From the NCBI GenBank assembly GCA_040954595.2, contig CM082591.2:10061309-10125308 (forward strand): 64,000 nucleotides of DNA, in the 5' to 3' direction. The notes beneath the pieces were generated by a model. That model did not search any database, had not been told where the DNA came from, and was given only the letters and a program-made list of their open reading frames with translations. This DNA is from Balanoglossus misakiensis. Taxonomy: Eukaryota; Animalia; Hemichordata. The translations under genes and the position numbers were made by a program. Of this stretch, positions 1 to 64,000 are shown one piece after another. Every line of letters starts with the position of its first letter. The first letter of the stretch is position 1.

Positions 1-172
1 TCACACAGTTCTATATGTTGTGAGCCAATAATGTGAATTTTCTATTTTTTATGTATTTTTTGTCTCTTTCCACATTATTGGTAGAAAATCTTCTTTTCTG
101 GAATTGATCAGCTGACTTATTTGAAATTTAGTATGAAGCTTCATAGGTGATCTGAGTTATCATAGTTTTGTA

Positions 173-600
173 AGGTCCCATTTGCTTTACCATGGGACCT
201 TATGATATCGGTGGATGTATGTATGTATGTCAAAAATATGCAAATTAGCTAGGAAAATGTGAAATTGGTCAAAACTCAAACTCAACAACCACTGGTCACA
301 TTGATTTGAAAATCAGTATGCATGTACCTTATGTCTACCTCAAACAGTCCTGTATGTTTTGAGCTAATATTATCGATTTTTAATTTTTTATGCCAAAAAT
401 CTTTTATGCATTTTTTGTATTTTTCCACATTATTGGTAAAGAAATCATCATTTCTAAAAGTTATAGGCCTCATTCTTTAAATTTTAGTATGAAGCTTCTA
501 ATGCTTGTCTGAGTAACCAAAGTTTTGTTCAAATTGTTGAAAAATTTGCATATTTTAATTTTGAGCAATTTTGCCATTTTTGGTCATTTTTTTTTCTTTA
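173..600 (+). mobile_element. Decayed non-autonomous Helentron/DINE-1-like (HINE) copy, 5' part
   Basis: Begins AGGTCCCATT...ACCATGGGACC (5' sub-TIR hairpin), then a (GTAT)n microsatellite and the AAATATGCAAATTAGC...AAATGTGAAATTGGTCAAAACTC core, all shared with the young copy at 43368-45083. Right boundary approximate. Confidence 0.65.
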
Positions 601-1819
601 AAACTGCATGCCAGATTGATTTGGTAGGCATATTCCTAAGGGTAAACTGAGTAAGATGTTGTAAAAATGTGATATTATATATTGTGTTATTGGAGAGGGG
701 GGGGGGGGGGAGGGTTACTCAAACATTTATAACACCCAGCAACTTTTGGTACTGGCAGTGTTTGTCCTCCAATGATTTCAACATCCTGCTAGGAATACAA
801 CCTCTCCTCAACTTCATAAATATAGGGCATGACATTGCAGGTTTTTTTAGAACACTGTTTAAAATAACCCTCATCAAGCCTGTTAACTTATTTAGACAGA
901 CTATTATCCAGAATGAAACGAAACATGAATGCAATAAAAAGATCTTGTGCAATAAAAACCAAGTTGATCATAACAATTATTTGCTACGTACAACATGTAC
1001 ATCACTAATAGAAGTTATGGCTATAAGCATAAACCTGTTTGTTTTGCTATCTTCACTATTCATGTTATCTGACTATATTAATACATTTGCAAGCATACTG
1101 TTTCAGACATAGCGAATTTGATAAACATCTACAAATATATTTTTACCTGTTGAAGTTATCAAAATCCAGACACTTGACAAAAGTAGATTTTTCATCCCCT
1201 CTATAGATTGATAGTCTAACATAACAGGCAATCTGTTTCTAACAACTGCAGAAGCCTTCATAAAAAGTTGTTGGCCAGAATGAAAGCTTGGGGGGACGTA
1301 GGATTTCCTACTTTTTAGGTTATTTTTTCTATGGCCCCAAAAAGTTATGACACAAAATTGATGACCCCCCTTGGAATTTATAATCCCCCCCCCCTTATCA
1401 TACCCTGTCCATATTCTTATAAATGTCAATAAACGCCATACGGTCCTGTATGTTTTGTTTTGAGCTAATATTATGAATTTTCTATTTTTATTGTTTTGTC
1501 TTTTACTGCATTATTGGTAAAAAAAATCTTCCTTTCTGAAAGCGATAGTTTTTGTTCAAATTGCAAATTGTTGTGAAATTGGTATATTTATAATTTTGAG
1601 CAATTTGTATCCATATTCAAATAAATATGAAAAGAAATTTCTCACAGATATTATTTACTTTGATAATACTATCATTCGTGCAACAACTAATCAATCAAAC
1701 AGTCAATAATCATAAATTGGGAGTTCAAAAATATCTATGAGGGAGATTTAAAACCCTGTTAGCAACAACTATTTGCCATGTTTTCAGTATTAATGTTTTG
1801 TGTAGCTTCTGCAGTTTTT

Positions 1820-2440
1820 AGGTCCCATTTGGTATGTACCATGGGCCTTATGGAATCAGTTGCGTCTGTATTTATGTATGGATGTACTGTATTTTCGCGA
1901 GTTAAATTTTTCGCGATATCGAGAGAGGCCACTGTATCGCGAGTATTAATTTTCGCGTTCTCTTATTTCATTCACTGCATCGTTAACTTCAAAAACAATT
2001 GACGTGACTTTTTATTTTCACGTTATTTTGGCTCTCGCGTATTTGGCGAAAATTAATTGCTCGCGAAAATAAAGTGTTTTACAGTATGTCTGTCTGTTTG
2101 TATGGATGTATGTCTGTATGTCCGTCCACATCAAAAACTTGAAAACCGTTGTGCGTATCACCTTGATATTTGGTGTGCAGATGCAGGCTGGGCTGTAGAT
2201 TGGAGTTTGTTAACATGAAGTTGTCATTACCAAATATATGCAAATTAGCTGGAAAAATGTGAAATTGGTCAAAACTCGCAAAACTCAACAACTGCTGGTC
2301 AGATTGATTTGGAAATTGGTATGCAAGTACCTTATGTCTACCTCATACAGTCCTGTATGTTTTGAGCTAATTTTGATTTTCTATTTTTGATGCATTTGTT
2401 TGTATTTTTCAACATTATTGGTAAAAAATCTTCATCTGAA
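1820..2440 (+). mobile_element. Second HINE-family copy (5' end), interrupted by a MITE
   Basis: TTTTT-AGGTCCCATTTGGTATGTACCATGGG start, GTAT/GGAT microsatellite, and GTCCGTCCACATCAAAAACTTGAAAACCG identical to the copy near 43485-43512. Right boundary approximate. Confidence 0.75.
1887..2084. mobile_element. Tc1/mariner-type MITE with TA target-site duplication
   Basis: TA|CTGTA...TACAG|TA termini and internal inverted repeats ATTTTCGCGAG / CTCGCGAAAAT; inserted in the microsatellite of the HINE copy. Confidence 0.75.
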
Positions 2441-4074
2441 TCTAAAATTACCGTCGAATCATCCAGTGTGAGTTAGCACTGTAATTAGCAAAAGTTATAA
2501 ATCCACAGTTACCCAGCAAATTTGATATAATGCTTCACATAGGTATTGGTTTTGAACATCCTTCAGAAAGGGTATGAATATTTTAAAATTTTTACTGTTG
2601 CAACCCAGACTAGTTTATTTCTGAATAAACAGAGAAATGACAACCGGATAGATTATTCTTCTGTACCAAAGACATATGCAGACACAAGAAATAGTCTGAA
2701 CATTATCAGTACATTACTAAAACAGTGTAGGTACATTGTACTATAAACTGAGGAAGATTAGTGACTATTGTTTGCCAAAAATTTTCCCAAGTCAGTTCTC
2801 AAGCATATCAGAATAGTAGCTTTGAGTAGCAAAGTGTGATGATTTAAAATGTAAAAAGACAACACCAATCTCTAGCTCTGCTCTCAGCACTGCAAAAGTT
2901 ATCAGACAGGTAGATAGATGTTCAGTCATCCTATGTCTGTCAACACTTTTCTTTTCTGAAATCACTGGTGCAAGTGCTTTCAAATTTGGTGTGCAGGTTT
3001 CTTGGGGTAGTGAAGTACTGCGTGTTCAAATTGTGTTGAATTCTGCATATTTGTAGTTTGGAACAATTTTTTGCTGTTTTTGGAAGAAAAAAGCTAAGCT
3101 CGTAGATTACTTTGACTTTGCAGGTTTCTAGGTATGACACAAGTTGTTTCTTCAAAATATGGTGAAATTTGCATATTTGGGAGGAAATTTTCTCTGAAAT
3201 TTAGTATGGATCTCCCTGAGGTATGTGACATAATCTGTAATTTTGTATTTTGGAGACAGTTGCCTTTTTATACAAACAAAAAATCTTGTCAGAATATGCA
3301 TGTCTGATTGCCATGTCCACAGGGGTGATCTAATTTTATTTACATTATAACCGAATCTGTAAAGTTTTCATAATGATCTTTAAAATAGGTACGTCTAATT
3401 GATTTGATGATTGGTATGAATTGTCCCTTGGTGATCATAGTCAATGCTTTTGAAATTCTGCTGAATATTGCATTATTATTTTGTCCGAGTCTGAATAGTA
3501 GTCATCTTCTCTGAAACCCCTTGACCTAAGTCAGGTGTCAAATAGTACAATTTGCAGATTTGTTGCATTGGAGATATTGTTGCAGTTTTTGAAATTCAAG
3601 ATGGCTGCCAATGTCTGTGTTAACTCTATGGAAAAACATTTATGTAAATACTTTTCTGAAAACAAGGTGGTGAACATCACATTTTTGTTTACAAACAGTA
3701 ATAGAAATAGCTATCATTGTTTCTTAAAATCTTAACTTGTAGGATTCTTTTTCAATCTCTGGCATCTGCAGAGACAATTAAACAACTCTATAAAAAGTCT
3801 TATTGCTTAGTACTGACACGAGGTGGTAAAAAGATGTGCAGCTTTTGACTTCTTACAGGCTTACACTTTGTTAGTAATATGAGTCCCTATTGGTATTGTG
3901 CTGGGTTTTTAGGAGCTTGGGCCCCATTCCCTGGATATTTTGTACACCTTGCTCTGAAAACCTGCCACACCTATGCTTCTTGAATTTGTCACAGTTGTCC
4001 TTGCCAATGAGTGTGCACCTTGAAATTCAAATCAGTCATTTGACCTGGCAGCCATATTCAATGGAAATTTTTAA

Positions 4075-5660
4075 ATTAATGCAAATTAGCTGGGAAAATT
4101 TGAAATTGGTCAAAACTCAGAAACTCGACAACCACTGGTCAGATTGATTTGACAATTGGTATGCAAGTACCTTATGTCAACCACATACAGTCCTGTATTT
4201 TGAATAGTTTGAATGTTCTATTTTTAATCATTTTTTGCCTTTTTCTTCATTTTTGGTAAAAAATCTACTTTTCTAGAATTGATGAGACGACTTCTTTGAA
4301 ATTTAGTATGAAGCTTCATATAGGTGATATGAGTTACCATACTTTTGTTAAAATGTAGGAAATTTGCATATTCATAATTTTGGAGCAATTTCGGCCTTTT
4401 TTTATTTTTTTTTTCTAAAACCGCTTGTTACATTGCTTTGAAATTTATTAGTCATATTAGGGGTAGCCCAAGTAAAATTTGCATGTATGTTTTTCAAATC
4501 AACTTGATGAATTGAATAGTATATTTTTGGGATGATTTTTGCCATTTTTGGTCAAAACTCTTCTCAGAACCCCCCACAGTACGTGAAATATCCCATGAAG
4601 CATTCTGATTTGTACAACCAGAGATTACTCGGTCAAACCAGGCAAAGTTCACATGTGTAGAGAAAATTGTAGACCACTAATACAAATTTTGAGAGCATGC
4701 TTTAAAGGCGAATGTTATTGTCAATTACCATTTCAAATGATAAACAAAATCATGCATTATTGAAAGAGGAGATACAAATTTTATAAAATAAGCAATTGCA
4801 TAGCCAGCCGATACAAAAAAGTTTGAAGTAAAACAGGGACACTTGAAACACTTGTTTAATCAAACAAAAAGATATTGATTTTTTTCTATTGACAGAACAA
4901 TGGAAATTTACATGTTAACTTTCAACAGAGACTGGCCACCTCAGTTAGTCATTGCTTCTTTCCTCTTAAGTGTGACATTTGACGTACATGAATGAATACT
5001 TTGATTTCTATGGCTTTTAAATTTTGATTTTGAAATTTTCACTCTAATTCCTCAACATAATTTTTCTAAATAAATCTTAATACAGTTATATGTACTTCAT
5101 ATCATTCTTAGTATCTAAAACAGAAAGTAATTAAATGGACAATCTCGATGATACAAATAATGGAGAATTGTGGGTAAAATATCGTACTGTTCCCCCTCTA
5201 CCCCCACTGCTTTAAAATTTGATTTAAAGGGTTCAGGGTTTGTTCTCATGATAATTTACAGATTGATTTGACAATTGGTATGCAAGTACCTTATTTCAAC
5301 CACATACAATCCTGTATTTTTTGAACTAATAGTTTGAATGTTCTATTTTATGCATTTTTTGCCTTTTTCCTCATTTGTGGTAAAAAATCTACTTTTCTAG
5401 AATTGATGAGTCAACTTCTTTGAAATTTTAGTATGAAGCTTCATATAGGTGATATGAGTTACAAGACTTTTGTTGAAATGTTGCAAAATTTGCATATTGA
5501 TAATTTTGGAGCAATTTCAGCCTTGTTTAATTAATTTTTTTTCTCTAAAACCGCTTGTTCCATTGCTTTAAAATTTGTTAGTCATGTTAGGGGTAGCTCA
5601 AGTAAGATTTGCATGTATGTTTTTCAAATCAACTTGATGAATTGAATAGTATATTTTTGA
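4075..5660 (+). repeat. Decayed HINE internal repeats, including a ~390-bp direct duplication (about 4140-4530 and 5260-5660)
   Basis: Both blocks run from AGATTGATTTGACAATTGGTATGCAAGTACCTTAT to CAACTTGATGAATTGAATAGTATATTTTTG with high similarity. Confidence 0.65.
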
Positions 5661-5663
5661 GGG

Positions 5664-5916
5664 ATCAAATCAAATCAAATCAAAACAAACATTTATAAAG
5701 CGCCAGAATCAATAACAATGTTATTTCCAAAGGCGCTGAAAGTATAACATCAGTGTTCGTAGGCTTTGACAAATAGAAATGTCTTGAGTTTTTGTTTGAA
5801 AATGTTGAGACTAGAAGCCTGTTGAATGTCAGATGGCAGAGAATTGTTTTGAGTCTGTACTTTGGTACACACAACTGGTTCCTTGAGCTGAAGCGCAGAG
5901 CCCGACTAGGCTTATA
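5664..5916 (-). mobile_element. 3' fragment of an L2/CR1-group LINE
   Basis: Minus strand translates YKPSRALRFSSRNQLCVPKYRLKT and, after a deletion/frameshift, NSLPSDIQQASSLNIFKQKLKTFLFVKAY, the typical L2/CR1 ORF2 C-terminus. It is followed by an AGCGCC...GGCGCT stem, TTATAAAT and a (TTTGA)n tail. Confidence 0.8.
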
Positions 5917-6393
5917 TGATTTTCGATTTGATTTGGTTTCAGGGTGTTTTCTCATGATGATTTACAAAACCTATGACTGTTTACTTTGAAATTTGAGTAG
6001 GAAGTTAATTGGATGTGTTTGTTTAGATAATGGAATCAAATAAAGTTATTCATTATTCACCTTCATTCTTCACCTCATTTCATTTATTGGCTGGTTTGTC
6101 TATTGTATCAGGGCAGAGTACTTGCCATCCCACCCCACCGATACAAACTTTGAGTGGCAAAAGAAAAATTTGTCGTAACATTGAGTTAATTTGCTTTTGG
6201 GCTCACTAAAATGCAACTTTGAGCTCTGTATTTGTACAAAATTTTCATTAATTGGCTGGTTTGTCTATTGTACCAGGCCAGCATACATAAGATCAAGATG
6301 TTTTCGGGGCTGGGGGCATCATATTTTATTGCCTCTCTATGTGTGTGTCTGTCTGTCTGTACTCCTGTGTAGACATTTTCTAGTGTAATCACT

Positions 6394-6427
6394 AAATGAG
6401 ACCACAGTGACCTTGACGCTATTTTTT
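6394..6427 (+). mobile_element. HINE-family 3' terminus
   Basis: AAATGAGACCACAGTGACCTTGACGCTATTTT closely matches AAATGGGACCACAGTGTCCTTGACGCTATTTT at 45056-45087. Confidence 0.75.
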
Positions 6428-6697
6428 GCGATTTTCAATGACCCCAGGGTAACCTTTGACCAGCTTTCATATATCTTGGTATTCACAGCAGAATACAGCC
6501 TTGGCATACCCTGGTAACCATGGGAACCGTTTGGGCCCCACCAATGGTGCTGGCAGCGTTAATTTTTAAATGATTTCTTCTTATCGTTTTCTTTATCAAT
6601 GATGATGACTTGATCTAATCAGATTATAAAAATAATTTCATTCTTTTTTTACATTAGGTTCTTTGGTAACACTGCTGCTGGTGGGAGTGTAAAATTG

Positions 6698-7206
6698 GTA
6701 ACGACGCCGCCACCTAATACTGTACTGGATAGATGAATTTAATACTTGTAACGACGCCGCCACCTAATACTGTACTGGAGGGATGAACTTAATACTTGTA
6801 ACGACGCCGCCACCTAATACTGTACTGGAGGGAGGAACTTAATACTTGTAACGACGCCGCCATCTAATACTGTACTGGAGGGAGGAACTTAATACTTGTA
6901 ACGACGCCGCCACCTAATACTGTACTGGAGGGAGGAACTTAATACTTGTAACGACGCCGCCACCTAATACTGTACTGGAGGGAGGAACTTAAACTTGTAA
7001 CGACGCCGCCACCTAATACTGTACTGGAGGGAGGAACTTAAACTTGTAACGACGCCGCCACCTAATACTGTACTGGAGGGAGGAACTTAATACTTGTAAC
7101 AACGCCGCCACCTAATACTGTACTGAAGGGAGGAACTTAAACTTGTAACGACGCCGCCACCTAATACTGTACTGGAGGGATGAACTTAATACTTGTAACG
7201 ACGCCA
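6698..7206. repeat. Minisatellite, 49-50-bp unit, about 10 copies
   Basis: Unit GTAACGACGCCGCCACCTAATACTGTACTGGAGGGAGGAACTTAATACTT repeated head to tail. Confidence 0.95.
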
Positions 7207-7387
7207 GATGATGCTTCTGTGACCAGAGGGATGAACGACGCCATGATTTGTTGATCTGATCTAATTAATAATATTCATCCTTTTTTTTCAATAGGTTCAT
7301 TGGTATTATCATCGCCGGAGGGAGTCTAATCAATATCTACAACAACGCCGCACCAGATAACAATATCAAAACCAGAGGGATGCAGTC

Positions 7388-7950
7388 AATAGGTTAGGCT
7401 AATAAAAATGGTTTAATCTGAGGGAATGGTAATAGGTTGGTGTATGAATATGTTAGGGTAATAAAAAATGGTATAATCTAACAGAATGGTGAAGGGTTGG
7501 TGTATGAATAGGTTAGGCTAATAAAAATGGTATAATCTAATGGAATGGTGAAGGGTTGGTGTATGATGACTAATAAAACAGTGTGCCCAAGGGTACTATA
7601 ACAAAACTGTCTGCAAGGGTATAATATTATGGTTTCAAGGGTATGATAAGTAATAAAAATACTATAAAATCATGAGTAATGCCACGTGGTAAATAAAAAC
7701 TGTACATGTACAGAGGGTAAATACCGGTATAATATATAAGGGTGTAAACATCAATGGTGTAATAATAAAAAATGGGTAACACAAGGTTTTGGTGGTATAA
7801 TAATAATAAAATGGTATTAACTTGATGGTATAAACATTATGGGATGTGTATAAATGGTGTTAATATTACAAAGGTATGATGATTAGTTGGGGTGTAATAA
7901 TAAGAAACTTAAAATCATTGGGTAATTTATTAGGGTCAGGTTGGGTATAA
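7388..7950. repeat. Degenerate ~59-bp tandem repeat grading into C-poor low-complexity sequence
   Basis: GGTTAGGCTAATAAAAATGGTATAATCT...GGAATGGTGAAGGGTTGGTGTATGA occurs about 3 times, followed by recurring GGTATAAT/TAATAAAA motifs. Confidence 0.75.
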
Positions 7951-7986
7951 TAATTGTTGCTATGCATTCGTGTAATAATTGTCTGC

Positions 7987-8185
7987 GGATTTTTTGCAGC
8001 ATTACCCGCGTTCGCGTTCTTCATTGCAGGTCGCTCGTCGTGTAATGGAATTTCGCCGTGTGCCCGTTTGATTCGCCGATGGATTTTTTACAACGTTACC
8101 CGCGTTCGCGTTCTTCATCGCAGTTCGCTCGTCGTGTAATGGAATTTCGTTGTGTGCCCGGTTGATTCGCCGATGGATTTTTTGC
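7987..8185. repeat. CpG-rich ~75-bp tandem repeat, about 2.5 copies
   Basis: TTACCCGCGTTCGCGTTCTTCAT...GCTCGTCGTGTAATGGAATTTCG...GTGTGCCCG.TTGATTCGCCGATGGATTTTTT repeated. Confidence 0.85.
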
Positions 8186-8609
8186 TTTCGTCATCGTAAT
8201 TCCCGCATCAACACGAATCCTCAATCTCACGCAACAACAATACATCAAAATGTACACAGAAAAATAGGAGTCGGCAAGACAATTCTGGTTAGTTTGAGCC
8301 CCAACCTTTTAAAATTCACAACGGGGTAGGGGGCAGTTTTTCCTCATTTTATATTTGGCTCGAGGTTTTTAACTGTCCCCAGGCGCGTAAAGTTAGTTAG
8401 TTTATCACACATAATGTAATTATCTTGCTTGATTTAAAAAACACTAAAATTGTATGGGGGAGCTTCTTGCGATTTGCACTTAAGAAACTGATGGTTTTTA
8501 CCCATAGATAATATTTAGTATTAAGCACATAATTGCCTGGAAATAAAAATTAACTCAAGGGTAGAATGCAACAGTTAATTTTGTGCAATATCAACAGGAG
8601 CTATTTTGG

Positions 8610-8876
8610 CACATTTTTTCAGTTTGATAAACACTGTTTTTGCTCATTGTTTCATTTCGACCACATTATTTCAGTTTGATAAACACTGTTTTTGCTCATT
8701 GTTTCATTTCGACCACTTTTGTCACCTTGTTTCAAATTGAATGCTGTTTGACCACTATACTTGGGGTAATTGTTCCAAATTGGTATGCAAGATATTTTAC
8801 ATCAGCAGTTAGCCATCTAGCCACACTTTAGCTGCACAGCATATGAAAAATAATGAAATTCATGCAAAAAGCAAAA
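8610..8876 (+). ncRNA. Candidate MALAT1-like ENE/triple-helix 3'-end element (two U-rich hairpins plus A-rich tract)
   Basis: 52-bp duplicated unit TTTTTT-CAGT(TTGATAAAC)ACTG-TTTTTGCT (8614-8644; second copy 8666-8696), followed downstream by AAAAAGCAAAA at 8866-8876, the same tract that ends MALAT1. Folding done by eye only. Confidence 0.4.
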
Positions 8877-8933
8877 AAGTATTATGGGTATAATGCCATT
8901 GCAGCATTGGCGGTTCGACTCCGTCGATACTTA
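8877..8933 (+). ncRNA. mascRNA/menRNA-like tRNA-like structure (not a canonical tRNA)
   Basis: Acceptor AAGTATT/GATACTT (7 bp), mini D region ATGGGTAT, stem AATGC/GCATT with 7-nt loop, no variable loop, T-arm GGCGG-TTCGACT-CCGTC. Starts on the base right after AAAAAGCAAAA. Confidence 0.55.
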
Positions 8934-9115
8934 CTTTGAAGCATAAGTCTTCATTATTTTTCATATGTAATAAATAAAACTATTCCAAATTCATATCTTT
9001 GTTTTCAGTTAGTGCTTTTGCTTCAGTTAGGGGGCCCACACTTACCAAACCTGTCTTGCCATCTTTTCACATTTCTTCAACAGTAGGCAGTATTTGATCA
9101 AATTGACCCACAAAT

Positions 9116-12100
9116 CACTCAAAATTAATAGGCAGGATACTGTCCACTCTGGCCTGGTTACTGTCTGGCCAGGTTAATGTTGACGCAAAGGTTGACCACA
9201 CCAAACACTCAAAATTAACGGGCACGACACTGGCCACTCTGGCCTGGTTAATTAATGTTGACGCAAAGGTTGACCCCACCAAACACTCAAAATTAATGGG
9301 CACGACACTGGCCACTCTGGCCTGGTTAATCAATGCTGACGCAAAGGTTGACCCCACCAAACACTCAAAATTAATGGGCACGACACTGGCCACAAGCTCT
9401 GGCCTGGTTAATCAATGCTGACGCAAAGGTTGACCCCACCAAACACTCAAAATTAATTGGCACGACACTGGCCACTAGCTCTGGCCTGGTTAATCAATGC
9501 TGACGCAAAGGTTGACCCCACCAAACACTCAAAATTAATGGGCACGACACTGGCCACAAGCTCTGGCCTGGTTAATCAATGCTGACGCAAAGGTTGACCC
9601 CACCAAACACTCAAAATTAATGGGCACGACACTGGCCACTAGCTCTGGCCTGGTTAATCAATGCTGACGCAAAGGTTGACCCCACCAAACACTCAAAAGT
9701 AATGGGCACGACACTGGCCACTAGCTCTGGCCTGGTTAATCAATGCTGACGCAAAGGTTGACCCCACCAAACACTCAAAATTAATGGGCACGACACTGGC
9801 CACTAGCTCTGGCCTGGTAAATCAATGCTGACGCAAAGGTTGACCCCACCAAACACTCAAAATTAATGGGCACGACACTGGCCACTAGCTCTGCATGGCC
9901 TGGTTAATCAATGCTGACGCAAAGGTTGACCCCACCAAACACTCAAAATTAATGGGCACGACACTGGCCACTAGCTCTGCATGGCCTGGTTAATCAATGT
10001 TGACGCAAAGGTTGACCCCACCAAACACTCAAAATTAATGGGCACGACACTGGCCACTAGTTCTGCATGGCCTGGTTAATCAATGTTGACGCAAAGGTTG
10101 ACCCCACCAAACACTCAAAATTAATGGGCACGACACTGGCCACTAGCTCTGCATGGCCTGGTTAATCAATGTTGACGCAAAGGTTGACCCCACCAAATAC
10201 TCAAAATTAATGGGCACGACACTGGCCACTAGCTCTGCATGGCCTGGTTAATCAATGTTGACGCAAAGGTTGACCCCACCAAACACTCAAAATTAATGGG
10301 CACGACACTGGCCACTAGCTCTGCATGGCCTGGTTAATCAATGTTGACGCAAAGGTTGACCCCACCAAACACTCAAAATTGATGGGCACGACACTGGCCA
10401 CTAGCTCTGGCCTAGGTTATCAATGTTGACGCAAAGGTTGACCCCACCAAACACTCAAAATTGATGGGCACGACACTGGCCACTAGCTCTGCATGGCCTG
10501 GCTAATCAAGGTTGACGCAAAGGTTGACCCTACCAAACAGTCAAAATTAATGGGCACGACACTGGCCACTAGCTCTGGCCCGGTTAAGCAATGCTGACGC
10601 AAAGGTTGACCCCACCAAACACTCAAAATTAATGGGCACGACACTGGCCACTAGCTCTGGCCTGGTTAATCAATGCTGACGCAAAGGTTGACCCCACCAA
10701 ACACTCAAAATTAATGGGCATGACACTGGCCTCTAGCTCTGCCCTGGTTAATCAATGCTGACGCAAAGGTTGACCCCACCAAACACTCAAAATTAATGGG
10801 CACGACACTGGCCACTAGCTCTGGCCTTGTTAATCAATGCTGACGCAAAGGTTGACCCCACCAAACACTCAAAATTAATGGGCACGACACTGGCCACTAG
10901 CTCTGCATGGCCTGGTTAATCAATGCTGACGCGAAGGTTGACCCCACCAAACACTCAAAATTAATGGGCACAACACTGGCCACTAGCTCTGCATGGCCTG
11001 GTTAATCAATGTTGACGCAAAGGTTGACCCCAGCAAACACTCAAAATTGATGGGCACGACACTGGCCACTAGCTCTGCATGGCCTGGTTAATCAATGTTG
11101 ACGCAAAGGTTGACCCCACCAAACACTCAAAATTGATGGGCACGACACTGGCCACTAGCTCTGGCCTAGCTAATCAATGTTGACGCAAAGGTTGACCCCA
11201 CCAAACACTCAAAATTGATGGGCACGACACTGGCCACTAGCTCTGCATGGCCTGGTTAATCAATGCTGACGCAAAGGTTGACCCCACCAAACACTCAAAA
11301 TTAATGGGCATGACACTGGCCACTAGCTCTGGCCTGGTTAATCAATGCTGACGCAAAGGTTGACCCCACCAAACACTCAAAAGTAATGGGCACAACACTG
11401 GCCACTAGCTCTGCATGGCCTGGTTAATCAATGCTGACGCAAAGGTTGACCCCACCAAACACTCAAAATTAATGGGCACGACACTGGCCACTAGCTCTGG
11501 CCTGGTAAATCAATGCTGACGCAAAGGTTGACCCCACCAAACACTCAAAATTAATGGGCACGACACTGGCCACTAGCTCTGCATGGCCTGGTAAATCAAT
11601 GCTGACGCAAAGGTTGACCCCACCAAACACTCAAAATTAATGGGCACGACACTGGCCACTAGCTCTGCATGGCCTGGTTAATCAATGTTGACGCAAAGGT
11701 TGACCCCACCAAACACTCAAAATTAATGGGCACGACACTGGCCACTAGTTCTGCATGGCCTGGTTAATCAATGTTGACGCAAAGGTTGACCCCACCAAAC
11801 ACTCAAAATTAATGGGCACGACACTGGCCACTAGCTCTGCATGGCCTGGTTAATCAATGTTGACGCAAAGGTTGACCCCACCAAATACTCAAAATTAATG
11901 GGCACGACACTGGCCACTAGCTCTGCATGGCCTGGTTAATCAATGTTGACGCAAAGGTTGACCCCACCAAACACTCAAAATTGATGGGCACGACACTGGC
12001 CACTAGCTCTGGCCTAGGTAATCAATGTTGACGCAAAGGTTGACCCCACCAAACACTCAAAATTGATGGGCACGACACTGGCCACTAGCTCTGCATGGCC

Positions 12101-13152
12101 TGGCTAATCAAGGTTGACGCAAAGGTTGACCCTACCAAACAGTCAAAATTAATGGGCACGACACTGGCCACTAGCTCTGGCCTGGTTAAGCAATGCTGAC
12201 GCAAAGGTTGACCCCACCAAACACTCAAAATTAATGGGCACGACACTGGCCACTAGCTCTGGCCTGGTTAATCAATGCTGACGCAAAGGTTGACCCCACC
12301 AAACACTCAAAATTAATGGGCACGACACTGGCCTCTAGCTCTGCCCTGGTTAATCAATGCTGACGCAAAGGTTGACCCCACCAAACACTCAAAATTAATG
12401 GGCACGACACTGGCCACTAGCTCTGGCCTTGTTAATCAATGCTGACGCAAAGGTTGACCCCACCAAACACTCAAAATTAATGGGCACGACACTGGCCACT
12501 AGCTCTGCATGGCCTGGTTAATCAATGCTGACGCAAAGGTTGACCCCACCAAACACTCAAAATTAATGGGCACAACACTGGCCACTAGCTCTGCATGGCC
12601 TGGTTAATCAATGTTGACGCAAAGGTTGACCCCACCAAACACTCAAAATTGATGGGCACGACACTGGCCACTAGCTCTGGCCTGGCTAATCAATGTTGAC
12701 GCAAAGGTTGACCCCACCAAACACTCAAAATTGATGGGCACGACACTGGCCACTAGCTCTGCATGGCCTGGTTAATCAATGTTGATGCAAAGGTTGACCC
12801 CACCAAACACTCAAAATTGATGGGCACGACACTGGCCACTAGCTCTGGCCTGGCTAATCAATGTTGACGCAAAGGTTGACCCCACCAAACACTCAAAATT
12901 GATGGGCACGACACTGGCCACTAGCTCTGCATGGCCTGGTTCATCAATGTTGATGCAAAGGTTGACCCCACCAAACACTCAAAATTGATGGGCACGACAC
13001 TGGCCACTAGCTCTGCATGGCCTGGTTAATCAATGTTGACGCAAAGGTTGACCCCACCAAACACTCAAAATTGATGGGCACGACACTGGCCACTAGCTCT
13101 GCATGGCCTGGTTAATCAATGTTGACGCAAAGGTTGACCCCACCAAACACTC
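9116..13152. repeat. Satellite array, 78/82/86-bp monomers, about 48 copies
   Basis: Unit CACTCAAAATTAATGGGCACGACACTGGCCACTAGCTCTG(CATG)GCCTGGTTAATCAATGYTGACGCAAAGGTTGACCCCACCAAA; 82-bp period measured at 9362-9444. Confidence 0.98.
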
Positions 13153-14835
13153 TTTGGCTGTATTTCAATTTGTTCGTGGTAAATTAATTTTGTGGAGGTG
13201 ACCGGCACTGAAGCTCTTAGCTAGGATGAGGTGGGATGGAAAAATGCCCCATTTTAGCTGTTTTAAAATATACGACTATTTATAGACAAAAGGAAAATAA
13301 AACAAGCGCAAAAACATACCAAACTAGTTTTATTAATTAAAAATAAAAATTGCTGAGTAAAGGTTTTCATGTGGGCATTCACTTTGAACTTGCTAAATTA
13401 CTTTAAAGAGACAAAGTCGCTCTCTCTTTGACCTTTTGCGATGATGGAATGCTTGCTTGAAGTCTCTCGTGCAATAAATGATGTCGATTCATACATGTAT
13501 GGATGGTGTATAGGTGGTCGGAATTTACATGTCTTTGCCACGACCAAACCAACAACACGTAAAATCAAAGTTTGGGTCATGAAATCGAGTTTTGTTACAG
13601 TCTAGAATTTCATGCCACCCCTTATGGTCATATTATTCTTGGTTGGCAAAAGTGACAAGTAGTCAAGTTTCAACACAGGCAACATTTTCTTACAAACAAA
13701 CCACACAGAAGACATCAAAAGGGAGAGAATTATAGAATGGTCAATGTGTGAAAAGTTAAGATACGTAAAGTGGCCGGGTTCAACATTAACTCATCGACTT
13801 CATATCGTCTTCATGCCATGGTTTTTGCCTGCCCTGAAAGTTCCTGTCGTTGCAGAAGTGGTTTTGACAGAAAGAATTTAGTCTTCCGGGATGTTTGTGA
13901 TTATTTGAACACCAGACAATACAATGCAACCTTGACTTCCAAAATACTTACCGGCATTGCATTATCTTACCATGGTTAGGCCTACAGTGAACAAATTTTC
14001 AACAATATTTTCTGAGTTACCGCTGATATTTGTTTTGTAGTATGGATATTAAATTATACATCCCGATACAAAACAGAATGTTATAGAATCCTTCCTGAGT
14101 GATAATGAAAAAATTACCGGAATGCTACCGCCTAATCTATGGTTAGGGTTATTGCTATTATTTTATATCAGTAATCGACTTTGTGTATATCAATGTCATT
14201 TTCATAACGAAAATGAACTCGAGTCTAATGTAAACGTTACGAATTGATCGAAAGGCGCTCTGATGAATGTTAACACGAGTGCGCAGTGACAAGACATGCA
14301 TCGTGCATGACAGTGACAACAGTTCCTATAGAGCAGTTAAAAAATAAACCGGCCGTCCGTAAATTTATCAGCTATATTTTTTTTTATTTAGTCACGTTTT
14401 CCCTGTTGCATGCTATTAGTTCAGGGGCCAGTTTTAGCAGTGCTCTATTGAGTACTTTCGTATCGATGGATTGATCTCTCGTCCAATCAGAATGGCGGAT
14501 GGTAGCATGATCCGACATATTGCGTATTACAATAGGGCTTCCTCATACAGGTCAGAACGGAGAGGTCATTCCTTTTATTTTAGGACGTCTCAGCTCCTTT
14601 GTCTTTTCTGTTATAGTGTTAAAGAAATCAAACGGTTTTGTTTTGGCCGGTAAACACCGATGGATTAACTCTTAAGTCCATCGTGCATCCAAACGCAGTC
14701 GAGTCGGTTTGGTCATTGTTTATGCGACAGTAAATGCCAAATGTGACAGAAGCATCATATTAAATGAGATAGAATACACAAACAAACAAACATACGAATA
14801 AACAAACAGGTAAACAAACAAACAAACAACCATTA

Positions 14836-15085
14836 GGGACTGTTCAGAATTTACTTCCAAGTTGGGGATGGAGGATTTTTTACTTTCCTGGTGATTTTTT
14901 TCCATGGTCTCCCCTAGTAAATTGTGGAGGAAATATGTGGTCCCTCCTTAAATTTCCTGGGGATTTTCCATGGTCCCCCTATTGTGACTTTTATGTCTAG
15001 TCTCCCCTAATTTGTCTTGGAGAAAATGGGTGGTCTCCCCCTCTGAAAATTCTCCGCCCCCTGGAAGTAAATTCTGAACAGTCCC
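14836..15085. mobile_element. PIF/Harbinger-type MITE (~250 bp), one per macrosatellite unit
   Basis: 24-bp TIR GGGACTGTTCAGAATTTACTTCCA / TGGAAGTAAATTCTGAACAGTCCC flanked by TTA on both sides (14833-14835 and 15086-15088). Confidence 0.85.
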
Positions 15086-15189
15086 TTATTAAAGCCAACA
15101 GCTAGCACCATGGCTTCTCTGCCAGAGGAGCGATAACATCGACAAAATGCAGATACACAAGAAATGAGCACTTTATTCCACAAGTGAAG

Positions 15190-15277
15190 TAGTCTGTTCC
15201 CTGCCCCATTCCCACCGCTGGCTGCGCCCTTTAGCGTAGCGCCGATGGCAGTGGGAATGGGGCAGGGGACCAGACTA
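15190..15277. mobile_element. 88-bp Academ (AcademH-type) non-autonomous mini-element, one per unit
   Basis: TAGTCTG...CAGACTA termini, a ~26-bp near-perfect TIR, and a 9-bp direct repeat CAAGTGAAG on both sides (15181-15189 and 15278-15286). TAG..CTA ends with a 9-10-bp TSD are characteristic of AcademH. Confidence 0.75.
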
Positions 15278-18200
15278 CAAGTGAAGAACCCCAGTAACAG
15301 ACGTAACGAACAAACAAACTACATGTACTAACAACAAAGCAAGAAAAGTGTCAAGCGTCGTCAAAGAAAACGAAAAAGTTCTAGCATGGTTGGTAAAAGT
15401 TATTGGTGGAAAACGAATAGGGCCTTCTACAAATGAGGTCTCAGACCCGTAAACGCCACCAGAACACAAAACACATGCACAGAACAGTTTAAGCCGGTTG
15501 TTGTATGGAGCAGCAATAATCTGCGGTTGGGCCGTCGTAGATTTTCGCTGGTGGTGAAAATAAATAAAACACGATCGATGTTCGATTTATTCCAGATCAC
15601 ATGCGTTTACGGCCAGGAGAGAGCATAAAAGTCTTCAAATAACCATGTGGTGGCGCACTTTTTCCGATTGGCTGTATTTCAATTTGTTCGTGGTAAATTA
15701 ATTTTGTGGAGGTGACCGGCACTGAAGCTCTTAGCTAGGATGAGGTGGGATGGAAAAATGCCCCATTTTAGCTGTTTTAAAATATACGACTATTTATAGA
15801 CAAAAGGAAAATAAAACAAGCGCAAAAACATACCAAACCTAGTTTTATTAATTAAAAACAAAATTGCTGAGTAAAGGTTTTCATGTGGGCATTCACTTTG
15901 AACTTGCTAAATTAATTAAAAGAGACGAAGTCGCTCTCTCTTTGTCCTTTTGCGATGATAGAATGCTTGCTTGAAGTCTCTCGTGCAATAAATGATGTCG
16001 ATTCATACATGTATGGATGGTGTATAGGTGGTCGGAATTTACATGTCTTTGCCACGACCAAACCAACAACACGTAAAATCAAAGTTTGGGTCATTAAATC
16101 GAGTTTTGTTACAGTCTAGAATTTCATGCCACCCCTTATGGTCATATTATTCTTGGTAGGCAAAAGTGACAAGTAGTCACGTTATAACACAGGCAACATT
16201 TTTTACAAACAAACCACACAGAAGACATCAAAAGGGAGAGAATTATAGAATGGTCAATGTGTGAAAAGTTAAGATACGTAAAGTGGCCGGGTTCAACATT
16301 AACTCATCGACTTCATATCGTCTTCATGCCATGGTTTTTGCCTGCCCTGAAAGTTCCTGTCGTTGCAGAAGTGGTTTTGACAGAAAGAATTTAGTCTTCC
16401 GGGATGTTTGTGATTATTTGAACACCAGACAATACAATGCAACCTTGACTTCCAAAATACTTACCGGCATTGCATTATCTTACCATGGTTAGGCCTACAG
16501 TGAACAAATTTTCAACAATATTTTCTGAGTTACCGCTGATATTTGTTTTGTAGTATGGATATTAAATTATACATCCCGATACAAAACAGAATGTTATAGA
16601 ATCCTTCCTGAGTGATATTGAAAAAATTACCGGAATGCTACCGCCTAATCTATGGTTAGGGTTATTGCTATTATTTTATATCAGTAATCGACTTTGTGTA
16701 TATCAATGTCATTTTCATAACGAAAATGAACTCGAGTCTAATGTAAACGTTACGAATTGATCGAAAGGCGCTCTGATGAATGTTAACACGAGTGCGCAGT
16801 GACAAGACATGCATCGTGCATGACAGTGACAACAGTTCCTATAGAGCAGTTAAAAAATAAACCGGCCGTCCGTAAATTTATCAGCTATATTTTTTTTATT
16901 TAGTCACGTTTTCCCTGTTGCATGCTATTAGTTCAGGGGCCAGTTTTAGCAGTGCTCTATTGAGTACTTTCGTATCGATGGATTGATCTCTCGTCCAATC
17001 AGAATGGCGGATGGTAGCATGATCCGACATATTGCGTATTACAATAGGGCTTCCTCATACAGGTCAGAACGGAGAGGTCATTCCTTTTATTTTAGGACGT
17101 CTCAGCTCCTTTGTCTTTTCTGTTATAGTGTTAAAGAAATCAAACGGTTTTGTTTTGGCCGGTAAACACCGATGGATTAACTCTTAAGTCCATCGTGCAT
17201 CCAAACGCAGTCGAGTCGGTTTGGTCATTGTTTATGCGACAGTAAATGCCAAATGTGACAGAAGCATCATATTAAATGAGATAGAATACACAAACAAACA
17301 AACATACGAATAAACAAACAGGCAAACAAACAAACAAACAACCATTAGGGACTGTTCAGAATTTACTTCCAAGTTGGGGATGGAGGATTTTTTATTTTCC
17401 TGGTGATTTTTTTCCATGGTCTCCCCTAGTAAATTGTGGAGGAAATATGTGGTCCCTCCTTAAATTTCCTGGGGATTTTCCATGGTCCCCCTATTGTGAC
17501 TTTTATGTCTAGTCTCCCTTAATTTGTCTTGGAGAAAATGGGTGGTCTCCCCCTCTGAAAATTCTCCGCCCCCTGGAAGTAAATTCTGAACAGTCCCTTA
17601 TTAAAGCCAACAGCTAGCACCCTGGCTTCTCTGCCAGAGGAGCGATAACATCGACAAAATGCAGATACACAAGAAATGAGCACTTTATTCCACAAGTGAA
17701 ATAGCCTGTTCCCTGCCCCATTCCCACCGCTGGCTGCGCCCTTTAGCGTAGCGCCGATGGCAGTGGGAATGGGGCAGGGGACCAGACTACAAGTGAAGAA
17801 CCCCAGTAACAGACGTAACGAACAAACAAACTACATGTACTAACAACAAAGCAAGAAAAGTGTCAAGCGTCGTCAAAGAAAACGAAAAAGTTCTAGCATG
17901 GTTGGTAAAAGTTATTGGTAGAAAACGAATAGGGCCTTCTACAAATGACGTCTCAGACCCGCAAACGCCACCAGAACACAAAACACATGCACAGAGCAGT
18001 TTAAGCCGGTTGTTGTATGGAGCAGCAATAATCTGCGGTTGGGCCGTCGTAGATTTTCGCTGGTGGTGAAAATAAATAAAACACGATCGATGTTCGATTT
18101 ATTCCAGATCACATGCGTTTACGGCCAGGAGAGAGCATAAAAGTCTTCAAATAACCATGTGGTGGCGCATATTTTCCGATTGGCTGTATTTCAATTTGTT

Positions 18201-21200
18201 CGTGGTAAATTAATTTTGTGGAGGTGACCGGCACTGAAGCTCTTAGCTAGGATGAGGTGGGATGGAAAAATGCCCCATTTTAGCTGTTTTAAAATATACG
18301 ACTATTTATAGACAAAAGGAAAATAAAACAAGCGCAAAAACATACCAAACCTAGTTTTATTAATTAAAAACAAAATTGCTGAGTAAAGGTTTTCATGTGG
18401 GCATTCACTTTGAACTTGCTAAATTAATTAAAAGAGACAAAGTCGCTCTCTCTTTGTCCTTTTGCGATGATAGAATGCTTGCTTGAAGTCTCTCGTGCAA
18501 TAAATGATGTCGATTCATACATGTATGGATGGTGTATAGGTGGTCGGAATTTACATGTCTTTGCCACGACCAAACCAACAACACGTAAAATCAAGTTTGG
18601 GTCATTAAATCGAGTTTTGTTACAGTCTAGAATTTCATGCCACCCCTTATGGTCATATTATTCTTGGTAGGCAAAAGTGACAAGTAGTCAAGTTTCAACA
18701 CAGGCAACATTTTTTACAAACAAACCACAAAGAAGACATCAAAAGGGAGAGAATTATAGAATGGTCAATGTGTGAAAAGTTAAGATACGTAAAGTGGCCG
18801 GGTTCAACATTAACTCATCGACTTCATATCGTCTTCATGCCATGGTTTTTGCCTTCCCTGAAAGTTCTTGTCGTTGCAGAAGTGGTTTTGACAGAAAGAA
18901 TTTAGTCTTCCGGGATGTTTGTGATTATTTGAACACCAGACAATACAATGCAACCTTGACTTCCAAAATACTTACCGGCATTGCATTATCTTACCATGGT
19001 TAGGCCTACAGTGAACAAATTTTCAACAATATTTTCTGAGTTACCGCTGATATTTGTTTTGTAGTATGGATATTAAATTATACATCCCGATACAAAGCAG
19101 AATGTTATAGAATCCTTCCTGAGTGATATTGAAAAAATTACCGGAATGCTACCGCCTAATCTATGGTTAGGGTTATTGCTATTATTTTATATCAGTAATC
19201 GACTTTGTGTATATCAATGTCATTTTCATAACGAAAATGAACTCGAGTCTAATGTAAACGTTACGAATTGATCGAAAGGCGCTCTGATGAATGTTAACAC
19301 GAGTGCGCAGTGACAAGACATGCATCGTGCATGACAGTGACAACAGTTCCTATAGAGCAGTTAAAAAATAAACCGGCCGTCCGTAAATTTATCAGCTATA
19401 TTTTTTTTATTTAGTCACGTTTTCCCTGTTGCATGCTATTAGTTCAGGGGCCAGTTTTAGCAGTGCTCTATTGAGTACTTTCGTATCGATGGATTGATCT
19501 CTCGTCCAATCAGAATGGCGGATGGTAGCATGATCCGACATATTGCGTATTACAATAGGGCTTCCTCATACAGGTCAGAACGGAGAGGTCATTCCTTTTA
19601 TTTTATGACGTCTCAGCTCCTTTGTCTTTTCTGTTATAGTGTTAAATAAATCAAACGGTTTTGTTTTGGCCGGTAAACACCGATGGATTAACTCTTAAGT
19701 CCATCGTGCATCCAAACGCAGTCGAGTCGGTTTGGTCATTGTTTATGCGACAGTAAATGCCAAATGTGACAGAAGCATCATATTAAATGAGATAGAATAC
19801 ACAAACAAACAAACATACGAATAAACAAACAGGCAAACAAACAAACAAACAACCATTAGGGACTGTTCAGAATTTACTTCCAAGTTTGGGATGGAGGATT
19901 TTTTATTTTCCTGGTGATTTTTTTCCATGGTCTCCCCTAGTAAATTGTGGAGGAAATATGTGGTCCCTCCTTAAATTTCCTGGGGATTTTCCATGGTCCC
20001 CCTATTGTGACTTTTATGTCTAGTCTCCCCTAATTTGTCTTGGAGAAAATGGGTGGTCTCCCCCTCTGAAAATTCTCCGCCCCCTGGAAGTAAATTCTGA
20101 ACAGTCCCTTATTAAAGCCAACAGCTAGCACCCTGGCTTCTCTGCCAGAGGAGCGATAACATCGACAAAATGCAGATACACAAGAAATGAGCACTTTATT
20201 CCACAAGTGAAGTAGTCTGTTCCCTGCCCCATTCCCACCGCTGGCTGCGCCCTTTAGCGTAGCGCCGATGGCAGTGGGAATGGGGCAGGGGACCAGACTA
20301 CAAGTGAAGAACCCCAGTAACAGACGTAACGAACAAACAAACTACATGTACTAACAACAAAGCAAGAAATGTGTCAAGCGTCGTCAAAGAAAACGAAAAA
20401 GTTCTAGCATGGTTGGTAAAAGTTATTGGTAGAAAACGAATAGGGCCTTCTACAAATGACGTCTCAGACCCGCAAACGCCACCAGAACACAAAACACATG
20501 CACAGAACAGTTTAAGCCGGTTGTTGTATGGAGCAGCAATAATCTGCGGTTGGGCCGTCGTAGATTTTCGCTGGTGGTGAAAATAAATAAAACACGATCG
20601 ATGTTCGATTTATTCCAGATCACATGCGTTTACGGCCAGGAGAGAGCATAAAAGTCTTCAAATAACCATGTGGTGGCGCACTTTTTCCGATTGGCTGTAT
20701 TTCAATTTGTTCGTGGTAAATTAATTTTGTGGAGGTGACCGGCACTGAAGCTCTTAGCTAGGATGAGGTGGGATGGAAAAATGCCCCATTTTAGCTGTTT
20801 TAAAATATACGACTATTTATAGACAAAAGGAAAATAAAACAAGCGCAAAAACATACCAAACCTAGTTTTATTAATTAAAAACAAAATTGCTGAGTAAAGG
20901 TTTTCATGTGGGCATTCACTTCGAACTTGCTAAATTAATTAAAAGAGACAAAGTCGTTCTCTCTTTGTCCTTTTGCGATGATAGAATGCTTGCTTGAAGT
21001 CTCTCGTGCAATAAATGATGTCGATTCATACATGTATGGATGGTGTATAGGTGGTCGGAATTTACATGTCTTTGCCACGACCAAACCAACAACACGTAAA
21101 ATCAAAGTTTGGGTCATTAAATCGAGTTTTGTTACAGTCTAGAATTTCATGCCACCCCTTATGGTCATATTATTCTTGGTAGGCAAAAGTGACAAGTAGT

Positions 21201-22818
21201 CAAGTTTCAACACAGGCAACATTTTTTACAAACAAACCACAAAGAAGACATCAAAAGGGAGAGAATGATAGAATGGTCAATGTGTGAAAAGTTAAGATAC
21301 GTAAAGTGGCCGGGTTCAACATTAACTCATCGACTTCATATCGTCTTCATGCCATGGTTTTTGCCTGCCCTGAAAGTTCTTGTCGTTGCAGAAATGGTTT
21401 TGACAGAAAGAATTTAGTCTTCCGGGATGTTTGTGATTATTTGAACACCAGACAATACAATGCAACCTTGACTTCCAAAATACTTACCGGCATTGCATTA
21501 TCTTACCATGGTTAGGCCTACAGTGAACAAATTTTCAACAATATTTTCTGAGTTACCGCTGATATTTGTTTTGTAGTATGGATATTAAATTATACATCCC
21601 GATACAAAACAGAATGTTATAGAATCCTTCCTGAGTGATATTGAAAAAATTACCGGAATGCTACCGCCTAATCTATGGTTAGGGTTATTGCTATTATTTT
21701 ATATCAGTAATCGACTTTGTGTATATCAATGTCATTTTCATAACGAAAATGAACTCGAGTCTAATGTAAACGTTACGAATTGATCGAAAGGCGCTCTGAT
21801 GAATGTTAACACGAGTGCGCAGTGACAAGACATGCATCGTGCGTGACAGTGACAACAGTTCCTATAGAGCAGTTAAAAAATAAACCGGCCGTCCGTAAAT
21901 TTATCAGCTATATTTTTTTTTATTTAGTCACGTTTTCCCTGTTGCATGCTATTAGTTCAGGGGCCAGTTTTAGCAGTGCTCTATTGAGTACTTTCGTATC
22001 GATGGATTGATCTCTCGTCCAATCAGAATGGCGGATGGTAGCATGATCCGACATATTGCGGATTACAATAGGGCTTCCTCATACAGGTCAGAACGGAGAG
22101 GTCATTCCTTTTATTTTAGGACGTCTCAGCTCCTTTGTCTTTTCTGTTATAGTGTTAAAGAAATCAAACGGTTTTGTTTTGGCCGGTAAACACCGATGGA
22201 TTAACTCTTAAGTCCATCGTGCATCCAAACGCAGTCGAGTCGGTTTGGTCATTGTTTATGCGACAGTAAATGCCAAATGTGACAGAAGCATCATATTAAA
22301 TGAGATAGAATACACAAACAAACAAACATACGAATAAACAAACAGGCAAACAAACAAACAAACAACCATTAGGGACTGTTCAGAATTTACTTCCAAGTTG
22401 GGGATGGAGGATTTTTTATTTTCCTGGTGATTTTTTTCCATGGTCTCCCCTAGTAAATTGTGGAGGAAATATGTGGTCCCTCCTTAAATTTCCTGGGGAT
22501 TTTCCATGGTCCCCCTATTGTGACTTTTATGTCTAGTCTCCCCTAATTTGTCTTGGAGAAAATGGGTGGTCCCCCCCCCCCTCTGAAAATTCTCCGCCCC
22601 CTGGAAGTAAATTCTGAACAGTCCCTTATTAAAGCCAACAGCTAGCACCCTGGCTTCTCTGCCAGAGGAGCGATAACATCGACAAAATGCAGATACACAA
22701 GAAATGAGCACTTTATTCCACAAGTGAAGTAGCCTGTTCCCTGCCCCATTCCCACCGCTGGCTGCGCCCTTTAGCGTAGCGCCGATGGCAGTGGGAATGG
22801 GGCAGGGGACCAGACTAC

Positions 22819-23318
22819 TGTTACCGTCTCCTAATTCGTCGTTATTTCGATGTAGACTCTTACTCACTGTCAGTTCGTAGAGTCTAAAGTCAGTTGAGGT
22901 ACCACTCAGGATCGTAATACTTTCAGTAACTGAGACGGACACAAAGTGTTCAATTTCAAATCATCAACTCAGGCTTTAATCATCGAACCGTTACTCAAGG
23001 CTCCTCCAAGTTGAATCAACTCAAAAGTGTACAATACTCATATTCTAAAGTCAAAATTGCATCAGCTTACAATGAGTCATTTTCTAAAATTAGAAAGTTC
23101 AATGCTCTATGCTGGATCATACGATGTTCATCTCTAGGTAATAAAATCATAATATCGTCATAGTATTTGTTGTATCTAGGTAATAAAATTCCAACGCCAT
23201 CGCCGCTTGACTCCAACACGTGAGGTACGCTGTAATTTTGGTTCCAGGGACCACAATAATTTTATTTATTACGCAACCAAACAAAACGGTTAAAATGCGG
23301 GTGTATGAGGGCGTAACA
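22819..23318 (-). repeat. 3' LTR
   Basis: Direct repeat of 30732-31231; only one substitution noticed (ATCAGCTT vs ATCAACTT). Confidence 0.96.
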
Positions 23319-23333
23319 CTCTTCCACCCTTTT
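23319..23333 (-). promoter_or_regulatory. Polypurine tract (PPT)
   Basis: Minus strand AAAAGGGTGGAAGAG directly abuts the 3' LTR. Confidence 0.9.
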
Positions 23334-23495
23334 AATAACCAGCGTCCTCGCTGGTCCAAATGAAGATCGGCGGGACGTTGAACTTCTATGTCCTAGGAGA
23401 GTAATAATTCCAATAAATTCTCGTATCTAAATAACTCAAAATAAAAAGAAAATACATGAGATGATTAATATGGGTAAATAATAGTTAACATAGTA

Positions 23496-23531
<36 letters not shown>

Positions 23532-23654
23532 AATTAAAATGCCTCATAATATGTATGTCAATTCTAAAAATACATAATTCTTATTTCTAAAGTAAATATA
23601 TGGGAAAACTAGTGACATGTTCAACAATCTATTCATAATTCTACGAGCAAACCG

Positions 23655-25055
23655 TTAAAATCTGGGCCAGTATGTTGGAGAACGAGAGGCATCATTACTT
23701 GTTAGTAATAATTCCTGATCATCACGATATTCATTGGGACTGTCATCGCTATCAGGGGCCTCAGTCGAAACTCCAGTAAGGGGAATATCAGGGAAATCCC
23801 TTGTGTCGATATTCAAAGTGGCCAGGATGGTCTCTAGAGATTGGCGTGACAGGGGAGGAACAGGGTCATGGACAAGGGGGCGAACATGATGCGGGCCATC
23901 TTGGAATGTAACTCGTTGGGTGACCACACCAATATCTACAGTAGTTGGCGTATGCTGACAACCCACAGACACAACATCAGGTTCCCACTGGATAGCAACG
24001 TCGACCGTGGCAACAGTACTTTCACCTTGAGACTCTCTTAAGGGGGCAGAATCATCAGTATTATTTCTAGCAGAACCAGACGACCAGCATCGGGACCGCT
24101 TACAATAACACCTATAACAACAGTAACATACAACAAGGGCCAAAACACATATACCAACCGTACCAGCACTAATCCCAAATACGGACACATGACTATCCGA
24201 AATGATATCAGCCAAAGACCGTGTTGGTTCCTCGGGCGACTCGGTCGTACGGGACCATGGAATCACGTATGGATTACCAGCCTTAGCTCCAGGTATACAC
24301 CCGAGGGACAGCAACTTAGACCATAACCGTTGTACACGCATCAAACCATACAGCGCTATAACGAAAGTTATGATCGATAGAACGGTCATCAAGGGGAGCA
24401 CGAACGTAGACACTTGATTTATCCATGGGGCATTTTCGAACAGGGACGTCTCATAGGCGTACTGATCCAGGGGATTAACGAATACCTGCGAATGCTTCTT
24501 CATTGTTTCAGCCATAGCGTCGAGGTCAAACCTTATCTCTTTATCACGGTTCAACGCACGAGACCATCGACCTTCAATGACGTCAACATCGGGTAATTCG
24601 ATGGACCACGGGGCATCAGAGGAATAATTGTAAGAGGGGAAAAGAAACGTAGCATTATACAGACTTAACAGAAACGGGAAGTTCAGCTTATGTACATATT
24701 CCAAGTCATGTGGTTGACAATCTATATCCAAGGTGTCGACATAGTAATAGTCAGATATGACAACACACCCACAAGGAACTGTAATAATACAAAACGTACA
24801 ACCTGATATTTTCTTCGGTGGATTTGAAGGACAGGACACATTCCAGGAGACAGAAAGACCTTGCAACAACACTTGCGAACCCTGAATGACCTTGGCCACA
24901 GGCATTTCATGAGAACGCATTACCAGTTGTGGATTACATAATCGAAGGACTTCGTCATGGCGACCATGGAACAATGCATTAGCACAGGATGGATAACCAG
25001 GTCGGAACATAGCAAAAGGTGTCCTGCAAATCAAAATCGATAAACCTGAACACAA
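23655..25055 (-). CDS. ORF3, env-like membrane protein (466 aa open frame; true start uncertain)
   Basis: Lies between pol and the 3' LTR. Cys-rich segment (CIITVPCGC...C), N-glycosylation sequons (NVS, NAT, NYS) and two hydrophobic stretches (FVLPLMTVLSIITFVIALYGLM; GTVGICVLALVVCYCCY). Confidence 0.7.
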   Translation of the reverse strand: MCSGLSILICRTPFAMFRPGYPSCANALFHGRHDEVLRLCNPQLVMRSHEMPVAKVIQGSQVLLQGLSVSWNVSCPSNPPKKISGCTFCIITVPCGCVVISDYYYVDTLDIDCQPHDLEYVHKLNFPFLLSLYNATFLFPSYNYSSDAPWSIELPDVDVIEGRWSRALNRDKEIRFDLDAMAETMKKHSQVFVNPLDQYAYETSLFENAPWINQVSTFVLPLMTVLSIITFVIALYGLMRVQRLWSKLLSLGCIPGAKAGNPYVIPWSRTTESPEEPTRSLADIISDSHVSVFGISAGTVGICVLALVVCYCCYRCYCKRSRCWSSGSARNNTDDSAPLRESQGESTVATVDVAIQWEPDVVSVGCQHTPTTVDIGVVTQRVTFQDGPHHVRPLVHDPVPPLSRQSLETILATLNIDTRDFPDIPLTGVSTEAPDSDDSPNEYRDDQELLLTSNDASRSPTYWPRF

Positions 25056-25219
25056 GGAGAAAAGGGGTGCAATAAATACGCAGTATCGCGACTATCTAAG
25101 ATGAGGATCACGCTATATAGGAGTAATCTCTAGAGAAAAACGAGTATGATGTTGACAAAAGAGATGAATTTTACGACTATGACGCATTCTCATTCTTTTC
25201 TTGCTCAAATACATATTTC

Positions 25220-28200
25220 TTAACTTTGCCGAATTTTACGAGTAGGCGTTCCTGTGATCGGTACAGGGTTGCGCTTCAAACTTTCCAATGCCGCCTCGTT
25301 AAGATTTTCAGCTGGTTCCCACGTGTTATGTTTTACATCGTAACCACGCCATTTTATTAAATACTCTAATTTTCCATTGCGGTATCTCCCTTTTTCAATT
25401 TTCTCGATGCCAAAATAGTTGTTTTTGCCATCATCTGGAGATTCATTATCTGTATTGTGCGTATCTGACTTCTGAGTTAATCGTTCCTCGGCCCGCTTAC
25501 GAATCGCGCGACGTCTGCGTATTCTACCTGAGTACCGTTCGGTAATTTCCTCGGGTGTTTCACTGGCACTATAATAAATGTCGGTGTCCGAATTCAAATG
25601 ATAATCTACTCGTTCCTGGTCTTGTCTTTCGGGCGCGTTATTCGCGTCGTGATCCGATTCACTTTCGTCCGCGCTGTACTGAGTTGATTGTGACTCTAGT
25701 AGTCGTTCGGGGCGTAAGTGCGCGAACTTTAACCTGTTCACATGAACGACCTTCGGATACGGCTTTCCGTCATCGATATATTGCAAGCGATAATTTACCG
25801 GGGAGACCTGGGCACTAATTCTATACGGTCCCCTGTATTTATGAGCAAACTTTGGACTTCTTCCCACTGCCACTGCTGGATTGTACAAATAGACAGTATC
25901 GCCCACTTTGAACTTTATGACGTCTTTTACTTTCCGATCGTATCTCTCTTTCATCGCGGTTTGTGCCTTCTGGATATTTTCCTTGGCTAGACCGATCGCT
26001 ATGTTTCTTTTCTGAGCCAAGTCTTTCAAATGGAAATCGACGTTTCGCGATTTTCCTGGCTGTGGCAAAATTTCTACGTCAACCGGAAGTCGAACTTCGC
26101 TACCGAACATGGCTCGAAAGGGGCTGATTCCGGTGGTGTCGTGTGGACTCGCTCGATACGCGAACATTACGGAGGCCAAATACATATCCCAATCATCCTC
26201 TCTTTCTGAAACATACATGGACAACATGCTCAAAATACTGGAATTTTGTCTTTCACACATTCCATTTGTTTGTGGATGGTAGGGACTGGTTGTTTTCTTT
26301 GTAATTTCAAAGTATCGGCAAATCTCTTTTACTATTTGAGACATAAATGCCGATCCTTGGTCCGAAATTAAAATGCTAGGGAAACCGAATAAACAAAGGA
26401 CCTGTTCAAACATGATTCTAGCTACAGTCTCAGCCTTCATATCTTCCGTTGCAAACGCTAAACTAAATTTAGTCAGGTACTCAGTAAACACCAGTATGTA
26501 TTTATTACCGCGCTTCGTTTGTTTCAAGGGACCTAAGAAATCGACGCCCATTCGTTGCATAACCGAAGCTACAGGGATTGGAAGTAAAGGGGCGTTGCCG
26601 CGTGTACCGCGCTTTCGCGAATGGCAATGTACGCACGAGTTCACGTAATCAGTGATGTCTTTGATCATGTTCTTCCAAAAATATCGCAACCGTATGGTCT
26701 CCAACGTCCGACTGACTCCTTGGTGACCAGCTGTAATATCATCATGCATTCTCTGAAGAATATAAAGTTGCAGTGATTTTGGAACAACTAACTGTCGAAT
26801 GAATTTCTCTTTCTTAGCCGCTTTTCCCGTCGCGTTCCAATAATGATATAATACACCATTGATAATCACGTAATTATCACTGTCGCTCGCAACGTATCGC
26901 GCTAATTTATCATTCTCCGGTAATTCGTTTCGCTCGATAAATGCAAACCATTTCTCTAAATCAGGGTCTTCCCTTTGCGATTTCTTTATTTTGTTTTCTA
27001 CTTCGTTGTATTCCTCGACGTCGTCACTACTTTCCGATTCGCTGCGCTTTCTATTAGAATTGGAGTCGTTACTACCGCGACCGATCTGTTCGTTTTCCGT
27101 TGATTTTACCTCGCTATCGTCGTATAACCGTTGCACGTCCGTAACTACATCATCCGACGCGAGTTCTATTTGATTTAGCGCTACCGATGACGTCATATTC
27201 TCATTCTCTTGTGGCGCGGCAGCACTGTCAGGTGTATTGGTCGATTGTCGTGTCATGTCACTGTCATTGTCGTTATTCACTTCAAGCTTTTCGTCAAACA
27301 AGTCAGACCCACTGAAATCAGAACTATTATCACAAATATCAGAATATTGTCTACGGGACAACCCATCAGCATGAGCAATTGATTTACCAGGCTTGTGGAT
27401 AATTTCAAAATCATACCCCTGCACTTTAAGTATCCATCTTGCAATTCTACCTGAAGGTTTCTTTATCTTGAACAAATAAGGGAGATTAGCATGGTCAGTA
27501 ATTATCTGGAACCTAGTAGAACGTAGATAGGGATCGCAGTGGCTCAGGCCATTTATGACTGCGATAGCTTCTCTTTCCGTAGTGGTGTACCGCTGCTGAG
27601 CTGGGCTAAGGGAACGCCCCCCGTATACAATTGGTCTTTCACACCCGTCCTGCTCTTGTGTCAATATGAACCCGACACTGTGAGACGAGGCATCTGTGTA
27701 CAACTTAAATGGTTTTCCAAACTGTGGATAACCGAGAACTGGAGCTGTAACCAAAGCTTTCTTAAGAAAATCAAACGCCTCTTGACAATCATCATTCCAA
27801 CTAAATCGAACATCCTTCTTGAACAACTTATGAAGGGGATTAGCAATCTTAGCAAAATCACGGATGAAACGACGATAGAAACCAACACAACCCAAAAATG
27901 CACGAACATCTGACACATTCTTAGGAACAGGAAAATCTTGAACAGCACTCACTTTCTTAGGATCAACAGAAATTCCATCCTTATCCAACAGGTGTCCAAG
28001 AAATTTCACTTGTTTCTTACCGAAAGAACACTTCTGAGGACGCAACTTCAATCCAGCTTCCCGAAGACGAGACAAAACTGCGTCAAGGTGTCGCAGGTGT
28101 TCGTCAAAAGACCTTGAGAAAATAATCAGATCATCGATATACACCAACACGTATCTCCACAGCATATTCCTGAAAATAAACTGCATAGTACGTTGGAAAG

Positions 28201-29596
28201 AATTAGCAGAATTACGCATACCCTGGGGAAGCCGATTAAATTCATACAAACCATCATGACAGACAAAAGCGGTCTTATGAGTATCCCGTTCATCGATGGC
28301 TATTTGCCAAAATCCAGACATCATATCTAAAGTAGAGAAATATTGGGGGTTTTGATCACCGATCATTTCCAGGGACTCTGTTAAGTTTGGGATAGGGAAG
28401 ACATCGGGCTTGGTTATAGCGTTGACCTTCCTGTAGTCGACACAAAAGCGATATTCACCTGATGGTTTCTTCACAAGTACCACTGGGCTAGAAAATTGAG
28501 AAGTGCTTGGTGAAATTATACCTTGGGAAAGTAAATTATCAACTTCTTTCTCTATCACTTTACGTTTCACTGGATCTACTCTATAAGGAGGCATTTTTAT
28601 AGGTTGAGCATTCGGCAGCAACTCAATTTTATGTTTTATAGCATCACAATACCCCAATTTCTTATCATCACCCACAAACGCTGCTTGATTACGCCATAAC
28701 ACTCTTTGTAAATCTTCTGTTTGCTGGTCAGTTAAAGACGAATCACAAAAATCAAATTTACTCATTAAATCCTCTCTGGCCTTCTTTCTCCACATATCCC
28801 CCCTATAATCATCGGTACTCGCATCTAATTTATGGACTGTAGCACCTACAGGTAACATACAAAAGGTTCCCAATTTCGTCCCCTTTTTAATGAAAACATC
28901 ATTATCACCCGTATTTACCACCCTTACCGTAACTTCGTCCCCCTTTGTTACATCCAAAACTCTTGCTGTCGCAACTCCCAAATGGCTTAGATTTTTAGTC
29001 GTTTCTGTATGACCGAGAATTCCATCGGGCATACGGTTGTTAAGTTTGCCGAAAAACAAACATTCTGAACGAGGTGGAACAGAGAAGCCTTGGGTAGCCT
29101 TGACAACCAAAGCAGAACGAAGTTTTAACTTCTTACTAGCAAAATCAATAACAGCTCTATATTTAGTGAGAAAATCAACACCAATTATTAACTTCTGATT
29201 CAATTCTTCTACAATATGAATAGACATTTGTGCTCTTTTCCCATTGATTTTTACATCTACATTGATAATCCCCTTAATGGGAATTTGGCGGTCATCGGCC
29301 AGCTTTATCGCTGTAAAAGCCGATGGATACATTTTACAATTACGTAATTTCGGAATTTTCGACAATAAACTTACAGGAGCAACCGTGATAGCTGCGCCTG
29401 TATCAACTAGAGCTGAAATATTATACGACTTAATACATACATTAATTATATTGATTCCTTTCATACATTTATCATCAATATCTAAATTACATACTTCTTT
29501 TATCCTTTTATCCTTTCCCGGCCGTTCACAGGTACCTCTCTCAAATTTCTTATACTTGGATCCTGCCGGCACTACTCGTTTTTTCGCTGGGAACAA
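25220..29596 (-). CDS. pol: Pol polyprotein: aspartic protease, reverse transcriptase, RNase H, integrase, chromodomain
   Basis: LVDTGA (protease); RLPQG and YIDD (RT); TDAS...TDH (RNase H); H-x6-H...CVHC, VDFLG, SDQG, GMCER (integrase); GPY motif; C-terminal YFGIEKI...YLIKWRGY...NTWEPAENL chromodomain. Frame uninterrupted. Confidence 0.97.
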   Translation of the reverse strand: MFPAKKRVVPAGSKYKKFERGTCERPGKDKRIKEVCNLDIDDKCMKGINIINVCIKSYNISALVDTGAAITVAPVSLLSKIPKLRNCKMYPSAFTAIKLADDRQIPIKGIINVDVKINGKRAQMSIHIVEELNQKLIIGVDFLTKYRAVIDFASKKLKLRSALVVKATQGFSVPPRSECLFFGKLNNRMPDGILGHTETTKNLSHLGVATARVLDVTKGDEVTVRVVNTGDNDVFIKKGTKLGTFCMLPVGATVHKLDASTDDYRGDMWRKKAREDLMSKFDFCDSSLTDQQTEDLQRVLWRNQAAFVGDDKKLGYCDAIKHKIELLPNAQPIKMPPYRVDPVKRKVIEKEVDNLLSQGIISPSTSQFSSPVVLVKKPSGEYRFCVDYRKVNAITKPDVFPIPNLTESLEMIGDQNPQYFSTLDMMSGFWQIAIDERDTHKTAFVCHDGLYEFNRLPQGMRNSANSFQRTMQFIFRNMLWRYVLVYIDDLIIFSRSFDEHLRHLDAVLSRLREAGLKLRPQKCSFGKKQVKFLGHLLDKDGISVDPKKVSAVQDFPVPKNVSDVRAFLGCVGFYRRFIRDFAKIANPLHKLFKKDVRFSWNDDCQEAFDFLKKALVTAPVLGYPQFGKPFKLYTDASSHSVGFILTQEQDGCERPIVYGGRSLSPAQQRYTTTEREAIAVINGLSHCDPYLRSTRFQIITDHANLPYLFKIKKPSGRIARWILKVQGYDFEIIHKPGKSIAHADGLSRRQYSDICDNSSDFSGSDLFDEKLEVNNDNDSDMTRQSTNTPDSAAAPQENENMTSSVALNQIELASDDVVTDVQRLYDDSEVKSTENEQIGRGSNDSNSNRKRSESESSDDVEEYNEVENKIKKSQREDPDLEKWFAFIERNELPENDKLARYVASDSDNYVIINGVLYHYWNATGKAAKKEKFIRQLVVPKSLQLYILQRMHDDITAGHQGVSRTLETIRLRYFWKNMIKDITDYVNSCVHCHSRKRGTRGNAPLLPIPVASVMQRMGVDFLGPLKQTKRGNKYILVFTEYLTKFSLAFATEDMKAETVARIMFEQVLCLFGFPSILISDQGSAFMSQIVKEICRYFEITKKTTSPYHPQTNGMCERQNSSILSMLSMYVSEREDDWDMYLASVMFAYRASPHDTTGISPFRAMFGSEVRLPVDVEILPQPGKSRNVDFHLKDLAQKRNIAIGLAKENIQKAQTAMKERYDRKVKDVIKFKVGDTVYLYNPAVAVGRSPKFAHKYRGPYRISAQVSPVNYRLQYIDDGKPYPKVVHVNRLKFAHLRPERLLESQSTQYSADESESDHDANNAPERQDQERVDYHLNSDTDIYYSASETPEEITERYSGRIRRRRAIRKRAEERLTQKSDTHNTDNESPDDGKNNYFGIEKIEKGRYRNGKLEYLIKWRGYDVKHNTWEPAENLNEAALESLKRNPVPITGTPTRKIRQS

Positions 29597-30690
29597 TTAC
29601 GGGAAATGTGACCTTGACGACCACAATTATAGCAAACCCTTGTGTCAGCCCTTCTAGTTGGACAGGCTGAACTGATGTGTCCAGCGACACCACATGAATA
29701 GCATACGACTTGATCATGATCTACAAGTCTATTTCCATAGACTCTAGCTCGATCATTATTTCTCCCAGAATAAATCCTATCTGATTGTCTATAAGTGTTT
29801 CTGGAATATCCTTGATAATTATTACCGCCACGTACCGTACCACTTGCTTGACTTGCTCTTGGTGCCGGTTCTTGATCTTTATCTTTTCCGGTCGCCAGCC
29901 TCTGATTCTGTTCCGCCAGCATCAGTAGTAGTTTAGTCAGGTCAGAGTCCCTCGATGTTGACTTGACTTCTTCATCGGGCAGGTCGACCACCAGCTCCCC
30001 AGTCTTGGCGAAGGCGAACGCTGACTTGAAATCTTCTGGATCTCTTCCAGCGACGAACTTCATCAGCTTAGGTCGCAACCCATGTAGGAAGTGGCTCAGC
30101 AACTCGACGTCGTTACGACCGTACCGATCGCACTTGTCTTTCAGTCGGCCTGCAAAAGCTTCTACCGACTCACCTGGTTCTTGGCGGACGTTACGCAGCT
30201 CTTGGTCGCTGCGCCATCTGGGCCCCTGTTTCGTGAAACGCTCCAAGAACTCTTCTCTTAAAGCGTTCCAGTTACGCATCATCTCGTCTGGCTGGGACGT
30301 AAACCACCGTTCAGCCTCGTCGGCCATCAGCAGACCAAATACGTCGATGATGTTGGCCCGCTGAACCTGCTTGAGGTTGACATACATCTCAAACTTCCTC
30401 AACCATTTCTGTGGGGAATCACTTTCTCGCCCAGTATACTTAGGTGGCATGATGTTTACTCCCATATTAATGTTAGAAAATTGCCTACCTAGGGCATCCA
30501 GGTTGTCCAAATGGTCTCTTCGCTCTCGGTCCTGGATCCTCTCCATACGCTGGAGTACTTCGTTTAGGCGCCTATCAACCTCACCGGGTTGTTCTGGTGG
30601 GTAGTCCATGCCGTCATTGATGTTAGCGATGATAGGTTCAGCCATTGTATTTTCTCTCGGTCGATTTATTCTTCCGGATCGTAGGATCAT
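29572..30690 (-). CDS. gag: Gag with two CCHC zinc knuckles
   Basis: Retrotransposon capsid-like motifs (PPKYTG, QEPGESVEAF, FLHGLR) and knuckles CYSCGVAGHISSAC and CYNCGRQGHISRNC. First ATG after the PBS is at 30690 (MILRSGR); the track start at 30855 lies inside the LTR. Confidence 0.93.
   Translation of the reverse strand: MILRSGRINRPRENTMAEPIIANINDGMDYPPEQPGEVDRRLNEVLQRMERIQDRERRDHLDNLDALGRQFSNINMGVNIMPPKYTGRESDSPQKWLRKFEMYVNLKQVQRANIIDVFGLLMADEAERWFTSQPDEMMRNWNALREEFLERFTKQGPRWRSDQELRNVRQEPGESVEAFAGRLKDKCDRYGRNDVELLSHFLHGLRPKLMKFVAGRDPEDFKSAFAFAKTGELVVDLPDEEVKSTSRDSDLTKLLLMLAEQNQRLATGKDKDQEPAPRASQASGTVRGGNNYQGYSRNTYRQSDRIYSGRNNDRARVYGNRLVDHDQVVCYSCGVAGHISSACPTRRADTRVCYNCGRQGHISRNCSQRKNE
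29578..29584 (-). promoter_or_regulatory. -1 ribosomal frameshift slippery heptamer A AAA AAC
   Basis: Gag reads CGA AAA AAC GAG TAG; pol is in the -1 frame across this site, an exact X XXY YYZ pattern. Confidence 0.8.
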
Positions 30691-30719
30691 ATATTCGTGT
30701 CGCTCAGTTACTCCGGATG

Positions 30720-30728
30720 TCTCCACCA
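30720..30728 (-). promoter_or_regulatory. Primer-binding site, probably tRNA-Ala
   Basis: TGGTGGAGA lies 3 nt inside the 5' LTR boundary and is complementary to a ...TCTCCACCA tRNA 3' end. Confidence 0.7.
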
Positions 30729-30731
30729 ATT

Positions 30732-31231
30732 TGTTACCGTCTCCTAATTCGTCGTTATTTCGATGTAGACTCTTACTCACTGTCAGTTCGTAGAGTCTAA
30801 AGTCAGTTGAGGTACCACTCAGGATCGTAATACTTTCAGTAACTGAGACGGACACAAAGTGTTCAATTTCAAATCATCAACTCAGGCTTTAATCATCGAA
30901 CCGTTACTCAAGGCTCCTCCAAGTTGAATCAACTCAAAAGTGTACAATACTCATATTCTAAAGTCAAAATTGCATCAACTTACAATGAGTCATTTTCTAA
31001 AATTAGAAAGTTCAATGCTCTATGCTGGATCATACGATGTTCATCTCTAGGTAATAAAATCATAATATCGTCATAGTATTTGTTGTATCTAGGTAATAAA
31101 ATTCCAACGCCATCGCCGCTTGACTCCAACACGTGAGGTACGCTGTAATTTTGGTTCCAGGGACCACAATAATTTTATTTATTACGCAACCAAACAAAAC
31201 GGTTAAAATGCGGGTGTATGAGGGCGTAACA
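30732..31231 (-). repeat. 5' LTR
   Basis: 500-bp direct repeat of 22819-23318 with TG...CA ends. Confidence 0.96.
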
Positions 31232-34200
31232 CTACAAGTGAAGAACCCCAGTAACAGACGTAACGAACAAACAAACTACATGTACTAACAACAAAGCAAG
31301 AAAAGTGTCAAGCGTCGTCAAAGAAAACGAAAAAGTTCTAGCATGGTTGGTAAAAGTTATTGGTAGAAAACGAATAGGGCCTTCTACAAATGACGTCTCA
31401 GACCCGCAAACGCCACCAGAACACAAAACACATGCACAGAACAGTTTAAGCCGGTTGTTGTATGGAGCAGCAATAATCTGCGGTTGGGCCGTCGTAGATT
31501 TTCGCTGGTGGTGAAAATAAATAAAACACGATCGATGTTCGATTTATTCCAGATCACATGCGTTTACGGCCAGGAGAGAGCATAAAAGTCTTCAAATGAC
31601 CATGTGGTGGCGCACTTTTTCCGATTGGCTGTATTTCAATTTGTTCGTGGTAAATTAATTTTGTGGAGGTGACCGGCACTGAAGCTCTTAGCTAGGATGA
31701 GGTGGGATGGAAAAATGCCCCATTTTAGCTGTTTTAAAATATACGACTATTTATAGACAAAAGGAAAATAAAACAAGCGCAAAAACATACCAAACCTAGT
31801 TTTATTAATTAAAAACAAAATTGCTGAGTAAAGGTTTTCATGTGGGCATTCACTTTGAACTTGCTAAATTAATTTAAAGAGACAAAGTCGCTCTCTCTTT
31901 GTCCTTTTGCGATGATAGAATGCTTGCTTGAAGTCTCTCGTGCAATAAATGATGTCGATTCATACATGTATGGATGGTGTATAGGTAGTCGGAATTTACA
32001 TGTCTTTGCCACGACCAAACCAACAACACGTAAAATCAAAGTTTGGGTCATGAAATCGAGTTTTGTTACAGTCTAGAATTTCATGCCACCCCTTATGGTC
32101 ATATTATTCTTGGTAGGCAAAAGTGACAAGTAGTCAAGTTTCAACACAGGCAACATTTTTTACAAACAAACCACAAAGAAGACATCAAAAGGGAAAGAAT
32201 TATAGAATGGTCAATGTGTGAAAAGTTAAGATACGTAAAGTGGCCGGGTTCAACATTAACTCATCGACTTCATATCGTCTTCATGCCATGGTTTTTGCCT
32301 GCCCTGAAAGTTCTTGTCGTTGCAGAAGTGGTTTTGACAGAAAGAATTTAGTCTTCCGGGATGTTTGTGATTATTTGAACACCAGACAATACAATGCAAC
32401 CTTGACTTCCAAAATACTTACCGGCATTGCATTATCTTACCATGGTTAGGCCTACAGTGAACAAATTTTCAACAATATTTTCTGAGTTACCGCTGATATT
32501 TGTTTTGTAGTATGGATATTAAATTATACATCCCGATACAAAACAGAATGTTATAGAATCCTTCCTGAGTGATATTGAAAAAATTACCGGAATGCTACCG
32601 CCTAATCTATGGTTAGGGTTATTGCTATTATTTTATATCAGTAATCGACTTTGTGTATATCAATGTCATTTTCATAACGAAAATGAACTCGAGTCTAATG
32701 TAAACGTTACGAATTGATCGAAAGGCGCTCTGATGAATGTTAACACGAGTGCGCAGTAACAAGACATGCATCGTGCGTGACAGTGACAACAGTTCCTATA
32801 GAGCAGTTAAAAAATAAACCGGCCGTCCGGAAATTTATCAGCTATATTTTTTTTTATTTAGTCACGTTTTCCCTGTTGCATGCTATTAGTTCAGGGGCCA
32901 GTTTTAGCAGTGCTCTATTGAGTACTTTCGTATCGATGGATTGATCTCTCGTCCAATCAGAATGGCGGATGGTAGCATGATCCGACATATTGCGTATTAC
33001 AATAGGGCTTCCTCATACAGGTCAGAACGGAGAGGTCATTCCTTTTATTTTAGGACGTCTCAGCTCCTTTGTCTTTTCTGTTATAGTGTTAAAGAAATCA
33101 AACGGTTTTGTTTTGGCCGGTAAACACCGATGGATTAACTCTTAAGTCCATCGTGCATCCAAACGCAGTCGAGTCGGTTTGGTCATTGTTTATGCGACAG
33201 TAAATGCCAAATGTGACAGAAGCATCATATTAAATGAGATAGAATACACAAACAAACAACATACGAATAAACAAACAGGCAAACAAACAAACAAACAACC
33301 ATTAGGGACTGTTCAGAATTTACTTCCAAGTTGGGGATGGAGGATTTTTTATTTTCCTGGTGATTTTTTTCCATGGTCTCCCCTAGTAAATTGTGGAGGA
33401 AATATGTGGTCCCTCCTTAAATTTCCTGGGGATTTTCCATGGTCCCCCTATTGTGACTTTTATGTCTAGTCTCCCCTAATTTGTCTTGGAGAAAATGGGT
33501 GGTCCCCCCCCCTCTGAAAATTCTCCGCCCCCCTGGAAGTAAATTCTGAACAGTCCCTTATTAAAGCCAACAGCTAGCACCCTGGCTTCTCTGCCAGAGG
33601 AGCGATAACATCGACAAAATGCAGATACACAAGAAATGAGCACTTTATTCCACAAGTGAAGTAGTCTGTTCCCTGCCCCATTCCCACCGCTTGCTGCGCC
33701 CTTTAGCGTAGCGCCGATGGCAGTGGGAATGGGGCAGGGGACCAGACTACAAGTGAAGAACCCCAGTAACAGACGTAACGAACAAACAAACTACATGTAC
33801 TAACAACAAAGCAAGAAAAGTGTCAAGCGTCGTCAAAGAAAACGAAAAAGTTCTAGCATGGTTGGTAAAAGTTATTGGTAGAAAACGAATAGGGCCTTCT
33901 ACAAATGACGTCTCAGACCCGCAAACGCCACCAGAACACAAAACACATGCACAGAACAGTTTAAGCCGGTTGTTGTATGGAGCAGCAATAATCTGCGGTT
34001 GGGCCGTCGTAGATTTTCGCTGGTGGTGAAAATAAATAAAACACGATCGATGTTCGATTTATTCCAGATCACATGCGTTTACGGCCAGGAGAGAGCATAA
34101 AAGTCTTCAAATGACCATGTGGTGGCGCACTTTTTCCGATTGGCTGTATTTCAATTTGTTCGTGGTAAATTAATTTTGTGGAGGTGACCGGCACTGAAGC

Positions 34201-37200
34201 TCTTAGCTAGGATGAGGTGGGATGGAAAAATGCCCCATTTTAGCTGTTTTAAAATATACGACTATTTATAGACAAAAGGAAAATAAAACAAGCGCAAAAA
34301 CATACCAAACCTAGTTTTATTAATTAAAAACAAAATTGCTGAGTAAAGGTTTTCATGTGGGCATTCACTTTGAACTTGCTAAATTAATTTAAAGAGACAA
34401 AGTCGCTCTCTCTTTGTCCTTTTGCGATGATAGAATGCTTGCTTGAAGTCTCTCGTGCAATAAATGATGTCGATTCATACATGTATGGATGGTGTATAGG
34501 TGGTCGGAATTTACATGTCTTTGCCACGACCAAACCAACAACACGTAAAATCAAAGTTTGGGTCATTAAATCGAGTTTTGTTACAGTCTAGAATTTCATG
34601 CCACCCCTTATGGTCATATTATTCTTGGTAGGCAAAAGTGACAAGTAGTCACGTTATAACACAGGCAACATTTTTTACAAACAAACCACACAGAAGACAT
34701 CAAAAGGGAGAGAATTATAGAATGGTCAATGTGTGAAAAGTTAAGATACGTAAAGTGGCCGGGTTCAACATTAACTCATCGACTTCATATCGTCTTCATG
34801 CCATGGTTTTTGCCTGCCCTGAAAGTTCCTGTCGTTGCAGAAGTGGTTTTGACAGAAAGAATTTAGTCTTCCGGGATGTTTGTGATTATTTGAACACCAG
34901 ACAATACAATGCAACCTTGACTTCCAAAATACTTACCGGCATTGCATTATCTTACCATGGTTAGGCCTACAGTGAACAAATTTTCAACAATATTTTCTGA
35001 GTTACCGCTGATATTTGTTTTGTAGTATGGATATTAAATTATACATCCCGATACAAAACAGAATGTTATAGAATCCTTCCTGAGTGATATTGAAAAAATT
35101 ACCGGAATGCTACCGCCTAATCTATGGTTAGGGTTATTGCTATTATTTTATATCAGTAATCGACTTTGTGTATATCAATGTCATTTTCATAACGAAAATG
35201 AACTCGAGTATAATGTAAACGTTACGAATTGATCGAAAGGCGCTCTGATGAATGTTAACACGAGTGCGCAGTGACAAGACATGCAACGTGCATGACAGTG
35301 ACAACAGTTCCTATAGAGCAGTTAAAAAATAAACCGGCCGTCCGTAAATTTATCAGCTATATTTTTTTTTATTTAGTCACGTTTTCCCTGTTGCATGCTA
35401 TTAGTTCAGGGGCCAGTTTTAGCAGTGCTCTATTGAGTACTTTCGTATCGATGGATTGATCTCTCGTCCAATCAGAATGGCGGATGGTAGCATGATCCGA
35501 CATATTGCGTATTACAATAGGGCTTCCTCATACAGGTCAGAACGGAGAGGTCATTCCTTTTATTTTAGGACGTCTCAGCTCCTTTGTCTTTTCTGTTATA
35601 GTGTTAAAGAAATCAAACGGTTTTGTTTTGGCCGGTAAACACGGTTGGATTAACTCTTAAGTCCATCGTGCATCCAAACGCAGTCGAGTCGGTTTGGTCA
35701 TTGTTTATGCGACAGTAAATGCCAAATGTGACAGAAGCATCATATTAAATGAGATAGAATACACAAACAAACAAACATACGAATAAACAAACAGGCAAAC
35801 AAACAAACAAACAACCATTAGGGACTGTTCAGAATTTACTTCCAAGTTGGGGATGGAGGATTTTTTATTTTCCTGGTGATTTTTTTCCATGGATTCCCCT
35901 AGTAAATTGTGGAGGAAATATGTGGTCCCTCCTTAAATTTCCTGGGGATTTTCCATGGTCCCCCTATTGTGACTTTTATGTCTAGTCTCCCCTAATTTGT
36001 CTTGGAGAAAATGGGTGGTCCCCCCCCCCCTCTGAAAATTCTCCGCCCCCCTGGAAGTAAATTCTGAACAGTCCCTTATTAAAGCCAACAGCTAGCACCC
36101 TGGCTTCTCTGCCAGAGGAGCGATAACATCGACAAAATGCAGATACACAAGAAATGAGCACTTTATTCCACAAGTGAAGTAGTCTGTTCCCTGCCCCATT
36201 CCCACCGCTGGCTGCGCCCGTTAGCGTAGCGCCGATGGCAGTGGGAATGGGGCAGGGGACCAGACTACAAGTGAAGAACCCCAGTAACAGACGTAGCGAA
36301 CAAACAAACTACATGTACTAACAACAAAGCAAGAAAAGTGTCAAGCGTCGTCAAAGAAAACGAAAAAGTTCTAGCATGGTTGGTAAAAGTTATTGGTAGA
36401 AAACGAATAGGGCCTTCTACAAATGACGTCTCAGACCCGCAAACGCCACCAGAACACAAAACACATGCACAGAACAGTTTAAGCCGGTTGTTGTATGGAG
36501 CAGCAATAATCTGCGGTTGGGCTGTCGTAGATTTTCGCTGGTGGTGAAAATAAATAAAACACGATCGATGTTCGATTTATTCCAGATCACATGCGTTTAC
36601 GGCCAGGAGAGAGCATAAAAGTCTTCAAATGACCATGTGGTGGCGCACTTTTTCCGATTGGCTGTATTTCAATTTGTTCGTGGTAAATTAATTTTGTGGA
36701 GGTGACCGGCACTGAAGCTCTTAGCTAGGATGAGGTGGGATGGAAAAATGCCCCATTTTAGCTGTTTTAAAATATACGACTATTTATAGACAAAAGGAAA
36801 ATAAAACAAGCGCAAAAACATACCAAACCTAGTTTTATTAATTAAAAACAAAATTGCTGAGTAAAGGTTTTCATGTGGGCATTCACTTTGAACTTGCTAA
36901 ATTAATTTAAAGAGACAAAGTCGCTCTCTCTTTGTCCTTTTGCGATGATAGAATGCTTGCTTGAAGTCTCTCGTGCAATAAATGATGTCGATTCATACAT
37001 GTATGGATGGTGTATAGGTGGTCGGAATTTACATGTCTTTGCCACGACCAAACCAACAACACGTAAAATCAAAGTTTGGGTCATGAAATCGAGTTTTGTT
37101 ACAGTCTAGAATTTCATGCCACCCCTTATGGTCATATTATTCTTGGTAGGCAAAAGTGACAAGTAGTCAAGTTTCAACACAGGCAACATTTTTTACAAAC

Positions 37201-40200
37201 AAACCACAAAGAAGACATCAAAAGGGAGAGAATTATAGAATGGTCAATGTGTGAAAAGTTAAGATACGTAAAGTGGCCGGGTTCAACATTAACTCATCGA
37301 CTTCATATCGTCTTCATGCCATGGTTTTTGCCTGCCCTGAAAGTTCTTGACGTTGCAGAAGTGGTTTTGACAGAAAGAATTTAGTCTTCCGGGATGTTTG
37401 TGATTATTTGAACACCAGACAATACAATGCAACCTTGACTTCCAAAATACTTACCGGCATTGCATTATCTTACCATGGTTAGGCCTACAGTGAACAAATT
37501 TTCAACAATATTTTCTGAGTTACCGCTGATATTTGTTTTGTAGTATGGATATTAAATTATACATCCCGATACAAAACAGAATGTTATAGAATCCTTCCTG
37601 AGTGATATTGAAAAAATTACCGGAATGCTACCGCCTAATCTATGGTTAGGGTTATTGCTATTATTTTATATCAGTAATCGACTTTGTGTATATCAATGTC
37701 ATTTTCATAACGAAAATGAACTCGAGTCTAATGTAAACGTTACGAATTGATCGAAAGGCGCTCTGATGAATGTTAACACGAGTGCGCAGTGACAAGACAT
37801 GCATCGTGCATGACAGTGACAACAGTTCCTATAGAGCAGTTAAAAATTAAACCGGCCGTCCGGAAATTTATCAGCTATATTTTTTTTTATTTAGTCACGT
37901 TTTCCCTGTTGCATGCTATTAGTTCAGGGGCCAGTTTTAGCAGTGCTCTATTGAGTACTTTCGTATCGATGGATTGATCTCTCGTCCAATCAGAATGGCG
38001 GATGGTAGCATGATCCGACATATTGCGTATTACAATAGGGCTTCCTCATACAGGTCAGAACGGAGAGGTCATTCCTTTTATTTTAGGACGTCTCAGCTCC
38101 TTTGTCTTTTCTGTTATAGTGTTAAAGAAATCAAACGGTTTTGTTTTGGCCGGTAAACACCGATGGATTAACTCTTCAGTCCATCGTGCATCCCAACGCA
38201 GTCGAGTCGGTTTGGTCATTGTTTATGCGACAGCAAATGCCAAATGTGACAGAAGCATCATATTAAATGAGATAGAATACACAAACAAACAAACATACGA
38301 ATAAACAAACAGGCAAACAAACAAACAAACAACCATTAGGGACTGTTCAGAATTTACTTTCAAGTTGGGGATGGAGGATTTTTTATTTTCCTGGTGATTT
38401 TTTTCCATGGATTCCCCTAGTAAATTGTGGAGGAAATATGTGGTCCCTCCTTAAATTTCCTGGGGATTTTCCATGGTCCCCCTATTGTGACTTTTATGTC
38501 TAGTCTCCCCTAATTTGTCTTGGAGAAAATGGGGGGTCCCCCCCCCCCTCTGAAAATTCTCCGCCCCCCTGGAAGTAAATTCTGAACAGTCCCTTATTAA
38601 AGCCAACAGCTAGCACCCTGGCTTCTCTGCCAGAGGAGCGATAACATCGACAAAATGCAGATACACAAGAAATGAGCACTTTATTCCACAAGTGAAGTAG
38701 TCTGTTCCCTGCCCCATTCCCACCGCTGGCTGCGCCCTTTAGCGTAGCGCCGATGGCAGTGGGAATGGGGCAGGGGACCAGACTACAAGTGAAGAACCCC
38801 AGTAACAGACGTAACGAACAAACAAACTACATGTACTAACAACAAAGCAAGAAAAGTGTCAAGCGTCGTCAAAGAAAACGAAAAAGTTCTAGCATGGTTG
38901 GTAAAAGTTATTGGTAGAAAACGAATAGGGCCTTCTACAAATGACGTCTCAGACCCGCAAACGCCACCAGAACACAAAACACATGCACAGAACAGTTTAA
39001 GCCGGTTGTTGTATGGAGCAGCAATAATCTGCGGTTGGGCCGTCGTAGATTTTCGCTGGTGGTGAAAATAAATAAAACACGATCGATGTTCGATTTATTC
39101 CAGATCACATGCGTTTACGGCCAGGAGAGAGCATAAAAGTCTTCAAATGACCATGTGGTGGCGCACTTTTTCCGATTGGCTGTATTTCAATTTGTTCGTG
39201 GTAAATTAATTTTGTGGAGGTGACCGGCACTGAAGCTCTTAGCTAGGATGAGGTGGGATGGAAAAATGCCCCATTTTAGCTGTTTTAAAATATACGACTA
39301 TTTATAGACAAAAGGAAAATAAAACAAGCGCAAAAACATACCAAACCTAGTTTTATTAATTAAAAACAAAATTGCTGAGTAAAGGTTTTCATGTGGGCAT
39401 TCACTTTGAACTTGCTAAATTAATTTAAAGAGACAAAGTCGCTCTCTCTTTGTCCTTTTGCGATGATAGAATGCTTGCTTGAAGTCTCTCGTGCAATAAA
39501 TGATGTCGATTCATACATGTATGGATGGTGTATAGGTGGTCGGAATTTACATGTCTTTGCCACGACCAAACCAACAACACGTAAAATCAAAGTTTGGGTC
39601 ATGAAATCGAGTTTTGTTACAGTCTAGAATTTCATGCCACCCCTTATGGTCATATTATTCTTGGTAGGCAAAAGTGACAAGTAGTCAAGTTTCAACACAG
39701 GCAACATTATAGAATGGTCAATGTGTGAAAAGTTAAGATACGTAAAGTGGCCGGGTTCAACATTAAATCATCGACTTCATATCGTCTTCATGCCATGGTT
39801 TTTGCCTGCCCTGAAAGTTCTTGTCGTTGCAGAAGTGGTTTTGACAGAAAGAATTTAGTCTTCCGGGATGTTTGTGATTATTTGAACACCAGACAATACA
39901 ATGCAACCTTGACTTCCAAAATACTTATAGGCATTGCATTATCTTACCATGGTTAGGCCTACATTGAACAAATTTTCAACAATATTTTCTGAGTTACCGC
40001 TGATATTTGTTTTGTAGTATGGATATTAAATTATACATCCCGATACAAAACAGAATGTTATAGAATCCTTCCTGAGTGATATTGAAAAAATTACCGGAAT
40101 GCTACCGCCTAATCTATGGTTAGGGTTATTGCTATTATTTTATATCAGTAATCGACTTTGTGTATATCAATGTCATTTTCATAACGAAAATGAACTCGAG

Positions 40201-43200
40201 TCTAATGTAAACGTTACGAATTGATCGAAAGGCGCTCTGATGAATGTTAACACGAGTGCGCAGTGACAAGACATGCATCGTGCATGACAGTGACAACAGT
40301 TCCTATAGAGCAGTTAAAAAATAAACCGGCCGTCCGGAAATTTATCAGCTATATTTTTTTTTATTTAGTCACGTTTTCCCTGTTGCATGCTATTAGTTCA
40401 GGGGCCAGTTTTAGCAGTGCTCTATTGAGTACTTTCGTATCGATGGATTGATCTCTCGTCCAATCAGAATGGCGGATGGTAGCATGATCCGACATATTGC
40501 GTATTACAATAGGGCTTCCTCATACAGGTCAGAACGGAAAGGTCATTCCTTTTATTTTAGGACGTCTCAGCTCCTTTGTCTTTTCTGTTATAGTGTTAAA
40601 GAAATCAAACGGTTTTGTTTTGGCCGGTAAACACCGATGGATTAACTCTTAAGTCCATCGTGCATCCAAACGCAGTCGAGTCGGTTTGGTCATTGTTTAT
40701 GCGACAGTAAATGCCAAATGTGACAGAAGCATCATATTAAATGAGATAGAATACACAAACAAACAAACATACGAATAAACAAACAGGCAAACAAACAAAC
40801 AAACAACCATTAGGGACTGTTCAGAATTTACTTCCAAGTTGGGGATGGAGGATTTTTTATTTTCCTGGTGATTTTTTTCCATGGTCTCCCCTAGTAAATT
40901 GTGGAGGAAATATGTGGTCCCTCCTTAAATTTCCTGGGGATTTTCCATGGTCCCCCTATTGTGACTTTTATGTCTAGTCTCCCCTAATTTGTCTTGGAGA
41001 AAATGGGTGGTCCCCCCCTTCTGAAAATTCTCCGCCCCCTGGAAGTAAATTCTGAACAGTCCCTTATTAAAGCCAACAGCTAGCACCCTGGCTTCTCTGC
41101 CAGAGGAGCGATAACATCGACAAAATGCAGATACACAAGAAATGAGCACTTTATTCCACAAGTGAAGTAGTCTGTTCCCTGCCCCATTCCCACCGCTGGC
41201 TGCGCCCGTTAGCGTAGCGCCGATGGCAGTGGGAATGGGGCAGGGGACCAGACTACAAGTGAAGAACCCCAGTAACAGACGTAACGAACAAACAAACTAC
41301 ATGTACTAACAACAAAGCAAGAAAAGTGTCAAGCGTCGTCAAAGAAAACGAAAAAGTTCTAGCATGGTTGGTAAAAGTTATTGGTAGAAAACGAATAGGG
41401 CCTTCTACAAATGACGTCTCAGACCCGCAAACGCCACCAGAACACAAAACACATGCACAGAACAGTTTAAGCCGGTTGTTGTATGGAGCAGCAATAATCT
41501 GCGGTTGGGCTGTCGTAGATTTTCGCTGGTGGTGAAAATAAATAAAACACGATCGATGTTCGATTTATTCCAGATCACATGCGTTTACGGCCAGGAGAGA
41601 GCATAAAAGTCTTCAAATGACCATGTGGTGGCGCACTTTTTCCGATTGGCTGTATTTCAATTTGTTCGTGGTAAATTAATTTTGTGGAGGTGACCGGCAC
41701 TGAAGCTCTTAGCTAGGATGAGGTGGGATGGAAAAATGCCCCATTTTAGCTGTTTTAAAATATACGACTATTTATAGACAAAAGGAAAATAAAACAAGCG
41801 CAAAAACATACCAAACCTAGTTTTATTAATTAAAAACAAAATTGCTGAGTAAAGGTTTTCATGTGGGCATTCACTTTGAACTTGCTAAATTAATTTAAAG
41901 AGACAAAGTCGCTCTCTCTTTGTCCTTTTGCGATGATAGAATGCTTGCTTGAAGTCTCTCGTGCAATAAATGATGTCGATTCATACATGTATGGATGGTG
42001 TATAGGTGGTCGGAATTTACATGTCTTTGCCACGACCAAACCAACAACACGTAAAATCAAAGTTTGGGTCATGAAATCGAGTTTTGTTACAGTCTAGAAT
42101 TTCATGCCACCCCTTATGGTCATATTATTCTTGGTAGGCAAAAGTGACAAGTAGTCAAGTTTCAACACAGGCAACATTTTTTACAAACAAACCACAAAGA
42201 AGACATCAAAAGGGAGAGAATTATAGAATGGTCAATGTGTGAAAAGTTAAGATACGTAAAGTGGCCGGGTTCAACATTAACTCATCGACTTCATATCGTC
42301 TTCATGCCATGGTTTTTGCCTGCCCTGAAAGTTCTTGTCGTTGCAGAAGTGGTTTTGACAGAAAGAATTTAGTCTTCCGGGATGTTTGTGATTATTTGAA
42401 CACCAGACAATACAATGCAACCTTGACTTCCAAAATACTTACCGGCATTGCATTATCTTACCATGGTTAGGCCTACAGTGAACAAATTTTCAACAATATT
42501 TTCTGAGTTACCGCTGATATTTGTTTTGTAGTATGGATATTAAATTATACATCCCGATACAAAACAGAATGTTATAGAATCTTTCCTGAGTGATATTGAA
42601 AAAATTACCGGAATGCTACCGCCTAATCTATGGTTAGGGTTATTGCTATTATTTTATATCAGTAATCGACTTTGTGTATATCAATGTCATTTTCATAACG
42701 AAAATGAACTCGAGTCTAATGTAAACGTTACGAATTGATCGAAAGGCGCTCTGATGAATGTTAACACGAGTGCGCAGTGACAAGACATGCATCGTGCATG
42801 ACAGTGACAACAGTTCCTATAGAGCAGTTAAAAAATAAACCGGCCGTCCGTAAATTTATCAGCTATATTTTTTTTATTTAGTCACGTTTTCCCTGTTGCA
42901 TGCTATTAGTTCAGGGGCCAGTTTTAGCAGTGCTCTATTGAGTACTTTCGTATCGATGGATTGATCTCTCGTCCAATCAGAATGGCGGATGGTAGCATGA
43001 TCCGACATATTGCGTATTACAATAGGGCTTCCTCATACAGGTCAGAACGGAGAGGTCATTCCTTTCATTTTAGGACGTCTCAGCTCCTTTGTCTTTTCTG
43101 TTATAGTGTTAAAGAAATCAAACGGTTTTGTTTTGGCCGGTAAACACCGATGGATTAACTCTTAAGTCCATCGTGCATCCAAACGCAGTCGAGTCGGTTT

Positions 43201-43367
43201 GGTCATTGTTTATGCGACAGTAAATGCCAAATGTGACAGAAGCATCATATTAAATGAGATAGAATACACAAACAAACATACGAATAAACAAACAGGCAAA
43301 CAAACAAACAAACAACCATTAGGGACTGTTCAGAATTTACTTCCAAGTTGGGGATGGAGGATTTTTT

Positions 43368-45083
43368 AGGTCCCATTGGTATAGGCCTATATACCATGGG
43401 ACCTTATGGGATGGGTTGCGTCTGTATGTATGTATGGATGGATGTATGTATGGATGTATGGATGTATGGATGTATGTCTGTATGTCCGTCCACATCAAAA
43501 ACTTGAAAACCGCTGCGCGTATCACCTCAATATTTGGTGTGTAGGTGCAGGGTGGGCTGTAGATGGGAGTTTGTCCAAACGAAGTTGCCAGGCCCAAAAA
43601 TATGCAAATTAGCTTGTAAAATGTGAAATTGATCAAAACTCTGTAACTCAACAATTACTGGTCAGATTGCTTTGAAAAATGATATGTATGTACCTTATGT
43701 CAACCTCACACCGACCTGTAAGTGTTAAGTTGATATCATGGATGTTTTATTTTTTATGAATTTTTTAGTCTTTTATTAAATTTATACCTTTACTTATACC
43801 TCTATGCTATGTCCACGTCTTATTGTGGAATTCTGGTCTGTGCAATAGTCCTGTACAGTGACTGTCTATTGGCCAGTGAGCACAATGGGGCCAAAAAAAA
43901 AGGCAAATTTTTGGGCTCACCTGTAACACCTGCTTAACACATTAATTATGTGCATACCTAATTCCGGGCTAATTAATAGGGCTAGAGGTTTCGTTCTTGT
44001 GGGACATGGACCAGTATAGGGTCAAAATTTCTTGCCCAAATTTTGGGTGACCTCAGGTGACCTTTGACCTACTTTCCTATATCTGGGCATCCAGAGCAGG
44101 TACAGACTTGGCGTTTGGAGGGTTGGGACTAAAATTGAAAAGCCAAAATATGGGTCACCTGTGACACCTGCATATCTCATTAATTATGTGCATACCTAAT
44201 TCCGGGCTAACCAATAGGGCTATAGGTTTGGTTTTTGTTCAACATGGACCAGTATAGGGTCAAAATTTCTTGCCCAAATTTTGCATGACCTCAGGTGACC
44301 TTTGACCTACTTTTCCATATCTGGGCATCCAGAGCAGGTACAGACTTGGCGTTGGGGGTCACCTGTGACACCTGCATATCTCATTAATTATGTGCATACC
44401 TAATTCCAGGCTAAGCAATAAGGCTATAGGTTTGGTTTTTGTTGAACATGGACCAGTATAGTGTCAAAATTTCTTGCCCAAATTTTGCATGACCTTAGGT
44501 GACCTTTGACCTACTTTACCATATCTTGGCATCCAGAGCAGGTACAGACTTGGCGTTTGGATGGTTGGCGCTAAAATTGAAAAGCCAAAATTGGGGGTCA
44601 CCTGTGACACCTGCATATCTCATTAATTATGTGCATACCTAATCCTAGGCTAACCAATAAGGCTATAGGTTTGGTTTTTATTGAACATGGACCAGTATAA
44701 GGTCAACATTTCTTGCCCAAATTTTGCATGACCTCAGGTGACCTTTGACCTACTTTATCATATCTTGGCATCCAGAGCAGATACAGACTTCGCGTTTGGA
44801 GGGTTGGGACTAAAATTGGAAAGCCAAAATATGGGTCACCTGTGACACCTGCATATCTCATTAATTATGTGCATACCTAATTACAGGCTAACCAATAGGG
44901 CTATAGGTTTGGTTTTTGTTCAACATGGACCAGTATAGGGTCAAAATTTCTTGCCCAAATTTTGGGTGACCTCAGGTGACCTTTGACCTACTTTTCCATA
45001 TCTTGGCATCCAGAGCAGATATGCTTATTGCTATGTTGCTATGTGCTATGTCCTCAAATGGGACCACAGTGTCCTTGACGCTA
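43368..45083 (+). mobile_element. Young non-autonomous Helentron/DINE-1-like element (~1.7 kb) with internal ~239-bp tandem repeats
   Basis: Inserted in the T-run of GGAGGATTTTTTATTTTCC with no TSD other than Ts. 5' GGTCCCATT pairs with an inner ATGGGACC and a 3' AATGGGACC; (GTAT/GGAT)n microsatellite; about 5 internal repeats at ~43900-45020. Confidence 0.85.
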
Positions 45084-48000
45084 TTTTTATTTTCCTGGTG
45101 ATTTTTTTCTATGGTCTCCCCTAGTAAATTGTGGAGGAAATATGTGGTCCCTCCTTAAATTTCCTGGGGATTTTCCATGGTCCCCCTATTGTGACTTTTA
45201 TGTCTAGTCTCCCCTAATTTGTCTTGGAGAAAATGGGTGGTCCCCCCCCCCTCTGAAAATTTTCCGCCCCCTGGAAGTAAATTCTGAACAGTCCCTTATT
45301 AAAGCCAACAGCTAGCACCCTGGCTTCTCTGCCAGAGGAGCGATAACATCGACAAAATGCAGATACACAAGAAATGAGCACTTTATTCCACAAGTGAAGT
45401 AGTCTGTTCCCTGCCCCATTCCCACCGCTGGCTGCGCCCTTTAGCGTAGCGCCGATGGCAGTGGGAATGGGGCAGGGGACCAGACTACAAGTGAAGAACC
45501 CCAGTAACAGACGTAACGAACAAACAAACTACATGTACTAACAACAAAGCAAGAAAAGTGTCAAGCGTCGTCAAAGAAAACGAAAAAGTTCTAGCATGGT
45601 TGGTAAAAGTTATTGGTAGAAAACGAATAGGGCCTTCTACAAATGACGTCTCAGACCCGCAAACGCCACCAGAACACAAAACACATGCACAGAACAGTTT
45701 AAGCCGGTTGTTGTATGGAGCAGCAATAATCTGCGGTTGGGCCGTCGTAGATTTTCGCTGGTGGTGAAAATAAATAAAACACGATCGATGTTCGATTTAT
45801 TCCAGATCACATGCGTTTACGGCCAGGAGAGAGCATAAAAGTCTTCAAATGACCATGTGGTGGCGCACTTTTTCCGATTGGCTGTATTTCAATTTGTTCG
45901 TGGTAAATTAATGTTGTGGAGGTGACCGGCACTGAAGCTCTTAGCTAGGATGAGGTGGGATGGAAAAATGCCCCATTTTAGCTGTTTTAAAATATACGAC
46001 TATTTATAGACAAAAGGAAAATAAAACAAGCGCAAAAACATACCAAACCTAGTTTTATTAATTAAAAACAAAATTGCTGAGTAAAGGTTTTCATGTGGGC
46101 ATTCACTTTGAACTTGCTAAATTAATTTAAAGAGACAAAGTCGCTCTCTCTTTGTCCTTTTGCGATGATAGAATGCTTGCTTGAAGTCTCTCGTGCAATA
46201 AATGATGTCGATTCATACATGTATGGATGGTGTATAGGTGGTCGGAATTTACATGTCTTTGCCACGACCAAACCAACAACACGTAAAATCAAAGTTTGGG
46301 TCATGAAATCGAGTTTTGTTACAGTCTAGAATTTCATGCCACCCCTTATGGTCATATTATTCTTGGTAGGCAAAAGTGACAAGTAGTCAAGTTTCAACAC
46401 AGGCAACATTTTTTACAAACAAACCACAAAGAAGACATCAAAAGGGAGAGAATTATAGAATGGTCAATGTGTGAAAAGTTAAGATACGTAAAGTGGCCGG
46501 GTTCAACATTAACTCATCGACTTCATATCGTCTTCATGCCATGGTTTTTGCCTGCCCTGAAAGTTCTTGTCGTTGCAGAAGTGGTTTTGACATAAAGAAT
46601 TTAGTCTTCCGGGATGTTTGTGATTATTTGAACACCAGACAATACAATGCAACCTTGACTTCCAAAATACTTACCGGCATTGCATTATCTTACCATGGTT
46701 AGGCCTACAGTGAACAAATTTTCAACAATATTTTCTGAGTTACCGCTGATATTTGTTTTGTAGTATGGATATTAAATTATACATCCCGATACAAAACAGA
46801 ATGTTATAGAATCCTTCCTGGGTGATATTGAAAAAATTACCGGAATGCTACCGCCTAATCTATGGTTAGGGTTATTGCTATTATTTTATATCAGTAATCG
46901 ACTTTGTGTATATCAATGTCATTTTCATAACGAAAATGAACTCGAGTCTAATGTAAACGTTACGAATTGATCGAAAGGCGCTCTGATGAATGTTAACACG
47001 AGTGCGCAGTGACAAGACATGCATCGTGCATGACAGTGACAACAGTTCCTATAGAGCAGTTAAAAAATAAACCGGCCGTCCGTAAATTTATCAGCTATAT
47101 TTTTTTTTATTTAGTCACGTTTTCCCTGTTGCATGCTATTAGTTCAGGGGCCAGTTTTAGCAGTGCTCTATTGAGTATTTTCGTATCGATGGATTGATCT
47201 CTCGTCCAATCAGAATGGCGGATGGTAGCATGATCCGACATATTGCGTATTACAATAGGGCTTCCTCATACAGGTCAGAACGGAGAGGTCATTGCTTTTA
47301 TTTTAGGACGTCTCAGCTCCTTTGTCTTTTCTGTTATAGTGTTAAAGAAATCAAACGGTTTTGTTTTGGCCGGTAAACACCGATGGATTAACTCTTAAGT
47401 CCATCGTGCATCCAAACGCAGTCGAGCCGGTTTGGTCATTGTTTATGCGACAGTAAATGCCAAATGTGACAGAAGCATCATATTAAATGAGATAGAATAC
47501 ACAAACAAACAAACATACGAATAAACAAACAGGCAAACAAACAAACAAACAACCATTAGGGACTGTTCAGAATTTACTTCCAAGTTGGGGATGGAGGATT
47601 TTTTATTTTCCTGGTGATTTTTTTCCATGGTCTCCCCTAGTAAATTGTGGAGGAAATATGTGGTCCCTCCTTAAATTTCCTGGGGATTTTCCATGGTCCC
47701 CCTATTGTGACTTTTATGTCTAGTCTCCCCTAATTTGTCTTGGAGAAAATGGGTGGTCCCCCCCCCCCTCTGAAAATTCTCCGCCCCCTGGAAGTAAATT
47801 CTGAACAGTCCCTTATTAAAGCCAACAGCTAGCACCCTGGCTTCTCTGCCAGAGGAGCGATAACATCGACAAAATGCAGATACACAAGAAATGAGCACTT
47901 TATTCGACAAGTGAAGTAGTCTGTTCCCTGCCCCATTCCCACCGCTGGCTGCGCCCTTTAGCGTAGCGCCGATGGCAGTGGGAATGGGGCAGGGGACCAG

Positions 48001-51000
48001 ACTACAAGTGAAGAACCCCAGTAACAGACGTAGCGAACAAACAAACTACATGTACTAACAACAAAGCAAGAAAAGTGTCAAGCGTCGTCAAAGAAAACGA
48101 AAAAGTTCTAGCATGGTTGGTAAAAGTTATTGGTAGAAAACGAATAGGGCCTAACGGGCCTTCTACAAATGACGTCTCAGACCCGCAAACGCCACCAGAA
48201 CACAAAACACATGCACAGAACAGTTTAAGCCGGTTGTTGTATGGAGCAGCAATAATCTGCGGTTGGGCCGTCGTAGATTTTCGCTGGTGGTGAAAATAAA
48301 TAAAACACGATCGATGTTCGATTTATTCCAGATCACATGTGTTTACGGCCAGGAGAGAGCATAAAAGTCTTCAAATGACCATGTGGTGGCGCACTTTTTC
48401 CGATTGGCTGTATTTCAATTTGTTCGTGGTAAATTAATTTTGTGGAGGTGACCGGCACTGAAGCTCTTAGCTAGGATGAGGTGGGATGGAAAAATGCCCC
48501 ATTTTAGCTGTTTTAAAATATACGACTATTTATAGACAAAAGGAAAATAAAACAAGCGCAAAAGCATACCAAACCTAGTTTTATTAATTAAAAACAAAAT
48601 TGCTGAGTAAAGGTTTTCATGTGGGCATTCACTTTGAACTTGCTAAATTAATTTAAAGAGACAAAGTCGCTCTCTCTTTGTCCTTTTGCGATGATAGAAT
48701 GCTTGCTTGAAGTCTCTCGTGCAATAAATGATGTCGATTCATACATGTATGGATGGTGTATAGGTGGTCGGAATTTACATGTCTTCGCCACGACCAAACC
48801 AACAACACGTAAAATCAAAGTTTGGGTCATGAAATCGAGTTTTGTTACAGTCTAGAATTTCATGCCACCACTTATGGTCATATTATTCTTGGTAGGCAAA
48901 AGTGACAAGTAGTCAAGTTTCAACACAGGCAACATTTTTTACAAACAAACCACAAAGAAGACATCAAAAGGGAGAGAATTATAGAATGGTCAATGTGTGA
49001 AAAGTTAAGATACGTAAAGTGGCCGGGTTCAACATTAGCTCATCGACTTCATATCGTCTTCATGCCATGGTTTTTGCCTGCCCTGAAAGTTCTTGTCGTT
49101 GCAGAAGTGGTTTTGACAGAAAGAATTTAGTCTTCCGGGATGTTTGTGATTATTTGAACACCAGACAATACAATGCAACCTTGACTTCCAAAATACTTAC
49201 CGGCATTGCATTATCTTACCATGGTTAGGCCTACAGTGAACAAATTTTCAACAATATTTTCTGAGTTACCGCTGATATTTGTTTTGTAGTATGGATATTA
49301 AATTATACATCCCGATACAAATCAGAATGTTATAGAATCCTTCCTGAGTGATATTGAAAAAATTACCGGAATGCTACCGCCTAATCTATGGTTAGGGTTA
49401 TTGCTATTATTTTATATCAGTAATCGACTTTGTGTATATCAATGTCATTTTCATAACGAAAATGAACTCGAGTCTAATGTAAACGTTACGAATTGATCGA
49501 AAGGCGCTCTGATGAATGTTAACACGAGTGCGCAGTGACAAGACATGCATCGTGCGTGACAATGACAACAGTTCCTATAGAGCAGTTAAAAAATAAACCG
49601 GCCGTCCGTAAATTTATCAGCTATATTTTTTTTGATTTAGTCACGTTTTCCCTGTTGCATGCTATTAGTTCAGGGGCCAGTTTTAGCAGTGCTCTATTGA
49701 GTACTTTCGTATCGATGGATTGATCTCTCGTCCAATCATAATGGCGGATGGTAGCATGATCCGACATATTGCGTATTACATTAGGGCTTCCTCATACAGG
49801 TCAGAACGGAGAGGTCATTCCTTTTATTTTAGGACGTCTCAGCTCCTTTGTCTTTTCTGTTATAGTGTTAAAGAAATCAAACGGTTTTGTTTTGGCCGGT
49901 AAACACCGATGGATTAACTCTTAAGTCCATCGTGCATCCAAACGCAGTCGAGTCGGTTTGGTCATTGTTTATGCGACAGTAAATGCCAAATGTGACAGAA
50001 GCATCATATTAAATGGGATAGAATACACAAACAAACAAACATACGAATAAACAAACAGGCAAACAAACAAACAAACAACCATTAGGGACTGTTCAGAATT
50101 TACTTCCAAGTTGGGGATGGAGGATTTTTTATTTTCCTGGTGATTTTTTTCCATGGTCTCCCCTAGTAAATTGTGGAGGAAATATGTGGTCCCTCCTTAA
50201 ATTTCATGGGGATTTTCCATGGTCCCCCCTATTGTGACTGTTATGTCTAGTCTCCCCTAATTTGTCTTGGAGAAAATGGGTGGTCCCCCCCCCCCTCTGA
50301 AAATTCTCCGCCCCCCTGGAAGTAAATTCTGAACAGTCCCTTATTAAAGCCAACAGCTAGCACCCTGGCTTCTCTGCCAGAGGAGCGATAACATCGACAA
50401 AATGCAGATACACAAGAAATGAGCACTTTATTCCACAAGTGAAGTAGTCTGTTCCCTGCCCCATTCCCACCGCTGGCTGCGCCCTTTAGCGTAGCGCCGT
50501 TGGCAGTGGGAATGGGGCAGGGGACCAGACTACAAGTGAAGAACCCCAGTAACAGACGTAACGAACAAACAAACTACATGTACTAACAACAAAGCAAGAA
50601 AAGTGTCAAGCGTCGTCAAAGAAAACGAAAAAGTTCTAGCATGGTTGGTAAAAGTTATTGGTAGAAAACGAATAGGGCCTTCTACAAATGACGTCTCAGA
50701 CCCGCAAACGCCACCAGAACACAAAACACATGCACAGAACAGTTTAAGCCGGTTGTTGTATGGAGCAGCAATAATCTGCGGTTGGGCCGTCGTAGATTTT
50801 CGCTGGTGGTAAAAATAAATAAAACACGATCGATGTTCGATTTATTTCAGATCACATGCGTTTACGGCCAGGAGAGAGCATAAAAGTCTTCAAATGACCA
50901 TGTGGTGGCGCACTTTTTCCGATTGGCTGTATTTCAATTTGTTCGTGGTAAATTAATTTTGTGGAGGTGACCGGCACTGAAGCTCTTAGCTAGGATGAGG

Positions 51001-54000
51001 TGGGATGGAAAAATGCCCCATTTCAGCTGTTTTAAAATATACGACTATTTATAGACAAAAGGAAAATAAAACAAGCGCAAAAACATACCAAACCTAGTTT
51101 TATTAATTAAAAACAAAATTGCTGAGTAAAGGTTTTCATGTGGGCATTCACTTTGAACTTGCTAAATTAATTTAAAGAGACAAAGTCGCTCTCTCTTTGT
51201 CCTTTTGCGATGATAGAATGCTTGCTTGAAGTCTCTCGTGCAATAAATGATGTCGATTCATACATGTATGGATGGTGTATAGGTGGTCGGAATTTACATG
51301 TCTTTGCCACGACCAAACCAACAACACGTAAAATCAAAGTTTGGGTCATGAAATCGAGTTTTGTTACAGTCTAGAATTTCATGCCACCCCTTATGGTCAT
51401 ATTATTCTTGGTAGGCAAAAGTGACAAGTAGTCAAGTTTCAACACAGGCAAAATTTTTTACAAACAAACCACAAAGAAGACATCAAAAGGGAGAGAATTA
51501 TAGAATGGTCAATGTGTGAAAAGTTAAGATACGTAAAGTGGCCGGGTTCAACATTAACTCATCGACTTCATATCGTCTTCATGCCATGGTTTTTGCCTGC
51601 CCTGAAAGTTCTTGTCGTTGCAGAAGTGGTTTTGACATAAAGAATTTAGTCTTCCGGGATGTTTGTGATTATTTGAACACCAGACAATACAATGCAACCT
51701 TGACTTCCAAAATACTTACCGGCATTGCATTATCTTACCATGGTTAGGCCTACAGTGAACAAATTTTCAACAATATTTTCTGAGTTACCGCTGATATTTG
51801 TTTTGTAGTATGGATATTAAATTATACATCCCGATACAAAACAGAATGTTATAGAATCCTTCCTGGGTGATATTGAAAAAATTACCGGAATGCTACCGCC
51901 TAATCTATGGTTAGGGTTATTGCTATTATTTTATATCAGTAATCGACTTTGTGTATATCAATGTCATTTTCATAACGAAAATGAACTCGAGTCTAATGTA
52001 AACGTTACGAATTGATCGAAAGGCGCTCTGATGAATGTTAACACGAGTGCGCAGTGACAAGACATGCATCGTGCATGACAGTGACAACAGTTCCTATAGA
52101 GCAGTTAAAAAAATAAACCGGCCGTCCGGAAATTTATCAGCTATATTTTTTTTTATTTAGTCACGTTTTCCCTGTTGCATGCTATTAGTTCAGGGGCCAG
52201 TTTTAGCAGTGCTCTATTGAGTACTTTCGTATCGATGGATTGATCTCTCGTCCAATCAGAATGGCGGATGGTAGCATGATCCGACATATTGCGTATTACA
52301 ATAGGGCTTCCTCATACAGGTCAGAACGGAGAGGTCATTCCTTTTATTTTAGGACGTCTCAGCTCCTTTGTCTTTTCTGTTATAGTGTTAAAGAAATCAA
52401 ACGGTTTTGTTTTGGCCGGTAAACACCGATGGATTAACTCTTAAGTCCATCGTGCATCCAAACGCAGTCGAGTCGGTTTGGTCATTGTTTATGCGACAGT
52501 AAATGCCAAATGTGACAGAAGCATCATATTAAATGAGATAGAATACACAAACAAACAAACATACGAATAAACAAACAGGCAAACAAACAAACAAACAACC
52601 ATTAGGGACTGTTCAGAATTTACTTCCAAGATGGGGATGGAGGATTTTTTATTTTCCTGGTGATTTTTTTCCATGGTCTCCCCTAGTAAATTGTGGAGGA
52701 AATATGTGGTCCCTCCTTAAATTTCCTGGGGATTTTCCATGGTCCCCCTATTGTGACTTTTATGTCTAGTCTCCCCTAATTTGTCTTGGAGAAAATGGGT
52801 GGTCCCCCCCCCCCTCTGAAAATTCTCCGCCCCCTGGAAGTAAATTCTGAACAGTCCCTTATTAAAGCCAACAGCTAGCACCCTGGCTTCTCTGCCAGAG
52901 GAGCGATAACATCGACAAAATGCAGATACACAAGAAATGAGCACTTTATTCCACAAGTGAAGTAGTCTGTTCCCTGCCCCATTCCCACCGCTGGCTGCGC
53001 CCTTTAGCGTAGCGCCGATGGCAGTGGGAATGGGGCAGGGGACCAGACTACAAGTGAAGAACCCCAGTAACAGACGTAGCGAACAAACAAACTACATGTA
53101 CTAACAACAAAGCAAGAAAAGTGTCAAGCGTCGTCAAAGAAAACGAAAAAGTTCTAGCATGGTTGGTAAAAGTTATTGGTAGAAAACGAATATGGCCTTC
53201 TACAAATGACGTCTCAGACCCGCAAACGCCACCAGAACACAAAACACATGCACAGAACAGTTTAAGCCGGTTGTTGTATGGAGCAGCAATAATCTGCGGT
53301 TGGGCCGTCGTAGATTTTCGCTGGTGGTGAAAATAAATAAAACACGATCGATGTTCGATTTATTCCAGATCACATGCGTTTACGGCCAGGAGAGAGCATA
53401 AAAGTCTTCAAATGACCATGTGGTGGCGCACTTTTTCCGATTGGCTGTATTTCAATTTGTTCGTGGTAAATTAATTTTGTGGAGGTGACCGGCACTGAAG
53501 CTCTTAGCTAGGATGAGGTGGGATGGAAAAATGCCCCATTTTAGCTGTTTTAAAATATACGACTATTTATAGACAAAAGGAAAATAAAACAAGCGCAAAA
53601 ACATACCAAACCTAGTTTTATTAATTAAAAACAAAATTGCTGAGTAAAGGTTTTCATGTGGGCATTCACTTTGAACTTGCTAAATTAATTTAAAGAGACA
53701 AAGTCGCTCTCTCTTTGTCCTTTTGCGATGATAGAATGCTTGCTTGAAGTCTCTCGTGCAATAAATGATGTCGATTCATACATGTATGGATGGTGTATAG
53801 GTGGTCGGAATTTACATGTCTTCGCCACGACCAAACCAACAACACGTAAAATCAAAGTTTGGGTCATAAAATCGAGTTTGGTTGCAGTCTAGAATTTCAT
53901 GCCACCCCTTATGGTCATATTATTCTTGGTAGGCAAAAGTGACAAGTAGTCAAGTTTCAACACAGGCAACATTTTTTACAAACAAACCACAAAGAAGACA

Positions 54001-57000
54001 TCAAAAGGGAGAGAATTATAGAATGGTCAATGTGTGAAAAGTTAAGATACGTAAAGTGGCCGGGTTCAACATTAACTCATCGACTTCATATCGTCTTCAT
54101 GCCATGGTTTTTGCCTGCCCTGAAAGTTCTTGTCGTTGCAGAAGTGGTTTTGACAGAAAGAATTTAGTCTTCCGGGATGTTTGTGATTATTTGAACACCA
54201 GACAATACAATGCAACCTTGACTTCCAAAATACTTACCGGCATTGCATTATCTTACCATGGTTAGGCCTACAGTGAACAAATTTTCAACAATATTTTCTG
54301 AGTTACCGCTGATATTTGTTTTGTAGTATGGATATTAAATTATACATCCCGATACAAAACAGAATGTTATAGAATCCTTCCTGGGTGATATTGAAAAAAT
54401 TACCGGAATGCTACCGCCTAATCTATGGTTAGGGTTATTGCTATTATTTTATATCAGTAATCGACTTTGTGTATATCAATGTCATTTTCATAACGAAAAT
54501 GAACTCGAGTCTAATGTAAACGTTACGAATTGATCGAAAGGCGCTCTGATGAATGTTAACACGAGTGCGCAGTGACAAGACATGCATCGCGCATGACAGT
54601 GACAACAGTTCCTATAGAGCAGTTAAAAAATAAACCGGCCGTCCGTAAATTTATCAGCTATATTTTTTTTTATTTAGTCACGTTTTCCCTGTTGCATGCT
54701 ATTAGTTCAGGGGCCAGTTTTAGCAGTGCTCTATTGAGTACTTTCGTATCGATGGATTGATCTCTCGTCCAATCAGAATGGCGGATGGTAGCATGATCCG
54801 ACATATTGCGTATTACAATAGGGCTTCCTCATACAGGTCAGAACGGAGAGGTCATTCCTTTTATTTTAGGACGTCTCAGCTCATTTGTCTTTTCTGTTAT
54901 AGTGTTAAAGAAATCAAACGGTTTTGTTTTGGCCGGTAAACACCGATGGATTAACTCTTAAGTCCATCGTGCATCCAAACGCAGTCGAGTCGGTTTGGTC
55001 ATTGTTTATGCGACAGTAAATGCCAAATGTGACAGAAGCATCATATTAAATGGGATAGAATACACAAACAAACAAACATACGAATAAACAAACAGGCAAA
55101 CAAACAAACAAACAACCATTAGGGACTGTTCAGAATTTACTTCCAAGTTGGGGATGGAGGATTTTTTATTTTCCTGGTGATTTTTTTCCATGGTCTCCCC
55201 TAGTAAATTGTGGAGGAAATATGTGGTCCCTCCTTAAATTTCATGGGGATTTTCCATGGTCCCCCCTATTGTGACTTTTATGTCTAGTCTCCCCTAATTT
55301 GTCTTGGAGAAAATGAGTTGTCCCCCCCCCCCCCCTCTGAAAATTCTCCGCCCCCCTGGAAGTAAATTCTGAACAGTCCCTTATTAAAGCCAACAGCTAG
55401 CACCCTGGCTTCTCTGCCAGAGGAGCGATAACATCGACAAAATGCAGATACACAAGAAATGAGCACTTTATTCCACAAGTGAAGTAGTCTGTTCCCTGCC
55501 CCATTCCCACCGCTGGCTGCGCCCTTTAGCGTAGCGCCGATGGCAGTGGGAATGGGGCAGGGGACCAGACTACAAGTGAAGAACCCCAGTAACAGACGTA
55601 ACGAACAAACAAACTACATGTACTAACAACAAAGCAAGAAAAGTGTCAAGCGTCGTCAAAGAAAACGAAAAAGTTCTAGCATGGTTGGTAAAAGTTATTG
55701 GTAGAAAACGAATAGGGCCTTCTACAAATGACGTCTCAGACCCGCAAACGCCACCAGAACACAAAACACATGCACAGAACAGTTTAAGCCGGTTGTTGTA
55801 TGGAGCAGCAATAATCTGCGGTTGGGCCGTCGTAGATTTTCGCTTGTGGTGAAAATAAATAAAACACGATCGATGTTCGATTTATTTCAGATCACATGCG
55901 TTTACGGCCAGGAGAGAGCATAAAAGTCTTCAAATGACCATGTGGTGGCGCACTTTTTCCGATTGGCTGTATTTCAATTTGTTCGTGGTAAATTAATTTT
56001 GTGGAGGTGACCGGCACTGAAGCTCTTAGCTAGGATGAGGTGGGATGGAAAAATGCCCCATTTTAGCTGTTTTAAAATATACGACTATTTATAGACAAAA
56101 GGAAAATAAAACAAGCGCAAAAACATACCTAACCTAGTTTTATTAATTAAAAACAAAATTGCTGAGTAAAGGTTTTCATGTGGGCATTCACTTTGAACTT
56201 GCTAAATTAATTTAAAGAGACAAAGTCGCTCTCTCTTTGTCCTTTTGCGATGATAGAATGCTTGCTTGAAGTCTCTCGTGCAATAAATGATGTCGATTCA
56301 TACATGTATGGATGGTGTATAGGTGGTCGGAATTTACATGTCTTTGCCACGACCAAACCAACAACACGTAAAATCAAAGTTTGGGTCATGAAATCGAGTT
56401 TTGTTACAGTCTAGAATTTCATGCCACCCCTTATGGTCATATTATTCTTGGTAGGCAAAAGTGACAAGTAGTCAAGTTTCAACACAGGCAACATTTTTTA
56501 CAAACAAACCACAAAGAAGACATCAAAAGGGAGAGAATTATAGAATGGTCAATGTGTGAAAAGTTAAGATACGTAAAGTGGCCGGGTTCAACATTAACTC
56601 ATCGACTTCATATCGTCTTCATGCCATGGTTTTTGCCTGCCCTAAAAGTTCTTGTCGTTGCAGAAGTGGTTTTGACAGAAAGAATTTAGTCTTCCGGGAT
56701 GTTTGTGATTATTTGAACACCAGACAATACAATGCAACCTTGACTTCCAAAATACTTACCGGCATTGCATTATCTTACCATGGTTAGGCCTACAGTGAAC
56801 AAATTTTCAACAATATTTTCTGAGTTACCGCTGATATTTGTTTTGTAGTATGGATATTAAATTATACATTCCGATACAAAACAGAATGTTATAGAATCCT
56901 TCCTGAGTGATATTGAAAAAATTACCGGAATGCTACCGCCTAATCTATGGTTAGGGTTATTGCTATTATTTTATATCAGTAATCGACTTTGTGTATATCA

Positions 57001-58144
57001 ATGTCATTTTCATAACGAAAATGAACCCGAGTCTAATGTAAACGTTACGAATTGATCGAAAGGCGCTCTGATGAATGTTAACACGAGTGCGCAGTGACAA
57101 GACATGCATCGTGCATGACAGTGACAACAGTTCGAATAGAGCAGTTAAAAAATAAACCGGCCGTCCGTAAATTTATCAGCTATATTTTTTTTTTATTTAG
57201 TCACGTTTTCCCTGTTGCATGCTATTAGTTCAGGGGCCAGTTTTAGCAGTGCTCTATTGAGTACTTTCGTATCGATGGATTGATCTCTCGTCCAATAAGA
57301 ATGGCGGATGGTAGCATGATCCGACATATTGCGTATTACAATAGGGCTTCCTCATACAGGTCAGAACGGAGAGGTCATTCCTTTTATTTTAGGACGTCTC
57401 AGCTCATTTGTCTTTTCTGTTATAGTGTTAAAGAAATCAAACGGTTTTGTTTTGGCCGGTAAACACCGATGGATTAACTCTTAAGTCCATCGTGCATCCA
57501 AACGCAGTCGAGTCGGTTTGGTCATTGTTTATGCGACAGTAAATGCCAAATGTGACAGAAGCATCATATTAAATGGGATAGAATACACAAACAAACAAAC
57601 ATACGAATAAACAAACAGGCAAACAAACAAACAAACAACCATTAGGGACTGTTCAGAATTTACTTCCAAGTTGGGGATGGAGGATTTTTTATTTTCCTGG
57701 TGATTTTTTTCCATGGTCTCCCCTAGTAAATTGTGGAGGAAATATGTGGTCCCTCCTTAAATTTCATGGGGATTTTCCATGGTCCCCCCTATTGTGACTT
57801 TTATGTCTAGTCTCCCCTAATTTGTCTTGGAGAAAATGAGTTGTCCCCCCCCCCCTCTGAAAATTCTCCGCCCCCCTGGAAGTAAATTCTGAACAGTCCC
57901 TTATTAAAGCCAACAGCTAGCACCCTGGCTTCTCTGCCAGAGGAGCGATAACATCGACAAAATGCAGATACACAAGAAATGAGCACTTTATTCCACAAGT
58001 GAAGTAGTCTGTTCCCTGCCCCATTCCCACCGCTGGCTGCGCCCTTTAGCGTAGCGCCGATGGCAGTGGGAATGGGGCAGGGGACCAGACTACAAGTGAA
58101 GAACCCCAGTAACAGACGTAACGAACAAACAAACTACATGTACT

Positions 58145-59833
58145 TTTTATTTTTTTATTTTATTTATTCTTTAATTCAGGCGGTATGCCCATACTGTAAA
58201 AAAAACATACAAAACAAACCCAGAAACAACTCCATAAAAGAAAGACACAAAAGAAAAAAAAAATCCCAAAAACTTAATGAAGAACAACCCTGCAATGCCC
58301 CCAGAATGTAGATAAAAAGTAACAGTCAGTCTGTATACAACTGCGGATAACCGGGTTACCGCTTTTTTGTAAGCGTTGGCAAAAGGAGAAAACCAATTTT
58401 CGATGTAGCGAGGTGAAGTTCAAAATATTCCTACTTACAAAGTTATGACTTATGCTTACATCGCGTTTCAGATTAAAAATCAATCTTAAGGCATTGTTAT
58501 ACGCAACTTTTAAAGTAGACATTTGTTTGACACTGTAGTTACACCACACGTTAAGACAATAAACACTATATAAAAAACTTTTAAAAAGAGTGCACTTCAC
58601 CTTATATGAGCAATGGCCAAAATTACGCAAAATAAAATTAGCTCTAGCATAAAAGCAACGAAGCTGCCGCTGCATATCAGCATCATCCATACCCGAAGAG
58701 GACATAATATAGCCAAGATACTTTTTTGTACATACATACTTAAGAGGTTTACCATACAAATATACACAAGGAATTCTGTGTGCTTTCCAAGACTTTGGGA
58801 AAATTGCCATACACTCTGTCTTTGCAGTATGAAAAATAATATCATGCTCATTTCCATACAGTTCACAAATGTTACTCAGTTTCTGTAATGCTTTGACCGA
58901 CGGACAAATCAAGACTAAATCGTCTGCATAGAACAAATGGTTAACAATGGTATTAGCTAGGTAACAGCCAACCCCGGCTGATTGCAGCTGACCGCTTAAA
59001 TCATTTACATATATAGCGAACAGTTTGGGTGAAAGAATACTTCCTTGCCGTACACCGTTGATAACACTGAAGGAATTAGAAATTACAGATGCCCAGCGCA
59101 CAGAAAAGCATTGATTACTATACCAATATTGTAAAATACGAATAATAAAAAGAGGTATCTTGCAGTTAATCAGTTTTCTAAACAAAGTCCAGTGGTTGAC
59201 CCTATCAAAAGCTTTCGTAGCATCCATAAAACAGAGGTAAACTGGCGTATTATGCCTCTTATAAAAGTCAACAATTTCTTTGAGAACAAAGATACACATG
59301 TCGGTAGAGTGATTACTTTTAAAACCAAACTGTAAATTGCTTGTATCTAAGAGTGAATCAATACGAGATAGAATACAAAGTTCCAGAACTTTCGAGATGG
59401 CCGTGACAATTGCAATGGGCCTATAATTATCCACAGAAGTAAGATCTTTAGATTTATCCTTCACAATAGGACAAATAATGGCGTGCATTAAAGTCTCGGG
59501 TAAATAACCATGTGTAAAAAAACTAGTAAAACATAAACTCAACATAACGCAAATGATTGGACTTGCATACATGAGATGTTCGGCACCAAGACCATCATAG
59601 CCCAATGCCTTTCCCTTCTCAAGCTTATCAATACACCCTTTTAGTTCCATCGCAGTAACAACCATGGCATTGTTGTGGGAACCAGTTTCATTTAACGATG
59701 ACAATACAAATGCTCTATCACGACAGTTCGAAACAGAATTCAATAAACTTTCATAATGTTGTTTCCACATATCGGCAACATTTTCATGACCGGTGCAGCC
59801 ACCTACACTGGTCGGAAGCGAAGATAAACAACC
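58145..59833 (-). mobile_element. 5'-truncated non-LTR retrotransposon (RTE-X-like by motif resemblance)
   Basis: Interrupts CATGTACT|AACAAC with ACT duplicated (58142-58144 and 59834-59836). A-rich tail at 58145-58168; intact RT frame. Confidence 0.9.
58274..59770 (-). CDS. LINE reverse transcriptase domain (N-terminally truncated ORF2)
   Basis: NYRPIAI, QFGFK, DATKAFDRVNH, GVRQGSILSP, YADDL and KYLG motifs. The frame stays open upstream to near the truncation point; no endonuclease domain is present. Confidence 0.93.
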   Translation of the reverse strand: MWKQHYESLLNSVSNCRDRAFVLSSLNETGSHNNAMVVTAMELKGCIDKLEKGKALGYDGLGAEHLMYASPIICVMLSLCFTSFFTHGYLPETLMHAIICPIVKDKSKDLTSVDNYRPIAIVTAISKVLELCILSRIDSLLDTSNLQFGFKSNHSTDMCIFVLKEIVDFYKRHNTPVYLCFMDATKAFDRVNHWTLFRKLINCKIPLFIIRILQYWYSNQCFSVRWASVISNSFSVINGVRQGSILSPKLFAIYVNDLSGQLQSAGVGCYLANTIVNHLFYADDLVLICPSVKALQKLSNICELYGNEHDIIFHTAKTECMAIFPKSWKAHRIPCVYLYGKPLKYVCTKKYLGYIMSSSGMDDADMQRQLRCFYARANFILRNFGHCSYKVKCTLFKSFLYSVYCLNVWCNYSVKQMSTLKVAYNNALRLIFNLKRDVSISHNFVSRNILNFTSLHRKLVFSFCQRLQKSGNPVIRSCIQTDCYFLSTFWGHCRVVLH

Positions 59834-62800
59834 ACTAACAACAAAGCAAGAAAAGTGTCAAGCGTCGTCAAAGAAAACGAAAAAGTTCTAGCATGGTTGG
59901 TAAAAGTTATTGGTAGAAAACGAATAGGGCCTTCTACAAATGACGTCTCAGACCCGCAAACGCCACCAGAACACAAAACACATGCACAGAACAGTTTAAG
60001 CCGGTTGTTGTATGGAGCAGCAATAATCTGCGGTTGGGCCGTCGTAGATTTTCGCTTGTGGTGAAAATAAATAAAACACGATCGATGTTCGATTTATTTC
60101 AGATCACATGCGTTTACGGCCAGGAGAGAGCATAAAAGTCTTCAAATGACCATGTGGTGGCGCACTTTTTCCGATTGGCTGTATTTCAATTTGTTCGTGG
60201 TAAATTAATTTTGTGGAGGTGACCGGCACTGAAGCTCTTAGCTAGGATGAGGTGGGATGGAAAAATGCCCCATTTTAGCTGTTTTAAAATATACGACTAT
60301 TTATAGACAAAAGGAAAATAAAACAAGCGCAAAAACATACCTAACCTAGTTTTATTAATTAAAAACAAAATTGCTGAGTAAAGGTTTTCATGTGGGCATT
60401 CACTTTGAACTTGCTAAATTAATTTAAAGAGACAAAGTCGCTCTCTCTTTGTCCTTTTGCGATGATAGAATGCTTGCTTGAAGTCTCTCGTGCAATAAAT
60501 GATGTCGATTCATACATGTATGGATGGTGTATAGGTGGTCGGAATTTACATGTCTTTGCCACGACCAAACCAACAACACGTAAAATCAAAGTTTGGGTCA
60601 TGAAATCGAGTTTTGTTACAGTCTAGAATTTCATGCCACCCCTTATGGTCATATTATTCTTGGTAGGCAAAAGTGACAAGTAGTCAAGTTTCAACACAGG
60701 CAACATTTTTTACAAACAAACCACAAAGAAGACATCAAAAGGGAGAGAATTATAGAATGGTCAATGTGTGAAAAGTTAAGATACGTAAAGTGGCCGGGTT
60801 CAACATTAACTCATCGACTTCATATCGTCTTCATGCCATGGTTTTTGCCTGCCCTAAAAGTTCTTGTCGTTGCAGAAGTGGTTTTGACAGAAAGAATTTA
60901 GTCTTCCGGGATGTTTGTGATTATTTGAACACCAGACAATACAATGCAACCTTGACTTCCAAAATACTTACCGGCATTGCATTATCTTACCATGGTTAGG
61001 CCTACAGTGAACAAATTTTCAACAATATTTTCTGAGTTACCGCTGATATTTGTTTTGTAGTATGGATATTAAATTATACATTCCGATACAAAACAGAATG
61101 TTATAGAATCCTTCCTGAGTGATATTGAAAAAATTACCGGAATGCTACCGCCTAATCTATGGTTAGGGTTATTGCTATTATTTTATATCAGTAATCGACT
61201 TTGTGTATATCAATGTCATTTTCATAACGAAAATGAACCCGAGTCTAATGTAAACGTTACGAATTGATCGAAAGGCGCTCTGATGAATGTTAACACGAGT
61301 GCGCAGTGACAAGACATGCATCGTGCATGACAGTGACAACAGTTCGAATAGAGCAGTTAAAAAATAAACCGGCCGTCCGTAAATTTATCAGCTATATTTT
61401 TTTTTTATTTAGTCACGTTTTCCCTGTTGCATGCTATTAGTTCAGGGGCCAGTTTTAGCAGTGCTCTATTGAGTACTTTCGTATCGATGGATTGATCTCT
61501 CGTCCAATAAGAATGGCGGATGGTAGCATGATCCGACATATTGCGTATTACAATAGGGCTTCCTCATACAGGTCAGAACGGAGAGGTCGTTCCTTTTATT
61601 TTAGGACGTCTCAGCTCCTTTGTCTTTTCTGTTATAGTGTTAAAGAAATCAGACGGTTTTGTTTTGGCCGGTAAACACCGATGGATTAACTCTTAAGTCC
61701 ATCCTGCATCCAAACGCAGTCGAGTCGGTTTGGTCATTGTTTATGCGACAGTAAATGCCAAATGTGACAGAAGCATCATATTAAATGAGATAGAATACAC
61801 AAACAAACAAACATACGAATAAACAAACAGGCAAACAAACAAACAAACAAACAACCATTAGGGACTGTTCAGAATTTACTTCCAAGTTGGAGATGGAGGA
61901 TTTTTTATTTTCCTGGTGATTTTTTTCCATGGTCTCCCCTAGTAAATTGTGGAGGAAATATGTGGTCCCTCTTAAAATTTCCTGGGGATTTTCCATGGTC
62001 CCCCTATTGTGACTTTTATGTCTAGTCTCCCCTAATTTGTCTTGGAGAAAATGGGTGGTCCCCCCCTCTGAAAATTCTCCGCCCCCTGGAAGTAAATTCT
62101 GAACAGTCCCTTATGAAAGCCAACAGCTAGCACCCCGGCTTCTCTGCCAGAGGAGCGATAACATCGACAAAATGCAGATACACAAGAAATGAGCACTTTA
62201 TTCCACTAGTGAAGTAGTCTGTTCCCTGCCCCATTCCCACCGCTGGCTGCGCCCTTTAGCGTAGCGTCGATGGCAGTGGGAATGGGGCAGGGGACCAGAC
62301 TACAAGTGAAGAACCCCAGTAACAGACGTAACGAACAAACAAACTACATGTACTAACAACAAAGCAAGAAAAGTGTCAAGCGTCGTCAAAGAAAACGAAA
62401 AAGTTCTAGCATGGTTGGTAAAAGTTATTGGTAGAAAACGAATAGGGCCTTCTACAAATGACGTCTCAGACCCGCAAACGCCACCAGAACACAAAACACA
62501 TGCACAGAAAAGTTTAAGCCGGTTGTTGTATGGAGCAGCAATAATCTGCGGTTGGGCCGTCGTAGATTTTCGCTGGTGGTGAAAATAAATAAAACACGAT
62601 CGATGTTCGATTTATTCCAGATCACATGTGTTTACGGCCAGGAGAGAGCATAAAAGTCTTCAAATGACCATGTGGTGGCGCACTTTTTCCGATTGGCTGT
62701 ATTTCAATTTGTTCGTGGTAAATTAATTTTGTGGAGGTGACCGGCACTGAAGCTCTTAGCTAGGATGAGGTGGGATGGAAAAATGCCCCATTTTAGCTGT

Positions 62801-64000
62801 TTTAAAATATACGACTATTTATAGACAAAAGGAAAATAAAACGAGCGCAAAAACATACCAAACCTAGTTTTTTTAATTAAAAACAAAATTGCTGAGTAAA
62901 GGTTTTCATGTGGGCATTCACTTTGAACTTGCTAAATTAATTTAAAGAGACAAAGTCGCTCTCTCTTTGTCCTTTTGCGATGATAGAATGCTTGCTTGAA
63001 GTCTCTCGTGCAATAAATGATGTCGATTCATACATGTATGGATGGTGTATAGGTGGTCGGAATTTACATGTCTTCGCCACGACCAAACCAACAACACGTA
63101 AAATCAAAGTTTGGGTCATAAAATCGAGTTTGGTTACAGTCTAGAATTTCATGCCACCCCTTATGGTCATATTATTCTTGGTAGGCAAAAGTGACAAGTA
63201 GTCAAGTTTCAACACAGGCAACATTTTTTACAAACAAACCACAAAGAAGACATCAAAAGGGAGAGAATTATAGAATGGTCAATGTGTGAAAAGTTAAGAT
63301 ACGTAAAGTGGCCGGGTTCAACATTAACTCATCGACTTCATATCGTCTTCATGCCATGGTTTTTGCCTGCCCTGAAAGTTCTTGTCGTTGCAGAAGTGGT
63401 TTTGACAGAAAGAATTTAGTCTTCCGGGATGTTTGTGATTATTTGAACACCAGACAATACAATGCAACCTTGACTTCCAAAATATTTACCGGCATTGCAT
63501 TATCTTACCATGGTTAGGCCTACAGTGAACAAATTTTCAACAATATTTTCTGAGTTACCGCTGATATTTGTTTTGTAGTATGGATATTAAATTATACATC
63601 CCGATACAAAACAGAATGTTATAGAATCCTTCCTGAGTGATATTGAAAAAATTACCGGAATGCTACCGCCTAATCTATGGTTAGGGTTATTGCTATTATT
63701 CTATATCAGTAATCGACTTTGTGTATATCAATGTCATTTTCATAACGAAAATGAACTCGAGTCTAATGTAAACGTTACGAATTGATCGAAAGGCGCTCTG
63801 ATGAATGTTAACACGAGTGCGCAGTGACAAGACATGCATCGTGCATGACAGTGACAACAGTTCCTATAGAGCAGTTAAAAAATAAACCGGCCGTCCGTAA
63901 ATTTATCAGCTATATTTTTTTTTATTTAGTCACGTTTTCCCTGTTGCATGCTATTAGTTCAGGGGCCAGTTTTAGCAGTGCTCTATTGAGTACTTTCATA

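Follow-up and report, generated by a model that had tools for sequence, protein, structure and literature searches.

A mascRNA-type cloverleaf as a candidate RNase P/Z processing signal in a multi-copy non-coding repeat of an acorn worm

We analysed a stretch of 64,000 nucleotides from the hemichordate Balanoglossus misakiensis (contig CM082591.2, positions 10,061,309 to 10,125,308; hereafter the window, in whose own numbering all positions are given) and found a minimal tRNA-like cloverleaf of the mascRNA type on its + strand. On balance, we favour the reading that positions 8839–8968 act as a signal for processing by RNase P and RNase Z, close to the 3′ end of a non-coding unit that is present in many copies. 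We hold a fuller version more tentatively and regard it as rather doubtful, namely that an amplified family of acorn-worm non-coding RNAs is cut by RNase P at the mascRNA-like fold, clamped by a 30-bp leader–trailer duplex and then triplex-capped on AAAAAGCAAAA.

The cloverleaf spans 57 nt (8877–8933) and is directly abutted, at offset 0, by an A-rich tract of the MALAT1 type (8866–8876, + strand). All seven pairs of its acceptor stem (8877–8883/8926–8932) form, one of them as G·U. The D region (8884–8891) has 8 nt, with GGG at 8886–8888, and the middle hairpin (8892–8908) consists of a 5-bp stem and a 7-nt loop. It is followed, in the absence of a variable loop, by a 17-nt T-arm with a 5-bp stem (8909–8925), and an unpaired, discriminator-like A (A8933) closes the element. 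The letters of the A-tract, acceptor, D region, middle stem and T-arm were all found where the preliminary description of this DNA had placed them. The assignment of 8877–8933 as a cloverleaf draws on the sequence, on a geometry screen, on a weak match to the Rfam tRNA model and on a hand-read comparison with a diverged relative; the A-tract has the same letters in the main form of the family, in four public sequencing runs (X1–X4), and is changed in that relative.

The Rfam tRNA model delimits exactly 8877–8933, although weakly (11.5 bits against a cut-off of 29; E value 5.4). ARAGORN found no tRNA in the window, and Rfam had no match in it at the gathering level. The Rfam model for mascRNA and menRNA (RF01684), one of the checks that the preliminary description had proposed, gave no match at E values up to 10; a control locus, L164, scored 60.8 bits. 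The T-arm contains a perfect box B, and the same 17 letters are found in ordinary bacterial tRNA-Val and tRNA-Phe. A tRNA origin is likely because of these shared letters, and such an origin does not indicate function. The best box A upstream of the T-arm agrees with the consensus at 6 of 9 positions. A degenerate full-length tRNA starting at about 8862 was rejected by inspection, as its acceptor would fail to pair.

tRNA-derived SINE heads are repeat families with a perfect box B, and the preliminary description had named the head of such a SINE as an identity that would overturn its proposal. The element does not appear to be one: box A reaches at most 6/9, and family homology begins about 600 nt upstream, near 8274. 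A related reading is that of a tRNA-derived remnant in a DNA palindrome, whose T-arm is kept as box B (a TFIIIC site or a piece of a Pol III promoter, for example as a boundary beside heterochromatin) and whose stems are an old inverted repeat. We consider this quite improbable. It would suit the perfect box B and the bacterial-type letters around it, the foldback nature of the whole stretch and the presence of an 86-bp satellite 170 nt away, but it is at odds with the poor box A and with several changes in the diverged relative, to which we return below.

We estimated how often such an arrangement should arise by chance. The A-tract alone is at chance level (present in 25 of 100 shuffles), as is the T-loop motif alone. 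A second-order Markov model built on the first 9.1 kb predicts about 3.8 bare minimal cloverleaves per Gb, but about 4.5×10−5 per Gb once the A-tract at zero offset is required as well; the model takes no account of DNA that is palindromic or derived from tRNA. For an empirical control we collected loci with the A-tract followed by the T-loop motif from viral contigs (58 loci) and metagenome contigs (120 of about 340 loci, in 23 of 64 parts), and screened them for three features: a T stem of 5 bp, an acceptor starting at offset 0 in which no fewer than 6 of 7 pairs form, and a middle stem. Only 2 of the 128 distinct matches, window included, passed this screen: the window and L164. No invertebrate homologue came out of the viral scans, of the metagenome scan (120 of about 340 loci) or of a prokaryote scan, where the 6 loci checked out of 62 were all ordinary tRNA genes. 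A functionless chance arrangement in AT-rich repeat DNA is, in our view, largely refuted and hardly credible. It is compatible with the chance level of each single motif, with the roughly four bare cloverleaves per Gb and with a predicted minimum fold that differs from the cloverleaf, but not easily with the joint expectation of 4.5×10−5 per Gb, nor with the survival of the structure in a relative that differs at about one-third of the core places.

L164 (291–358, − strand) comes from a metagenome contig of 658 nt and is itself a MALAT1-like module of the vertebrate type, whose ENE is complete and includes a long hairpin; on account of this ENE and of its RF01684 score we used it as the positive control. 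Its U-rich strands lie about 170 nt apart, far more than the 30-nt hairpin of mammals. A plain MAFFT alignment of the window with L164 misplaces the registers of the arms and was left out of the analysis.

An 18-bp perfect inverted repeat (8840–8857/8950–8967), which the preliminary description had overlooked, continues the acceptor stem, so that leader and trailer together form a duplex of about 30 pairs. Its leader arm (8839–8871, + strand) contributes 22 + 4 + 4 pairs separated by small internal loops, and its trailer arm occupies 8934–8968 (+ strand); both are indicated by the inverted repeat (I2), by the predicted fold and by paired changes in the relative. The base directly before the predicted RNase P cut is left unpaired, in the window member and in the diverged relative alike. 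Two overlapping AATAAA hexamers (8969 and 8973; together 8969–8978, + strand) and a U/GU-rich stretch form a candidate poly(A) signal for the uncut precursor; in the diverged relative the second hexamer has no listed change and the first has one.

The fold of 8830–8980 has an energy of −43.9 kcal/mol (z −5.78), reached by 0 of 200 shuffles and equalled by 0.5% of 3000 position pairs in the flanks. Being a long hairpin does not in itself set the module apart in this genome, since a stronger one, CpG-rich and probably a small inverted-repeat element, lies at about 1800–1960 (−45.7 kcal/mol per 137 nt). As for the cloverleaf itself, ViennaRNA favoured a rod (−17.2 kcal/mol) over it (−12.4 kcal/mol), with pair probabilities of 0.02 for the T stem and 0.00 for the middle stem, and the deficit of 4.8 kcal/mol remains within the precursor. 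The control cloverleaf of L164 came within 0.8 kcal/mol of its own minimum. A rival 7-bp hairpin at 8879–8896 (−2.6 kcal/mol) was set aside, as it is not evident in the diverged relative.

That the mascRNA-type cloverleaf is under structural constraint is supported by covariation in one relative. We aligned this relative by hand, choosing the register to fit the structure; it is a single relative seen in two runs (X1 and X2) of the same sample, and for the middle stem and one 4-bp helix the result hinges on the chosen register. Over 8778–9006, in X1 and X2 alike, it shows 34 differing letters plus 9 gaps (the X1 listing has 31 substitutions and 8 gaps, the ninth gap being taken from the X2 rows). 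The 88-nt core has 31 changed places, yet none is listed within the 17-nt T-arm (P 2.3×10−4 for this fixed place, and 0.007 for any clean run of at least 17).

The relative's acceptor retains 7/7 pairs, with pair 2 changed from A-U to G-C and pair 6 from U-A to U·G. Its middle stem has five pairs made with other letters, through three two-sided changes and one A-U to G·U change, and closes a UUU loop, which is a tendency of mascRNA (PMC11693755). The D region is 6 nt long with a UUGG loop, and the cloverleaf as a whole 51 nt; the GG in the D region and the absence of linker bases are found in both members. In the duplex, three two-sided changes fall in the inner 4-bp helix, which stays in place, and one in the next helix; in the outer stem two pairs become G·U and one breaks. 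By hand count, the 46 shared pairs comprise 31 unchanged, 8 with two-sided changes, 5 changed to or from G·U and 2 broken. Changed pairs that still pair therefore number 13 of 15 (P 3×10−4 at a chance of 0.4 for each, and 9×10−6 to 4×10−3 over 0.3–0.5).

The preliminary description had looked to homologues for compensatory stem changes, and this one hand-aligned relative provides them, the acceptor stem, middle stem and duplex being kept by paired changes. All five one-sided changes go via G·U and therefore point to an RNA made from the + strand. DNA palindrome repair predicts neither these one-sided changes nor a middle stem kept with other letters, and the invariance covers the whole T-arm, beyond the 11-bp box; both speak against a box B remnant. 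The A-rich leader of the relative lacks the central GC and AAAAAGCAAAA, and ends in seven A's followed by CAG. In another relative about 115 letters replace the 119 at 8829–8947 (record coordinates), too diverged for display.

The relative bears also on the possibility of a Drosha/Dicer-type hairpin precursor of which the cloverleaf is merely the loop. Such a precursor could be read into the approximately 37 paired steps, into an outer stem whose sequence is better conserved in the diverged relative than the core, and into the 18.2 bits scored on a microRNA model, a weak match given its cut-off of 94 bits. We consider it very improbable, however, since it leaves the unchanged T-arm and the kept four-way junction unexplained, and the stem is very AU-rich.

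Paralogues, which the preliminary description had proposed to look for, are present in public contigs as a multi-copy family, unlike the single-gene MALAT1. We read the family from public runs, the stretch being found in four runs of two studies, none recorded as RNA. Three RNA runs (X7, X10 and X11) had 0 reads on it, but they carry the label of another organism and therefore do not bear on its transcription. In X1, whose kind is guessed to be DNA and whose depth is no copy number, the main form has a depth of about 2800–3200 over 8200–9090, its sub-variants at 8667–8787 have depths of 2346 and 575, and the diverged relatives have depths of 43–293. Compared with the window, the main form has about 10 differing places in 890 nt, none of them in 8778–8981. 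Its depth exceeds that of the two relatives 30- and 12-fold in X1 and 22- and 35-fold in X2, or 12–35-fold overall. Provided that the runs are DNA, the main form is probably an amplified repeat. The main alleles in runs X3 and X4, at a depth of about 3 (a thousandth of X1), are probable cross-talk and give no independent support.

The span shared with diverged family members, in blocks, is approximately 8274–9006, as judged from contig pieces, joints and loose ends: one relative begins aligning at 8274, and two end at about 8994–9006. It is bracketed by an 80% inverted repeat (I1, 8273–8302/9031–9060). In Pfam, 0 of 57 ORFs (out of 61 of at least 55 aa in 1–15700) scored above the cut-off. A single X1 contig runs across both predicted cuts at a depth of 3231, with no drop relative to 2772–2921 upstream, and in X2 the depth rises downstream of the predicted cuts, from 10,381 to 20,183 and still higher as the satellite is approached. 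If these runs, guessed to be DNA, were RNA, the abundant form would be uncut.

The depth without a drop across the predicted cuts would suit a tRNA mimic that is never cut. Such a mimic would be a structural part of the RNA of a mobile or satellite-linked repeat, placed near the 3′ end of that RNA, and would be bound by tRNA-binding or tRNA-modifying proteins, or act as a template or priming structure when the element is copied. An uncut mimic also fits the position of a multi-copy family on the border of a satellite block, the inverted repeat at the edge of family homology, and a 30-bp duplex that would keep the cut pieces joined and compete with a triplex. We nevertheless consider it unlikely, as both members have a coaxial arm of 7 + 5 bp and an unpaired base before position 1, which are what RNase P needs, and as coding capacity is lacking (the same 0 of 57 ORFs).

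The surroundings of the module are repetitive. An 86-bp satellite of about 46 copies (9100–13152) starts approximately 170 nt downstream of it, and the rest of the window (13154–64000) is a tandem array with a 2.5-kb unit, whose copies are about 98–99% alike and each carry two short inverted-repeat elements, with no Rfam or Pfam match. This array is interrupted by an LTR element, a LINE fragment (about 58144–59834) and a 238-bp array (43912–45021). The LTR element, of the Ty3/gypsy type (22819–31231, − strand), is apparently intact, with LTRs 99.8% alike, a 4-bp target duplication, gag, and pol with a chromodomain; a third ORF after pol, in the env position (23655–25091, 478 aa), has hydrophobic stretches and no Pfam match. 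The LINE reverse transcriptase (58274–59857) matches Saccoglossus kowalevskii at 63% identity over 66% of the query, which bears out the invertebrate setting surmised in the preliminary description; among the 120 matches listed, four are closer (67–78%) and the remainder are at 42–51%. Upstream, 6650–8200 contains short tandem arrays (50 bp ×10, 59 bp ×3 and 94 bp ×2), polypyrimidine-AG sites near 6658 and 7292 that resemble 3′ splice sites, and a CpG-rich stretch (7980–8210). These features are possibly the 5′ part of the unit that carries the cloverleaf module.

For the processing signal that we favour, the following course of events can be proposed. In the maturation of mascRNA and menRNA, the enzymes read an acceptor of 7 bp that stacks on the 5-bp T stem, together with a canonical T loop and a GG in the D loop. 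The + strand would be transcribed by Pol II up to the AATAAA hexamers at 8969–8978. RNase P would then cut at 8876/8877, leaving an upstream non-coding RNA with a genomically encoded A-rich 3′ end, and RNase Z would cut after 8933, freeing a 57-nt tRNA-like RNA to which CCA may be added. The duplex of about 30 bp may help the fold to form and may shield the newly made end for as long as the trailer persists; during that time it would also compete with any triplex. In this subfamily, the U-rich units at 8614–8701 could then join the freed A-tract in a short triplex; this is the weakest step.

We examined the triplex step separately. The preliminary description had reported upstream U-tract/hairpin units; they are present, but prove to be the two copies of one 52-bp tandem duplication (8610–8716, 98% alike). 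The first (8614–8649, + strand) comprises six U's, a weak hairpin (−1.0 kcal/mol) and UUUUUGCU, and is a candidate triple-helix partner; the second (8666–8701, + strand) is the other ENE-like copy. The stretch that follows (8713–8800) holds older, diverged copies of the U-rich unit, and 8777–8791 has 14–15 letters in common with a dispersed repeat at 2313, 4154 and 5273, so the U-rich region may derive from that repeat.

A full ENE with a triple helix, as the preliminary description had envisaged, does not emerge from these units. The upper stem is worth −1.0 kcal/mol and no clear lower stem was found in them. Each unit offers at most six U's as a third strand and no C for a C·G-C triple, so that at most 4–5 terminal triples are possible; the MALAT1 triple helix has nine U·A-U triples and one C·G-C triple (PMC7583470). 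The Watson–Crick strand matches the A-tract at 10 of 12 positions in the window allele, a chance-level match (reached in 421 of 5000 simulated sequences and 4 of 28 real flank tiles), and the A-rich leader of the relative is different. No better ENE partner was found near the A-tract; among duplex partners in 1–8840 the two units rank 7th and 8th. In the commonest X1 form, C8697T raises the match from 10/12 to 11/12 (37 of 5000 simulated), and relatives align over about 8592–8627, across the first U-tract, diverging on both sides. These two observations mildly favour a triplex.

Trimming of an animal RNA's 3′ end by the tRNA machinery has so far been reported only for vertebrate MALAT1 and NEAT1, and here it likely operates outside vertebrates. 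If so, this processing route originated earlier than the vertebrates, or it arose by convergence; if the triplex-capped reading were also true, the module would date to the deuterostome ancestor, perhaps borne by a mobile repeat, or would have arisen twice. In either case the origin of the MALAT1 3′ module becomes testable, with a repeat family suggested as its carrier, and the long leader–trailer duplex may be a second way of protecting an end made by RNase P. Since standard Rfam and BLAST searches miss the module, other invertebrate cases may be hidden. Nothing comparable from an invertebrate turned up in the literature searched, which took in few subscription papers, so an earlier mention may exist.

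We compared the window element with known systems. In PMC12941219, MALAT1 and NEAT1 are called the only lncRNAs matured by tRNA machinery, and in PMC10869381, MALAT1 is found by BLAST in jawed vertebrates only and is absent from lampreys. In human MALAT1 the A-tract pairs with a 7-nt trailer, leaving a bulged A before the cut, an arrangement needed for efficient maturation, and the cut falls about 0.4 kb before the poly(A) site (PMC8457004); mascRNA likewise has an unpaired base before the cut (PMC8457004, and PMC11693755, whose arm spans we used for comparison). The window element resembles MALAT1/NEAT1 in its A-rich tract placed at zero offset before a cloverleaf with a 7-bp acceptor and a short GG-bearing D arm, in the lack of linkers and of a variable loop, and in a canonical 17-nt T-arm that is the most conserved part. 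It also shares leader–trailer pairing, the unpaired base before the cut, a downstream poly(A) signal and an upstream UUUUGCU motif.

There are differences as well. The U-rich units are linked to the A-tract by 165–220 nt here, compared with about 24–30 in mammals (PMC12941219). The D region has 6–8 nt, in contrast to 10–11 in the MALAT1/NEAT1 module, and the leader–trailer duplex has about 30 bp, in another register, compared with 7 in MALAT1. Within the window family, unlike in MALAT1/NEAT1, the A-tract is probably not fixed among members, being different in the one readable relative, the ENE is incomplete and RF01684 has no match; with both the RF01684 score and a complete ENE missing, we do not file the element as a MALAT1 homologue. 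Nor did we see SCYL1/FRMD8 synteny, as there was no kinase or FERM match in 57 of the 61 ORFs of at least 55 aa in 1–15700, and satellite and transposons make up what remains of the window. MALAT1 is a single gene, whereas the window element is multi-copy and lies beside satellites in a hemichordate.

Multi-copy MALAT1-like loci (tancRNAs) were reportedly described by Zhang et al. in 2017 in the anole lizard and other vertebrates. The tancRNAs resemble the present family in having many dispersed 3′-module loci and no single syntenic gene; they differ in reportedly having been found by a model that demands both triple helix and cloverleaf, whereas the present family has a doubtful triplex and an invertebrate host. 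Compared with tRNA-derived SINE heads, the window element has no box A, carries its cloverleaf near the 3′ end of a unit of about 730 nt, and has stems that covary. We know of no A-tract or long leader–trailer duplex in the t-elements of plant mitochondria. These are organellar and tied to mRNAs, but they offer the same principle as the one proposed here, tRNA-like folds that serve as RNase P/Z cut signals and thereby define the ends of RNAs (PMC1920247).
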